Under the pieces are notes generated by a model. It had not been told where the DNA came from. It searched no databases and saw only the letters and a program-made list of their open reading frames with translations. A program made the translations under genes and the position numbers. A stretch of 60,393 nucleotides of DNA, counting the filler. It is 5 parts of 5 records of this genome, joined end to end, with 100 filler letters (N's around TTAATTAATTAA, not from the genome) between each part and the next. Parts side by side here need not be neighbours in the genome. Positions count along the whole stretch, not along the records: positions 32,932 to 48,553 come from SRR20825019_1504; 4 more parts are not named here. One strand, 5' to 3'. Below, piece after piece: positions 1 through 60,393 of the stretch; positions within the stretch are counted from its first letter, which is position 1; the number at the start of each line of letters is the position of its first letter.

Positions 1-1
1 T

Positions 2-877
2 GCTATGGGTGCAGCAGATGTTGTACCTGGAGTTTCTGGTGGTACCATTGCTTTTATTTCTGGTATTTATGAAGAATTAGTAACTACCATTAGTGGTATT
101 AATTTAGGATTACTTAAAGAATGGCGAGAGTTTGGCTTCTCCTCTATGTGGAAAAAAGCAAACGGTAATTTTATAATTGCATTATTTTTAGGCATTGCCA
201 TTAGTGTATTTACAGTAATGCGTTTAGCAAATTATTTACTAGAAAATCACCCTATTTTAATTTGGTCATTTTTCTTTGGCTTAGTTATAGCAAGTATTTG
301 GTTTGTAGGTAAGCAAATACCTAAATGGAATGCAAAAATAATTACTGCATTAGTATTGGGAGCTGCTGTTGCTTTTTACATTACAACCTTACCTCCTATT
401 ACAGGAACACAATCACCTTTTTTCTTATTTATTGCTGGTGCTATAGCAGTATGCGCTATGATATTACCAGGAATCTCTGGAGCTTTTATATTAGTCCTTT
501 TAGGAGCCTACAAAACAATTAGTGAGGCTATACACGATTTCGATTTTAAGACTATAGGTATTGTTGCAGTTGGCGCAGTTGTAGGATTACTGTCTTTTTC
601 AAGAGTCTTAAAGTGGTTATTCTTAAAATACAAAGCTGTCACACTTGCTGTATTAACAGGTTTTATAACAGGTTCTTTAAATAAAATATGGCCTTGGAAA
701 GAAATTCTGGAAACAGTAACTGTTGGAGAAAAAGACATGGTTATTAGAGAGCAATCTGTCTTACCACAACATTTTGATGGCGACCCTCAACTTATATTTG
801 CCTTACTCTTAATGGTTGCAGGATTTTTATTAATTCTTATCTTAGAACGTGTAGCAACTCAACAAGCCAATGCATAA
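2..877 (+). CDS. DUF368 family membrane protein (undecaprenyl-phosphate translocase family), probably 5'-partial
   Basis: MGAADVVPGVSGGTIA and AMILPGISG repeated motifs, many TM segments, WPWK; frame is open to the window edge. Confidence 0.9.
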   Translation, partial: AMGAADVVPGVSGGTIAFISGIYEELVTTISGINLGLLKEWREFGFSSMWKKANGNFIIALFLGIAISVFTVMRLANYLLENHPILIWSFFFGLVIASIWFVGKQIPKWNAKIITALVLGAAVAFYITTLPPITGTQSPFFLFIAGAIAVCAMILPGISGAFILVLLGAYKTISEAIHDFDFKTIGIVAVGAVVGLLSFSRVLKWLFLKYKAVTLAVLTGFITGSLNKIWPWKEILETVTVGEKDMVIREQSVLPQHFDGDPQLIFALLLMVAGFLLILILERVATQQANA

Positions 878-1898
878 CAAACGTAGCTTTACGGATCAAT
901 TTTTCCTAGTCTTAAAAGGCTTAGGAATGGGTGCGGCAAATAAGGTTCCTGGCGTGTCTGGTGGTATTGTTGCCTTTGTAGTAGGCTTTTACGAAGAGTT
1001 TATATATACGCTTCAAAAGTTTGATAAAAATGCATTTAAGCTTTTTATAAACGGAAGGTTTAAAAGTTTTCATAGATACACCAACGGTAGTTTTATGATG
1101 CCTTTATTATTTGGTATCATCATAAGTTATTTCAGCATTTCTATCTTATTAGATTATTTAATTAAGCACTATGAGATATTAGTTTGGTCAGGTTTTTTTG
1201 GAATGATAATAGGCTCAATTTATTACATTGCTAAAGACTATGATGACTGGTCTAAGAAGAACTTAGGCTTTTTACTTTTAGGCATAATTACAGGTGTTGG
1301 TATTTCTTTTTTAAGTCCAGCAACAGAAAATGATAACCTTCTTTTTGTATTCTTCTGTGGAATTTTAGGGGTTTCTGGTATGACATTACCTGGTCTTTCT
1401 GGCTCTTTCATCTTAATTTTAATTGGCAACTATGTCTTATTGTTGGTAGACTCTGTAAATGCTATAAACTTAACTGTCGCAGATATTTTACAGCTCGATT
1501 TTTCTTTTGTAAATATGCCAGAACGCGTGCATCTCCTCAAGATTTTCTTTGTTTTCCTCGCAGGTTCTTTAGTAGGGTTAGTGAGTTGGGCGTATATATT
1601 AGGATTCGTTTTAAAAAGCTATAAAAATGAAACCTTTGCTGTAATTATTGGGTTTATAACTGGATCTTTAGGTGTAGTCTGGCCTTGGAAAGACAAGATT
1701 CTTAAGGTAGGTAAAGATGGACAACCACTTTACGATATAAATAACAATCCTATTATTGAAGGCTACCAAAGATATTGGCCAGATTTTAACGCAGGACATA
1801 CTTGGCTTGCTGTTTTATTTGTACTTATTGGCTTAGGTATTGTTCTCGCTTTAGATTGGTATGGAAAATTAAATGCTCCAACATATGAAGACTCGTAA
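870..1898 (+). CDS. Second DUF368 family membrane protein
   Basis: KGLGMGAANKVPGVSGG, MTLPGLSGS and WPWK motifs; overlaps the upstream paralog by 8 nt. Confidence 0.88.
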   Translation: MHNKRSFTDQFFLVLKGLGMGAANKVPGVSGGIVAFVVGFYEEFIYTLQKFDKNAFKLFINGRFKSFHRYTNGSFMMPLLFGIIISYFSISILLDYLIKHYEILVWSGFFGMIIGSIYYIAKDYDDWSKKNLGFLLLGIITGVGISFLSPATENDNLLFVFFCGILGVSGMTLPGLSGSFILILIGNYVLLLVDSVNAINLTVADILQLDFSFVNMPERVHLLKIFFVFLAGSLVGLVSWAYILGFVLKSYKNETFAVIIGFITGSLGVVWPWKDKILKVGKDGQPLYDINNNPIIEGYQRYWPDFNAGHTWLAVLFVLIGLGIVLALDWYGKLNAPTYEDS

Positions 1899-2619
1899 AT
1901 TCGGATTATTAGGAAAAGAAATAGACTACTCATTTTCAAGAGGCTATTTTTCTGAAAAATTTAAAGCTGAAGATTTAAATGCTACCTATGAAAATTTTGA
2001 CTTTCAAAACATAGAATTGGTAACAACTTTACTAAATCCTAGTGATCAAATTTCTGGTATAAATATCACAATTCCCTATAAAGAAAGTATAATACCTTAC
2101 TTAGATGAATTACAGGAAGATGCTGTAAACATTGGTGCTGTAAACACTGTTAAATTTGAAGACGGTAAAAGTATTGGCCATAACACAGACTTTTATGGTT
2201 TTACTAAAGCTTTAAAACCACACCTAAAAGCACACCATAAAAAGGCTTTAATACTAGGTACTGGCGGCGCATCAAAAGCTATTGCTTATAGTTTAAAAAA
2301 GTTAGGTATTACTTATGTTTTTGTGTCTAGAAATCCAGATTTTAATGAAATGAGCTATCATAATCTAGACGAAGATATTGTTAGAGATTATACATTAATT
2401 ATTAACTGCACACCGTTAGGAACGCATCCTAATATTCAACAAAAACCTCAGATACCTTATGAGGGTATTTCAGAGAAACATATAATGTTCGATCTTATTT
2501 ACAATCCTTCAGAAACAGCATTTCTTAAACAAGGAAAATCTAAAGGAGCAACTATAGTAAACGGACTTAAAATGCTAGAGTTCCAAGCAGAAAAATCTTG
2601 GGAAATTTGGAATAGCTAG
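1885..2619 (+). CDS. aroE: Shikimate dehydrogenase
   Basis: NITIPYK, GAVNT, NTD, LGTGGA, INCTPLG, DLIYNP, GLKMLEFQA motifs; ATG at 1885 preferred over 1873. Confidence 0.93.
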   Translation: MKTRKFGLLGKEIDYSFSRGYFSEKFKAEDLNATYENFDFQNIELVTTLLNPSDQISGINITIPYKESIIPYLDELQEDAVNIGAVNTVKFEDGKSIGHNTDFYGFTKALKPHLKAHHKKALILGTGGASKAIAYSLKKLGITYVFVSRNPDFNEMSYHNLDEDIVRDYTLIINCTPLGTHPNIQQKPQIPYEGISEKHIMFDLIYNPSETAFLKQGKSKGATIVNGLKMLEFQAEKSWEIWNS

Positions 2620-2733
2620 TGATTCCTGTTAGGAATTTGATTGTCCTCATAATTGTTACTATCTTTCAGACTTAAAGACGATTTTTAAAATCCTGAAACG
2701 AGTTCAGGATAACGACCCATAACATTGAAAGAT

Positions 2734-4935
2734 ATGTCTGACAAAGAACACACTCCAGAACACGAAGAGCAACAACAAAATGAGACTGCCTCAACTCCAA
2801 AAGAAGTTCCTACAGAACCTGCAGACCAACTTGTTGAAACGCCAGAAGACCAAAGTGATTTAGAAAAAAGCATAGTAGCAGAGCGCGAAGATAAGTCTGA
2901 AAAGAAAGATACTTCAGTAATCTCTGAGTCTGATGATGAAGATGAAACACCTCAACAAAACCCAACTACTGCCAAAGGCACAAACAAAGCGGTTAGTGTA
3001 GAGGAAGCAAATGATACTGCACACGAAGATGCAATGGTTGAAGAGTCTGAGAAACCTTCAGAATCTAGCTCAACATCTAAAAATTCTGAGGATGACACAG
3101 ATCATGAAGACGCAATGGTTGCCGAAGCTAGTTCTAAAACTCCAAGAGATGCTCAAGAAGAAGTAGATAATGCTGTTGCAGAAGATAGTGAAGATGAAAG
3201 CACTGGAGAACGTCATAATATTGAAAAGAAGAATTACGAAGAACTTTCTCAAGAAGATCTAGTTAAAGAGTTAGAAACACTCCTTAAAAACGAGAAAGTA
3301 CAAGCAATAAAAGAGCACGTAGACGAGATTAGAACTGAGTTTAACAACAAGTTTGATGAAGAGTCTGAGCAGAAAAAGGAAGAGTTCTTAGAAGAAGGCG
3401 GCAACATTATAGACTTTCATTATGTAACGCCAATTAAAAAGAAATTTGATTCGGTTTATTTTGATTATCGTGAAAAGCGAAACAATCATTACAAACAACT
3501 TAAGCGTGATCTTACAGAAAACCTTAAGAAACGTGAGGCTATTATTGAAGAACTAAAGAATATGATTGGTGTTGGAAACGACATGCACTCAAACTTTAAT
3601 GACTTTAAAAAATTACAAGAACGTTGGAGACAAGCTGGTCCTATACCTAGAGACAAGTACAACTTAGTTTGGAACAACTATCACCACCACGTAGAAAACT
3701 TTTACGATTTCCTTCATTTAGATCGTGAATTTAGAGACCTAGATTTTAAACACAATTTAGAGCAAAAGCTAAAAGTTATTTCTCGTGCAGAAGAGCTTGC
3801 AAAAGAAACAAATGTAAACAGAGCATTTAGAGAATTGCAAATGCTTCATAAAATGTGGAAAGAAGACATTGGTCCTGTTGCCAAAGAACATAGAGATGTA
3901 ATTTGGGATAAGTTTAGTGCCTTAACTAAAACCATACATGATAACAGGCAAGCTCACTATTCTGAACTAGAAAAGGATTTTGAAAAAAACCTGGAGAAGA
4001 AAAATGAAATTATTTCTCAAATTGCAGAAATTGCAAATGATGAGGTAAAATCTCACGGTTCTGTTCAGAAAAAAATTAAAAAAGTAGAAGCTTTAAGAGA
4101 AGCCTTCTTTAAAGCAGGTAAAGTTCCTAGAGAGAAAAATCAAGATACTTGGGATAGGTTTAAGAAAACTGTAAGACAATTTAACCGTAACAAAAACGCG
4201 TTTTACAAAAACCAAAAACAAGAGCAATATGATAATCTTGAAAAGAAAAAAGAGCTTATAAAAATTGCTGAAGACAATAAGGATAGTGACGACTTTAAAA
4301 CCGTTACACCTTTAATGAAGAAAATACAGAACGATTGGAAAAAAATAGGTCACGTTCCTAGAAAAGATTCTGATAAGATCTGGAAGCAGTTTAAGACCGC
4401 TTGCAACCACTACTTTGATAATATGCATAAAGAAAGAAAAGCTGAAAATGCTGAGCTTTTTGAAGCATTTGATAAGAAGAAGGAAATGCTAGATCAAGTT
4501 AAAGAACTTAAACTAGAAGGCAGTCCAGAGGAAAAGCTAAAAATCATTAAAGATCAAATAGAGGCTTGGAAAGCTTTAGGCCAAGTACCTCATAATAAAC
4601 GCTTTATTGAAGGTAAGTTTAATAAAGCTCTAGATGATTTATTTGGTGATTTAGATATAAGCCGCAAGAAACAAGAAATGCTTAAATACGAAAGTAGATT
4701 ACAAGCATTAGAAGACGCCAATGATGATCGTAGTATTGAAAAAGAATCTTACTTTATAAGAAAGAAAGTAGATGAAACTACTGCAGAAATTGCTCAACTT
4801 GAAAACAACTTAGGCTTTTTCCAACACGTGCCAGATGACAATCCTATGGTTCAAGATGTCCATAAAAACATTAATAAGCACAAGGAAGAACTTGAAATGT
4901 GGAAAGCTAAACTTAAAAAGCTAAGACAGCTTTAA
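2734..4935 (+). CDS. DUF349 domain protein with acidic disordered N-terminus
   Basis: Repeated 'LQxxWK.IG.VPR....IW..F' helical units typical of Bacteroidota DUF349. Confidence 0.85.
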   Translation: MSDKEHTPEHEEQQQNETASTPKEVPTEPADQLVETPEDQSDLEKSIVAEREDKSEKKDTSVISESDDEDETPQQNPTTAKGTNKAVSVEEANDTAHEDAMVEESEKPSESSSTSKNSEDDTDHEDAMVAEASSKTPRDAQEEVDNAVAEDSEDESTGERHNIEKKNYEELSQEDLVKELETLLKNEKVQAIKEHVDEIRTEFNNKFDEESEQKKEEFLEEGGNIIDFHYVTPIKKKFDSVYFDYREKRNNHYKQLKRDLTENLKKREAIIEELKNMIGVGNDMHSNFNDFKKLQERWRQAGPIPRDKYNLVWNNYHHHVENFYDFLHLDREFRDLDFKHNLEQKLKVISRAEELAKETNVNRAFRELQMLHKMWKEDIGPVAKEHRDVIWDKFSALTKTIHDNRQAHYSELEKDFEKNLEKKNEIISQIAEIANDEVKSHGSVQKKIKKVEALREAFFKAGKVPREKNQDTWDRFKKTVRQFNRNKNAFYKNQKQEQYDNLEKKKELIKIAEDNKDSDDFKTVTPLMKKIQNDWKKIGHVPRKDSDKIWKQFKTACNHYFDNMHKERKAENAELFEAFDKKKEMLDQVKELKLEGSPEEKLKIIKDQIEAWKALGQVPHNKRFIEGKFNKALDDLFGDLDISRKKQEMLKYESRLQALEDANDDRSIEKESYFIRKKVDETTAEIAQLENNLGFFQHVPDDNPMVQDVHKNINKHKEELEMWKAKLKKLRQL

Positions 4936-4950
4936 AAGTTAATTTTCATT

Positions 4951-5595
4951 ATGATAACGACAAAACACCTTACCTGTCCACTTTGTGATGGTAAGGTGTT
5001 TTTATATTCTGAAGCTTTAAATAGGCGCTATTATAAATGCTCTAATTGTGATGGAGTGCATCTTTCAAAGGAGTTTCAGCTTACACCAAAAGAAGAAAAA
5101 CAACGTTATTTAGAGCACGATAATGATGTGAATGATAAAGGCTATCAGAACTTTGTACAACCAATAGTAAATGCTGTAATAAAAGATTTTAAACCAAAAC
5201 ATAATGGTTTAGACTTTGGTTGTGGCACAGGACCTGTTATTGCTAAGCTACTTAAGGAAAAAGGTTACAGTATTGAATTATATGATCCTTATTTTAAAAT
5301 CTTAAACAAAGCTTTAGAATATACTTATGCTTATATTTTTTGTTGTGAAGTTATAGAGCACTTTAACTCTCCCAAAAATGAGTTTACCTTATTACGTAAT
5401 CTTCTAAAGGAAGATGCAAAGCTTTATTGTAAAACAGGACTCTTAAAAGACAGTATAAATTTTGAGAATTGGTGGTATAAGAATGACAAAACACATGTCT
5501 TTTTTTACACACCTACTACGCTAAAATGGATAGCATCACATTATAATTTTAAAAGTGTAGATATCACTTCTAAACTCATCACGTTTACAACATGA
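4951..5595 (+). CDS. Class I SAM-dependent methyltransferase with N-terminal Zn ribbon
   Basis: CPLC...CSNC, GLDFGCGTG, CEVIEHF, DKTHVFFY. Confidence 0.85.
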   Translation: MITTKHLTCPLCDGKVFLYSEALNRRYYKCSNCDGVHLSKEFQLTPKEEKQRYLEHDNDVNDKGYQNFVQPIVNAVIKDFKPKHNGLDFGCGTGPVIAKLLKEKGYSIELYDPYFKILNKALEYTYAYIFCCEVIEHFNSPKNEFTLLRNLLKEDAKLYCKTGLLKDSINFENWWYKNDKTHVFFYTPTTLKWIASHYNFKSVDITSKLITFTT

Positions 5596-5597
5596 AA

Positions 5598-5756
5598 TTA
5601 CTTTTTATTTTTCTTTAAAGAAGTTTTTAAAGTTTCGTCTTCACGCTCTTTCTGTTCTTTCTTAGCTTTTTGTGACTCTGTAAACCTAATACCATCTTTA
5701 CCATGCATATCTGCAGGTTCTTTGTCCACTAAATTTTTTCTTTTTAAATCGCTCAT
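5598..5756 (-). CDS. Small charged hypothetical protein, 52 aa (MSDLKRKNLVDKEPADMHGKDGIRFTESQKAKKEQKEREDETLKTSLKKNKK)
   Basis: Translated by hand; ATG to TAA ORF fills the gap between convergent genes; TATCTTTA -7-like box upstream; below the ORF-track length cut-off. Confidence 0.6.
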   Translation of the reverse strand: MSDLKRKNLVDKEPADMHGKDGIRFTESQKAKKEQKEREDETLKTSLKKNKK

Positions 5757-5820
5757 CTTAGTAATGTTTCCTTAAAGATAATAAGTAACAAAACGAACAG
5801 TAGTTAATGCAGCGTTAATG

Positions 5821-6594
5821 TTAAAGCATCTTAGCCTCGTTCCAATACACATCCATTTCAGTCAAGGTCATATCTGCAAGTGCTTTCCCTTGCTGCTTGG
5901 CTTTTTGTTCTAGGTATTGAAAACGTTTAATAAATTTCTTATTAGTACGCTCTAATGCGTTTTCTGGGTTTACTTTTAAAAATCTGGCGTAGTTAATCAT
6001 TGAGAATAAAACATCGCCAAATTCAGCTTCTATAAGATCTTGATTGTCTTCGGTTACTTCGTGTTGCAGTTCTTCAAGCTCTTCTTTAAGTTTTTCAAAC
6101 ACTTGTTGTGGTTCTTCCCAGTCAAACCCTACACCTGAAACCTTATCTTGAATTCGACTTGCTTTAACTAAAGCTGGCAAAGATTTAGGCACACCTTCTA
6201 ACACACTTGATTTACCTTCTTTAAGCTTTAAATTTTCCCAGTTTCGCTTAACATCTTCTTCGTTCTCTACCTTAACATCTCCATAAATATGCGGATGCCT
6301 ATCTATTAATTTATCACAAATTGAGTTGGCTACATCTGCAATATCAAAATCTTTAGTTTCACTGCCTATTTTAGAATAGAATACAATGTGTAAAAGCACA
6401 TCTCCTAACTCTTTCTTTACCTCGTCTAAATCGTTATCTAAAATAACATCGCCAAGCTCGTAAGTCTCCTCTATAGTAAGATGTCTTAAGCTTTGCATAG
6501 TCTGTTTCTTATCCCAAGGACATTGCTCTCGCAATTCATCCATTATGGTTAATAACCGATCTAATGCTTTTAATTGATCTTTTCGACTGTTCAT
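5821..6594 (-). CDS. mazG: Nucleoside triphosphate pyrophosphohydrolase MazG
   Basis: LREQCPWDKKQT, EETYE, ELGDVLLH, RHPHIYG, second domain EFGDVLF. Confidence 0.95.
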   Translation of the reverse strand: MNSRKDQLKALDRLLTIMDELREQCPWDKKQTMQSLRHLTIEETYELGDVILDNDLDEVKKELGDVLLHIVFYSKIGSETKDFDIADVANSICDKLIDRHPHIYGDVKVENEEDVKRNWENLKLKEGKSSVLEGVPKSLPALVKASRIQDKVSGVGFDWEEPQQVFEKLKEELEELQHEVTEDNQDLIEAEFGDVLFSMINYARFLKVNPENALERTNKKFIKRFQYLEQKAKQQGKALADMTLTEMDVYWNEAKML

Positions 6595-6632
6595 AAACTG
6601 GTTTTAAAAGATCTTTAAGAGGTTAGGCGTAT

Positions 6633-8201
6633 TTATTTAGCAATATTTACTGCGCGTGTTTCACGTATAACAGTTACTTTAACTTGTCCTGGATACGTCA
6701 TATCTGTTTGTATTTTCTGAGAAATTTCAAAAGATAAGTTTGAAGCTTTATCATCATTTACTTTTTCGCTTTCTACAATAACACGAAGCTCGCGTCCAGC
6801 TTGTATAGCATAAGCTTTCTTTACACCTGTAAATCCAAATGCTATATCTTCTAAATCTTTAAGACGTTGTATGTAAGAATCTAAAACCTGTCTTCTCGCG
6901 CCTGGTCTTGCACCACTAATAGCATCACACACTTGAATTATTGGAGATAATAGAGATTTCATTTCTATTTCATCATGGTGAGCTCCAATAGCGTTACACA
7001 CATCATCTTTCTCTCCATACTTCTGAGCCATTTCCATACCTAAAATAGCGTGTGGTGTTTCCATTTCTGTTTCTGGAACCTTACCTATATCGTGTAATAA
7101 TCCTGCACGTTTAGCAAGTTTTGCGTTAACCCCAAGCTCTGCAGCCATAACACCACAAAGTTTTGCAACCTCTCTTGAGTGTTGTAATAAGTTTTGACCG
7201 TAAGACGAACGGTATTTCATACGTCCTACCATTTTAATAAGTTCTGGATGTAGACCGTGAATACCTAAATCGATTACTGTGCGTTTACCTACTTCGATAA
7301 TCTCTTCATCAATTGCTTTACGTGTTTTCTTAACAACCTCTTCAATTCGTGCTGGGTGAATTCTTCCATCTGTCACCAATTTATGAAGTGATAATCTAGC
7401 TACTTCTCTTCGCACAGAATCAAAACAAGAAAGTATTATAGCTTCTGGAGTGTCATCTACAATAATTTCTACTCCTGTTGCAGCTTCAATAGCACGAATA
7501 TTACGTCCTTCACGACCAATAATACGTCCTTTTACATCGTCACTCTCTAAGTTAAATACAGACACGCAATTATCTATTGCTTCTTCTGTACCTATACGTT
7601 GTATTGTGTTTATTACAATTTTCTTAGCTTCTTGTTGGGCAGTCATCTTGGCATCTTCAATAGTATTTTGGATCATAGCCATTGCATCTGTCTTGGCTGT
7701 TTCCTTTAAAGATTCCATAAGTTGGTCCTTAGCATCATCTGCAGAAAGGCCACTTATTACTTCTAACTGTTGTACTTTTTGAGTGTGTACTTTATCTATT
7801 TCTGTCTGCTTCTTTTCTAGGTAGTCTATACGATGGTTGTAGTCTTTTAGCTTATCATCTAATTCTGAATTTAGTTTTTTATTTCTACCTAATTCACTAG
7901 AAATTTTAGACTCTTTATCTCTGGTGCGTTTCTCGGCATCAGACATTTTTTTCTCTCTACTGTTTATTACTTTTTCGTGCTCAGATTTTAGCTCGATAAA
8001 CTTTTCTTTTGCTTGAAGTATTTTATCTTTCTTTATGCTTTCGCCTTCTGTTTTAGCATCTTTTATGATTGTAGCTGCAGATTTTTCTGCATCTGAAATG
8101 ATCTTAGATGATGCAGATCTTTCTATCATTTTAGCAATGATATACCCAATTGCAACGCCTATAACGCCAATAATGGTAAAGTAAAGTATTGTAGTGCTCA
8201 T
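6633..8201 (-). CDS. rny: Ribonuclease Y
   Basis: N-terminal TM, coiled coil, KH ([13 protein letters not shown]), HD domain (LLHDIGK), [10 protein letters not shown]. Confidence 0.96.
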
Positions 8202-8263
8202 ATATGTATGTTTAAATAAAAACCCGTTTATGAAAAATCATTTCAGTTTACGGTATAAAAAAA

Positions 8264-8428
8264 GCCTGTATTAGCATTGGTTTTGTATAAACTTCATAAA
8301 TAATAAAGTTTAGGGCTACATAACTGATCAAACTTCCGTTCTAAGACGGCTTGTTTTTACAATTAAAACTTACCCTTTTCAAATAATTGATTGTTAAGTT
8401 TATCAAAAAGGTTGCTAACACAGGCAGT
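8264..8428 (-). ncRNA. ssrS: 6S RNA (Flavobacteria type)
   Basis: Lies between zapA and rny; terminal complementarity GCCTGTGTTAGCA...TGCTAATACAGGC closes a ~165-nt rod, followed by a T run; canonical zapA-ssrS synteny. Confidence 0.8.
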
Positions 8429-8457
8429 AATGCTTGTTTATTTTAAAGAACGTAATG

Positions 8458-8748
8458 TTAGGTTAATTGTTGTTCCAGAAAGAGGTTCAAGTTTTTCAAT
8501 TTGTCTTCTATTTCTGCAACCTCACCTTGGTCGTCTATGGTCATCTGTACAGTCTTAGATGCAAACTGCAACGCACACATTGCTAATACATCTTGCTTAT
8601 CTCTTACTGCATAATTTTGCTCAAACTGCTTAATCATTTGCTCTATACTCTTCGTGGCTTTTCTTAACGCCTCTTCCTGCTTAGGGTTTATCGACATTGG
8701 ATAAACTCTATCTGCTATAGATAATTTTATTTTCAGTTTGTCGGCCAT
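8458..8748 (-). CDS. zapA: Cell division protein ZapA
   Basis: IKLSIADRVYP...EEALRKA...YAVRDKQDVLAMCALQ. Confidence 0.9.
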   Translation of the reverse strand: MADKLKIKLSIADRVYPMSINPKQEEALRKATKSIEQMIKQFEQNYAVRDKQDVLAMCALQFASKTVQMTIDDQGEVAEIEDKLKNLNLFLEQQLT

Positions 8749-8758
8749 AGCCTTTTAT

Positions 8759-9049
8759 TTATTCAGAAAGCTGAACGATACATTGATCTATTTCCCGCAT
8801 TAGGCTGTTAATCTTAAGCTTCGTTTCTTTCTTGTACTCATTACTGCCCAGCATAGCATTAGCGGTTTTTAACGTCTGGTTTTTTGCCTCTAAAGCTTCT
8901 ATGTGCTTCTGCAAATTATTTACTTCTGCTCCTGAAAGCTCTAAATCACGTTCCAGTTTCGCAATTTTATAAGTGCTTTGGTTTTGTTTTTCTACCAACT
9001 TGCCAATCTTATCTTCCAAAGCTTCAACAAGTTTCACCAAATTACTCAT
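8759..9049 (-). CDS. Coiled-coil protein, ZapB-like
   Basis: 96 aa coiled coil ending KINSLMREIDQCIVQL, directly upstream of zapA. Confidence 0.7.
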   Translation of the reverse strand: MSNLVKLVEALEDKIGKLVEKQNQSTYKIAKLERDLELSGAEVNNLQKHIEALEAKNQTLKTANAMLGSNEYKKETKLKINSLMREIDQCIVQLSE

Positions 9050-9076
9050 ACACGCCTTTACTTATGCTTATCCTTA

Positions 9077-9084
9077 CAAATTTA
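9077..9084 (-). promoter_or_regulatory. Bacteroidota -7 promoter box (TAAATTTG) for the zapB-zapA-ssrS-rny unit
   Basis: Matches TAnnTTTG, 27 nt upstream of the ATG. Confidence 0.55.
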
Positions 9085-9352
9085 TGTAACTGGATTGAAT
9101 AAGCCAATGGTTTCATAGACTTATTTACAACTTAAATTTTTACAATTATTAAAAGTTAATATTTTAAAGTTTGCTTTTTCACCTCTCGAGGAATACGGGT
9201 AAATTTTACTTTCCAATTTTAAATAAAGCGCATTTAATAGTATTAAAATTGTTTTACTTATTTCAACATAAAAAACAGTACTTAAATCTAAAAATTTACA
9301 CAATTAGCCAAGGTTTACTACGTTTGTCTTATATTTAGCTGAACAGATTTTT

Positions 9353-11059
9353 ATGATGACAAAACAATTTTTCCTAAGTCTATTCATTTGTTATTTTATC
9401 ACAAATGGCATAGCTGCACAACCTGAAGTTCCAACAGAGTATTTTTCTAATCCCTTAAATATTGATTTAAAATTATCTGGGACCTTTGGAGAATTAAGAT
9501 CTAATCATTTTCATAGTGGTATGGATATTAAAACACTTCAAAAAGAAGGTTATGATGTATTAGCTTCAGCTGAAGGTTACGTTTCTAGAATTAAAATTTC
9601 ACATTACGGCTACGGAAAAGCGCTTTACATCACACACCCTAACGGCTACTCTACCGTTTATGCTCATTTACAAAGGTTTTCACCAAAAATTGAAGCCTAT
9701 ATAAAAAAGAGGCAGTATGAGAAGCAAAGTTATGAGATAGAAGTTTTCCCTACATCTACAGATCTTAATGTTCAACAAGGAGAACTCATAGCTTTCTCTG
9801 GAAATTCTGGAAGTAGTGGTGGTCCTCATTTGCATTTTGAAATAAGAGATGGCAATAGCAGACCAATGAATCCTATGCTGTTTAATATCGACATTAAAGA
9901 CACGACGGCTCCAATTATAAATAGTTTATGGGTATATCCTCAAGATGATAATAGTCATGTAAATGGAGATGCCAACAAACAAAAATTAAGACTTATTCCT
10001 CAACAAGATGGCAGTTATACTGCAGAAAAAATTAAGGCTTGCGGTAATTTAGGGTTTGGTATTTCTACTGTAGACAGACAAGATTATGCTCCAAATAAAA
10101 ATGGTATTTATAAAATTGACACTCAAATAAACGGCAACCCAAACTTCTCTATACAAATGGATAGGTTTAGCTTCTCAGAAACACGCTATCTAAACAGAAT
10201 GATAGATTATGAATATTTCAAAGATTACAAGAGCAGAGTACAAATGCTTTTTGTTCAAGAAAACAATCCTCTTAGTGTTTATAAAAATTTAGAAAACAAC
10301 GGGTATTTATCTATTACAGATGAGCATTCTTTTACTTATACAATTATTGTAAGTGATTTTTCAGGAAATGAAAGGATTGTTAGAATCCCTATAGAAGGCG
10401 AAACTTACGCAAGCATTAAACCAAAAGACATTAAAACTACTCCATATTTTGTAGATGCAGATGAAGCAACAGCTTTCGAGGAAAAAGGAATTGATGTTTA
10501 TATACCATCTAACGCTCTTTATGAAGACACCTATTTAAATATAAAATTTGTTGGTGACAGTATTCACTTTCACGAAGACAACACTCCTATTCATAAAAAT
10601 ATCACCATAGGTTTTGATGTAGAAAAATACAGTCCAGAAGATCGTAAGAAATTATACATAGCAAGATTATATGGTTATTATAAAAACCCATCATATGTAT
10701 CAACATACAAGAAAGGAGCTAGGTTTACTACAAAAACTAGAACATTTGGAATATACACACTTGTTGAAGATACTATTGCCCCAGAAATTAAGGCTTTAAA
10801 TTTCTCCAATAAAAAATGGATTAGCAACAACACAACCTTAAGGCTAAAAATTGAAGATAAAGGTTCCGGTATAAAAAATTATCACGCTACAGTTAACGGG
10901 AAATACATTCTTACCGAATACAATTACAAAAAAGGCACATTAACTCATAGTTTTGAAGATGGAGTTGTCACCGAAACTGAAAACAAATTACAAGTGATAG
11001 TCACAGATAATGTTGGAAATAGTACTACTTTTGAAAGTACCTTCTTTAGAAAAAACTAA
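9353..11059 (+). CDS. M23 family metallopeptidase, secreted
   Basis: Signal peptide, HFHSGMD, YAHL, GPHLHFEIR. Confidence 0.9.
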   Translation: MMTKQFFLSLFICYFITNGIAAQPEVPTEYFSNPLNIDLKLSGTFGELRSNHFHSGMDIKTLQKEGYDVLASAEGYVSRIKISHYGYGKALYITHPNGYSTVYAHLQRFSPKIEAYIKKRQYEKQSYEIEVFPTSTDLNVQQGELIAFSGNSGSSGGPHLHFEIRDGNSRPMNPMLFNIDIKDTTAPIINSLWVYPQDDNSHVNGDANKQKLRLIPQQDGSYTAEKIKACGNLGFGISTVDRQDYAPNKNGIYKIDTQINGNPNFSIQMDRFSFSETRYLNRMIDYEYFKDYKSRVQMLFVQENNPLSVYKNLENNGYLSITDEHSFTYTIIVSDFSGNERIVRIPIEGETYASIKPKDIKTTPYFVDADEATAFEEKGIDVYIPSNALYEDTYLNIKFVGDSIHFHEDNTPIHKNITIGFDVEKYSPEDRKKLYIARLYGYYKNPSYVSTYKKGARFTTKTRTFGIYTLVEDTIAPEIKALNFSNKKWISNNTTLRLKIEDKGSGIKNYHATVNGKYILTEYNYKKGTLTHSFEDGVVTETENKLQVIVTDNVGNSTTFESTFFRKN

Positions 11060-11065
11060 ATCCTG

Positions 11066-13531
11066 TTGAAAAAATCTACCCTATTTTATGTGCTTTTTAC
11101 TTGTTTTTCATACCAAGTATCTGCTCAAACCGCAACCGTTCAAGGTATTATTTTAGATGATGCCAAAACACCAATTTTAGGAGTAAACATTAGCTCTAGT
11201 AATAATGGAACAGAAACCGACATAAACGGAACTTATAGTTTAAAAATTCCATCAAACCAAGATGTAGAAATTACGTATTCTCACGTTGGATTTAAAAACA
11301 TTAAAATCACTGTTAATTTAACTAGTGGAGATATTTATGAATTTAATCCACTCTTTAAAACAGACATTGAGCAAATTTCTGAAGTCATCATTAAAACTGG
11401 ACAGCGTCAACGTGTTGAAGGTATTGTTACCTTAGCACCAGAAACTATTCGAAAAATTCCTGGAGCTAACGCAGGTGTAGAGACTTTACTTAAACTTTTA
11501 CCAGGTGTAAGCAATAATAATGAGCTATCTACACAATATGCTGTGCGAGGCGGTAATTATGATGAAAACTTAGTTTATGTAAACGAAATTGAAGTTTATA
11601 GACCATTTTTAATTAGAAGCGGACAACAAGAAGGTCTTTCTTTCGTGAATACAGATTTAGTAAGAAATGTTGAATTTTCAGCAGGAGGCTTTCAAGCAAA
11701 GTATGGAGACAAATTATCTTCTGTATTAGATATTACCTACAGAAGACCTGTAGATTTTGGAGCATCTTTAGAAGCCTCTTTATTAGGTGGAAGTATTTCT
11801 GTTGAAGGAATTTCAAAAGATGATAAATTTTCAGGTATTGTAGGATTAAGATATAGAGACAATGGATTATTTGTTAACTCCAGAGAAACGGAGACTAATT
11901 ACAGAGCAGGATTTGCTGATGCTCAAACATTTCTTAGCTACAGAGTAACAGATAAATTTGAATTGGGCTTTTTAGGTAATGTTTCAGTTAATGATTACAA
12001 TTTTGAGCCTCAAGCTAGACAAACCAATTTCGGGACGCTGCAAGACCCTTTAGCATTAGTTGTATTTTACGATGGTCAAGAAGAAGATCGCTACGAAACC
12101 TATTTTGGAGCGCTCAAAGCTACATATGACGTTTCAGACAATTATACCGCAAAACTCATTGCCTCAACCTACAACACCCAAGAACAAGAGCATTTTGACA
12201 TATTTGCAGAATATAGATTAGGTGTTCCTAATACTGATATTGGGAGCGAAGATTTAGGCGAGGTTGAGTTTACCAGAGCAGCCGGATCACAGCTTACACA
12301 TGCAAGAAATGATCTTGATGCACTAATTTTCAATTTAGAGCATAAAGGAACAATCTCTATCAATGATCACTTAATAGATTATGGTATCAAGTATACTCAT
12401 GAAGATATTAGAGACAGACAAGAAGAATACGAAGTAGTAGACTCTGCTGGCTTTTCAATAAGACCACCCTTTTCAGACTTTGCAAACGACCAACCATATC
12501 AAGCTTTTGACGCACCTTTAGCACCTTACTCAAGTGTGAGAGCATTTAACGAAACACAGATTGATAGGATACAAGCATACGCACAATATGGCAACAAAAC
12601 TGTAATAGGTAATACTGAAATCTTTTACAACCTTGGTATTAGAGCACACCAATGGACTGTTAATGACAACCTAACAAACACAACTGAAAGCCAAGCAGTG
12701 ATAAGTCCTAGAGCACAATTTGCGGTTAAGCCCGATTGGGAAAAGGATATAATATTTAGAATTACCGGAGGACTATATCATCAACCTCCTTTCTATAGAG
12801 AGCTGCGGGACTCTACAGGGACTGTAAGACCAAATGTAAAAGCACAACAGAGTGTTCACCTAGTATTAGGTAATGATTATAGCTTTAAGCTCTGGAACCG
12901 CCCATTTAAACTTGTAAGCGAACTTTACTATAAGAGTATTACAGATGTAAACCCATACACAATTGAAAACGTAAGGATAAGGTATGCAGCTAATAATAAT
13001 GCAAAAGCATATGCTTATGGGTTAGATATGCGCTTAAACGGTGAGTTTGTTCCTGGCACAGAAAGTTGGGTTAGTTTTGGGTACCTTAAAACTGAAGAGA
13101 ACATAAATGACAGAGGTTATATTGCAAGGCCTACAGATCAACGTTTAAAGTTTGGCGTACTACTTCAAGATTATGTTCCAAGAATACCAAGTTTAAAAAT
13201 GTATTTAAATTTAGTTTACAATACAGGACTACCCGGAGGCTCTCCCAACTATGCAGACCCTTATGATTTTCAAACCCGTCTAAGAGACTATAAAAGGGCA
13301 GATCTAGGGATATTCTATGTACTTGCAGATCAAAATAAAACTTTCAGTAAAGGTCATTGGCTACACCCTTTTAAGGAACTTACTCTTGGTTTTGAAATCT
13401 TCAACATATTCGATGTTCAAAATTCAATAACAAATACATTTGTAAGAGATGCTAGCACACAACAACAATTTGCAATTCCAAATTTTTTAACACCTAGAAT
13501 TTTTAATTTAAAGCTCGGAATGAGACTCTAG
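11066..13531 (+). CDS. TonB-dependent receptor with carboxypeptidase-regulatory-like N-domain
   Basis: Signal peptide, plug motif VRGGNYDENLVYVN, FSAGGFQAKYGDKLSSVLDI, beta-barrel C-terminus; TTG start. Confidence 0.88.
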   Translation: MKKSTLFYVLFTCFSYQVSAQTATVQGIILDDAKTPILGVNISSSNNGTETDINGTYSLKIPSNQDVEITYSHVGFKNIKITVNLTSGDIYEFNPLFKTDIEQISEVIIKTGQRQRVEGIVTLAPETIRKIPGANAGVETLLKLLPGVSNNNELSTQYAVRGGNYDENLVYVNEIEVYRPFLIRSGQQEGLSFVNTDLVRNVEFSAGGFQAKYGDKLSSVLDITYRRPVDFGASLEASLLGGSISVEGISKDDKFSGIVGLRYRDNGLFVNSRETETNYRAGFADAQTFLSYRVTDKFELGFLGNVSVNDYNFEPQARQTNFGTLQDPLALVVFYDGQEEDRYETYFGALKATYDVSDNYTAKLIASTYNTQEQEHFDIFAEYRLGVPNTDIGSEDLGEVEFTRAAGSQLTHARNDLDALIFNLEHKGTISINDHLIDYGIKYTHEDIRDRQEEYEVVDSAGFSIRPPFSDFANDQPYQAFDAPLAPYSSVRAFNETQIDRIQAYAQYGNKTVIGNTEIFYNLGIRAHQWTVNDNLTNTTESQAVISPRAQFAVKPDWEKDIIFRITGGLYHQPPFYRELRDSTGTVRPNVKAQQSVHLVLGNDYSFKLWNRPFKLVSELYYKSITDVNPYTIENVRIRYAANNNAKAYAYGLDMRLNGEFVPGTESWVSFGYLKTEENINDRGYIARPTDQRLKFGVLLQDYVPRIPSLKMYLNLVYNTGLPGGSPNYADPYDFQTRLRDYKRADLGIFYVLADQNKTFSKGHWLHPFKELTLGFEIFNIFDVQNSITNTFVRDASTQQQFAIPNFLTPRIFNLKLGMRL

Positions 13532-13554
13532 AAAAATTAAACGTTTATAAAACT

Positions 13555-13588
13555 AAAAAAACCACATCTTTCGATGTGGTTTTTTTTT
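13555..13588. terminator. Bidirectional intrinsic terminator
   Basis: AAAAAA-ACCACATC-TTTC-GATGTGGT-TTTTTTTT between the convergent TBDR and tRNA genes. Confidence 0.85.
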
Positions 13589-13595
13589 AATTCTG

Positions 13596-13650
13596 TGGGC
13601 GCAGAGGGATTCGAACCCCCGACCCCTTGGGTGTAAACCAAGTGCTCTGA
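13596..13650 (-). tRNA. tRNA-Val(TAC), 5' end cut by the contig edge
   Basis: Reverse complement: ...CTTGG-TTTACAC-CCAAG GGGTC GGGGGTTCGAATCCCTC TGCGCCCA; anticodon TAC, T-loop GTTCGAATC. Confidence 0.92.
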
Positions 13651-13750
13651 NNNNNNNNNNNNNNNNNNNNNNNNNNNNNNNNNNNNNNNNNNNNTTAATT
13701 AATTAANNNNNNNNNNNNNNNNNNNNNNNNNNNNNNNNNNNNNNNNNNNN
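13651..13750. other. Artificial contig spacer N44-TTAATTAATTAA-N44
   Basis: Identical 100-nt linker occurs four times; the core gives stops in all six frames. Confidence 0.98.
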
Positions 13751-13751
13751 T

Positions 13752-13976
<225 letters not shown>

Positions 13977-13986
13977 ATTATAAAAC

Positions 13987-14014
13987 ATAGGCGACCAGAT
14001 TATTGGTCGCCTAT
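13987..14014. terminator. Hairpin between convergent genes, overlapping the DUF2007 stop
   Basis: ATAGGCGACCA-GATTAT-TGGTCGCCTAT, perfect 11-bp stem followed by TTCTTT. Confidence 0.7.
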
Positions 14015-14233
14015 TTCTTTTAGGTATTCATCGATTGTACTTTTTGCTTTTTCCATCTCATCGTCTCTTATAAAAACCATTGTTTGGTTTGCAATACTCA
14101 TTGTAAAGCCAGCTTTCAAGCTACTTTCATGATCGTTTCGCTCTATTGGGCTAATGCCAATTTCATTTAAACGAGCTACCAAACCCTTTGCTATTAAGGA
14201 AGGTCCAGTGTAAATTCTTTTTGATTCAGACAT
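14000..14233 (-). CDS. DUF2007 / putative signal-transducing small protein
   Basis: IYTGPSLIAKGLVARLNEIGI...VFIRDDEMEKAK pattern. Confidence 0.7.
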   Translation of the reverse strand: MSESKRIYTGPSLIAKGLVARLNEIGISPIERNDHESSLKAGFTMSIANQTMVFIRDDEMEKAKSTIDEYLKEIGDQ

Positions 14234-14505
14234 ATTTTATTTGATGTTTTCAATAGTTTAAAATTACATTTAAAAAAAATAACTCAGACCATTTCAACCT
14301 TAATTAAAGCAATTTAATGTCGCTTAATTCAATTTTAGGGGTAAATAGTTCACGAAAATTATTTCAAAATAAATTTACACAGTACAATTAAGGAAAACAA
14401 CTATTTAACACAGTTTACTATAAATTTTAAATAAACCAGCGTCTTTTACGTTAAAGAGATTATTGGCTTTGTATTTGCTATATTTACAATCTTAATACTT
14501 TTTTT

Positions 14506-15084
14506 ATGCAACTTAAAAATACAATTTTATTACTTTTTGTTATTGGTTTAGGAACTACAGTTACTGCCCAAAAATACAGTTCAATTAATAAAAAGGAAAT
14601 AACAAAAGAGTGGGAGAGCGCTACTTTTTCTTCAAAAAAGACTTTTGCTGAAAATATTTCCGAAGTGCCAGAATTTGAAATTTTATCAAAATTATTAAAG
14701 AATGAATCATTGCGATTGACTATAGAAAAAGAAGAAATGGTAACCATTTTTGCTTTTACAGACGCAACATTATTAAAGTTCTCAAAGAAAAAAAGAGACT
14801 CTATTTTAAGCAAAACAAAACAGATGAATGCGATGGTTAAATATCTAGCGGTACCAGGCAGAGTAGATAGTTATAGCTTGAGAAGCGCAATAAATAAAGC
14901 AAATGGAACTACTTATTTAAAAACACTAGATGGACAAAAATTGGGTGTTAAAGAAGTAGAAGGACAACTCCAGATTATAGATGCAGATAATAGAAAAGCT
15001 ATAGTTATTGCTTCAGATTTTAATCACAAAAACGGATTCTTTCATATTATAGAAGGTTTAATTTTTCCTAGCGCCGAAGAATAA
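14506..15084 (+). CDS. Fasciclin (FAS1) domain protein, divergent
   Basis: Signal peptide, TIFAFTDA (H1) and NGFFHIIEGLI (H2) motifs. Confidence 0.8.
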   Translation: MQLKNTILLLFVIGLGTTVTAQKYSSINKKEITKEWESATFSSKKTFAENISEVPEFEILSKLLKNESLRLTIEKEEMVTIFAFTDATLLKFSKKKRDSILSKTKQMNAMVKYLAVPGRVDSYSLRSAINKANGTTYLKTLDGQKLGVKEVEGQLQIIDADNRKAIVIASDFNHKNGFFHIIEGLIFPSAEE

Positions 15085-15186
15085 TTTCATAAAAGTTAAA
15101 AAAAGCTTAAAGTCCGGAAATTGCAAAACCGCAATCTCCGGACTTTCGTTTATATGCACATAAAATATAAACTTAAATACATTATT

Positions 15187-15765
15187 ATGAAATCAAAAAT
15201 CTTTACAGCAGCATTATTTTCAATAGCCCTAATGGCTGGAACATCATCAATTTTTGCACAAAGTAAAATGATGAACGATGAAAAAACAGTTTTAGTTGGT
15301 GGTGCAGCTATGTATCCAAGTAAAAATATTGTTGAAAACGCAGTAAATTCAAAAGACCACACTACTTTGGTAGCAGCGGTAAAAGCAGCAGATTTAGTAG
15401 AAACACTTCAAAGTGAAGGACCATTTACAGTTTTTGCCCCAACCAACGCAGCTTTTGATAATCTTCCAAAAGGAACCGTTGAAACGTTGGTAAAACCAGA
15501 GAATAAAGCAAAATTACAATCTATCCTTACTTATCACGTACTTGCAGGAAACCATAGCGCAGCCACGATTATGAAAGCTATAAAAGAAGGAAATGGAAAA
15601 GCAACCTATACAACTGTTAATGGAGGTATTTTAACTGCAATCATGAAAGGTAAAAAAGTAATGCTTATGGATGAAAACGGCGGAATGGCAACCATTACCA
15701 TTGCAGACGTAAACCAATCTAACGGTGTTATCCATGTAATTGATAGCGTAGTATTACCTAAATAA
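15187..15765 (+). CDS. Fasciclin (FAS1) domain protein
   Basis: GPFTVFAPTNAAF, ILTYHV, SNGVIHVIDSVVLP; ATG at 15187 gives a proper signal peptide. Confidence 0.93.
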   Translation: MKSKIFTAALFSIALMAGTSSIFAQSKMMNDEKTVLVGGAAMYPSKNIVENAVNSKDHTTLVAAVKAADLVETLQSEGPFTVFAPTNAAFDNLPKGTVETLVKPENKAKLQSILTYHVLAGNHSAATIMKAIKEGNGKATYTTVNGGILTAIMKGKKVMLMDENGGMATITIADVNQSNGVIHVIDSVVLPK

Positions 15766-15793
15766 ACTTATAGAACTTTGCCAATATTATAAT

Positions 15794-15821
15794 AAAAACA
15801 GCGACCTAAGTCGCTGTTTTT
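15794..15821. terminator. Bidirectional intrinsic terminator
   Basis: AAAAACAGCGAC-CTAA-GTCGCTGTTTTT. Confidence 0.85.
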
Positions 15822-15841
15822 ATGTTTTTAAGAAGTTTTAA

Positions 15842-18268
15842 TTATCTAAGAATAGCCCCAAATTCAGTTTCGAACTTTTGTTGAAGCTTTTTCATTATTT
15901 TATCAATCTGCTTGTCGGTTAATGTTTTTTCCTTGTCTTGAATTGTAAAGCTTAGCGCGTAGCTTTTTTTACCTTCAGGAAGGTTTTTACCTTTATAAAC
16001 ATCAAACAAAGTAACAGATTTTAAAAGTTTTTTCTCGGTGCTAAATGCCGCTTCCTTCAAAGCTCCGAAACCTATTGAATCGTCAAGTAACAATGCAAAA
16101 TCACGTTGTGCGGCCTGAAATTTTGCAATTGGTTTTAGTTTGAAATTTTTAATTGGAATTTGTTTTAATACAGCATCCCAATTAAAATCTGCATAGAATA
16201 CTTCTGTATCTACACCAAGTTCCGTTGTAATTTTTTTATTAACGATTCCTAATTCAACAATTACTTCCTTGTTTCTTCTTAAGGCGATTGCTTCTGAAAA
16301 AATATCATTTTCAGTAGCTTCTTCAGTGTATTCATCAAGCCCTAACCGATTCATTAAAGCAATTACAGTTCCTTTTCCAAAAAAGAAATCACTTTGTGTG
16401 TTTGCTGTTGCCCAGTTTGCTTCAGCCTTTAAACCTGTAATGAAAAGCGAAAGATGCTTGGTTTCCATGCGTCCACCAGGTAAATTATGATAAGTTTTCC
16501 CGAATTCAAATAACTTTATATTACTATTTTTTCGATTATTATTATATTCTATAGCTTCTAAACCTGAAAACAACATAGATTGACGCATAACTGAAAGATC
16601 CTGACTAAGCGGATTAATCATCGTGACGTTGTAGTTTTCTTTAATAAACTCACTCAACTCGCTATATTTAGGTGATGTTAAAGAGTTGTTTAGCATTTCG
16701 TTAAAGCCAATTCCCGTTAGTTGAAGTGCTATTTTATTTTGAACCCCATAATCCTCTCCAGGTAAAACTGTAGAAATTGAGGCATTCAATTTTTGAGTGA
16801 ATTTTACATTATTATACCCATACACACGAAGAATTTCTTCAATAACATCTACATCTCTGGTAACGTCGTTTCGATATGCAGGAATGGTCATTCCAATCCC
16901 AGTTTCGGTAATGTTATTAACCTTCATTTCAAGCGCAGTAAGTATTTCCTTAATGGTTTCTTTTGGAATTTCTTCACCAATTAGCTTATCTGCTTTTTCA
17001 AAATTTAAGAAAACTTGATGGTCTTCAATTTTCTTAGGGTACACATCAATTAATTCACTAGTTATTTGTCCGCCAGCAAGCTGTACAATTAATATTGCTG
17101 CATAGCGAAGCACATAATCTGTGACATTTGGATCGATTCCTCTTTCAAAACGGAAAGAAGCATCTGTACTTAAACCATGACGTTTAGCCGTCTTACGAAC
17201 ACTTACTGGATTAAAATATGCGCTTTCTAAGAAAATACTTGTTGTTTCTGCTGTGACACCACTATTTAATCCGCCAAAAACACCTGCAATACACAATGGT
17301 TTTTCAGCATCACAAATCATTAAATCTTCTTCGTGAAGCTCGCGTTCAACTCCGTCAAGGGTTTTAAATTTTGTCCCCGAAGGCAAGGTTTTTACATTAA
17401 TTATATTACCAGAAATCTTTGAAGCATCAAAAGCATGAAGTGGTTGCCCAAGCTCATGAAGCACATAATTAGTAACATCCACAATATTATTTATAGGTGT
17501 AAGCCCAATTGCTTTCAGCCTATTTTGAATCCAAACTGGAGACGGTCCTACTTTCAAATTGCTAATCGTAATACCGCAATATCGTGGTGCAAGTGTACTG
17601 TTTTTAACATGAACATCAATCTTTAGAGTACGGCTATCAATTCTAAAACTACTTGTAGAAGGCGTATTAAGCTTTGTTGAAATACCTTGATGAAGCAATC
17701 CAGCTTTTAAATCGCGTGCTACACCCCAATGGCTCATGGCATCAGCGCGGTTTGGCGTAAGTCCGATTTCAAAAACTTTATCGTTTTCAATTTCAAGAAC
17801 TTTAGAAAGAGGCGTACCAGGTTTTAGTTTGGCATCAAGAACCATAATCCCTTCGTGCGATTTTCCTATGCCTAATTCGTCCTCAGCGCAAATCATTCCT
17901 TCACTAACTTCACCACGAATTTTTCCTTTATTTATTTGCCAAGGTTTCTCCTCAGCATCATAAAGTGTAGTGCCTACAGTTGCTACAGGTACTTTTTGAC
18001 CCACCGCTACGTTTGGTGCGCCGCAAACTATTTGTATTGGTTCGCCCGTGCCAACATCAACTTTAGTTACTTTTAATCGGTCGGCATTGGTGTGTTGTTC
18101 ACATTCCAAAACGTGACCTACAACAACGCCTTCTAGTCCTCCTTTTACAGATGAAAAATCTTCTATTCCTTCTACTTCAAGACCGAGATCTGTCAATAAT
18201 TCGCCCGTTTTTTCAGCGTCCCAAGGAAGGTTGATAAATTGTTTTAACCAGTTGTATGAAATAGTCAT
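15842..18268 (-). CDS. pheT: Phenylalanine-tRNA ligase beta subunit
   Basis: ISYNWLK start, IVCGAPNV, LTPNRAD, RFERG, FDX-ACB C-terminus; ATG at 18268. Confidence 0.97.
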   Translation of the reverse strand: MTISYNWLKQFINLPWDAEKTGELLTDLGLEVEGIEDFSSVKGGLEGVVVGHVLECEQHTNADRLKVTKVDVGTGEPIQIVCGAPNVAVGQKVPVATVGTTLYDAEEKPWQINKGKIRGEVSEGMICAEDELGIGKSHEGIMVLDAKLKPGTPLSKVLEIENDKVFEIGLTPNRADAMSHWGVARDLKAGLLHQGISTKLNTPSTSSFRIDSRTLKIDVHVKNSTLAPRYCGITISNLKVGPSPVWIQNRLKAIGLTPINNIVDVTNYVLHELGQPLHAFDASKISGNIINVKTLPSGTKFKTLDGVERELHEEDLMICDAEKPLCIAGVFGGLNSGVTAETTSIFLESAYFNPVSVRKTAKRHGLSTDASFRFERGIDPNVTDYVLRYAAILIVQLAGGQITSELIDVYPKKIEDHQVFLNFEKADKLIGEEIPKETIKEILTALEMKVNNITETGIGMTIPAYRNDVTRDVDVIEEILRVYGYNNVKFTQKLNASISTVLPGEDYGVQNKIALQLTGIGFNEMLNNSLTSPKYSELSEFIKENYNVTMINPLSQDLSVMRQSMLFSGLEAIEYNNNRKNSNIKLFEFGKTYHNLPGGRMETKHLSLFITGLKAEANWATANTQSDFFFGKGTVIALMNRLGLDEYTEEATENDIFSEAIALRRNKEVIVELGIVNKKITTELGVDTEVFYADFNWDAVLKQIPIKNFKLKPIAKFQAAQRDFALLLDDSIGFGALKEAAFSTEKKLLKSVTLFDVYKGKNLPEGKKSYALSFTIQDKEKTLTDKQIDKIMKKLQQKFETEFGAILR

Positions 18269-18302
18269 ATGTGTAAAAATCTTAACAGTGGGCAAAGATA
18301 CT

Positions 18303-18344
18303 ATTTACGATTTTAGATTTACGAGTTTGGATTTACGAATTTTC
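18303..18344. repeat. Heptamer tandem repeat, 3 x (ATTTACG + ANTTTNN)
   Basis: ATTTACG ATTTTAG ATTTACG AGTTTGG ATTTACG AATTTTC, abutting the pheT -7 box (18293-18300). Confidence 0.75.
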
Positions 18345-18396
18345 ACGTGAATGAGGGAAAATATAAAAATTTAAGAAGGTTGTGTATGTAGACTAC

Positions 18397-19587
18397 TTAT
18401 TTTATAGACGTTGCTTTGGTTCCTATAAAATAAAATATCACAAAAGCTGTTGCAATCGCACTTACTAAGAAGGTAACATTTGCTCCAAAATAAAACCATA
18501 ATAACCCAGCCATAATACTCGCAAACATTGCCACAATACTCTGAAAAGCAGAATACGTTCCTACAGCCGTAGCTGTATTTTCGTCCTTAGAAATATTAGT
18601 TATCCATGCTTTGGAAATTCCTTCAGTAGCTGCTGCAAAAATACCATACCCAAAAAAGAGTGCTATAATTACATATGTATTTTCTGTAAGCCCCATACCA
18701 AAATAAACCAAACTGAAAATAACCAACCCAAAAACAAACATCTTTTTTAGCCCAATTTTATCTGCCATAACCCCCAAAGGATAGGCGGTAAGAGCATATA
18801 TTAAGTTGTAAAATATATAAATACCTATCACCCAAGTATCATCCAATCCTGCATCTTTTGCTTTCAGAAGTAAAAAAACATCACTACTGTTAAAGAGTGC
18901 AAAAAACAGTAAACCAAGAACTAATTTTCGATACTTTGAAGGACTCTTTTTCCAATAATCAATAAAGGAGAAGAACGATATTCTCTTCTTTTCAACTAAA
19001 ACGGTAGCTTTTTTATCTTTTAGAAGAAATGACGCAAAAATTGCCAAAACCCCTGGAATAAATGCAATATAAAAAAGGTTTATATAGTCTTCAGGGTAAA
19101 AATATAAATAGAGTAGTGCAAGCGCGGGACCAAAAACGGCTCCTAAAGTATCCATAGAACGATGAAAACCAAATACCCTTCCTTTATTTTCCTTTGTTGT
19201 TTCTGCTGAAAGCATCGCATCTCGCGCCCCAGTACGGATTCCTTTACCCAATCGATCTACTGTTCTTGCAAAGAATATCCACAACGGATAAACAAAAAAC
19301 GCCATCATAGGTTTTGAAAGCGCACTAAGCGAATATCCAAGCTGCACGAAAGGCGCACGTTTCGCTTTACTATCACTTAATTGCCCAAAATAACCTTTGC
19401 TTAGCCCAGCAATAGCTTCTACCAACCCTTCTAAAATACCTATCAAAAGAATTGAAAATCCTATGCTTTTAAGGTAAATAGGCATTATTGGGTACAACAT
19501 TTCACTCGCCATATCTGTAAACAGACTAACAAGTGAAAGGATCCAAACGGTTCGCGTGATGGGTTTCAAGGTTTTTAACATCTTCAC
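18397..19587 (-). CDS. MFS transporter
   Basis: About 12 TM segments, GQLSD, DRLGKGIRTGARDA, GVMADKIG. Confidence 0.9.
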   Translation of the reverse strand: MKMLKTLKPITRTVWILSLVSLFTDMASEMLYPIMPIYLKSIGFSILLIGILEGLVEAIAGLSKGYFGQLSDSKAKRAPFVQLGYSLSALSKPMMAFFVYPLWIFFARTVDRLGKGIRTGARDAMLSAETTKENKGRVFGFHRSMDTLGAVFGPALALLYLYFYPEDYINLFYIAFIPGVLAIFASFLLKDKKATVLVEKKRISFFSFIDYWKKSPSKYRKLVLGLLFFALFNSSDVFLLLKAKDAGLDDTWVIGIYIFYNLIYALTAYPLGVMADKIGLKKMFVFGLVIFSLVYFGMGLTENTYVIIALFFGYGIFAAATEGISKAWITNISKDENTATAVGTYSAFQSIVAMFASIMAGLLWFYFGANVTFLVSAIATAFVIFYFIGTKATSIK

Positions 19588-19675
19588 CTTAAAGATAATT
19601 CAATTTAGTATTCCCACATTGTTTTTAGTTCCTCTAATGAAGTGTTGCAATTTTAAAAATATAACATTCAAAACC

Positions 19676-20902
19676 TTAAGAACGTTTCAAATTCATAAAT
19701 CGCTGTAAAAGTGTAGGGTGCGAATAATGCGCAAACACATAAAGTGGATGCGGTGTAAGGTTGCTTAAACTGTTTTTAGAAAGTTTCTTTAACCCAGAAA
19801 TTAGTGGAGCAGCTGCATAGGTGTTTTTAGCATAATCATCGGCTTGGTATTCAAACTTTCTGCTTAAATAATTCATCACTAAGCCGGTAATACCTGAAAT
19901 TGGACTATATAAAACCCCAAATGCAACCAAACCAATATGAAATGAGGGCTGCGATACATTTAAAGCCTCTGAAAGCAACGGGTTTCCAATAAATAACGAT
20001 AACAACCAAAGGGTAAAACCTGTAGTTAATATTGCTGTAAAAAGATTTATAATGATATGATTACGTTTATAATGGCCAACTTCATGCGCAAGCACGGCTA
20101 CAATTTCCGCTTCGTCCAAATCTTTTATAAGTGTGTCATAAAGAGTTACTCTTTTTTCACTTCCAAAACCAGAAAAATACGCATTTGCTTTCGTACTTCG
20201 TTTACTACCGTCAATTACAAAAATTTTATCGAGCTTAAAACCCACTTTTGTCGCATATTGTTCTATTTCTTTCCGCAAAGAACCTTCTTCAAGTGGGGTT
20301 TGTTTATTAAACATCGGCACAATAAAGCGTGCATAAAAAAGATTCATCAATATAGTAAACACAGTAATGACTCCCCATGCATATAACCAAAAACTTTTTC
20401 CAGCACTTTGGTAAAACCAAATAATAGCACTTAAAATAATCCCCCCAATAACCGCTCCCATAAACCAACCTTTCAGTTTATCTAAAACAAAAGTTTTACG
20501 CGTAGTTTTATTAAAACCATACTTTTCCTCAATTACAAAAGTGCTGTAATAACTAAAAGGAGTACTAATAATATCGCTCGCTAGCATAATAATTCCGAAG
20601 AAAATAAGTGCAACACTAACCTCATTGTTTGAAAATGAACGAGCCAAACCATCCACATAAGCAAAACCATCTAAAAAGAAAAACAGAAGGGTTGCAATAA
20701 TGGAAACTGTAGCAGTTATAAACCCAAATCGAACGTTTTCTTTTTTATAACGTTGCGACTTTTTATACGCATCTTCATCAAAAACATCTTGTAACGCTTC
20801 TGGTAGCGGGTCGTTAAAGTGTTTTGCGTTTAAGTAATCCAATACTTGGTCAATACTAAAACTGATGATTAGGATTACTATTAGTATATTAAATAATGTC
20901 AT
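19676..20902 (-). CDS. M48 family (Ste24/HtpX-like) membrane metallopeptidase
   Basis: ANAYFSG, AHEVGH, SRKFEYQAD, HYSHP. Confidence 0.93.
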   Translation of the reverse strand: MTLFNILIVILIISFSIDQVLDYLNAKHFNDPLPEALQDVFDEDAYKKSQRYKKENVRFGFITATVSIIATLLFFFLDGFAYVDGLARSFSNNEVSVALIFFGIIMLASDIISTPFSYYSTFVIEEKYGFNKTTRKTFVLDKLKGWFMGAVIGGIILSAIIWFYQSAGKSFWLYAWGVITVFTILMNLFYARFIVPMFNKQTPLEEGSLRKEIEQYATKVGFKLDKIFVIDGSKRSTKANAYFSGFGSEKRVTLYDTLIKDLDEAEIVAVLAHEVGHYKRNHIIINLFTAILTTGFTLWLLSLFIGNPLLSEALNVSQPSFHIGLVAFGVLYSPISGITGLVMNYLSRKFEYQADDYAKNTYAAAPLISGLKKLSKNSLSNLTPHPLYVFAHYSHPTLLQRFMNLKRS

Positions 20903-20954
20903 TTAGTAATTTATAAATTGTAATGGTTAATTAATAGAAGTAGTAGCTTTTTGT

Positions 20955-21227
20955 ATTTTAAGCATCCCTCAATCGTCTCTCAACACTCCTTTTTGCTTCT
21001 TAAATACTCCACAATTGTTAGTAAACATATTGCAAAGCTCCTTTAGTTTCCCTCAAAGCTTTTTTCACTTCACTTAGTGCTCATTTCATTTTCTTCAAAG
21101 TCATTTTCACTTCACGCAAAGCCCTTTTCATTTCCTTCAAAGCTATTTTCACTTCACTTTTTGCGCTTTTCACTTCCTGCAAAGGCATTTTTACTTCCCT
21201 TTTTGGTCTTTTAATCTTCGGTAAGTG
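20955..21227 (-). repeat. Degenerate 21-bp tandem repeat (about 13 units) encoding heptads, interrupted by stops
   Basis: One frame reads PKREVKM PLQEVKS AKSEVKI ALKEMKR ALREVKM TLKKMK* ALSEVKK ALRETKG ALQYVY* ... Confidence 0.8.
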
Positions 21228-21234
21228 TTTTTTG

Positions 21235-22062
21235 TTACACCTTAAATCCTCTTTGTCTTTTTGCTTCAAATATAAGTATTCCCGCAGCCACAGAAACATT
21301 CATACTATCTATCTCACCTTGCATGGGTATGATGATGTTTTGTGCACTATTACGCATCCATTCTTCCGAAAGGCCCGTAGCTTCAGTACCTACCACAATT
21401 GCAGATGGCTTTTTAAAGTCTATAGTATCATATAACACAGAAGCCTGTAAGGCAGCGCAATAAATAGAAATGGTATGCTCTTTTAAAAACGCAATTATTT
21501 CAGCAGTGCTTCCCGTTGCAATAGTATTCGTAAACAAACAGCCCACACTACTTCTCACAATGTTTGGATTATACATATCAGTTTTCGGATTGGCTATAAG
21601 TATCGCAGTTACATTTGCAGCATCCGCAGTACGAAGCAACGCACCAATATTTCCTGGTTTTTCAGGAGCTTCTGCAATCAAAATTAAAGGCGCTTCATTC
21701 AGCTTAGATGGCGATGTAAAAATATCAAGGTTTGCAATATCTAGATTTTTCGATAGTGCAACCGCCAAAACACCTTCTGTAGAACCTCTATACGCTAGTT
21801 TTTCATAGATTTCTGAAGTAATTTCTATGAATTCTGTTTTAGCACCCACCGTTTCTTTAAGTGAAATAAGGGCTTCTTCAGAAATAATTCCTGTACAATA
21901 AAGAAGTGTTTTAAGTTGATACCCACCCTTTAACGCCAAAGAAACTTCACGCAAGCCTTCAATAAAAAAAAGATTGGTTTTTTTACGTTCACGCGACTTT
22001 TCTTGTAGTAAAACAATTTGTTTTATCAGCGGATTATGAAAACTTGTAATGGTTTTATGCAT
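21235..22062 (-). CDS. TrmH/SpoU family RNA methyltransferase
   Basis: EKPGNIGALLRTADA, VGTEATGL, IPMQGEIDSMNVSVA; ATG at 22062. Confidence 0.93.
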   Translation of the reverse strand: MHKTITSFHNPLIKQIVLLQEKSRERKKTNLFFIEGLREVSLALKGGYQLKTLLYCTGIISEEALISLKETVGAKTEFIEITSEIYEKLAYRGSTEGVLAVALSKNLDIANLDIFTSPSKLNEAPLILIAEAPEKPGNIGALLRTADAANVTAILIANPKTDMYNPNIVRSSVGCLFTNTIATGSTAEIIAFLKEHTISIYCAALQASVLYDTIDFKKPSAIVVGTEATGLSEEWMRNSAQNIIIPMQGEIDSMNVSVAAGILIFEAKRQRGFKV

Positions 22063-22066
22063 TTGG

Positions 22067-22074
22067 CAAAGATA
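22067..22074 (-). promoter_or_regulatory. -7 box (TATCTTTG) 4 nt upstream of the trmH ATG
   Basis: TATCTTTG-CCAA-ATG. Confidence 0.65.
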
Positions 22075-22360
22075 GCGTACAAATTCATAAAACCGACAAG
22101 CCATTTTAGCACCGTATTAAAACTATTTTTAAAAATAATTAAACACAATAAACAGCTAATTAAACTATGTAACCATAACACAAACACTTCTTTAATATGA
22201 ATTTTATTTTTGTAGGAATTTCTTCCGAAATAAAAAATTGTGCCTTCCAAAATTTCTAAAAAAATAGTTAAGTGTATAGTTTCTAAATCATAAACCTTTC
22301 TAAAAAACTTCTTCAGGAGTACAAGCTTTTTTACTTTTAGCATCAACAAAAACAACCATC

Positions 22361-23197
22361 ATGAAAAAACTAATATTTATACTTACTATTTTGCTTACAC
22401 TGTATGCATGTAAGAACGATAAAAAAGGGAACGCAGACAATGCCGTAGAAGACCCTCGAGTAGAAGGCGTTGAAATAGATTCATTAAACAATGCTTCAAC
22501 AGTAGTAAAGAAAATTAAAGTATATCCGCCTCAGTTACAAGCTGTTTTTACAGCACATGGCGGACTTATGCAATGGAAAAAGATGAATAACCTTTGTTTC
22601 GAAATGAAAGGGAAAAATGGAGACGAAACACACACCATTTCATTACAAAATAGAAAGACAAAAGTTGAAACAAAAGACTGGTCAATTGGTTTTGATGGCG
22701 ATCAAGTTTGGTTATTAAAACACGATCTTGGTTATGAAGGTAATCCAGTTTTTTACCATAACCTAATGTTTTATTTTTATGCAATGCCTTTTGTTATTGC
22801 AGATCCAGGCACCAATTATGTTGCCGTAGAACCTACCTTATTAAACGGTAAAATGTACAATGGCTATAAAGTTTCTTATGATGATGGTGTAGGAAGTTCT
22901 TCAAAAGACGAATACATAATCTATTTTGATTCAGAAACCAATAAAATGACTTGGTTGGCGTATACAGTAACCTTTAAAGACCAAGAAAAGAGTGATAACT
23001 GGCGCTATATTGCATACGATAAATGGGAAACGGTTAATGGCCTTTTACTTCCTAAGAAATTAACTTGGTGGAACGTAGAAAACGGTACCCCAAAGGACGA
23101 AAAAATGGACATTAAGTTTAATAAAATTACAATTACTGAAACCAAATTAGACAATTCAGTTTTTAAAAAACCCACTGAAGCTGAATTCGTTCAATAA
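22361..23197 (+). CDS. Hypothetical lipoprotein (DUF6503-like)
   Basis: Lipobox LYAC; AHGG..W, FYFYAMPF, GVGSSSKDEY motifs. Confidence 0.65.
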   Translation: MKKLIFILTILLTLYACKNDKKGNADNAVEDPRVEGVEIDSLNNASTVVKKIKVYPPQLQAVFTAHGGLMQWKKMNNLCFEMKGKNGDETHTISLQNRKTKVETKDWSIGFDGDQVWLLKHDLGYEGNPVFYHNLMFYFYAMPFVIADPGTNYVAVEPTLLNGKMYNGYKVSYDDGVGSSSKDEYIIYFDSETNKMTWLAYTVTFKDQEKSDNWRYIAYDKWETVNGLLLPKKLTWWNVENGTPKDEKMDIKFNKITITETKLDNSVFKKPTEAEFVQ

Positions 23198-23224
23198 CTT
23201 TAATACGATAAATAAACAATACAA

Positions 23225-23773
23225 ATGATACGGAATTTTTGGAATGAAGAATGGAAAGATGTTGTTTTTGATGATAAAATAGCTGAGAATGAAAAGTTTA
23301 AAATCTCTAATTACGGTAGAGTTTTAAACTGTAAAAACGAAAATGAATTCTTAGTAACTGAGTCATTCATTAATGGGTATCAAAATCTTCCGCTAAAACA
23401 AAAGCAGAACAAGAAATCTACAAGTAGATACGTTCATAAACTTGTTGCAGAGCATTTTTTAGAGCAAAACGACGGTATGTATGTAATTCATTTAGATTAT
23501 GATAAAACAAACAACCACGTTGATAACTTAAAGTGGGCTACCAAAAAAGAAAAAGAGACTCACCAGTTTAGTAATCCCGAGTACAAAAACAAACCACGTA
23601 GAATTACGTACTCTAAATTAACCGAAACGAAGGTTAAGTTGATTAAGCGTAAAATTAATGACCCCAATCGCAGAACACGATTAAAAATGATTGCAAAACA
23701 ATTCGGAATTTCTGAAATGCAACTTTACAGAATTAAAACCGGTGAAAACTGGGGGTATGTTACTGAATATTAA
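23225..23773 (+). CDS. NUMOD4 + HNH_3 domain protein with C-terminal HTH
   Basis: EEWK...KISNYGRV (NUMOD4), VHKLVAEHF...HLDYDKTNNHVDNLKWAT (HNH), IAKQFGISEMQLYRIKTGENW (HTH). Confidence 0.85.
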   Translation: MIRNFWNEEWKDVVFDDKIAENEKFKISNYGRVLNCKNENEFLVTESFINGYQNLPLKQKQNKKSTSRYVHKLVAEHFLEQNDGMYVIHLDYDKTNNHVDNLKWATKKEKETHQFSNPEYKNKPRRITYSKLTETKVKLIKRKINDPNRRTRLKMIAKQFGISEMQLYRIKTGENWGYVTEY

Positions 23774-23814
23774 AAGTTACTTAGTGCTGTAATTATTTCA
23801 CACAATTGCTTTTT

Positions 23815-24882
23815 TTAAATAGGTTTTCCCTCAAAATAGTTTACTATTAAGGCCACCATATAGTTATAACTCAAAATTCCACGACTTTGGTTATTAGCTT
23901 TTAAGAAATTATCCCAAAACAATTTAGAAAACGTTTCAAAAGGGTTTTCATAAGCCTCCCAAAAGTCACGCATTTCTTGATAACTCTTCAAAATCCCTGG
24001 GTTTATTGTTTTTAAAAGCTCATAATATGCTGCTTCGTCATTTTGCGCAACCTCATTTATTAAATACCGAAGCGTAAAAATAGAACCTGCATATTGTATA
24101 TACGGATCATCATTATTTAAAGTCGCTAACGTTGCAATAAAGTTCGCCTCATTTTCTGCAGCATACCCTATTTGATGCGCTTCTTCATGGCAACCAACCA
24201 CAGGAAACTTATACGTTTTAATAAGGCTATTTACTTGTGCCTCACCCGAAAAAGGATTTAAATAACCACTATAACCCATATACGTTAGCCCCAAACTCCA
24301 ACTACTTTTTTTAAGACTTCTTTGCGAATACGTAAGTTGAGGAAACTCTTTTTCTAAATTTTTATAACCGTTTAAGGTCATAGAAAGCATTTCTTGTTGG
24401 GAATAAGGCATGTCAATTTTTACACTATCTGCAAAACCCAGTTGACGATGCATTGTATTGCTTTTTTCTATGAATTTATGTGTTGTTGAAAGCAATTGCT
24501 CGTATGAATATTCACTATTTAAATCAAGCGATTTATGAAGCGGAAGTCTATAATAATTAAACCCCCAAAGTATATGAAACATAAAATATACTATCGAGAA
24601 AGTAGCCGTAACATCCAGCAAAACACGGATTGGCTCAAAGCGCAAGCGGTAAAAGTTTTTATAAATCCATCGAATTGCTAGAATTGCAATTAATAAATAA
24701 AAAATATCTCCAACTGAAAACGGAATCCATCCAAATAAAAACCGAGATACTTTTGAAAGAACTGGATAAAACCCTAAGCTGTAATATTTTTCTACAAATT
24801 CAGGGAAATGTTTTAGAATTTGAAGAAAAAAAACCTGCACAGGAATCAAAATTGTGAGGATTAAAGCGGTTCGTCTTTGCAT
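23815..24882 (-). CDS. DUF3810 family membrane protein (putative zincin)
   Basis: WGFNYYR, GYLNPFSGEAQVN, CHEEAHQIGYAAENEANF. Confidence 0.85.
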   Translation of the reverse strand: MQRRTALILTILIPVQVFFLQILKHFPEFVEKYYSLGFYPVLSKVSRFLFGWIPFSVGDIFYLLIAILAIRWIYKNFYRLRFEPIRVLLDVTATFSIVYFMFHILWGFNYYRLPLHKSLDLNSEYSYEQLLSTTHKFIEKSNTMHRQLGFADSVKIDMPYSQQEMLSMTLNGYKNLEKEFPQLTYSQRSLKKSSWSLGLTYMGYSGYLNPFSGEAQVNSLIKTYKFPVVGCHEEAHQIGYAAENEANFIATLATLNNDDPYIQYAGSIFTLRYLINEVAQNDEAAYYELLKTINPGILKSYQEMRDFWEAYENPFETFSKLFWDNFLKANNQSRGILSYNYMVALIVNYFEGKPI

Positions 24883-24886
24883 AAAT

Positions 24887-24894
24887 CAAACATA
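24887..24894 (-). promoter_or_regulatory. -7 box (TATGTTTG) 4 nt upstream of the DUF3810 ATG
   Basis: TATGTTTG-ATTT-ATG. Confidence 0.6.
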
Positions 24895-25052
24895 CAAAGG
24901 AATTCTTTCACCACATAATTTTTATAGCCGTTCCAAATCCGTAATTTTGCGGAAATGTGACATCGAATTCACAAACTTTATTCATTAAAAAGAACACATT
25001 GATTTGTGTATTCGTAATTACTTTTAATTCACAATAAAATTAAACTGAAACA

Positions 25053-26369
25053 ATGAACGAAGAAATAAGAAACCTTGAGCCCAAAGCCCTTTGGAACAAA
25101 TTTGCAGACCTAAACGCTGTACCACGTCCTTCAAAGAAAGAAGAACGTGTAATTGCTTTTATGAAAGATTTTGGTAAAAACCTTGGTTTAGAAACAATAG
25201 AAGACGAAGTAGGAAACGTAATAATCCGCAAACCTGCTACCACAGGGATGGAAGACCGTAAAATGCTTGTATTACAAAGCCATTTAGATATGGTTCACCA
25301 AAAAAATAACGATACTAATTTTGATTTTGACACACAAGGAATTGAAATGAAAGTTGATGGCGATTGGGTTCGTGCAAATGGCACAACACTAGGCGCTGAT
25401 AACGGTTTGGGTGTTGCAACTATCATGGCGATTCTTGAAAGTAACGAAATTGAACACCCAGCAATCGAAGCGCTTTTTACAATAGATGAAGAAACAGGGA
25501 TGACGGGCGCCAAAGGATTAAAAGGCGGTTTGCTAAAAGGCGATATTCTTTTAAATCTTGACACGGAAGAGGATGACGAAATTGGCGTAGGTTGTGCAGG
25601 TGGTGTAGATGTAACCGCAACAGGTACTTATACACAAGTTGATGCATCAACAAGCGCTGTTGCTTACACTATTAAGGTAAAAGGCTTAAATGGCGGTCAT
25701 AGCGGAATGGATATTATTAAAGGTTTGGGTAATGCAAACAAACTGATGAACCGAATTCTTTTTGCTACAAAAGATGCTATGCAACTTGCAAAATTAGAAG
25801 GCGGAAGTCTTCGAAATGCAATACCTCGTGAAAGCGTTGCGTTAGTTGCGGTTTCTTCTGAAGAAAAATTTTATTCAGAATTTGAAAAGATAAAAAAAGG
25901 AATAGCTTCAGAATACAAATCATTGGAGCCTAATCTTTCAATTACAGCTGAAAAAACGGATGATACTTCCGCTAAAGTGATGACAGCTGAAGACCAAGGA
26001 TTATTTTTGAATGCAATGAATGCGGCACATAACGGAGTTTATAGAATGAGTCCAGATATTGCTGATTTGGTTGAGACTTCAAATAATATTGCGAAAGTTT
26101 CAGTTGAAAATGGAAGCATTAAAGTTGAATGTTTAACACGAAGCTCTGTAGAAACTTCTAAAGACAGTCTTGCAAATGCGCTTACTTCTGTTTTTAATCT
26201 TGCAGGATACGAAGTGAAACTAGCTGGAGATTACCCAGGTTGGGCACCAAATATGGACAGTCCAATTTTGAAGGTTTTAGATAATCTTTATCAAAAAATG
26301 AATGGTGAAAAAGCGAATGTTGCGGCATGCCATGCAGGATTAGAATGTGGAATTTTAGGGCAAAATTAT
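25053..26369 (+). CDS. pepD: Aminoacyl-histidine dipeptidase (M20C), 3'-partial
   Basis: QSHLDMV, TTLGADNG, DEETGM, NLDTEE, GGHSG, HAGLECG; runs into the spacer. Confidence 0.93.
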
Positions 26370-26469
26370 NNNNNNNNNNNNNNNNNNNNNNNNNNNNNNN
26401 NNNNNNNNNNNNNTTAATTAATTAANNNNNNNNNNNNNNNNNNNNNNNNNNNNNNNNNNNNNNNNNNNN
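26370..26469. other. Artificial contig spacer
   Basis: N44-TTAATTAATTAA-N44. Confidence 0.98.
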
Positions 26470-27163
26470 GAGGCGTGCCTGGAGCTTCAGGGAAACCATT
26501 CTACTTCGGTTTTAACAAAAAAGAGAGAGGGGGACAACATAAAAACACAGGTAGAAGTGACCCAACAAATAAAACACAATATAATATTCCATTGGTGAGC
26601 GCAGCGCTACAGCTCAACACACCAACTCACAAGGAGACAAGTTTTGAAGGTTTTATATAATTGTTGAGATTTCTTTTTTTGTAGTTGTGTTTTTTTTTGT
26701 TGGTATATGGGCGATGGCATCAGACGTTCAAACAGCAGTTGACCAGCACCATCCTTACCCAAAGGACGATAATGGTAGGTAGTGCAAGTAGTGAAGCCCT
26801 GAAACAAACACCATTTTGTTTTATGCATCGCAAACTTCATAATTTGCGATTTTGTTTGTTTTTGATTTGATTTTTTGATTTTCGTGGTCCTCTATTTTGA
26901 AAAGTCAGGTGTTGATGTTGTGGTTGGTTGGTAGTTGACGATGTCACGCTCTCCTGGAGCTCAGTCATGTGTGTTTTTTGGGTGTGGTGTGATGAAAAAA
27001 CAACAAACTTTTAAAATAAAATGAGAACTAATGTTCCCTTATTTTGTAGATTTTGTTGTGTGGCTCAATCTATGTTTTTTTGTTGTGACATCTGACTACA
27101 AACAATACCAATGCCTGTGACGATAAAACTAGTTGTTGTTGGTTGGTTTGTTGGTGCATAAGA

Positions 27164-29458
27164 TTAGTAGTTTGGGAGTTGGTAGCCACCGGCTCCACCC
27201 GCACCATCGTGTTGACCTTGGCCACCCCAGCCGTTGTGGGATTGTTGCTGTTGCTGGTTGTACCTAGGGGCTCCTCCGCCACCGCGACCTCCGCGGCCAC
27301 CACCCCCGCCGTACATGGCACCACCACCGTACCCGCCCGCTTGGTCATACCCACCCTGCTGCTGCTGGTGGTAGCTGTTGGCCTGATTGTGTTGGTGGTG
27401 ATGAGATGGGTTGTGGTGACCAGCACCACGGCCCGTGAAGGAGCGAGCAGGGTGATCAGAGTTCCCGCGACCACGACCACCACGATGGTGACCGGAGGAG
27501 TTGGTGCCAACAGAGAAGCTGTCACGGTTAGCACCAGAGGAGGGGCCACCATTGTCACCACCATTGTTGTTGTGGGAGGAGCCACCGACCTGGAAGGGTT
27601 CAATATTACGTACACGGGGGCTGACATTCTCCATCCAAATCCGAATGTGGAATGTGTTATACAAATCCCGCACCAAGGCCCTGAAGTCCACCGCGATGGG
27701 GGAGTTGAAGAAAAAGGAGACCTTCTTGCGATCGAACTGAACTTCGCAGTCCACGAGATCAACCTCGATGTTATGCTCAATACATTTATTACGACATAAG
27801 TGCAGAGCATCCTTCTCTACCTCAGCGATCTCGTTATGGAGGGAGAATATCTCATCGGTGGTGGCCTGGCGGATTACGCGGCCCCGCTCCATCTTCTTAC
27901 GAACGTTGTTCTTCACCATGGAGCTCATGCACTCCACCTCGTAGGTATGGTTGGGACGAGCCTTGGCGACCTGCACAACAAGGCCACAATCGGTTCCGCG
28001 ATCGCCATCCACGATGACGTAGTCTCCTGGTGAGACGGGGATATCACAGGGGAACTTCTTGGTACGCTCACGCTTGTACTCCACAACGACGTAGTCCTTA
28101 GTGGTGGGTGGGGAGAAGACCTCCTTGGCGATCTCGTTGGCCTCCATCTCGGTGAGGGATGCGAGAAGGCGAGCTGCCTCCTCGGGGTTATCGGCCAGAC
28201 TACGAAGACGCTCGGTCAGGTGCACCTTACCGTCGGGGGTGTGAGAGACGGAGAGGCTACTCTCGCTTCCAGCACCCTCCCCAAGAACACTTCGTACCAT
28301 GGCCGCAGCATTGGCACGCTGCTCATCCTGAACACTCACAGTCTGCTGCTGCTCCTGAAGCTCGGCGCTGCTTTTGCTGAACTGGGCGAAGCCTGGGCGG
28401 GTCGACATGCCACTCTCAAGGCGACGCTCGGCGATGCCATCGTTCGCGTTGGAGGTGGATCCAAGTCGGACCTTGGAGAGAGCGAGTTGTTGCTTCATCA
28501 ACATCATCAAATCCCTCACTACATCGTGATGATGGTTCTTGTTGTAGGACATGGACTTCAGGGGCTCCTTGTCACCATCGGCGTCGGGGTCGACAGACAT
28601 GGTAGTGACGGTGGTACCGACGTTGTGAGATGGGCGGCTGGTAGAAGTCGGAGGGTTGGCTGACCCCCCTTCATATCCGCCACCGCCACCGCCACGGGGG
28701 CGATAAGTATGGTTGTTTCGAGACCTGTTGTTATTGTTGTTGTTAGAGGAGGGTGTAGCACTTCCAGGGACGAAGGCAGCGGCAGCAGCATTAGGGGTGA
28801 AGGATGGGGCGGAAGGGTTCATGCTGGTGTTGTTGGTGGTGGGGGCGCTGCCGACGGTCATGTTGTTGGGGATAGGGGATGCACGACGTTGTTGCTGCTG
28901 GTTGAGGGGGGTGTCGGCAGCAGAGTTGGTCATGTACCGAGCACTATCCGAAACTAACTGGTTGTAACCATCATCATCCTCATCGGAGTGGACCGCGAGA
29001 GTCTCATCGGAGCCAGCTCCAAGGAGATGGCCACTGCTGGGGGCCAGGAATCGACCATCAGAGCCACCATCGAGACCGACGTGGGTCAGGATACTACTGC
29101 CGCCTGCGAGGGTATCGGAGGAGGGCTGGGTAGCAGAAGAAAGAAGATCACCACTGACGGGGTGAGTAACAGCAACATCACCAGCGGTAGCGGTGGCGGT
29201 GGTGCGCTTCTCGAGGGCTGCGATCTGCGAGTGCAGGGCTGCCATCTTGTCACGGAGAGCGCGGACGGTTTCATCGTCCTGCTCATCCGCATCGATGGGG
29301 GCGATGCCGGACCGCTTCTCCTTCTTGCTCTTACGCTCACCCTTGTCCTTCTTGGGCTTACTGCTGCTGCTGGCAGTAGTAGTTGGATCCGTTGGTGCTA
29401 CCACCTCCACTGCCTCGGAGGGAGACTCCTTACCGCGTAATGCTGATGCGTAGGACAT
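27164..29458 (-). CDS. PSP1 C-terminal domain protein (kinetoplastid cycle-sequence-binding protein family-like) with RGG/Q-rich tail
   Basis: VEYKR, GDYVIVDGDRGTDCG, DCEVQFDRKKVSFFF...VDFRALVRDLYNTFHIRIWM; intron-less; low-complexity flanks. Confidence 0.85.
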   Translation of the reverse strand: MSYASALRGKESPSEAVEVVAPTDPTTTASSSSKPKKDKGERKSKKEKRSGIAPIDADEQDDETVRALRDKMAALHSQIAALEKRTTATATAGDVAVTHPVSGDLLSSATQPSSDTLAGGSSILTHVGLDGGSDGRFLAPSSGHLLGAGSDETLAVHSDEDDDGYNQLVSDSARYMTNSAADTPLNQQQQRRASPIPNNMTVGSAPTTNNTSMNPSAPSFTPNAAAAAFVPGSATPSSNNNNNNRSRNNHTYRPRGGGGGGYEGGSANPPTSTSRPSHNVGTTVTTMSVDPDADGDKEPLKSMSYNKNHHHDVVRDLMMLMKQQLALSKVRLGSTSNANDGIAERRLESGMSTRPGFAQFSKSSAELQEQQQTVSVQDEQRANAAAMVRSVLGEGAGSESSLSVSHTPDGKVHLTERLRSLADNPEEAARLLASLTEMEANEIAKEVFSPPTTKDYVVVEYKRERTKKFPCDIPVSPGDYVIVDGDRGTDCGLVVQVAKARPNHTYEVECMSSMVKNNVRKKMERGRVIRQATTDEIFSLHNEIAEVEKDALHLCRNKCIEHNIEVDLVDCEVQFDRKKVSFFFNSPIAVDFRALVRDLYNTFHIRIWMENVSPRVRNIEPFQVGGSSHNNNGGDNGGPSSGANRDSFSVGTNSSGHHRGGRGRGNSDHPARSFTGRGAGHHNPSHHHQHNQANSYHQQQQGGYDQAGGYGGGAMYGGGGGRGGRGGGGAPRYNQQQQQSHNGWGGQGQHDGAGGAGGYQLPNY

Positions 29459-29768
29459 GATACTTACTTACTTTCTATATATACTTCAACGAATTGGGTT
29501 GGGTTGGGGGGTGTGGGAGAGAGGGGTGTGTGTGTTGGATGTTTTGATGAGAGACTATATGTTGAACGTTTGATTGTGTTCACAAAGTAGTTGCGTCACC
29601 ACTTTAAATAAATATATGTATTGTTGTTAAAGATGAGAGAGGAGATAGCAGGAAAGAACAACAATGCGCATCCAAATGTCTGTTTTGGAATAAAAAACAG
29701 AAAAAACAAAAAGGGGGATAATTGATGATAGCAACATACTTTGTAAAAAATAAATGAATAATAACTAA

Positions 29769-32261
29769 CTATAGCCGTTTCCTTTCCTTGGCGCGGTTAG
29801 CAAACTCCTCAGATCGCACCTTCTTGGATCTGGCCTGGTCATCCTTAGTCAGCCGTGTAAACAGCAGCAATGCATCGACCATTGTCATCAAGGCAGCACA
29901 GACGGCCGCAAACACGACGCATACCCCCGGACTCATCCCACGGAAATGTGCCATAGCATACCCCACAATCGCAGCCGCCAACGACATAATCCTCATATCA
30001 AAGGCAATACTAGCCTCCTTTAAAAAAGAGCTCAACGTTTCATTTTTAATACCAACCTCCTGGGCGGAGGCTAGTTGTTGGGCCCCAGTACTACCCTGTT
30101 GATGGGTATTATTACCAGATGAGGAGCTAGAATTGTTGTTGTTGTTATTTCCGCCAGTAATTTGAGATCGATAGGCAGAGTCTTCAATTGCTTCGTTGAT
30201 CACGAGTAATCCCTTGAGGTGTGATTCCCTCTTCTTGTCGTCTGCATCCCTTGCCTCCCTAATCTTCAAATATCCCTCAAGATTGACTCTTTGGGAGGGG
30301 GATGTGGATGATGTGGCGCTGGTGATGAGAGAGAGGTTAGAGACGGCTCTCTTCTCGGCCTGGGCAGTAAGAAGTAGCTGGGGGGTGATGGCCTCCGTTG
30401 AACCCTTCAACACGACCATGGACAGCACTGGCTCAGCCTCGGAGCCAAACGCCTTTATTATGGCCGTCATCCTATCTGCATGAGACATGGGCTGATACGG
30501 CTTTGTGAGGGCGCTGCTGCTCTTGTTGCTAAGATTGTTGTTGTTGACACCACTTCGTCGCTTAACATCTCCATTGTCGTCCCCCTCTCCGACCGCAGTC
30601 CCAGCCCGACCAAATGAATCCGTTGCGACCATTATAGACAAAAACACCGACATGAGCCTCCCACACTTCCCTTCTACATTTCGAAGGAACAGTGGAAGAT
30701 CGACATGGCGGTAATATTCCAAGGCACTGACGACATTGGAGATGTGTATCTTTACTTTGTCGTTAGAGCTATCAGCGAAGGTAGGGGGGAGGTTAGATGT
30801 GTAACTGCTTGTGGCAGTAGTAGTAGTAGACTGTTGCTTTGAGGTGGACGTGGTAGAGGTGGTGTTCGACTTTCGAGATGGCTGAAGGCGTACAGAGCAG
30901 TACCGATCTTGGGGCAGTAGGAACATGTTGTAAACCAACGATGATACGTCCAACAAGGACGTAGAGTCATCATGACCTCCTCCTCCACGCTTGGTTGTGG
31001 TGACGACAGCACCACTGCTCGCAGGAGTAGGAAGAGTAGTGGTGAATGGTGAAGTGGGTTGGAGATACTTCAAACTAGAGGACGCCACCAAACGACTATC
31101 AACATGCATACCATCGATGGCGGAGTTCTTAACGGGTGCGAAGAGATCGTCGTGGGTTGTGACGCCCTCACCCTCCCCGTCACCATTTGTCGTGGATACC
31201 CCCTCATAGACATGCATGCCAGAGAACCACAACCATGGATCCGCACCACTCTTCTGACCACCGCCGCTGACAACTACAGCAGTAGTACCACACTTATTAG
31301 CGCCATCAGTAGTTTGAAGGCCGTTGAGGTACTTTACCAGAGACAGCCATGATGAGGTACTCTCTGCCATGACAGCCTCCCAATTGTAAGCAGTAGTAGT
31401 ATGATGATTGTTGTTGGACTTGGATTTATTAGAGACAGTTGTGAAGGTGTCAGGGTGGTGGATGTTGACATGGCGGAGGGTCTCAAGGACGGTCTGTAGC
31501 AGGGGGGCGGGGATGGTGAGCTCAAGGCCCACGGTACTTGTTCCGTTGAGGATGTGGGGGCGGACGACAGCCAAGAAGTCTTCCTCAGATAGTAGCAGGG
31601 GGGACGACGACGACGATGATGTGGTGATCACGGTGGTGGTGTTGGTGGTGAGGGAGTAGTTCCGACGACGTGTGATAGCCTCCTGTAGCTCATCCTTGAG
31701 GGTGGAGCGCTTGTCGACGAGTGACCTCCACACACAGCTACCGTACACCTGCTTCATCATGGCCCTAAGCCTTGTAACCGCATGTGTAGATGATGATGTT
31801 GCAGCCGCCAACATGGGCACCAAGACCTCACAGCTAAACTTTACAAAGCTCTTGACAGTGTAGTCTCCAGTTGAGGTGTGTCCTCGCAGGGAGGGTAGAA
31901 GGGACCATTGATGGGCAGTACGGACAAGCCAATCCTGGAGCTGCAACAACGTCGCAGCACACAGAGGCTGCACAAACTTATCATCACCCCCCATATTATT
32001 GTTAGATCCCTTCGTATCTACTACACTTTTTGAAATCAAGACATCAATCGCTGCATCGAGAAATGAGGCGAGGTCGTTAGAGACAGTAATCTCTACGAGG
32101 CTTGAAACGGGCGGCTCTGGGAGTGGCACCTGCTGAGAAGGGGCGGTAGTGGTGGTTGATGACTTGGGAAGGGGTTGTTGAGGTGCAGTAGCAGGGGAGA
32201 CAGTTGATGTATTGTTTGCCGGCTGCTGTGCACGTTTGTTGTTGTTGTTTCCTTTGACCAT
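29769..32261 (-). CDS. Large eukaryotic hypothetical protein with C-terminal two-TM region resembling Vma12/TMEM199
   Basis: First ATG at 32261 (830 aa); charged helix, then two TM helices and a basic tail (LSSFLKEASIAFD...MVDALLLFTRL). Confidence 0.5.
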   Translation of the reverse strand: MVKGNNNNKRAQQPANNTSTVSPATAPQQPLPKSSTTTTAPSQQVPLPEPPVSSLVEITVSNDLASFLDAAIDVLISKSVVDTKGSNNNMGGDDKFVQPLCAATLLQLQDWLVRTAHQWSLLPSLRGHTSTGDYTVKSFVKFSCEVLVPMLAAATSSSTHAVTRLRAMMKQVYGSCVWRSLVDKRSTLKDELQEAITRRRNYSLTTNTTTVITTSSSSSSPLLLSEEDFLAVVRPHILNGTSTVGLELTIPAPLLQTVLETLRHVNIHHPDTFTTVSNKSKSNNNHHTTTAYNWEAVMAESTSSWLSLVKYLNGLQTTDGANKCGTTAVVVSGGGQKSGADPWLWFSGMHVYEGVSTTNGDGEGEGVTTHDDLFAPVKNSAIDGMHVDSRLVASSSLKYLQPTSPFTTTLPTPASSGAVVTTTKRGGGGHDDSTSLLDVSSLVYNMFLLPQDRYCSVRLQPSRKSNTTSTTSTSKQQSTTTTATSSYTSNLPPTFADSSNDKVKIHISNVVSALEYYRHVDLPLFLRNVEGKCGRLMSVFLSIMVATDSFGRAGTAVGEGDDNGDVKRRSGVNNNNLSNKSSSALTKPYQPMSHADRMTAIIKAFGSEAEPVLSMVVLKGSTEAITPQLLLTAQAEKRAVSNLSLITSATSSTSPSQRVNLEGYLKIREARDADDKKRESHLKGLLVINEAIEDSAYRSQITGGNNNNNNSSSSSGNNTHQQGSTGAQQLASAQEVGIKNETLSSFLKEASIAFDMRIMSLAAAIVGYAMAHFRGMSPGVCVVFAAVCAALMTMVDALLLFTRLTKDDQARSKKVRSEEFANRAKERKRL

Positions 32262-32831
32262 AATTGATTTGAAATGAAGGCGTGTTTTCAAGAATCCCTT
32301 CAAAATCTTTAAAATGGAAAATGTGGGAGGAGGGGGAAAATGTGGGTAGTATTGAAATGGAAGCCAGAAACAAGAGTGTTTTTTTTGAAAACACAACAAC
32401 AACAACAGAGGAAAGGAGTGAGTTGTCACTGAAAGTAGTGTAACACGCAAGTCACTTTTCTGTTCTTTTTTTGTTATTCGTAGACAACAAATCACCCCAC
32501 CCCCAACCCTTTGAAACTTCACATCATCGTGGACACATCGAAGAGAGAGGATCAAAGATATGGCAGGTGATGACGATTGATGGCAATGTTGATCACGACG
32601 ATATTTTGAGCACGACGATATGCGTATGTTGATGCATGATGATAATGTTGTTGTTGTGATGTCGACGTATAAAATTGTGTGTGTTTTTTAAAAGATAATT
32701 AAAAACAATGCACCATTTTCATGGACATAATTTTTATTTTGGTCAAGATATAATAGTGGTGTAGGTGGTGTGTGGTGTAGGATGATGGATGAGTTCAACA
32801 TCCTCGCTGTAGGCTGGGAGCATGAAGACAC

Positions 32832-32931
32832 NNNNNNNNNNNNNNNNNNNNNNNNNNNNNNNNNNNNNNNNNNNNTTAATTAATTAANNNNNNNNNNNNN
32901 NNNNNNNNNNNNNNNNNNNNNNNNNNNNNNN
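32832..32931. other. Artificial contig spacer
   Basis: N44-TTAATTAATTAA-N44. Confidence 0.98.
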
Positions 32932-33198
32932 ACTCATGATTGAAAGGATTTATGCCCAAATAGGGCTGTTAAAAAATAATTGAACTCTTGATTTAAAAGC
33001 TGAGCCACATTCCCTAGCACTCACGTCACAAAGGCCGAAGGCATCGGATTTACTTATGGTATCCGGAGCGTCTTCCTTTTTTTGATTTTTTTGTGCTGCT
33101 TCCGATACATGGGATGTGTAGGATTTCATGGTTTTTGGTATTTGATTTACTTCCAGTAGCGCCATCGCTGTCACCTTTTTTTTGATGCTAACTGATGT

Positions 33199-33289
33199 AC
33201 GGCATCCCTTGCTGTGGGAGCCGTATAAAAAAGAAACCCCTCCGAGGGGAGGGGTCTGGCTTTATGCCGGCTACAGGAAGGGATGTTGT
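33199..33289 (+). other. Long imperfect stem-loop (ssDNA or RNA structure)
   Basis: Nested pairings ACGGCATCCCTT/AAGGGATGTTGT, AGCCG-TATAAA/TTTATG-CCGGCT, ACCCCTCC-GAGG-GGAGGGGT. Confidence 0.7.
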
Positions 33290-33985
33290 TGTTTTGCCAC
33301 CCAAAAAAGGAGGGACGGCTGGCTTAGCCAGGAAGATCAATTACGAAATAGGGGAAGTTCATATACCAGGAAAGCAGTACAAAACAAATAATAGGAGTCT
33401 AACCCTCATATAGAAGGTCACAGATGTAGTTTGGTGTGCCCACGAATAGCTGAGGTATTATTGAACTTAATGTACGATGATTGGCCAATTTGTACAGCAA
33501 CTAAGTGGTTTTATGTGAGCAGTTTAACAGAAGATATCGGATTTATAAAGTGAATTTTAATAAGACGAAATTTTAGTGGATAGAGACCTGGTTCGATAAA
33601 AGGAGGATACACCCGACATTACACAATAAAACGATAAAGGATTTGAAAGCGAAATGTATAACCAAAAATCAACGGCAAGACTCTTACTGACTGTCCTGTT
33701 TTTTGTAGCAAGTCCAACTACCTTAAGTACTATTGTGGAAAACTATAAGGTATCCTTGACTAAAAAATACGTTAACCCTATCGCCACTCTTCAAGTTGGT
33801 TGCTTAAAACAATAAACGGATGAATTTTTCATTGGAATTGAAACAATATGTAAGAAATCTTTAAACATTGTACGAAAAGGTTGTAGTTAAATATTATAAA
33901 TAAAACAGTAAAAGTGAAAAATACTTATCATGTTGCTATTTTTAAAATAAAATAATTAGTTTTATATGAATATCAGCCAAAACCA

Positions 33986-34558
33986 ATGCCAGAAAAAGAC
34001 CAAGAGTTGCTCTTTCGTCTTAGAAAAGATGATGTGATTGCTTATGAGGAGATTTACTCTAAATATGCAGAAAGACTTTTTGTCTATGCAATGAACATCT
34101 TCAAACAACAAGAACTTTGCGAAGATATTCTTCAAAATGTATTTATTCAGCTATGGGTGAAACGAAAGGAACATAAGGTTACTCATTTAAAAGCTTATTT
34201 GTACCAAGCGGTAAAGTTCCAAATTTTCAAGAAGTTGCGTAACCAACGTTTTACCGAGACAGATTTGACCAGGTTAAACCTAATTGATGCATCATTGAAT
34301 GTTTCCAGAAGAATGGAATATGATGAATTGGAGTCATGGATAGAGAAACTGGTGGATAATCTAAGTCCAAGATGTAGGGAGATTTTTATCATGAGTCGAT
34401 TTCAAGAAAAGTCGAACAAAGAAATCGCCGAAGAATTGGGTTTGTCCATACAATCCGTAAAAAACCAAATAAGCAAGGCCCTCAAGATTTTAAGGCAACA
34501 AATTTCACCTGAACAAATAGTCTTTAGCCAATCCCTGTTCTTCGTCTTCTTTATATAA
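33986..34558 (+). CDS. ECF sigma-70 factor (Bacteroidota FecI-like)
   Basis: EDILQNVFIQLW, LKAYLY, LSPRCREIF..SR...SNKEIAEELGLSIQSVKNQISKAL. Confidence 0.93.
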   Translation: MPEKDQELLFRLRKDDVIAYEEIYSKYAERLFVYAMNIFKQQELCEDILQNVFIQLWVKRKEHKVTHLKAYLYQAVKFQIFKKLRNQRFTETDLTRLNLIDASLNVSRRMEYDELESWIEKLVDNLSPRCREIFIMSRFQEKSNKEIAEELGLSIQSVKNQISKALKILRQQISPEQIVFSQSLFFVFFI

Positions 34559-34748
34559 GAACAAGTTTCTGATATATTTAGCATTGTCCTTTTGTGCTTA
34601 TTATAATGTCAATTTTATGCATAAATAAAATGTGCAATGACAAAAAATACACCTTAAAATTAAAAATAATGTAATCTCAACAGGTACCTTTTGATACGAT
34701 TTGGTACTTAGTATACAGAAGGACAATATGTTCAACTAAAAGAGCTAC

Positions 34749-35909
34749 ATGAGACACCTAAGTAAAAAAGAGGCCAAAAGCTTATTTGAAAAGTACCTTA
34801 ACGGTAAATGTACTGTTGCGGAAGAAGAGCTATTGGAAAGTTTTTTGGAATCATATCAAGATGACAGACATGATTGGTCTGACTTGGATTTTAATGAGAC
34901 CATAAAGCAGCAGGTTTGGGAAAGGTTGAAATCGAAGGTCATTACTAATGAAGAAGGTAGCGTGAGAAAAATATATAGTGCTTCTTGGCTCAAATATGCA
35001 GCTGTTTTTATCGGATTGACCCTCGCCTTCATGTCGAATTACTTATTCAGCATCCCAAAGGAGGAGCTTAATAAAATGGAAGGTGAAATGATAGTTCTTC
35101 AAACAGGAAAGGGAAAAAATAACCTCAATGAAAATAGGGCAGGGGAAATTACCAATGAATCTGGAAAAGTCATAGCATACCAACATAAAGGAGTACTTAC
35201 TTATAAGAAAGATAGTACTATCAAGGACATTGTTTATAACGAGATCAGTGTCCCAAAGGGAAAGACCTTTAAACTGGTCCTTTCGGACGGTACGAACGTC
35301 CACCTAAATGCTGGCACAAGATTAAAGTTTCCGGTCAATTTTTTACCCGATGGAAATAGAAAGGTATTCTTGGCAGGCGAGGCATTCTTTAAAGTTGAGC
35401 GAAATGAGCAGCTTCCTTTTATAGTTATGGCCAATGAACTGGAGGTTGAAGTGTTGGGCACACAATTCAATGTGAGTTCTTATGAAGGATCTACATATCA
35501 TACCGTATTGGTTGAAGGTAGTGTAAAGGTCAGTAACAATGGTGCTAAAGCCGTCAATTTTGCTCCCATGGTGATAAAACCAGGTCAGAAGGCCTCGTTG
35601 GTTCATGAAGGACTGAACATAAATGAGGTAGATGTAGAGGATTATATTGGTTGGACCAAAGATATACTCATTTTCAATGACGATTCATTTACGGAAATCA
35701 TTCAAAAGATAGAACGCCGATATAATGTAGAAGTTCAAAATAATTATACTGAATTGGATAAGGCTCGCTTTCACGGTAAGTTTAAGGAAGAGTCAATCAT
35801 AGACCTGATGGACACGTTCAAAGAAAGTGCAGGCTTTGATTATAAAATCGGTGACGGAAAAATAATAATAAACAAAAAACTAGATGCCTATGATGATATG
35901 AACAGATAA
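34749..35909 (+). CDS. FecR family anti-sigma factor
   Basis: Single TM, LSDGTNVHLNAGT, GEAFFKV, VLGTQFNV, LVEGSV. Confidence 0.93.
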   Translation: MRHLSKKEAKSLFEKYLNGKCTVAEEELLESFLESYQDDRHDWSDLDFNETIKQQVWERLKSKVITNEEGSVRKIYSASWLKYAAVFIGLTLAFMSNYLFSIPKEELNKMEGEMIVLQTGKGKNNLNENRAGEITNESGKVIAYQHKGVLTYKKDSTIKDIVYNEISVPKGKTFKLVLSDGTNVHLNAGTRLKFPVNFLPDGNRKVFLAGEAFFKVERNEQLPFIVMANELEVEVLGTQFNVSSYEGSTYHTVLVEGSVKVSNNGAKAVNFAPMVIKPGQKASLVHEGLNINEVDVEDYIGWTKDILIFNDDSFTEIIQKIERRYNVEVQNNYTELDKARFHGKFKEESIIDLMDTFKESAGFDYKIGDGKIIINKKLDAYDDMNR

Positions 35910-35913
35910 AAAA

Positions 35914-35941
35914 ATCGGGAAGTGGTGCAACACCTCCCGAT
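35914..35941 (+). promoter_or_regulatory. Hairpin in the fecR-susC intergenic region
   Basis: ATCGGGA-AGTG-GTGCAA-CACC-TCCCGAT preceded by an A run. Confidence 0.5.
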
Positions 35942-35993
35942 GATAATTGATTTTAATTGAAATGTTAGTAACTAATCAAAACCATTCAAAATT

Positions 35994-38900
35994 ATGCAAA
36001 AAATAGATTGGTTTCCAGACTTTCTGGAAAATATTCTTAACAAGAACCGAACTATGAAGCTCTCATTTTTTCTTTTGGTGTGTGCCTTGCTCAATGTGCA
36101 AGCGAATACATTTTCCCAAAAAACGAAAATAAATCTGAACGTGGAAAATGGGACCATCCAAAGTGTACTTGAAGAAATAGAGGCAAAAAGTGAATTCACT
36201 TTTTTTTACAAGATAGGTGAGATCAATGAGGATAGAATTGTTTCCCTTGAAGTAAGGAAGAAAAGTATACCAGAGATATTGGATATGATTTTTGCGGGAC
36301 AATACGTCAGTTATTCCATAGTGAAAAATCAAATTGTCCTTAAAAAAACCATCCATCCTATCATCACAAAGAGTGTGGAGGATCAAATTAAAAATATTCC
36401 ACCGCCCAAACCGAAAATTGTTCAACAGACGGTTAGTGGAACCATTGTGGATAACCAAGGGATTCCTATTCCGGGGGCCAGTGTAGTGGAAAAGAACACT
36501 ACAAATGGTGTAGCTGCAGATTTCGATGGTAATTATTCCCTTGAGATTTCTGGTCCGGAATCGGTATTGGTTTTCTCTTCCATTGGTTTTGCCAGACAAG
36601 AAATTACCGTTGGACTGTCAACCACTATTGATGTCGTCATGGTCGAGGATTCACAATCGCTGGATGAGGTTGTGGTCGTAGGATATGGAACTCAAAAGCG
36701 AAGAGATGTTACCGGTTCGGTTGCTTCTGTAGGTACAGAAGATATAGCAGATATACCGATGACCTCTATTGAAGGCGGAATGGTAGGTAGGATTCCGGGT
36801 TTAGATGTGGTTTCTTCCGGAACAGGACCTGGGTCTTCAACCCAATTGCAGCTGAGGGGGCAACGGTCTTTTACGGCTACAAACGACCCCTTGATTATTT
36901 TGGATGGATCCCCATACTATGGTACGTTAAATGATATCAACCCATATGATATTGAGAGTGTTGATGTGTTGAAAGACGCTTCTTCAACAGCTATTTATGG
37001 GGCTAGAGGGGCCAATGGTGTAATCATTATAACCACCAAAAGAGGAGTTACCGGAGCTCCCAGATTTGTCTTCGAAAGTTATGGAGGCCCTATAATGGCT
37101 TATGGTACCATACCTTATGCCAATGGGCCCCAATATGCTGAGATTGCTAGGGAAGCCTATCGGGCCATTGGCGACTATCCAGAAGGAGGTACCAGTGATG
37201 AATATGATGAAATAATATTCGACGAAATAGAAATAGAGAGCCTAAGGCGAGGTGACAATGGTTTAAACTATCAAGACCTGCTCTATGAGCATGGATTTCA
37301 ACAGAAGCACCAATTGACGGTCAGTGGCGGATCGGAAAAAGTAAAGTATAATTTTTCTGGAAACTATTTTCAGCAAGATGGAATAATACCCGGAGAAAAC
37401 TTTGACCGTTACAGTATGAGGACCAATTTGGACTTTACATTTTCACCAATTTTTACCGGAGGAGCTTCTATTCTATTGAATCATTCATACAACAGGAGAA
37501 AGTCAAGTGCGGCGCTGTTTCAAGCATTTCAGTCCAGTCCTCTGGGTAAATTATATGAGGATGATGGTACACCGAGGTTTACAGCAACAGCAGATGGCCT
37601 TTTGTTGAATCCATTGGCAGATTATATTTATGATTCCTACCGATGGGATAATAAAAGTTGGGGAGCTGTTTTAAATGTCTTTGTAGAAGCAAAGATAACG
37701 CCGGATTTGACCTATAGATTAAACCTTGGAACCAATTTCAAGTTAAGAACGATCAAAGAGTCAGCTGGCTATTACTCACTTGCAAGGAACCTTGGAACGG
37801 CCACTGCACAGGTGGACAACTCAGTGGATAATCTATTGTTGTATGAAAGTATCCTCACTTATAATAAACAGTTCAATGAGAAACATCAGTTGACCGTAAC
37901 AGCCATTCAGGGAATTCAAACAACCAGGTTGGAGACAAGTGGAGCAGGGGTAAGTGATCTTCCCTACGAGGATTCAAGATACCATAACCTAGGAAGCGCA
38001 ACCTTGGTGAATTCTGTAAGTTCTAATTTGATCGAAACCAACCTTCTGTCCTATGCAGGTAGACTTTTTTATGGTTATGACAGCAAATATCTTTTAACAC
38101 TGTCCATCCGTGCTGATGGCGCATCACAATTTTCACAAGATCATAAATGGGGGTATTTTCCATCTGCGGCATTTGCATATCGGATATCGGATGAAAATTT
38201 TATGAAAAGCACCAAAAATTGGTTGGATGATCTTAAACTAAGATTGAGCTATGGTGTTACCGGTAATCAGGGAATCAGTCCATATCAAACCCAAGGTGGT
38301 GCAGATAGAAGCGCTTATTCATGGAACGAAGTGCCCGGATTTGGGTATTACCCTACCGAATTGGAAAACAGGAACCTTAAATGGGAAACCACAGCAGTTT
38401 ATAATTTGGGAATGGATTTTAGGTTGTTCGGAGGAAGACTTTCGGGCAGTGTGGATATATACAACACCAATACCTACGATCTTCTTATGTTTCGTAAACT
38501 ACCAATTACCGCAGGGTATGATCAGGTTCTTCAAAATGTTGGTAAAACAAAGAACAAAGGTTTTGAACTATCCTTGAACTCGGTGAACATAGCGGCAGAA
38601 GATTTTAACTGGCGCACGGATTTAACGTTCTTTCGTAACAATACTGAAATTGACGAACTCTACAATGGAACGGTTGATGATGTTGGAAATAGATGGTTTA
38701 TCGGTGAACCAATCGAGGTTTTCTATGACTTTAAAAAGATAGGTATATGGCAAGAGAATGAAAGTGCTGAAGCTGCAAGTTACGGAGAGGAACCTGGCCA
38801 AATAAAAGTTTTGGATGTGGACAATGATGGAGCTATTACCGATGCGGACAGAATGGTATTGGGAAGTCCTCAACCCGATTTTGTGAGCAACATCACGAAT

Positions 38901-39365
38901 ACCTTTAAATACAAAAACTTTGACCTTTCTTTTCAGACCTATATTCGTTGGGGTGGAATGGCTTCAATAGGGCCTTTTGCTCCATTCTCCAAGAAGAGAT
39001 ACAATAAATTGGTTTTTGATTATTGGACACCAACAAACCCAACCAATAATTATCCAAGACCAAATCAGTTGTATGAGGGTAGCGGCTTGTATGGAAGTAC
39101 ATTGACATACAGGGATGCAAGTTTAATAAGCCTTCGCCAGGTTTCATTGGGATACCGTTTCCCGGACTCATTGATCGATAAAACGCCACTTTCAGGAATA
39201 AGACTTTATTTGTCAGGTGAGAATTTGGCCTACTGGACAAAATCCGAAATGCGGGATTTCAACATGAAAGCCGATTTGGCAGGAACTGTTGTTGATGGAA
39301 CAAGAACTATCTCATCTTACCCTGCCACAAGAACAGTTATTCTTGGTCTTAATGTTCAATTCTAA
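35994..39365 (+). CDS. susC: SusC-like TonB-dependent transducer with N-terminal STN signalling domain
   Basis: STN-like region, LDEVVVVGYG, VLKDASSTAIYGARGANGVIIITTK, LKWETT, terminal F. Confidence 0.95.
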   Translation: MQKIDWFPDFLENILNKNRTMKLSFFLLVCALLNVQANTFSQKTKINLNVENGTIQSVLEEIEAKSEFTFFYKIGEINEDRIVSLEVRKKSIPEILDMIFAGQYVSYSIVKNQIVLKKTIHPIITKSVEDQIKNIPPPKPKIVQQTVSGTIVDNQGIPIPGASVVEKNTTNGVAADFDGNYSLEISGPESVLVFSSIGFARQEITVGLSTTIDVVMVEDSQSLDEVVVVGYGTQKRRDVTGSVASVGTEDIADIPMTSIEGGMVGRIPGLDVVSSGTGPGSSTQLQLRGQRSFTATNDPLIILDGSPYYGTLNDINPYDIESVDVLKDASSTAIYGARGANGVIIITTKRGVTGAPRFVFESYGGPIMAYGTIPYANGPQYAEIAREAYRAIGDYPEGGTSDEYDEIIFDEIEIESLRRGDNGLNYQDLLYEHGFQQKHQLTVSGGSEKVKYNFSGNYFQQDGIIPGENFDRYSMRTNLDFTFSPIFTGGASILLNHSYNRRKSSAALFQAFQSSPLGKLYEDDGTPRFTATADGLLLNPLADYIYDSYRWDNKSWGAVLNVFVEAKITPDLTYRLNLGTNFKLRTIKESAGYYSLARNLGTATAQVDNSVDNLLLYESILTYNKQFNEKHQLTVTAIQGIQTTRLETSGAGVSDLPYEDSRYHNLGSATLVNSVSSNLIETNLLSYAGRLFYGYDSKYLLTLSIRADGASQFSQDHKWGYFPSAAFAYRISDENFMKSTKNWLDDLKLRLSYGVTGNQGISPYQTQGGADRSAYSWNEVPGFGYYPTELENRNLKWETTAVYNLGMDFRLFGGRLSGSVDIYNTNTYDLLMFRKLPITAGYDQVLQNVGKTKNKGFELSLNSVNIAAEDFNWRTDLTFFRNNTEIDELYNGTVDDVGNRWFIGEPIEVFYDFKKIGIWQENESAEAASYGEEPGQIKVLDVDNDGAITDADRMVLGSPQPDFVSNITNTFKYKNFDLSFQTYIRWGGMASIGPFAPFSKKRYNKLVFDYWTPTNPTNNYPRPNQLYEGSGLYGSTLTYRDASLISLRQVSLGYRFPDSLIDKTPLSGIRLYLSGENLAYWTKSEMRDFNMKADLAGTVVDGTRTISSYPATRTVILGLNVQF

Positions 39366-39376
39366 AAATAATAGTT

Positions 39377-41008
39377 ATGAAAAGACGTATCAATATAGCA
39401 ATACTAAACATTATAATCGCTGCTTCATTGAGCAGTTGTTCCAGTGATTTTCTGGATGAAGAAAAGATAGTATCCCCGCCGATCAACACTTATTTTACCA
39501 CGGAAAAGGGGTTCAACGACCTTGTCAATTCCAACTATACGTTTACAAGGACGCTGTTTGCCGGGGGAAATAATTTTGCCCCGCTGGTTTTCTTTGGAAC
39601 AGATCTTTGGACCAATGGATCTGATGGAACATTTATCGAGTTCAATGCCTACAATTCCGGCATCCAACCCGCTAATCCGGTTCTTTGGAATTTGTGGTCG
39701 CCTTTTTATCAAGGTATAGCGGCCTGTAATACCGCTATATCTAGAGCAGGTGAAGTAGAGGAAATGTCCGAGAGCGAAATCAATCAAAAGGTAGCGGAAT
39801 CATACTTTTTACGAGCATGGTATTATCATATTTTGGTTGTTCATTTCGGAGGGGTACCCTTGGTAACAGAGGAGGTGACCGATGTGGTAACAACGGCTAC
39901 AAGGGCGTCCGAATCTGAGGTGTATACACAAATTGTACAGGATTTATTATTTGCAGAACAGCATCTTCCCGAAACCCAAGATGATTTTGGTAGAGCCACC
40001 AAGGCTGCCGCTCAAGCTTTATTGGCAAGGGTTTACTTGACCCTTGGGCAAAATGACAATGCTGCAGCGTATGCCGAAAAGGTAATCAATGATTATGGTT
40101 TTTCACTCCTGGACGATTATTCACGTCTTTGGGATGTGGACAATAGAGTGAATTCAGAAGTGATTTGGTCCATACAATTCTCTCAGGATGAAAGACTTAA
40201 TGGTAGTGGAAATGCCTATTTTCTTTACTTTACACCAAGGTATGATCTTCAACCTGGAATGACAAGGGCTTTGGAAAATGATCGTCCATGGCCGCGATTT
40301 GTGGCGACCCGTTACTACTTTGATTTATTGGCTTCTAACCGCGAAAATGATTCGAGGTTTGCTAAATCATGGAAAACGGCTTGGATAGCAAATAATGAAT
40401 CCACCCTCGCAGGTAATATGCAAATTGGTGATACAGCCTTTATTTATGTTCCATGGGACATACCGGATAGTGAAGAAGCAATTTTGGAGCAAAAATACGG
40501 TGTTTTCGATATCAATGATTTGTATGATGGTGAAGATCCAACTGGTTCAAGAGAACTTTTTCCACATATGAGAAAATACAAGGATCCATTAAGACCATCT
40601 ATTAATAGTGGGATAGGGACCAAAAATGTAATCGAAATCCGATTGGCCGAAATGTATTTGATCGCTGCCGAAGCCCATATGAAGGAGGGCAACCTCGCCG
40701 AAGCGGTCGATCATATCAATACGATAAGACATCGAGCTGCATGGCCTGGAAAAGAGTTGGAAATGGAAGTCACCGAAGACCAGCTCGATATAGATTTTAT
40801 CTTGGATGAAAGAGCATTGGAGTTGGGGGCAGAACGGCTTAGGTGGGCCGATTTAAAAAGAACAGGCAAACTTATTGAAAGAGTGCAAATGTACAATGTA
40901 CTTGGAAGGGACAATATTGAAGAAAAGCATTTACTACGTCCTATTCCTAGCAATATGATAGATCGACTTACCAACCGTGAGGAGTTTGAACAAAATCCTG
41001 GGTATTAA
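39377..41008 (+). CDS. susD: SusD/RagB family lipoprotein
   Basis: Lipobox LSSC, FLRAWYY...FGGVP, RLAEMYLIAAEA, ERALEL..E..RWADLKR, QNPGY end. Confidence 0.95.
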   Translation: MKRRINIAILNIIIAASLSSCSSDFLDEEKIVSPPINTYFTTEKGFNDLVNSNYTFTRTLFAGGNNFAPLVFFGTDLWTNGSDGTFIEFNAYNSGIQPANPVLWNLWSPFYQGIAACNTAISRAGEVEEMSESEINQKVAESYFLRAWYYHILVVHFGGVPLVTEEVTDVVTTATRASESEVYTQIVQDLLFAEQHLPETQDDFGRATKAAAQALLARVYLTLGQNDNAAAYAEKVINDYGFSLLDDYSRLWDVDNRVNSEVIWSIQFSQDERLNGSGNAYFLYFTPRYDLQPGMTRALENDRPWPRFVATRYYFDLLASNRENDSRFAKSWKTAWIANNESTLAGNMQIGDTAFIYVPWDIPDSEEAILEQKYGVFDINDLYDGEDPTGSRELFPHMRKYKDPLRPSINSGIGTKNVIEIRLAEMYLIAAEAHMKEGNLAEAVDHINTIRHRAAWPGKELEMEVTEDQLDIDFILDERALELGAERLRWADLKRTGKLIERVQMYNVLGRDNIEEKHLLRPIPSNMIDRLTNREEFEQNPGY

Positions 41009-41032
41009 TCTGTTGTTAAAAAACTGATAATC

Positions 41033-41671
41033 ATGGTTGTTTTAAGATTAAAAGAACCCTTTGGAAAAAGGGTTCTTATACTCCTAATATTCATATTTTG
41101 TTGTTCGGCAGCATATTCTCAACGTTTGGATTCGCCATGTGATAAAGAGAATGTTTCCAAATGGTATAAGAGCAAGGTTTGGATGAATGGCTTACAGTTG
41201 AAGCCGCACAGATCAATCGATAAAGAGGAACTGGCACGTCAATATTGTGCCAATCCCAATTGGTGGGACCAGGCATTTGAATTTCTGGCCTCCCACAATC
41301 TAGAAACCCTTGAACCCGGTCGATATATTATTGATGAGGGAAATGTTACTGCCTTTGTTTCTGAAGGGCCCACAAAGGATATATCGGAAATTAATTGGGA
41401 AACCCATCAAAATTTCAATGATCTACAATACGTGGCCATTGGTAGAGCCGGTATGGGCGTTACGTCATTAAAAACCGCTAGGTATAGTTCCAGTGCTGCC
41501 TATGACCCCAAAAGAGATGTAGAGAACTATAATGTGGAAAACGGAAAATTCTATGTGGCCAGGCCAGGTATGTTCTTCATTTTTTCACCAAAAGACATTC
41601 ATCGTCCTGCCTATAGGAAAAAGGGCCATGATACGATAAAGAAAGTCTTGATCAAGGTCAGGGTTCCATAA
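41033..41671 (+). CDS. YhcH/YjgK/YiaL (NanQ-like) protein with predicted signal peptide
   Basis: ETHQNFNDLQY, FFIFSPKDIHRP, IKKVLIKV; hydrophobic leader ending AYS|Q. Confidence 0.82.
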   Translation: MVVLRLKEPFGKRVLILLIFIFCCSAAYSQRLDSPCDKENVSKWYKSKVWMNGLQLKPHRSIDKEELARQYCANPNWWDQAFEFLASHNLETLEPGRYIIDEGNVTAFVSEGPTKDISEINWETHQNFNDLQYVAIGRAGMGVTSLKTARYSSSAAYDPKRDVENYNVENGKFYVARPGMFFIFSPKDIHRPAYRKKGHDTIKKVLIKVRVP

Positions 41672-41731
41672 AGTAAAAGCTAAAATATTAAAAATGAACT
41701 AATTGAGGTGTTAGTTGTAAAATAAAACATT

Positions 41732-42697
41732 ATGAAAAAAGTATTTTTAACATGTATTGCCATAGTATGTACCGTTGTTGGTCTGCAATCACAGAATGTG
41801 GTGTGGCAACCAGAAACTATCAAATCGTTGACTTCTGAATGGACCGGGGAAAGAACTCCAGATGGTAGGCCCAAAGTCTCAGACCAACTCCTCGAAAGGC
41901 TAAAGACACTTTCCATGGAAGAGGTATGGGGCTCCTTGAGAAACTTTGGATATCATAACCAATTCGAAAATTTTGCCAGCCCATATGAGAATGGTTGGGA
42001 AATATTACATCCGGACCAGGTCATGACGGGCCGGGTAGTTACTGCCCAATTTATGCCTTTGCGGGAAGACTTCAATAAGTACATACAAAAACAGGCCGAA
42101 AAAGAAGGAACTAAAACACCGGTCACTAACTATGCACCCATAAACAAATTGATGAATGGAGATGTCTATGTGGCGGATAGCTATGGAAAAATGGCAGATG
42201 GAACATTGATTGGTGACAATCTTGGAAACGCAATTTATAAAGCAGGTAAAAGGGGGGTGATATTTAATGGCTCATTACGCGATGTTGAGGGGCTTTCGGA
42301 AATAGAAGGATTTAATTTTTGGATTCGCGGATCGGACCCATCGGCGATCAAACAAATGCTGACAGCCAGTGTAAATGCACCGATCCGTATTGGACGGGTG
42401 ACAGTACTTCCAGGCGATGTAGTTCTTGCCAAATCTACCGGAGTAGCCTTTATCCCTCCACATTTGGTGCAAAAAGTGGTGATTGCGGGCGAATTTACGG
42501 CACTTTATGACGAGTATATCAAGTTTGCCATGAATACTAATAAATATGAATACGTAAATGAGCGATTTGTAGTAGATGATGATGTATTGGAGAAGGATTT
42601 CAAGGCATGGTTGAACAAACATCCAAATTTACCAATGCCAAAGAAGGAATTGGATAACTATTTAAAGGAGAGAGAACAAAAGAGGAGAGATAGCTGA
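41732..42697 (+). CDS. RraA/HMG-aldolase family protein 1, secreted
   Basis: Signal LQS|Q; GRVVTAQFMP, GDVYVAD, IGDNL, GSLRD, IGRVTVLPGDVV. Confidence 0.85.
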   Translation: MKKVFLTCIAIVCTVVGLQSQNVVWQPETIKSLTSEWTGERTPDGRPKVSDQLLERLKTLSMEEVWGSLRNFGYHNQFENFASPYENGWEILHPDQVMTGRVVTAQFMPLREDFNKYIQKQAEKEGTKTPVTNYAPINKLMNGDVYVADSYGKMADGTLIGDNLGNAIYKAGKRGVIFNGSLRDVEGLSEIEGFNFWIRGSDPSAIKQMLTASVNAPIRIGRVTVLPGDVVLAKSTGVAFIPPHLVQKVVIAGEFTALYDEYIKFAMNTNKYEYVNERFVVDDDVLEKDFKAWLNKHPNLPMPKKELDNYLKEREQKRRDS

Positions 42698-42725
42698 AAT
42701 CAAAAATGTCTAAACAAATAAGAAA

Positions 42726-43661
42726 ATGAAAAAAGCAATAATTATATTCTCAATCATGACTGTTTTAGGAAACTTACAGGTGTTTGCACAAAACATTGGT
42801 GCATCTCCGGAGTATGTTAAAACATTGACATCCCAGTGGAAGGGTGAAAGATATAAAGATGGTAGGCCTAAAGTTTCGGATTTGGTATTGGAGCGACTTG
42901 AGCATGCTACTTTGGAGCAGGTGTGGGGTTACATGATGCGCAAAGGTTATCGAAACCAGGTGGAACTGGATTGGGTAGTGCTAAAACCTGGTGAGGTTAT
43001 GACCGGGCGCGTGGTTACAGCCCAATTTATGCCTACTAGACCGGATTTGGATAGTATTATTAGGGTACAAGGCAAACTTGAGGGGCGGCCACAAAGAGGA
43101 GGTATAAACACATGGCCCATTGATGTGTTGGACAAAAATGATATTTATGTGGCCGATGGCTATGGCAAAATCAAAGATGGTACCCTTATCGGTTCCAGTT
43201 TAGGTAATTCCATATATGGTAAAACCGGAAAGGGTATCATATTCTATGGTTCTATAAGGGATATGCAAGAACTCAAGGAAACCAAAGGCTTCAATGCATG
43301 GGTAAAGGGGCACCACCCTTCTTTTATCAAGGACATGACACCAACTTCGATCAATGCACCCATACGGATTGGTGAAGTAACAGTATTTCCGGGAGACATT
43401 GTTTTCGCCAATGAATATGGAGTAGCTTTTATTCCCGCCCATATGGTCAATGATTTGGTCTCATCTGCAGAAATGACCTCTCTTAATGATGAGTTTGAAA
43501 GATACTTGTTACAGCAGAACAAATATCCTACTGGAGAGATACATGGCGAATGGTCTGATAAAATTGCCAATGAATTTAGGGCATGGATCGAGAAATATCC
43601 GAAGCCACTTACGGTTACCAAGGAAGATGTAGAAAATTATTTGGCCAAAAGAAAACATTGA
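42726..43661 (+). CDS. RraA/HMG-aldolase family protein 2, secreted
   Basis: Signal VFA|Q; GRVVTAQFMP, IGSSL, GSIRD, IGEVTVFPGDIV. Confidence 0.85.
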   Translation: MKKAIIIFSIMTVLGNLQVFAQNIGASPEYVKTLTSQWKGERYKDGRPKVSDLVLERLEHATLEQVWGYMMRKGYRNQVELDWVVLKPGEVMTGRVVTAQFMPTRPDLDSIIRVQGKLEGRPQRGGINTWPIDVLDKNDIYVADGYGKIKDGTLIGSSLGNSIYGKTGKGIIFYGSIRDMQELKETKGFNAWVKGHHPSFIKDMTPTSINAPIRIGEVTVFPGDIVFANEYGVAFIPAHMVNDLVSSAEMTSLNDEFERYLLQQNKYPTGEIHGEWSDKIANEFRAWIEKYPKPLTVTKEDVENYLAKRKH

Positions 43662-43704
43662 TGAGCTTCAGACTTAAACCGGACTGTCAATTTATCCTAA
43701 GATT

Positions 43705-44640
43705 ATGATTTATAGAAAGCTTCACATACTGTTATCAGTTATTTTTTTTATCACAACAGGATTATCGCTGATTGGCCAGACCATGTCCAAAGAAGAACTA
43801 ATTTTTCTAACATCGGAATGGAAGGGGGAGAGGTTTGAGGACGGTCGTCCTAGAATTCCAAATGATGTATTGAAAAGAGCTGCGAAAATTGGAATAGATG
43901 ATGCGTGGACCGTTTTGGAAAACAAAGGCTATACCAATCAGTTTGAAGGGAATTGGAAAATGGTGCACGATGATGTACCGGTCGTAGGAAGGGCATTGAC
44001 AGCAGTTTTTATGCCCAGTCGTCCAGATGTTGAGAGAAACATAAAGGAAAGAGGCATAAATTCCCATGGAAGAAAAGGAAATACAAATTCTTGGCCTATA
44101 GAAGTCCTTTCTGATGGAGATGTTTATGTGGCCGATAGTTTTGGGAAAATCGATGCTGGGACTCTTATGGGGGCTACGCTCGCCACTTCAATTTTTAGTA
44201 AATCCGGTAATGGTGTGGTATTCAATGGAAGTGCTAGGGATTTAGAGGCCATAAGTGAAATTGAAGGGTTCAATGCATTTGTCCGTGATTTTCACCCTTC
44301 ATTTTTGGAAGAAGAAGTATTAATGGGACTCAATACCCCTATTAGAATAGGAAACGTAATGGTTCTTCCAGGAGATTTGGTGTTGGCTAAAAGGGAAGGT
44401 GTCTTGTTCATACCGGCCCATCTGGCAGAACTAGCCATATCAACTGCTGAGTTTGTAGGGTTAAAGGACAAGTTTGGATTTGAAATGGTAAGGTCAAAAA
44501 CATACACAACTGGTGAAATCGACAATAAATGGACCGATGCTATCAAAGATGATTTTTTAGAATGGCTGGGCAATCACCCAGAATACGGTAGCATGTCCAA
44601 GGAACAGTTGGATAACGTTCTAAGTGAAAGAACTTGGTAA
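43705..44640 (+). CDS. RraA/HMG-aldolase family protein 3, secreted
   Basis: Signal LIG|Q; GRALTAVFMP, MGATL, GSARD, IGNVMVLPGDLV. Confidence 0.85.
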   Translation: MIYRKLHILLSVIFFITTGLSLIGQTMSKEELIFLTSEWKGERFEDGRPRIPNDVLKRAAKIGIDDAWTVLENKGYTNQFEGNWKMVHDDVPVVGRALTAVFMPSRPDVERNIKERGINSHGRKGNTNSWPIEVLSDGDVYVADSFGKIDAGTLMGATLATSIFSKSGNGVVFNGSARDLEAISEIEGFNAFVRDFHPSFLEEEVLMGLNTPIRIGNVMVLPGDLVLAKREGVLFIPAHLAELAISTAEFVGLKDKFGFEMVRSKTYTTGEIDNKWTDAIKDDFLEWLGNHPEYGSMSKEQLDNVLSERTW

Positions 44641-44671
44641 AGAATTAATCATTAATTAAAAATAAATCGAA

Positions 44672-45151
44672 ATGTCAAAGTTTGGTAAGTATATCATGCT
44701 CATCACCATTTTTTGTGTATCCTGTATCGGGGAGAGTCAAAAGGAAAGTGATGTTTCAGTTGCGCAGATTGAAGAACTGGATGAAAACCACTGGAAGGGA
44801 ATACAAAAAATTATTACCGATATCAACAATGCGATGGTAAATGCAGACAGTATTCAACTTAATAAGTTGACCTCAGATGCATTGACCTATGGTCATTCCA
44901 GTGGACTAATTCAGAACAAAAGTGAATTTATAAACGATGTTGTCAATGGACCCTTCAACTTTTCCATGATCGATAACCCTGAACAGAATATATACCTGTT
45001 CGATAATACGGCTATCGTAAGGCATGTGTTTCAAGCCAAGGCTACTAATAATGGAGAACAAGTGGATATTCGAATAGGAAATATCCAAGTTTATCAAAAG
45101 AACAAAACTGGAATTTGGAAGTTATTGGCTCGCCAAGCATACAAATTATGA
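44672..45151 (+). CDS. NTF2-like (DUF4440) lipoprotein
   Basis: Lipobox CVSC; LTYGHSSG...KSEFI, AIVRH, WKLLARQA. Confidence 0.8.
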   Translation: MSKFGKYIMLITIFCVSCIGESQKESDVSVAQIEELDENHWKGIQKIITDINNAMVNADSIQLNKLTSDALTYGHSSGLIQNKSEFINDVVNGPFNFSMIDNPEQNIYLFDNTAIVRHVFQAKATNNGEQVDIRIGNIQVYQKNKTGIWKLLARQAYKL

Positions 45152-45183
45152 AAAAAACTTGTACAACTTAACTAATATATATT

Positions 45184-46278
45184 TTGAAAAAATTAAAAAT
45201 TCATTCCTACGTATTGATCATCGCAGGACTTTTACTATTGACATATTCGATTATGGTCGCAACAGGCAGTATTGAGTCGGGCGGTATCCTGCTTGTAGGT
45301 TTTTTTATTTTGCTAGCGATTGGATTTTCAGGATATGAAAACCTTAAAGGTTATGTGTTTGCCGCATTAATTTTCGCGGGAGTTGTTCTCTCTTTATATT
45401 GGCCAAATTATTTTGTTCAAATTGGGGATTTCAAACTCACAAATTTGATTATACCGTTAATCCAAATTATCATGTTTGGAATGGGTACTTCAATGAGTAT
45501 CAGGGATTTTGCGGAAATCATTACATCCCCTAAGGGTGTTTTTGTTGGGGTTTCGGCACAATTGGCTATAATGCCACTTGTAGGTTTTCTTCTTGCAAAA
45601 ATCAGTGGTTTTCCTCCTGAAATTGCAGCAGGTATTGTTCTGATTGGGTGTTCGCCCAGTGGGGTTGCCTCAAACGTAATGGCCTATCTGGCCAAGGCCA
45701 ATCTGGCCCTTTCAATAACTATTACCTCTGTTGCAACACTTTTGGCACCTTTTGTTACACCTTTGTTAATGAAAATTCTTGCGGGTCAGTTTGTGGAGAT
45801 CGATGTGCTTACGATGATGTGGAGCATTACCAAGATGATTATATTGCCTATAGGAGCAGGATTGTTGTTCAACCACTTATTACATGGTCGAACTAAATGG
45901 CTGGACAAGGCCATGCCCTTAACATCAATGTTGGCAATCGGATTAATTATTATAGTTATTACAGCAGCTGGACGTGATAGTTTGTTGGATATAGGAGGCT
46001 TACTTTTGCTGCTTGTATTGGCGCACAACCTATTTGGTTACCTTTTTGGGTATTTGTATGCACGTTTGGTAGGAATGAATGAACGAGATGCTCGTACCAT
46101 ATCCATTGAGGTTGGGATGCAAAATGGCGGTTTGGCTTCTGGAATAGCCAATACACTTGGAAAGATAGCTACAATGGGTCTTGCACCTGCAGTATTCGGG
46201 CCGTTAATGAATATTACTGGTTCCATTTTAGCTTCATATTGGCATAAAAAAACACCAAATCAAGTTATCAATTCATGA
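45184..46278 (+). CDS. Bile acid:sodium symporter (BASS) family transporter
   Basis: IMFGMG, GCSPSGVASNVM, SIEVGMQNGGLA; TTG start. Confidence 0.92.
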   Translation: MKKLKIHSYVLIIAGLLLLTYSIMVATGSIESGGILLVGFFILLAIGFSGYENLKGYVFAALIFAGVVLSLYWPNYFVQIGDFKLTNLIIPLIQIIMFGMGTSMSIRDFAEIITSPKGVFVGVSAQLAIMPLVGFLLAKISGFPPEIAAGIVLIGCSPSGVASNVMAYLAKANLALSITITSVATLLAPFVTPLLMKILAGQFVEIDVLTMMWSITKMIILPIGAGLLFNHLLHGRTKWLDKAMPLTSMLAIGLIIIVITAAGRDSLLDIGGLLLLLVLAHNLFGYLFGYLYARLVGMNERDARTISIEVGMQNGGLASGIANTLGKIATMGLAPAVFGPLMNITGSILASYWHKKTPNQVINS

Positions 46279-46319
46279 ACAAATATAAATTTAAGTTGTT
46301 TGAGTTTGTTTAGTTGATT

Positions 46320-46360
46320 GGGAAGAGAATAGCATGCCCATCATGTCCTCTTCCCTTTTT
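46320..46360 (+). terminator. Terminator-like hairpin between BASS and kdgK
   Basis: GGGAAGAG...CTCTTCCC-TTTTT. Confidence 0.55.
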
Positions 46361-46384
46361 AATTCTCACAAAAAATATACAAAA

Positions 46385-47431
46385 ATGAAAAAAGTAGTAA
46401 CGTTCGGGGAGATCATGCTTCGTTTGGCCCCTCCGGGATTTTTAAGGTTTTCACAAGCAAACTCCTTTGATGTGGTCTATGGCGGAGGGGAGTCTAACGT
46501 AGCGGTTTCGCTGGCCAATTATGGAGTTCCGGTCGATTTTGTGACGCGGTTGCCCAAGAACGACATAGGGGATTGTGCCCTTATGGAAATGCGCAAGCGT
46601 GGTGTTGGTACGGACAAGGTCATATTTGGAGGCGATCGTCTGGGTATCTATTTTTTGGAGACCGGTGCCGTTACCCGTGGCAGTAAGGTGGTCTACGACC
46701 GAGCACATTCGGCCATGGCCGAGATCGAGCAGGGCATGGTAGATTGGAAAGCTGTCTTTGAGGGTGTGGAATGGTTCCATTGGACAGGGATCACCCCTGC
46801 GATTTCCCAAGGCGCGGCCGATGCCTGTCTGGAGGCTGTAAAGGTGGCCAGTGATATGGGAGTTACCATATCCACGGACCTTAACTACCGCGCCAAACTC
46901 TGGAAATACTGTGATGATGCCAAACGTGAGGAGATCATGTCGGAGCTCACCTCCTACTGTGACATCGTCCTTGGGAACGAGGAAGATGCGGAGAAGCACT
47001 TCGGGATCAAGCCCGAAGGGCTGGACATTACCACCCAGGGAGAGCACGTAAAGGCGGAAGCATTCCTATCGGTCTGTGAACAGATGATGAAACGTTTCCC
47101 ACGGGCCAAGAAGGTGATCACCACACTAAGGGGCTCCCTATCGGCATCGCACAACACATGGGCAGGAGTACTTTATGACGGGAAGACCATGTACAAGTCC
47201 CCCGAATACCAGATCACCCACATAGTGGACCGTGTCGGAGGAGGGGACTCCTTTATGGGCGGTTTGATCTACGGACTGCTCAAGTACCCTGAGGACGACC
47301 AGAACGCACTGGATTTTGCCGTAGCGGCATCCTGCCTAAAGCACACCATAAAGGGAGATGCCAACTTGGCAACAGTGGCCGAAGTAGAAAAATTGATGAG
47401 TGGCGATGCCTCCGGAAGGGTGGCCAGATAA
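46385..47431 (+). CDS. kdgK: 2-dehydro-3-deoxygluconokinase (PfkB family)
   Basis: VTFGEIMLRL, GGGESNVA, DLNYRAKLW, DRVGGGDSF; adjacent to eda; ATG at 46385. Confidence 0.88.
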   Translation: MKKVVTFGEIMLRLAPPGFLRFSQANSFDVVYGGGESNVAVSLANYGVPVDFVTRLPKNDIGDCALMEMRKRGVGTDKVIFGGDRLGIYFLETGAVTRGSKVVYDRAHSAMAEIEQGMVDWKAVFEGVEWFHWTGITPAISQGAADACLEAVKVASDMGVTISTDLNYRAKLWKYCDDAKREEIMSELTSYCDIVLGNEEDAEKHFGIKPEGLDITTQGEHVKAEAFLSVCEQMMKRFPRAKKVITTLRGSLSASHNTWAGVLYDGKTMYKSPEYQITHIVDRVGGGDSFMGGLIYGLLKYPEDDQNALDFAVAASCLKHTIKGDANLATVAEVEKLMSGDASGRVAR

Positions 47432-47452
47432 AAAATCACAAAGCACATAAAA

Positions 47453-48124
47453 ATGGCACAATTTTCAAGAATTGATGTAGTGAACGCAATGAGGGATACA
47501 GGAATGGTCCCTCTTTTTTACCACCCCGATATAGCGTTGGGCAAAAAGGTGCTCAAGGCCTGTTACGATGGCGGGGCAAGATTGATGGAGTTCACCGCCC
47601 GGGGCGATTATGCCTATGAAGTGTTCTCCGAGCTGAACAAGTATGCAATCAAAGAACTGCCCGGTATGATCATGGGAGTCGGTTCCATAACGGATGCAGC
47701 AGCAGCATCGCTGTACATGCAGATGGGGGCCAATTTTATAGTGACCCCTTCCTTAAGGGAAGACATAGCGCTGGCCTGCAACCGCCGAAAAGTACTTTGG
47801 TCCCCTGGCTGCGGATCTTTGACGGAGATCAACCGTGCGGAAGAGCTTGGCTGCGAAGTCATCAAGCTTTTTCCTGGCTCCACCTACGGCCCCGGGTTCG
47901 TGAAGGCAATCAAGGGCCCCCAGCCCTGGACGAGCATCATGCCCACCGGTGGAGTGAGCACCGAGGAATCTAACTTAAAAGGATGGTTCGATGCGGGTGT
48001 TACCTGCGTGGGCATGGGATCCAAACTGATCAGCAAGGATATTTTGGCCAATAAAGATTTTGAAGATCTTGAACATTTGGTCAGGGAAACTTTGGCTACG
48101 ATTATCAAAATAAGAAACTTATAG
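47453..48124 (+). CDS. eda: KHG/KDPG aldolase
   Basis: EFTAR, GVGS, GANFIVTP, IKLFPG, MPTGGV, CVGMGS. Confidence 0.92.
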   Translation: MAQFSRIDVVNAMRDTGMVPLFYHPDIALGKKVLKACYDGGARLMEFTARGDYAYEVFSELNKYAIKELPGMIMGVGSITDAAAASLYMQMGANFIVTPSLREDIALACNRRKVLWSPGCGSLTEINRAEELGCEVIKLFPGSTYGPGFVKAIKGPQPWTSIMPTGGVSTEESNLKGWFDAGVTCVGMGSKLISKDILANKDFEDLEHLVRETLATIIKIRNL

Positions 48125-48474
48125 CCCTTATTTAATTACTCGCTTATTGTTGTAAGTCCAGGATGAGACTGAGCACTAGTTAAAACCATAGTTACGATGA
48201 ATACTGATGTATTTATTTCAACTACAAATATTGAAAATTCAATATTTTGATTTACCAAAAATCTAAAGCTTAAAATAGATTTAGTATTTAATTTGGGAGG
48301 ATTATCCAGAATTTACATAATGTGGATTTAGTTATAAAATATTTGGTACTTTTTGAACAGTTTTGACTATTTTTATTCTCTGGAGGACATGTACTTATAC
48401 TCAATCTATACAAAAATGTGCAATAAGGTGTACAGGATTTAAGATACCAGTTTTGGTTTCTGATTTACAGTAAC

Positions 48475-48552
48475 TTATAAAAATATGGATGGTCCAGTTA
48501 TGATCTTCCCTTGCACACCGATTTCGCTGCCCTTGGCGGTGTACTTTTCGAG
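48475..48552 (-). pseudogene. ssb: Truncated single-stranded DNA-binding protein fragment
   Basis: Hand translation LEKYTAKGSEIGVQGKIIT then GPSIFL*; matches the SSB EKY..KG....EGKL.T segment, then loses similarity where the DNA turns AT-rich. Confidence 0.55.
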
Positions 48553-48553
48553 G

Positions 48554-48653
48554 NNNNNNNNNNNNNNNNNNNNNNNNNNNNNNNNNNNNNNNNNNNNTTA
48601 ATTAATTAANNNNNNNNNNNNNNNNNNNNNNNNNNNNNNNNNNNNNNNNNNNN
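48554..48653. other. Artificial contig spacer
   Basis: N44-TTAATTAATTAA-N44. Confidence 0.98.
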
Positions 48654-48680
48654 GGGTGCTAACCGCTACACTATAAGAGA
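48654..48680 (-). tRNA. 5' fragment of a tRNA (isotype unknown, anticodon cut off)
   Basis: Reverse complement TCTCTTA-TA-GTGT-AGCGGTTA-GCAC-CC = acceptor strand, U8A9, D-arm/A-box. Confidence 0.7.
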
Positions 48681-48738
48681 ACGGATGGAATCACTATTTT
48701 TGGCGGTCGAACTTTTCTCTATTTAAAGCAAATCCATC

Positions 48739-51700
48739 TTACTGTGTTGAGGAAGATTGTTGAAGTTGGAGCTGTCGTTGGCTCTGCTTGATGGCCTTTG
48801 CCTCCTTCGCTTCCTTGATACGTTTGGCGATCAGATTAGCAAGCATACCGGGGTTGAGGGTCAGGCTCCTGGTGACGTCGTTAACCTTGTTGATTCCGAC
48901 TAGCTGATGAGCAAGCTCGAACATGTTATTACGAAGAGAGATGATCAAGAACTGAGCACCCTGTGCCTGCTCCAAGACGTACATGGCAACAATGGACACG
49001 TTACGGAAATCAAGGGCAGCGTCGATCTCGTCCATAACGTAGATGGGAGTGGGACGGATGTGATGAAGGGCAAAGACGAGGGCAAGGGACGACAATGTCT
49101 TCTCACCTCCAGAGAGGTTCGAGACTTGCTTCCAAGACTTCTTAGGGGGACGGACAGTGAAGTTAACGCCCTCATACGGATCAGAACTATCGACGAGGTC
49201 CACATCCGCATCACCTCCATGTGCTAGGAGTTGGTACATCTCCTTTAGCTTCCGTTGGATGATCTTGAAGGACGCCATAAAGAGCTCCCTTCGCTGAATC
49301 GTCACCTCCTCCAACTTCTGCTCGGCAAGCATCACCCGTGATACAATGTCATCGTATCGGGCCTTACTAGCGAGGTATTCGGACTGCTTCTGCTGCCATG
49401 ATGCCACTGCAGTGAAGTCGATGGTGGACTTTAGGCGATCGCACTCCGACCTAAGCTCCTTGGCGACGTTAGTACAGCGGGTGAGGTCGTAGGAGGCAAG
49501 GTCAGCGGCATCGACCTCAAGCGAGAAGGCCTCTTGGTCGAAATCCTCATCATCCTCAATCATTTCATCATCATAAGTTGGAGCAGCAGCGGTGGTGGTG
49601 GTATGACCTTGGTGTTCTTCGTCGGAATTAGAGGAGCTATCATCGTCGTTCTCCTCACGCTCACGCTTGAGTCCGGGTACGAGGAGCCTGGCCTGTGAGG
49701 ACACTCGACCAAAGATATCACCACCGACAGTGAGAGACTCGGGGGAGCGGAGGGCAGAGGTTCCAAACTCGATGGCATATTTGATGATCTGATCACGACA
49801 CGATGCGACACGGGCTTTGACACCATCGATTTGCTCCACCTTGTCGCTCATTTGGGATTCCTCCTCGCGGCAGGTACGATCCAAGTCGTCCTTCCTCTTC
49901 TCCAACACGGAGACGTCCTTCTGGGCTGCAGCATACTCCTCCTCAGCTTCACGAAGATTCTGCTCAGCACCCTTAACATTCGTCAAAGCGCCTCCGCACT
50001 TCTGAGTAAGCTCATTGACAATGTTAATTTGGTTCTCATTCTCCACCTTGGAGGCTTGGTCGGCTTCTTGCTTGACCTTCTCCAGCTCCTGCTCGACCTT
50101 TGAAATATCCCTCTCCTTGCTCTCCTTGGTGACAGATGCCTTCTGGCGCTGTGTCTTGGCGGCGGCTAGACGCTCCTGTTGCTTCTTAACATTTGCTTGG
50201 TTGCGCTTAATGTTCTCGCCCATGGCAACGTACTCATCCCCTCCCACCATCTCTAGTGCGCGCTCGGTGTCCTTTAATGCAGCGCTGTTCTTCAGGAGTT
50301 CCTTCTCGGCAGCTTCGTACTCTATTTCAGCCGCACGGCAGGCACGCTCCAGGGCAGGTAGCTCCTTGGCGGAGGCAGAACTCGCCGCAACACGCTCTTC
50401 GGCATCACGAATTCTACGCTCCAAGTTCTGCAGAGTTGCCTCCAGTTGGCTCAGTTGCATCCTCATCCTCTTAATATCCTGTGGATTGTAAGACACACGA
50501 TTGCGAGCCAAGTCTGAGCACTTTTCCTCCAGCTCACGCTCACTGGCAACAGCAATGTTGAGCTCGGCCTGAAGCTCACTGAGGCGCTGGCGGGTTACCT
50601 CACGATCAGCTGGGGCATGAGACGCCTTCAGGTTAGCACCTTGGGGCTTACCACCACCACCAGTAAGCACACCAGTCTTCTCGGCAATACCACCGTCCAT
50701 GGTGACAACTCGATGGCGATTCCCCATGTTGGACACCTTCCGAGCGGTACCCATATCTTTACAGACCAGGGTATCCCTGACGGCGGCATAGAAGGCGATC
50801 TCAAATTTAGCATTGGTGGGCTTGATGAGGTCAAATAGACGCTGGGAGCCAGGAGGGCACTTGAACCCGCGATTCAGAGCAGCACGATTGTTTCGCTCGA
50901 CGTCATCGAGAATAAGGAACGTTGCACGCTCGTTGACGGTTTTTAAGAAGGCCACGGCCTGCCTAGCAGTCTCCTGATCCTGCACAATGTGATGACCCCA
51001 GTGCTGTGAGGCCACCCCAGCAGGAACATCATACTCATCAGCAATTCGGCCGAGTTGGCGGAGAGTTCCGTAATACTTAGGCATAGACTGCTGCGAGAGT
51101 AAGGACATGACCTTGTCGCCATTTTGATGCTCACGGTGCTCGTACTTAATCGCCTCGATCTGACCATTGATTTGATGCTTTTGCTTGGACAGCCTACCAA
51201 TCTGCTCCTGTAGTGGGGCAAGCTGGGCATCAATATCACGGCCACTGGTCTCGCTGGACTGGATGGTTTCCATCAGGCCATTACGGCGGTTCAACGTCTC
51301 GGTCTTCTCTTGGTTGAGAGTATTGAGTGCCTCTTGGCGCTTTGCATGGTCGTCGGAAAGGGTGTTGGCGCGATGCTGGGCATCCTCAAACTTAAGCTTC
51401 GCTGCGGCGACTGCGTGATTATATGGGGCGATCTGCTGCTTCAACAAACCTAGCTTCTGGCGGAGGGGCTTCATCTCAGTGAGAAGATCATCGGTTCGTT
51501 TCTCGTAGATTGGCTCGAGGCGAGTCAGCTCGCTTTGACACTCCTCAAGACTTCCAGAGGCGATGCTAATGTTGGTCTCGGCGTCGCCAATCTGGGAGTT
51601 TTGCTCACGGAGATCCTGCTGACACTTACGAAGACGGTCCTGGAGCTTCTTCTGAAGCTTGTTGTTTTCATCCGCACCAGCCCGGATTTCCTCGAGGCGT

Positions 51701-52857
51701 GCATCAGCGGCCTGCTTCTCCTTGACAAGCTCACCATGCTCCCTCTTTGCAGTACCAACGGCAGCCTTCCTCTCAGCACACCTGGCTGTGATCTCCTCCC
51801 GCTTGTCCATGTGTTGAGCAATCTCGGCCTCTATGGTGGCGATCTCAGCCTTGATGGCGTTGACCTTGGCGCGGGGTCCCTCAAGTTCAGCCTCAAGGCC
51901 ACGGAGCTTAAGTTGGCACATGACAGTGATGATGCGTTGAAAATGGGTAAATTTACGAATGTAGCCGTAGGTTGAGTCCTTGGCACCTGAGAGGGCATCA
52001 CGCTCCCCCTGTACGCGCTTTAACGAATCTAGTTGATCTAGCCTGAGGCTCTGGTTCTCCTCGGCAATCTTGGCTGCCTCCTTAATTGTGGTCTCGTATT
52101 TATTCGACCCAATAAGATCATCAAAATACTCTACCAATCCCTCCTCGCCCTCCTTCTCGGCCTTGGGCTTCATAAGCGCAATCTGCTCCACCTCGCCTTG
52201 CAGGATCAGGAAGCGGTTATGATCAAGATCAATACCGTGACCAGTAAGTAGCTCCACAACATCACGTTGGGTGCTCTTCTTGTTGTTGACGAAGTACTGA
52301 GATTGGTTACTACGATAGACCTCCCTGGAGACGGAAAAGTCCGACCCAGGAACCTCCAATCGCTGAGTTGGATCCTTCTTGTCAGCCTCGCTTTCACGAA
52401 CCAGAACGAAATTAACCTGCACAGAGGCATGGTTTAGGTTCGGGAAGGCTGCGGAGCTGTGGATGAGTTCGGAGAGCTTCTCTAGTCGGATCTTCTTGGC
52501 GTTCTTGCCGAATACGAATAACATTGCGTCGATGACGTTAGATTTTCCACTTCCATTTGGGCCGATGGTGGCGGTAAAGGTCTTGTGGAAGGGGCCAATG
52601 GTGTGGATACCAGCATACGACTTAAAGTTATTGACAACGATATCCTTGATAACAAGACGGGTAGTGGTGGTTGTAGAAGTAGCGGCACGGGTAATGTCTT
52701 CGGTGGTCGTACGAGAAGAGGGTGGTGGGTTGATGACCCCAGAGACGTTGGTGGAAGAGGGGGGTGGAAGTAGTAAGTCGTCATCATCGCCATCGCGCTC
52801 GCCATCCTCCGAGCGGTCACGCTTCTGGCCAAGTGGTTGACTTTGTGCTTCCGACAT
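48739..52857 (-). CDS. SMC4: Condensin subunit SMC4
   Basis: NFKSYAG...IGPFHK, GPNGSGKSNVIDAMLFVFG, RFLILQGEVEQI, RPPKKSWK..SNLSGGEKTLSSLAL, DEIDAALDFRNVSIVA; ATG at 52857. Confidence 0.95.
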   Translation of the reverse strand: MSEAQSQPLGQKRDRSEDGERDGDDDDLLLPPPSSTNVSGVINPPPSSRTTTEDITRAATSTTTTTRLVIKDIVVNNFKSYAGIHTIGPFHKTFTATIGPNGSGKSNVIDAMLFVFGKNAKKIRLEKLSELIHSSAAFPNLNHASVQVNFVLVRESEADKKDPTQRLEVPGSDFSVSREVYRSNQSQYFVNNKKSTQRDVVELLTGHGIDLDHNRFLILQGEVEQIALMKPKAEKEGEEGLVEYFDDLIGSNKYETTIKEAAKIAEENQSLRLDQLDSLKRVQGERDALSGAKDSTYGYIRKFTHFQRIITVMCQLKLRGLEAELEGPRAKVNAIKAEIATIEAEIAQHMDKREEITARCAERKAAVGTAKREHGELVKEKQAADARLEEIRAGADENNKLQKKLQDRLRKCQQDLREQNSQIGDAETNISIASGSLEECQSELTRLEPIYEKRTDDLLTEMKPLRQKLGLLKQQIAPYNHAVAAAKLKFEDAQHRANTLSDDHAKRQEALNTLNQEKTETLNRRNGLMETIQSSETSGRDIDAQLAPLQEQIGRLSKQKHQINGQIEAIKYEHREHQNGDKVMSLLSQQSMPKYYGTLRQLGRIADEYDVPAGVASQHWGHHIVQDQETARQAVAFLKTVNERATFLILDDVERNNRAALNRGFKCPPGSQRLFDLIKPTNAKFEIAFYAAVRDTLVCKDMGTARKVSNMGNRHRVVTMDGGIAEKTGVLTGGGGKPQGANLKASHAPADREVTRQRLSELQAELNIAVASERELEEKCSDLARNRVSYNPQDIKRMRMQLSQLEATLQNLERRIRDAEERVAASSASAKELPALERACRAAEIEYEAAEKELLKNSAALKDTERALEMVGGDEYVAMGENIKRNQANVKKQQERLAAAKTQRQKASVTKESKERDISKVEQELEKVKQEADQASKVENENQINIVNELTQKCGGALTNVKGAEQNLREAEEEYAAAQKDVSVLEKRKDDLDRTCREEESQMSDKVEQIDGVKARVASCRDQIIKYAIEFGTSALRSPESLTVGGDIFGRVSSQARLLVPGLKREREENDDDSSSNSDEEHQGHTTTTAAAPTYDDEMIEDDEDFDQEAFSLEVDAADLASYDLTRCTNVAKELRSECDRLKSTIDFTAVASWQQKQSEYLASKARYDDIVSRVMLAEQKLEEVTIQRRELFMASFKIIQRKLKEMYQLLAHGGDADVDLVDSSDPYEGVNFTVRPPKKSWKQVSNLSGGEKTLSSLALVFALHHIRPTPIYVMDEIDAALDFRNVSIVAMYVLEQAQGAQFLIISLRNNMFELAHQLVGINKVNDVTRSLTLNPGMLANLIAKRIKEAKEAKAIKQSQRQLQLQQSSSTQ

Positions 52858-53383
52858 TTCGTTACCTTTCTGAAAGGATATGACTTTCAAAAAATAATGA
52901 ATTCTAAATGGAAAAAAGTTGAAAAGAGGAAAAATAGAAAATGTATTTCTAAACAATAAATAAGCAAGTCAAACATTGGGATGGCGAGGAAGGGAGGGGG
53001 AGTCACATGAGTGGGGATGAGGGGAGACAATGTCTCACAACATTGCTTCTCCCACCACCCCAACATCAGCACCCTCCCCAGCCAAAACCACACATCAAAG
53101 CAAACAGCAATTTTTGACAGACAACAAAAACGGTGTCCATATACAAAAGCATGGCAATCAAAATCAATCTCATGTTTCTTTTTTTCTCGTGCGAGTCAAT
53201 ACGATAATTTTCTTTTTTTGTTGTTCCCCCTATCTGGATGAAGAAAAAGAACTAATGAAGAGAAAAACGATGGTGGTCAACAATATTTTTGTAACCGGCC
53301 AGCTTCGAATCACTCAACATTTTTCATTTTCAACAAACCTACCAGATCTCTCAGCCGGATGACTCTTTTGTTTTTCTTCGATA

Positions 53384-54808
53384 CTATTGCATGAACTCCC
53401 AACGCTGCACGAGGATCTTCTGGACGGCCAAAAGGGCGTGCTTGGAGACCTCGGGATTATCGTGGCTCATGAGGCCCATCAGGCGCTCCTTAACTCCAGC
53501 TAGCTGGGGAAGGGTCAGAATGGAGCGGCCAGATGAGTGGTACCTGACTAGCTCTCCGACGTCGTGGCAGCAGACGGCTAGGGTGAGATCGCTCTGGGTC
53601 TCTTGGATGAGCTCAGCAAGCTTCTCAGCAACCTCGAAGTTGTTCTCCTCGAACTGGGCGACATTCTCCTTCCAGAACTTGGCGGAGGAGTGCACAGGGG
53701 ACCACTCAAGGACACCACTGAGCACCTCACCACGGTACTCACTAAAACTAGTGACGGCATCCATGTTCTGATCTAGGATGGTGGTCAACTCCTCCACGCA
53801 CTCGGCGATATCCGCATCACCAAACTTCTTGCGGGCGAGCTGCCACAGGGTCTTGGAGATACCGATACCGATGAGGTCGGCGTAGAAGTTGGGTCCCTTG
53901 TTGGAGGCAGCATCACCGCGGGCGGTAGCGGATCCGATGAGGTAGATGGAGGCATCGACCCACTCGCTGGAGGCATTGGCGTTGTAGTACTTCTTCTGCG
54001 CGCTGGTGAAGTTCTTGAAGATCTGCAGGCACATGCGGATTACCTTCTCCTTCTGGGCCTTCTGGAGGATCTTGTGGACGGTGGGGATGGCCTGGGCCTT
54101 GTAGAGCTCGGCGAGGCAGCCGTAGTGGTAGGAAACGATCCAGAGGGTGAGGAGGGTATCGTAGCACAGCTGGGTGACGGAGACGAGATCAGTGTTGAGG
54201 CACTCGACGAGAACACGGACGAGGTGCTTGATGAGGCCGGCCTCGCTGACACGGACACGCATATCACGGTTGCGGACGAACTGGGCGAGGGATGCGACGT
54301 GGTACTCGATATCGGCCAGCTTGAGGGTGTTGGTGGAGAGGGACTGCTTCATCATGGCGAGGAAGCGGGAGGCGGCAGCATCACGGGGAGCAGGCATCTT
54401 GCCCTCGGGGGTGTAGCGGGTGACGATGGCGGAGAGGAACATTCCGGGGTGGAAGATGCCGTCGACCTTAGAGTGGGTGTTGGCAATCTCCATGAACTTG
54501 CTAGCGGGGTCGACGGCACCGAAGTCACCAACGGCGAAGGCCTTGCCTAGGGTTGGGGAAATTTGGCAGACATCAGCGGTGAAACGGAGGAGGTATCCTA
54601 CGACGGAGGGGCTGTGAGCGGAGGTGATCAGCTTGAAAAGGGTGGAGGCAATAGTGCCCTCCTTTCCAATTACCATGGTGGCGACGAGGTCCTCGTTAAC
54701 ACGGTTGGAGAACATTTGCTCCATAACACGAATGTTGGCATCGTCAAGGATCTTGAGCTCGCGGACGAGGTTAAGCGCATCGGCGGCGGCGGAGGGTAAG
54801 TGAGACAT
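53384..54808 (-). CDS. V-type proton ATPase subunit H
   Basis: KEKVIRM, SFSEYRGEVLSGVLEWSPVH...FWKEN...FEENNF, AVCCHDVGELVR, ALLAVQKIL. Confidence 0.93.
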   Translation of the reverse strand: MSHLPSAAADALNLVRELKILDDANIRVMEQMFSNRVNEDLVATMVIGKEGTIASTLFKLITSAHSPSVVGYLLRFTADVCQISPTLGKAFAVGDFGAVDPASKFMEIANTHSKVDGIFHPGMFLSAIVTRYTPEGKMPAPRDAAASRFLAMMKQSLSTNTLKLADIEYHVASLAQFVRNRDMRVRVSEAGLIKHLVRVLVECLNTDLVSVTQLCYDTLLTLWIVSYHYGCLAELYKAQAIPTVHKILQKAQKEKVIRMCLQIFKNFTSAQKKYYNANASSEWVDASIYLIGSATARGDAASNKGPNFYADLIGIGISKTLWQLARKKFGDADIAECVEELTTILDQNMDAVTSFSEYRGEVLSGVLEWSPVHSSAKFWKENVAQFEENNFEVAEKLAELIQETQSDLTLAVCCHDVGELVRYHSSGRSILTLPQLAGVKERLMGLMSHDNPEVSKHALLAVQKILVQRWEFMQ

Positions 54809-54834
54809 ACTTAGCTGCGCACGCTAAAACGTTT

Positions 54835-54870
54835 CTGTTGTATTGGAAAGGAGAAGGGGAAAAGAGAGAA
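54835..54870 (-). promoter_or_regulatory. Polypyrimidine tract plus AG, putative trans-splice acceptor
   Basis: TTCTCTCTTTTTCCCCTTCTCCTTTCC-AATACAAC-AG, 26 nt upstream of the V-ATPase H ATG. Confidence 0.6.
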
Positions 54871-54991
54871 TCGGAAATGGTTACACAGATCAAAACATGG
54901 GAACATTTCATCACTTTAAAAAATTGTAAAACGTTAATGTAAAGTTTCCAAATGTTACCTCGTCGATATCAATGTAAAATATTGTATTAGC

Positions 54992-57900
54992 CTACTCGTC
55001 GTCAAAGTTCGTATCCAGCGCGGGTCTGTTAAGATGCCGAATCACACCTGTCCCTGTGCTCATTGAGTTCAGCTCCTCCTGACGTTGCCTTAGCTTCTGC
55101 GCTGCCAATTGTTCCTTCTGCTCTTTGAGTCTCGCAGCCGTGACTGCCTCGGAAGGTGGACGCTTGGAGGATGAGGCAGCTGCAGCTGATGCAGTAGGTG
55201 CGGCAGGATCCACACCCCGCTTCTTGCTAGATGAAGAGGAAGTAGAGTTACCAACACCCCCTCCCCCCGCCTCCCCAAGAATTCCAAACTTGGAGGTAAA
55301 CCCACAGAATAAATACCTCTGATCACTTGGCAGGAAGGAGTTGTTGTACGTGGGTAATGTAGACGCATCTCCATCCCCACCACCCATAACGTCTGAGAAG
55401 GGCTGTTGTTGTTGGGATGATTTAGTTCCGTCCTTCATCAAGTTGTTCTCAAGTGTCTCAAGGGCTTTGAGTTGCTCATTGTAGGTGGCACGGTATTGGG
55501 TGTTTAGTGCCCGTTGTTCCTCTAACTGCCCCTGGACGGACTTTAGATCAAAATACCTCAAATCAGTGGGAGAGGCGAGATCTAAGTGGAAAGGTGGGGC
55601 TGTGTGGTCGGTGACGGCTCGGGGACGGGTAGGGTCCGCATTTGGGGCGTAGAGGGGAGTAGATCTGAGGTTCCGTATCGACGACCAATCGATCCCCACG
55701 AAGAAGGGATGGGATATAATCTCAGGAAACGTCATTCTCTGCTCTCGGCGCCTTAGTAACCCTGATATTAACGATACAGCATTCCTAAGGTTTACCCGCT
55801 CCTGCTTTACCACAATACTGTCGTAAACTGATTGACGCCATTGGGTAAAGGTGGGGCCGTTTTCTGGGGTAAGGGGGCACATGGCGTCGATTTCATCGAG
55901 GGTCATACCCATGGAGCCTTTATCAGTCTTAAGCTGCTCAGCGTAGGCAGACATGTGCTTCGGGCAGCTAGGGTATCGATCGATGTGCTGGAGGACGTCC
56001 TGGTTTAATACATTGGAGTCCTCCTGACCGTTTAGCAGTGATCCCGTCTGACCCACACCTATCTCCTTATCCCCCCTAAAGGGGAATGCTAAGAATTGCT
56101 CAAAGTGGGTAATCTTGTGCTGTACCTTAGCTACCCGATCCGTAGAGAAGGGTACCCTGCCAAATATCATTTCATACAAAATGATGCCGAGGGACCACCA
56201 ATCGCACTCTACACCGTAACCCGCCTTCTTAGCCCCACCACTACCACCTGTTGCCTGATGTTGGCCGTGTTGGGTAGGAGTAGCCGTCTTGGCCTCGATG
56301 ACCTCTGGGGCCATGTATCCAGGCGATCCCACAGCACTGAAGAAGGAGTCCCGTGTGGTGGGATGTGGTGATGCAGTATTGCTACTACCCATGGCCTCTC
56401 CCCATACTTGTCTCTGCCTTCTCTTCTTGAGCTCCTGGTGGGCCTTACGTCGTTTCGCCTCCCTCTCCGAGTTGGTCTCCTTGGTCTTGTTGCTACACCA
56501 CTGATCGGGTGTAAACATGACCCCATCCACCATCACCTCTGGGGAAGCAATAACGACCGTCTTACGCTGCGGGGGAGACTGCTGCTGCTGCTTTTGACCA
56601 GGAGTCGTGGTGTTGTTGGGACCTTCGTCTCCGAGATCATCTTCATCTCGATCCGACAAGGAGTAGAGGGAGGTGCCCTCGGAGGAGCACACAGAGTGTA
56701 GATCATCCTCCTCAGAACTCATACCAACACCACCACCAGCCCCCCGACGCAGTTCTTGCGCTGTCTTGACCTTCTTTGCTAACCCAAAGTCTGTCAGTCG
56801 AACATGGCCATTGATGTCAATCAAGATATTGTCGGGTTTGAGGTCACGATGGGCATATCCGCGTCGATGTAAGCTCTCCACTGCCAACACCATTTCAGCC
56901 ATGTAAAACTGCGCCTCCCCAAAAAACCTGGAAGCGATATCCTCAGCGAAGGTAGCCTCATAGTCCTTAAAGGCCTCATTGGTGGCAGTCACCGCCTTAG
57001 CACGGGCAGCTAGCAACTTGACAGGGGGACATGATGCATTCGCTGAAATCGGGGACGATGTCGTGGATGCATACCCCTGTGCCTTGAGCTCCTCAAACAC
57101 TAGATGGGCAACCTGGACCTTCTTTCGCCACATTAGGGAGGAGACAGCTTTAACAAGGGGACCAGAATATAAGGTGTGAACACTAGTGTTTACCAATGTA
57201 AACACATCCTTGAAAATGAGCCACTGCATGAGATCTCCGCCCGGATAGAACTCCAAAATAAAATAGAGATGCTCAACGTCTTGGAATGTGTAGTAGAGGC
57301 TTACAGCCCAATCACTCAGGTTAAGCTGTGTATTAGGGTTGAAGGATACGGGTAGTGCAGTGACGTGATCAGGGAGTGGCGGTGTTGGTGGTAGGTTAGC
57401 TGATGACGATCCAGTCGGCATTGTAGAAGAGGAGGATGGGGATGACTCCCTTTTCCAGTAGGCTAGACGATGGTCCAACATTTGTTGGTACTCAACCTTA
57501 GAATACTCGAGAGATACTTGCCCTGCTTCATTGTGCCGCTGTGCAGCACTTTTCATAAGGTTACCCCCCTGACCACCATAAATACTATTTCCCTTTGATT
57601 GTTGGGAATCTACTAGGATATCCCTCTCGGCTCGGACATTCATTACCTGCTTACGGCACAACATAACGGTCTTTTTTAATTTCTTCATGGCGACGAGGGA
57701 GTGTAAAGGGTCTTCCTTTAGGGTACATAGATACACCTCTCCAAACGCACCACATCCAATCAACTTTATAATATTAAAGTCGTTCTCGGCGCTCATTTTC
57801 CTTACTCTGGGACGACTATGGTCCTGAACGAACTTGCATGCAGAGTTGGAGGGGTTACCGCAATTGTCATCACCATCAGCCATCATCGCCCCACTCTTTT

Positions 57901-58417
57901 TGGAGGTTGGGGAGGTGTGGTCCATGCGGGCGTATTCGTGTAGGTACCCTTGGTAATACTTACTGGTAAAGTCCTGAGCAATAGTAACCTTGGTCTGTGT
58001 CCTTAGAGAGGTGGGCTGCTGCTGCTGCTGCTGGAGTTGGTTGTGGGCTTGGTTTTGATGGTGTTGTTGTTGTTGTTGCTGGAGGGGGAGTGCGGGGGGA
58101 GGTAGTCGAGACTGCTGGGCAGTAGCAGGTGCCTGTTGCCCTCCTCGAGTTGCGTTTTGAAGCTGGCTCGGGATAGGGGTAACACTAGCGGATGTGATAG
58201 GTGTGGCCCTTAAAGAGTTGTGTGTAACGAGAGTTGTGTCTAAATTGGTAGAGCCACTACTACCACCACCAGCCTGAGGGTTGCCACCACCATGATGATT
58301 GCCATCGTCATTGTCGGACTCGATATCGCTTGTCGAGCATACTCGGTTATGCTGTGGATTGGGGGCTGTGGATGTAGTAGGAGGGGCATCCTTCCCTTGT
58401 CCAGATAACCACCACAT
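54992..58417 (-). CDS. AGC-group Ser/Thr kinase, NDR/LATS-like, with large insertions
   Basis: [76 protein letters not shown]. Confidence 0.9.
58015..58081 (-). repeat. (CAG)n/(CAA)n microsatellites encoding poly-Gln
   Basis: GCTGCTGCTG... and TTGTTGTTG... runs on the + strand within the kinase N-terminus. Confidence 0.8.
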
Positions 58418-59881
58418 TTTTACTAGTATTTAATGATGAGAGTGGGGTGTTCACTGTAATAGTATGATAGTGTTTTGTGTCTTAGGAGATTGGTATGAAA
58501 GAAAAGGAGAAGTAGAGAAAAGTCGACGTGTAAGAATACACAAATAACCACGATGCAAATCAACATGCCAAAAGGCAAAACAAACCAAATGTTGTGTTGC
58601 CTTAAGTAAAAACGTCCTGAATTTCGTGTAGCAAATATGTGGGATGGATTTGTGTGTGAGTGTGTACAGTAGTAGTTGTGGGTGTGAGTTTTGTACGATG
58701 TTAAATAGCAATGGGGGAGAAGGAAGGATGGAAGAATGAATACGTTACAGGTTTTTTGTCGACCCGCGCTGTATTCTCATCCCCTTCTTTCTTTTCTTTT
58801 CTTCCGTGATACTCATCAGGTAGGTGTGTAGTCACGCGTTTTACAAGCCACTAAAGGACAATTGGGTGTTGTAGTTGTTGTTGTTGGGTGCTAGTGTGAT
58901 TAGGATATCTATACAGTGATAGGTGTATGTGTACGAATCCAAATCACATGGAACTAGAGTTGTGATGTGTGTGTTGTGTAGATGATGTTGGGGTTTAATT
59001 GTTGTTGTTTTTAGTAGTGGTTGTTGTTGGTATGTTTACCCCCCTCCTTACCGTTGTAGTCAGCAATAGGCAGGTATGTGTGTGGTGTATGGGTAGCTGG
59101 AAATAAAACAGGCGGTGTGGGGGGCTTTCTGTGGGTGTTGATTATCTTTGTAGATCTCTCTTTATCTGACTCCTCATCTAATCTGTTGTAAAAGTAAAAA
59201 ATGGCTACAAGGTATCAAGGAGGAGGGTACAGTAGTGATGTAGTGAAGGGGGCATGTATGTAGTAATACTGCTATATCCCCGTCTCATATATACTCTCCC
59301 TCTCTCGACAATCAATGCAACCAAGTGTGATAGGGTGCGTTTGAAACACCATCATTGGAAGGGTAGGGCTGTTGTTTTTGAAGAAAAACGTACAAATAAA
59401 TGTGTGATTTGGCTTGAATGAAAAGAATGAAAAGGATGGAGCCGTTTCTTGCAACACCCTTCCTCTTCTTTCAACCTTACCAGTGTGTTTTTTTTAAAGT
59501 AGTTAAAATTACGATAATACGAGAGTATGAGGCGTGATAGCTGTCTTGGGAATCACACACATCTATCTTTCAAATTTGGTTGTGGTGGTGTATTTATTAA
59601 AGTTGGGGATGATGTGTGTATGAGGTGGTGTTGTTGTTGTAGTTGTGGGGTTTCGGGGTTGGTGTTGTGCTGGTGGAAGTGTTAAGTGCGGAGTGGGCTG
59701 GTAGTACTCTTTCCTCATTTGCGAGGTGCTGGCCTGTCTTTCTGGTCGCCCAATCCTCACCGAATACTCCTCTCACCATGTCCTTCCTTTTTAGTTACCC
59801 CCATCTCATTATCCTCCATTGTCAGGTATCATATCCCCCCTCCTCTCGTAGGTATTGGGGCGCACGTACGTATGCACCCTG

Positions 59882-60391
59882 TTAGTCCTGCTTGACCTTT
59901 CTCTGGGTAGAGGTGCGGGCGGCCTTCGCGGCCTTCTTGTTCTTGATGAGGAAGTTTCCGAACAGCATCAACATGGTGATCATATACCAGAAGTTGATGT
60001 GCATGGGGAGGGGTGGGTACTGCTTGGTGGCGTTGGCATACCGGGGTTGGCCATTTCCTACGCCGAGGAGATCCCACCAGAAGCCCTTGGGGGAAGAAGC
60101 AGCAGCGCCGGTGATGGCGGATACAAGGACGGAGCCAATACGAACATACTCTCCGAAGAAGGTAGTAAGGGACATGGTACCAGCAGTAAGGACCAACACG
60201 TAGATGGTCTGGATGAAGTTGAGAAGGAACTGCAGGAGCTGGCCGTATGTGATGACGAACTTGTTACGCTGGAGGAATCCTCGTACCCAGCTGCCCTTGG
60301 GGAACATGAGGTTAAGGAGGTAGTAGAGGTACATGACGACGTGGATACCGCTGTTGACGGATGCGGCCCAGTAAGTATCTCCTCCAGGGGC
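59882..60391 (-). CDS. GNS1/SUR4 (ELO) fatty acid elongase, 5'-partial, PUFA-elongase-like
   Basis: APGGDTYW..SVNSGIHVVMYLYY, TYGQLLQF, YMITMLMLFGNF, basic tail; frame open to the window end. Confidence 0.88.
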   Translation of the reverse strand, partial: APGGDTYWAASVNSGIHVVMYLYYLLNLMFPKGSWVRGFLQRNKFVITYGQLLQFLLNFIQTIYVLVLTAGTMSLTTFFGEYVRIGSVLVSAITGAAASSPKGFWWDLLGVGNGQPRYANATKQYPPLPMHINFWYMITMLMLFGNFLIKNKKAAKAARTSTQRKVKQD

Positions 60392-60393
60392 GA

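Follow-up and report, generated by a model that had tools for sequence, protein, structure and literature searches.

What does a marine flavobacterium take up through an outer-membrane SusC/SusD importer whose gene cluster holds secreted RraA-fold enzymes and its own BASS transporter in place of glycoside hydrolases? The cluster that raises this question lies in a window (the whole stretch of DNA analysed, 60,393 nt) made of five contigs separated by N44-TTAATTAATTAA-N44 spacers, and is confined to one 15.6-kb contig. Since the locus sits on a single contig between spacers, the GC-rich, eukaryote-like flanking genes of the window are not its genomic neighbours. Two sequencing runs from different studies each yielded a contig that runs unbroken through the whole locus without a single difference: in X2 it is 15,622 nt long and coincides with 32932..48553 over its full length, and in X1 it is 14,661 nt long and spans 33893-48553.

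ORF calling gave 12 ORFs, all on the + strand in one co-oriented cluster, with intergenic gaps of 11-60 bp from susC to BASS. Families were assigned by Pfam and NCBIfam profile searches. The 12-gene cluster proposed in the sequence-only reading is borne out, coordinates included, except for the kdgK start, which had been placed at 46334 and is replaced here by the ATG at 46385 as the most likely start.

32932..48553, no strand, single assembly contig carrying the locus (N runs at 32832-32931 and 48554-48653)
33986..34558, +, ECF sigma factor, Bacteroidetes type (TIGR02985, 141.6 bits, cut-off 126.4; Sigma70_r2 and r4_2)
34749..35909, +, FecR-type anti-sigma factor (FecR and FecR_C domains)
35994..39365, +, SusC/RagA TonB-dependent transporter with N-terminal STN signalling domain (TIGR04056, 844 bits)
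39377..41008, +, SusD-family lipoprotein (SusD_RagB, SusD-like_3; Cys at leader end)
41033..41671, +, secreted YhcH/DUF386-family protein, candidate anomerase/ring-opening enzyme (PF04074, E 1.4e-32; leader and Gln)
41732..42697, +, secreted RraA-like protein 1 (RraA1), 321 aa, D-X20-R-D motif (PF03737; leader and Gln)
42726..43661, +, secreted RraA-like protein 2 (RraA2), 311 aa, S-X20-R-D-X2-E motif (PF03737)
43705..44640, +, secreted RraA-like protein 3 (RraA3), 311 aa (PF03737)
44672..45151, +, DUF4440 (NTF2-like) protein with lipoprotein-type leader (PF14534, E 6.4e-11)
45184..46278, +, long-form BASS/SBF transporter, 364 aa, with extra N-terminal hydrophobic region (PF01758, E 7e-40)
46385..47431, +, PfkB kinase of KDG-kinase type (PF00294; best NCBIfam models are KDG/KDGal kinases, all under cut-off)
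47453..48124, +, KDPG/KHG aldolase, Eda (NF005499, 375.7 bits, cut-off 275)

Pfam detected no domain of a glycoside hydrolase, lyase, sulfatase or esterase among the 12 ORFs (E <= 0.01), and the orthologous locus of Flagellimonas marina (L001) carries no CAZyme out to ~6 kb downstream; the claimed absence of CAZymes, sulfatases and esterases thus holds. Identity to L001 is 82% for the sigma factor, 74% for FecR, 90% for SusC (STN at residues 69-118, Plug, CarboxypepD_reg) and 91% for SusD, the last two being 61% and 60% identical to those of locus L120. The RraA/aldolase, NanQ, BASS, PanS and KDG-kinase models of NCBIfam all score lower than their curated cut-offs require.

We favour, at a probability of about 0.5, a reading in which this CAZyme-free locus serves a small acidic sugar that is already a 2-keto-3-deoxy (ulosonic) acid, with ring opening and RraA cleavage in the periplasm, import by BASS and a KdgK/Eda branch. 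Ligand bound at the STN-SusC would signal, by way of FecR, to the ECF sigma factor, turning the operon on, and the substrate would enter the periplasm. There, the secreted YhcH-like metalloprotein may accelerate ring opening, and the RraA-fold enzymes, acting as metal-dependent, enolate-stabilising aldolases of the class II pyruvate type, would split the open-chain 4-hydroxy-2-oxo acid between C3 and C4, giving pyruvate and an aldehyde. The three paralogues might handle different C4/C5 configurations or chain lengths. The long-form BASS would import the 2-oxo-acid product by Na+ coupling, and in Flagellimonas KdgK and Eda, joined downstream as a cassette, would provide a cytoplasmic branch for uncleaved keto-deoxy-hexonate. 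We infer these chemical steps, the substrate and the BASS cargo from observed gene content, leaders, catalytic motif, fold, synteny and co-occurrence.

Signal peptides were assessed heuristically, from hydropathy and from motif counts. The YhcH-like protein and RraA1-3 each begin with a basic N-terminus, a hydrophobic stretch and a small residue followed by Gln, as in a Sec-type leader, and their 9-residue Kyte-Doolittle maxima are 2.8-3.9, versus 0.5-1.9 for the sigma factor, FecR and Eda. The leader-plus-Gln pattern noticed earlier in these four proteins is therefore confirmed by hydropathy and sequence. It extends across the RraA-like family, with an N-terminal hydrophobic leader in 68/68 members in which the search pattern located the conserved motif, and a post-leader Gln invariant across 106 aligned sequences, consistent with the Bacteroidetes Q-rule as outlined in PMC5837995. 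YhcH orthologues of four other loci (L001, L002, L030 and L120) likewise have leaders. Together, the family-wide leaders and the invariant Gln support the proposed periplasmic location at the level of sequence.

The three RraA-like proteins match PF03737 with E-values of 2e-17 to 2e-19. An AlphaFold2 model of RraA1 (pLDDT 90.1), which is 85% identical to its L001 counterpart, retrieved RraA-fold entries as top Foldseek matches (3k4i, 5x15, 3noj and 2c5q). RraA1 residues D162, R183 and D184 correspond to Asp-102, Arg-123 and Asp-124 of PDB 3noj in the alignment, and none of 112 RraA-like sequences departs from R183 or D184. In HMG/CHA aldolase, Arg-123 is described as essential and Asp-124 as a metal ligand, and RraA-fold homologues as mostly bearing one of two catalytic motifs (PMC5065237). 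Positions 162 and 187 covary in our alignment, S or A at the former accompanying E at the latter. The Asp-102 equivalent is missing from RraA2 and RraA3, with Ala at position 162 of RraA3 and R and D kept. These two are 48% and 42% identical to RraA1, respectively, and resemble paired genes in Spirosoma, Larkinella and Pontibacter, RraA2 the first gene (67-76%) and RraA3 the second (67-75%). No counterpart of RraA2 was found in the F. marina orthologous locus.

Does this site cleave the substrate? Retro-aldol cleavage, as written in the sequence-only reading, is not supported: it was deduced, and the one flavobacterial RraA-like enzyme that has been characterised, FlDet, is described as a KDGR dehydratase/decarboxylase, not an aldolase (PMC8563752). 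In the strongest alternative, to which we give a minor though real share of the probability, the same periplasmic module would eliminate the 4-hydroxyl, with or without decarboxylation, as FlDet does, yielding a 2-oxo-acid semialdehyde such as alpha-ketoglutarate semialdehyde for import by BASS. The conserved Arg-Asp pair would suit enolate chemistry of any kind, and there is also a match to NCBIfam NF009399, an RraA-like region fused to a fumarylacetoacetate-hydrolase family protein (E 1e-17 to 3e-21, under cut-off). However, decarboxylation requires a dicarboxylic substrate, no semialdehyde dehydrogenase was found among the 12 ORFs (Pfam), and FlDet, as far as its description goes, was purified from cell extract with no leader mentioned and measures ~27 kDa, compared with ~33 kDa for the mature RraA-like proteins (PMC8563752). 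The neighbouring gene also argues for an aldolase, the known role of YhcH being that of an aldolase helper: the E. coli protein is reported as a Zn anomerase passing open-chain substrate to the aldolase (PMC8141875). The YhcH-like protein of the locus can be aligned to PDB 9jrr and 1jop, with ExH, DxQ and HxP motifs in common.

Returning to the favoured reading, in which a cleavage product is imported, uptake by BASS as proposed earlier is supported by sequence-based co-occurrence and adjacency. Among 401 sampled genomes, 23 have the secreted RraA family and 29 a BASS match (E <= 1e-60), with 19 having both, and 8/10 BASS-only genomes have the short form alone. RraA and/or MR_MLE genes flank BASS within 1.5 kb in 18/22 long-form loci and in 0/8 short-form loci. 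The transporter scores 231.7 with TIGR00841 and 220.3 with PanS, both under cut-off. For the DUF4440 gene, tblastn matches occurred in 8/80 related loci and also in L089, and all members of the DUF4440 cluster have leaders.

The kdgK-eda pair behaves differently from the rest. GC3 is 0.60 for kdgK and 0.59 for eda, versus 0.35-0.40 for the other ten genes, and the pair follows BASS after 106 bp in which no terminator-like site was found. kdgK is 91% identical to that of L001 and 92% to that of L089; Eda shares 77% identity with each of the F. marina copies. In F. marina a BASS-kdgK-eda triad, in the same order as in the window, closes both loci, with kdgK copies 98% and eda copies 99.5% identical and a 2.7-kb duplication that begins within BASS. 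kdgK-eda follows BASS immediately in 3/3 Flagellimonas-type loci and, among loci of this kind, only in Flagellimonas; it is a GC-rich, compositionally foreign, duplicated cassette with its own history.

A kinase-aldolase pair for KDG right after BASS speaks for the import of at least some of the keto-deoxy acid in intact form, since the pair would be unneeded with complete periplasmic cleavage. Pushed further, BASS would carry intact KDG-type acids to KdgK/Eda, and the RraA-like proteins would convert other isomers or derivatives to the kinase substrate or act on a side product. The triads, with their near-identical kdgK and eda copies, and the shared gene order speak for this, as does kdgK near RraA-MR_MLE-MFS in loci L033 and L036. 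Nevertheless, kdgK occurs in only 2/80 related loci by clustering plus one partial match, and kdgK-eda lies beside BASS in 2/30 BASS loci, both of F. marina. BASS tracks the RraA genes, one lying within 1.5 kb in 16/22 long-form loci, and the cassette, being foreign in composition and found in other contexts, looks like a late add-on. We consider intact import as the main route rather unlikely, a little more so than dehydration.

The secreted RraA-like proteins belong to a large family in Bacteroidota, with at least 596 matches. Our neighbourhood search shows no wide conservation of the proposed string susCD-yhcH-rraA(n)-DUF4440-BASS-kdgK-eda; YhcH occurs in 3/80 loci plus L120. The SusC-SusD-YhcH-RraA core recurs in four other genomes (L001, L002, L030 and L120), followed by BASS in L001, L002 and L120. 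Elsewhere, enolase-superfamily or UxuA-like dehydratases with twin-arginine leaders directly adjoin the RraA gene (47/80 loci), the MR_MLE neighbours have their matches among solved acid-sugar dehydratases (ManD, galactonate and rhamnonate dehydratases), and three loci carry a Tat-signal SelA-like PLP enzyme and RidA next to the RraA-like gene. By annotation, 58/80 loci have a partner that forms the keto-deoxy acid or opens its ring. A Tat-type RRx[FILVM][LIFMV] motif lies within the first 70 residues of 55/61 MR_MLE, 12/12 UxuA-like, 3/3 RidA and 2/2 SelA-like proteins, compared with 1/109 RraA and 0/19 BASS controls; these ORFs were called crudely (first ATG, >= 90 aa), so some N-termini are wrong. 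TatC was found in 3/3 genomes checked.

We read the locus as one form of a broader Bacteroidota module, itself undescribed. In the commoner variants, Tat-exported dehydratases instead of YhcH would convert an aldonate to the keto-deoxy acid in the periplasm, and in the three loci above SelA-like enzyme and RidA may take the YhcH/dehydratase role; both kinds of partner would make 2-keto-3-deoxy acids. Loci with 5-9 dehydratase paralogues have 1-3 RraA genes only, as expected if RraA works on a less diverse keto-deoxy pool. These partners strengthen the earlier link to 2-keto-3-deoxy sugar acids. They also make improbable a non-sugar substrate, that is, an aromatic- or lignin-derived 4-hydroxy-2-oxo acid (HMG, CHA) or oxaloacetate-like acids: although these are the classical RraA-fold aldolase substrates, and the closest named NCBIfam models and 3noj are CHA/HMG aldolases, the CHA aldolase equivalog scores far under cut-off, the partners are acid-sugar dehydratases, UxuA-like proteins, PQQ dehydrogenases, sulfatases, YhcH and KdgK/Eda, and no ring-cleavage dioxygenase or hydratase genes were found in the annotated clusters of the 80 loci. 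Least probable of all is an ordinary PUL in which the RraA-fold proteins are unclassified glycan-cleaving enzymes. In its favour, the depositors of PDB 5ir2 gave that entry the title 'novel cellulases from microbes associated with the gut ecosystem', and it is hit both by the family profile (E 3.6e-8) and by the model (Foldseek E 5.5e-13); but no paper behind it was found in the literature, the conserved residues are those of a pyruvate-aldolase site and the neighbours are small-molecule enzymes.

We found no description in print of such a locus or pathway, in agreement with the earlier statement that none of this design is characterised, and the related clusters suggest an undescribed route of sugar-acid breakdown outside the cytoplasm. 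Several known systems resemble it in part. Polysaccharide utilisation loci share the adjacent SusC/SusD, the STN on SusC, the ECF sigma/FecR pair and the tight, co-oriented genes, but neither this locus nor the F. marina orthologue flanks hold a glycoside hydrolase, lyase, esterase or sulfatase; small-molecule enzymes are found instead, and the inner-membrane transporter is a BASS rather than of MFS or SGLT type. FlDet of Flavobacterium sp. UMI-01 is likewise a flavobacterial RraA-family enzyme acting on a 2-keto-3-deoxy sugar acid, but it is described as encoded next to an alginate lyase (PMC8563752). The E. coli NanQ/YhcH-NanA system (PMC8141875) similarly has a DUF386 gene adjoining the gene of a (here presumed) aldolase for a 2-keto-3-deoxy acid; that pair is cytoplasmic, with NanA a class I (Schiff-base) aldolase, whereas here both partners have leaders, the second has the RraA fold, and the YhcH-like protein reaches 57.6 bits with the NanQ equivalog (cut-off 160). 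With HMG/CHA aldolase and the RraA-like class II pyruvate aldolases (PDB 3noj, 2c5q and 1j3l) the proteins studied here share the fold, the invariant equivalents of Arg-123 and Asp-124 and, in RraA1, the D-X20-R-D spacing. They differ from the HMG/CHA type, which is cytoplasmic and belongs to aromatic catabolism, by secretion, a sugar-acid context and ~50 extra conserved N-terminal and ~60 extra C-terminal residues, and are only 16-23% identical to solved RraA-fold structures and under all NCBIfam cut-offs. Finally, the dehydratase-RraA pairs of the related loci imply the same reaction order as the non-phosphorylative Entner-Doudoroff and Dahms routes. Both of those operate in the cytoplasm, with aldolases of DHDPS/NAL or HpcH type, whereas the enzymes of this module carry Tat or Sec leaders.

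The three secreted RraA-like proteins of the locus contig (RraA1, RraA2 and RraA3) are read here as periplasmic metal-dependent C3–C4 lyases, and the BASS transporter encoded downstream of them as the importer of the resulting 2-oxo acid, a reading to which we give a probability of about 0.5. The window is made of five contigs, separated by four spacers of the form N44-TTAATTAATTAA-N44:

1-13650, contig with GC near 0.33
8289-8399, - strand, 6S-Flavo RNA (RF01685), at 87.4 bits barely over the gathering score of 85
13651-13750, spacer
13751-26369, contig with GC near 0.33
26370-26469, spacer
26470-32831, contig with GC near 0.5
32832-32931, spacer
32932-48553, contig of the locus, whose genes lie on the + strand
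48554-48653, spacer
48654-60393, contig with GC near 0.5

Since the contigs are joined only by spacers, gene neighbourhood cannot be read across the joints and the context is limited to 32932-48553. Long ORFs on the two contigs with GC near 0.5 match PSP1, SMC, V-ATPase subunit H and a protein kinase; the presence of such eukaryote-type contigs beside AT-rich flavobacterial ones indicates that the record mixes organisms. In X1 and X2, two sequencing runs from different studies whose contigs match that of the locus, a 248-nt record at about twice the contig depth overlaps both contig ends (32932-32961 and 48524-48553), and a second path departs from each end. Either a direct repeat of about 250 bp thus lies on both sides of the 15.6-kb locus, or the locus closes into a circle. 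The flanks of the orthologous locus in Flagellimonas marina differ from those observed here. No ORF of at least 80 aa was found in the 1-kb leader region (32932-33985), a repeat search of the locus contig returned nothing beyond paralogue matches and short, weak repeats, and a sigma-70 promoter scan, which does not model Bacteroidota promoters, gave no more sites than chance would (37, with 41.2 expected).

The sequence-only reading had described 12 co-oriented ORFs free of CAZymes, and both points were borne out. All 12 are present on the + strand where it had placed them, and Pfam and NCBIfam assign them to ECF sigma, FecR, STN-SusC, SusD, DUF386, three RraA-like proteins, DUF4440, SBF/BASS, PfkB and Eda. 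The STN domain of SusC covers residues 69-118, and the susC-like gene (TIGR04056, 844 bits) lies 11 bp from its susD-like partner (SusD_RagB). Gaps from susC to BASS range from 11 to 60 bp. The start of kdgK is most likely at 46385, which leaves 106 bp behind BASS; a terminator-like hairpin was not found in this gap. Glycoside hydrolase, polysaccharide lyase, carbohydrate esterase, esterase and sulfatase Pfam domains are absent from the 12 proteins at E ≤ 0.01. The locus has the adjacent susC/susD pair of a PUL but, by Pfam, not the carbohydrate-active enzyme that a PUL should also contain. No CAZyme was found around the F. marina orthologous locus either, from 2 kb upstream of it to 6 kb downstream.

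The YhcH-like protein and RraA1-3 had also been credited with a leader followed by Gln, and in each of the four the N-terminus is indeed basic and leads into a hydrophobic stretch, after which a small residue precedes the Gln. Signal peptides were judged from hydropathy and conservation. Maximal hydropathy over nine residues reaches 2.8-3.9 in these proteins, compared to 0.5-1.9 in the sigma factor, FecR and Eda. In related loci, a hydrophobic leader precedes the conserved motif in 68 of 68 RraA family members where a pattern located that motif; the other 43 of the 111 members are uncounted, nearly all having a similar leader by eye. YhcH-like orthologues and every member of the DUF4440 cluster also carry leaders. 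The Gln that follows the leader is invariant across an alignment of 106 RraA sequences, in agreement with the Q-rule for signal peptidase I substrates of Bacteroidetes (PMC5837995, PMC10653852).

RraA1-3 are 311-321 aa long, the other two paralogues being 48% and 42% identical to RraA1, and match PF03737 with 64-70 bits. Every NCBIfam score of the RraA-like proteins is under the curated cut-off; for CHA/HMG aldolase, 45-51 bits were obtained against cut-offs of 179 (TIGR02798) and 304.5 (NF006731). Searches of PDB sequences retrieved Streptomyces coelicolor RraAS2 (5x15, profile E 3e-23), HMG/CHA aldolase (3noj, 8e-12), 3k4i and several RraA proteins. For RraA1, AlphaFold2 run on 106 sequences gave a model (pLDDT 90.1) that recovered the same set in Foldseek, plus yeast YER010Cp, with TM-scores of 0.74-0.91 when normalised to 3k4i, 5x15 and 3noj. 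RraA1-3 thus have an RraA-like domain, and the predicted structure of RraA1 shows the fold of the RraA / HMG-CHA aldolase superfamily. The secreted family additionally has about 50 conserved residues ahead of the RraA domain and three helices behind it. PDB 5ir2 is another RraA-fold entry, which its depositors entitled 'novel cellulases from microbes associated with the gut ecosystem'; a literature search found no paper behind it.

In the Pseudomonas putida HMG/CHA aldolase, Arg-123 is essential, stabilising the pyruvate enolate, and Asp-124 and Glu-199 are metal ligands; most homologues have one of two metal-binding and catalysis motifs and hence are probably class II pyruvate aldolases (PMC5065237). 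Alignment to 3noj places R183, D184 and D162 of RraA1 on Arg-123, Asp-124 and Asp-102, respectively, the first two of these residues being unchanged across 112 sequences of the RraA family. We take the equivalent of Asp-102, 21 positions ahead of the Arg, to be the second acidic residue of the catalytic motif. RraA1 has Asp at this position, RraA2 has Ser and RraA3 has Ala. Across the family, position 162 is Asp in 33 of 42 RraA1-type proteins and Ser in 34 of 35 of the RraA2 type, and RraA3-type proteins have Ala (20/35) or Asp (9/35). Ser or Ala at 162 pairs with Glu at 187, and Asp with Gly; RraA3 of the window, with Ala, Glu-186 and Ala-187, fits neither pattern cleanly. The primary source on the alternative catalytic motif is reportedly Mazurkewich 2014. 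The same fold could serve elimination instead of cleavage. An RraA-like protein of Flavobacterium sp. UMI-01, FlDet, dehydrates and decarboxylates a 2-keto-3-deoxy-hexarate (PMC8563752), and so the fold is already tied in this class to keto-deoxy sugar acids, though not to aldol cleavage. An FlDet-like elimination by RraA1-3 is one of the two main alternatives to our reading and appears to us unlikely.

Lyase activity coupled to import of the 2-oxo acid, the reading we prefer, draws on the company that the RraA-like and BASS genes keep. Secreted RraA family members (E ≤ 1e-50) occur in 23 of 401 evenly sampled Bacteroidota genomes, or about 5-6%, and BASS matches (E ≤ 1e-60) in 29 of 401; the same genome handles appear in both surveys, and the samples were taken as identical. 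Both families are found together in 19 genomes, and BASS alone in 10, of which 8 have only the short form, without the N-terminal extension. When the 1.5-kb flanks of 30 BASS loci were inspected, RraA and/or MR_MLE genes (the latter encoding dehydratase-type proteins of the enolase superfamily) were present beside 18 of 22 long-form copies, two of them in F. marina, and 0 of 8 short-form copies. The BASS protein of the window (TC 2.A.28) carries an SBF domain (PF01758, 137 bits) and falls under the cut-off of the PanS ketopantoate/pantoate transporter model, with 220.3 bits against 400.

We scanned species-representative genomes with RraA1-3, which returned at least 596 encoding stretches, and analysed the best 80 loci. 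The closest relative among the matches listed is the orthologous locus of F. marina (L001), 75-77% identical in DNA over 33861-42680 and 44823-48039. It runs sigma, FecR, SusC, SusD, YhcH, RraA1, DUF4440, BASS, kdgK, eda, with a single RraA gene, and has no counterpart of the 2.1 kb carrying rraA2 and rraA3. A pair of adjacent genes found widely in Spirosoma, Larkinella, Pontibacter and relatives matches rraA2 and rraA3 at 67-76% identity; against the two RraA genes in the second F. marina locus (L089), identity is just 47% and 43%. From these comparisons we infer that the rraA2-rraA3 pair was transferred into the locus of the window. RraA1-type proteins 70-71% identical to that of the window are also encoded in two Gemmatimonadota MAGs (L016 and L017); the family is therefore not confined to Bacteroidota.

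The recurring neighbourhood proposed from sequence held in part. SusC-SusD-YhcH-RraA recurs in four other genomes, namely F. marina, F. aequoris, a Sphingobacterium MAG (L030) and genome G511 (L120, whose SusC and SusD share 61% and 60% identity with their counterparts in the window). In three of them, F. marina, F. aequoris and L120, the YhcH-RraA core is followed by BASS, which is absent from the stretch of L030 examined. The secreted YhcH orthologue is rare, being present in F. marina alone among 201 sampled Flavobacteriaceae; in seven others, shorter proteins 30-34% identical to it align only from residue 49-78. The kdgK and eda genes, also included in the proposal, lie outside the conserved core, as their separate history implies. 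Their GC3 is 0.60 and 0.59, respectively, against 0.35-0.40 for the rest of the locus, with AT-rich flanks on either side. In L001, the two genes stand out likewise, at 0.73 and 0.72; of the eight others there, seven range over 0.32-0.41 and BASS has 0.51. The second F. marina locus (G001:C2:390000-409900) reads sigma, FecR, SusC, SusD-like_2, Tat-MR_MLE, RraA, DUF4440, RraA, MR_MLE, BASS, kdgK, eda. Its kdgK and eda products are 98% and 99.5% identical to those of L001, whereas its BASS is far less alike and closer to a BASS of a Chitinophagaceae MAG (65%), and the 2.7-kb DNA segment common to both loci begins within BASS. In one algal metagenome run, depth was 36-50 over 46478-48040 compared to 1.5-9.4 elsewhere on the contig, about five-fold, and contigs diverge at 46374 and 48128, the edges of the GC-rich block. 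Composition, near-identical copies, depth and contig breaks together show that kdgK-eda is a separately evolving cassette that was either inserted or homogenised downstream of BASS in both F. marina loci. Assembly chimerism at the GC shift was ruled out, as contigs of X1 and X2 bridge it with zero differences (X2 itself may have supplied the DNA of the window).

The placement behind BASS in both F. marina loci argues for a functional tie in this lineage. The Eda assignment is firm by NCBIfam (NF005499, 375.7 bits against 275). The kdgK product has the PfkB fold (PF00294), and its top NCBIfam matches are KDG/KDGal kinases, all under cut-off; the highest-scoring kinase model describes a KHG/KDPG aldolase-kinase fusion, of which the kinase half is matched (492.7 against 700). 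That BASS imports intact KDG for KdgK and Eda, the RraA-like proteins being accessory, is the other main alternative and seems to us somewhat less likely still, with the functional tie on its side and, set beside it, the cassette's position outside the conserved core.

The wider set of loci contains candidate suppliers of the keto-deoxy acid. We clustered 1,035 ORFs from the best 80 loci and annotated the recurrent clusters. MR_MLE or UxuA-like proteins were found in 52/80 loci and directly adjoin an RraA gene in 47/80; the MR_MLE representative matches structures of acid-sugar dehydratases (ManD and galactonate, rhamnonate and talarate/galactarate dehydratases). A twin-arginine motif, RRx[FILVM][LIFMV] within the first 70 residues, was present in 55 of 61 near-full-length MR_MLE and 12 of 12 UxuA-like proteins, as compared to 1 of 109 RraA and 0 of 19 BASS controls, and TatC was found in 3/3 genomes examined. 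In three loci (L065, L078, L080), these proteins are replaced, between SusD and RraA-BASS, by a SelA-like PLP enzyme and RidA, both with Tat signals, which suggests periplasmic deamination of an amino sugar acid. Other counts among the 80 loci were SusC 24, BASS 20, FecR 13, sulfatase 8, YhcH 3, PQQ-cytochrome c dehydrogenase three and kdgK 2 (leaving out a partial kdgK match in L036). In all, 58/80 loci have a partner expected either to produce a 2-keto-3-deoxy acid or to open its ring. In L055 and L056, five to nine paralogues of the enolase superfamily are arrayed around one to three genes of the RraA-like type. A conserved secreted protein of about 324 aa without Pfam match (cluster 22) is encoded next to UxuA-like, MR_MLE and RraA genes in L003, L013, L018, L060 and L079.

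Across all variants of the module, an enzyme expected to yield a 2-keto-3-deoxy acid is encoded beside the genes for secreted RraA-like proteins and a specific BASS; in the variant of the window, a putative ring-opening helper, the YhcH-like protein, takes its place. This fits a substrate that arrives already keto-deoxy (ulosonic), for which algal and bacterial cell-wall chemistry suggests Kdo, Dha, KDN or KDG-type acids as candidates. Generalised to Bacteroidota, these elements could form a cofactor-free periplasmic route for sugar acids, a scheme that we offer tentatively and consider rather doubtful as a whole. Aldonates or ulosonic acids would enter through SusCD; the open 2-keto-3-deoxy acid would be supplied by Tat-exported dehydratases, of the enolase superfamily or UxuA-like, or here by a secreted NanQ-like anomerase; secreted RraA-fold class II aldolases would split it; and a dedicated long-form BASS would take up pyruvate only. 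The YhcH variant would target free ulosonic acids (Kdo, Dha, KDN) of algal or bacterial cell walls. We know of no gene assigned to Kdo aldolase activity, and the scheme, if true, would provide one.

SusC/SusD loci are read almost entirely via their CAZymes, so that those without any are usually left unexplained. The present locus, itself of the SusCD type, shows a recurrent alternative design in which RraA-fold enzymes that are secreted combine with Tat-exported acid-sugar dehydratases and a BASS specific to them; the module behind it may represent a new location for such a pathway. If our reading is correct, some of the central breakdown of sugar acids takes place in the periplasm, a function is found for a large clade of RraA, enolase and BASS proteins that has had no annotation, and the use of oxidised sugars by marine and soil Bacteroidota would be explained. 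As cultured F. marina CGMCC 1.15774 has two such loci, the hypothesis is directly testable. Secreted RraA-like proteins associated with SusCD, BASS or Tat-exported enolase-superfamily dehydratases were not found described in a full-text literature search, which extended to neither subscription journals nor supplements.

The YhcH-like protein allows the locus to be set against a known system. It belongs to DUF386 (PF04074, 113 bits) and scores above the cut-off of TIGR00022 (72.4 against 45.5 bits) and below that of the NanQ equivalog (NF040884, 57.6 against 160), and no NanA-type gene was found among the 12 genes of the locus by Pfam. The motifs ExH, DxQ and HxP, which we assume to be its metal ligands, are common to it and two solved family members. 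Escherichia coli YhcH is a cytoplasmic Zn protein that opens cyclic Neu5Ac and passes the open form to the aldolase NanA (PMC8141875). While NanQ/YhcH of E. coli resides in the cytoplasm, the YhcH-like protein of the window carries a leader.
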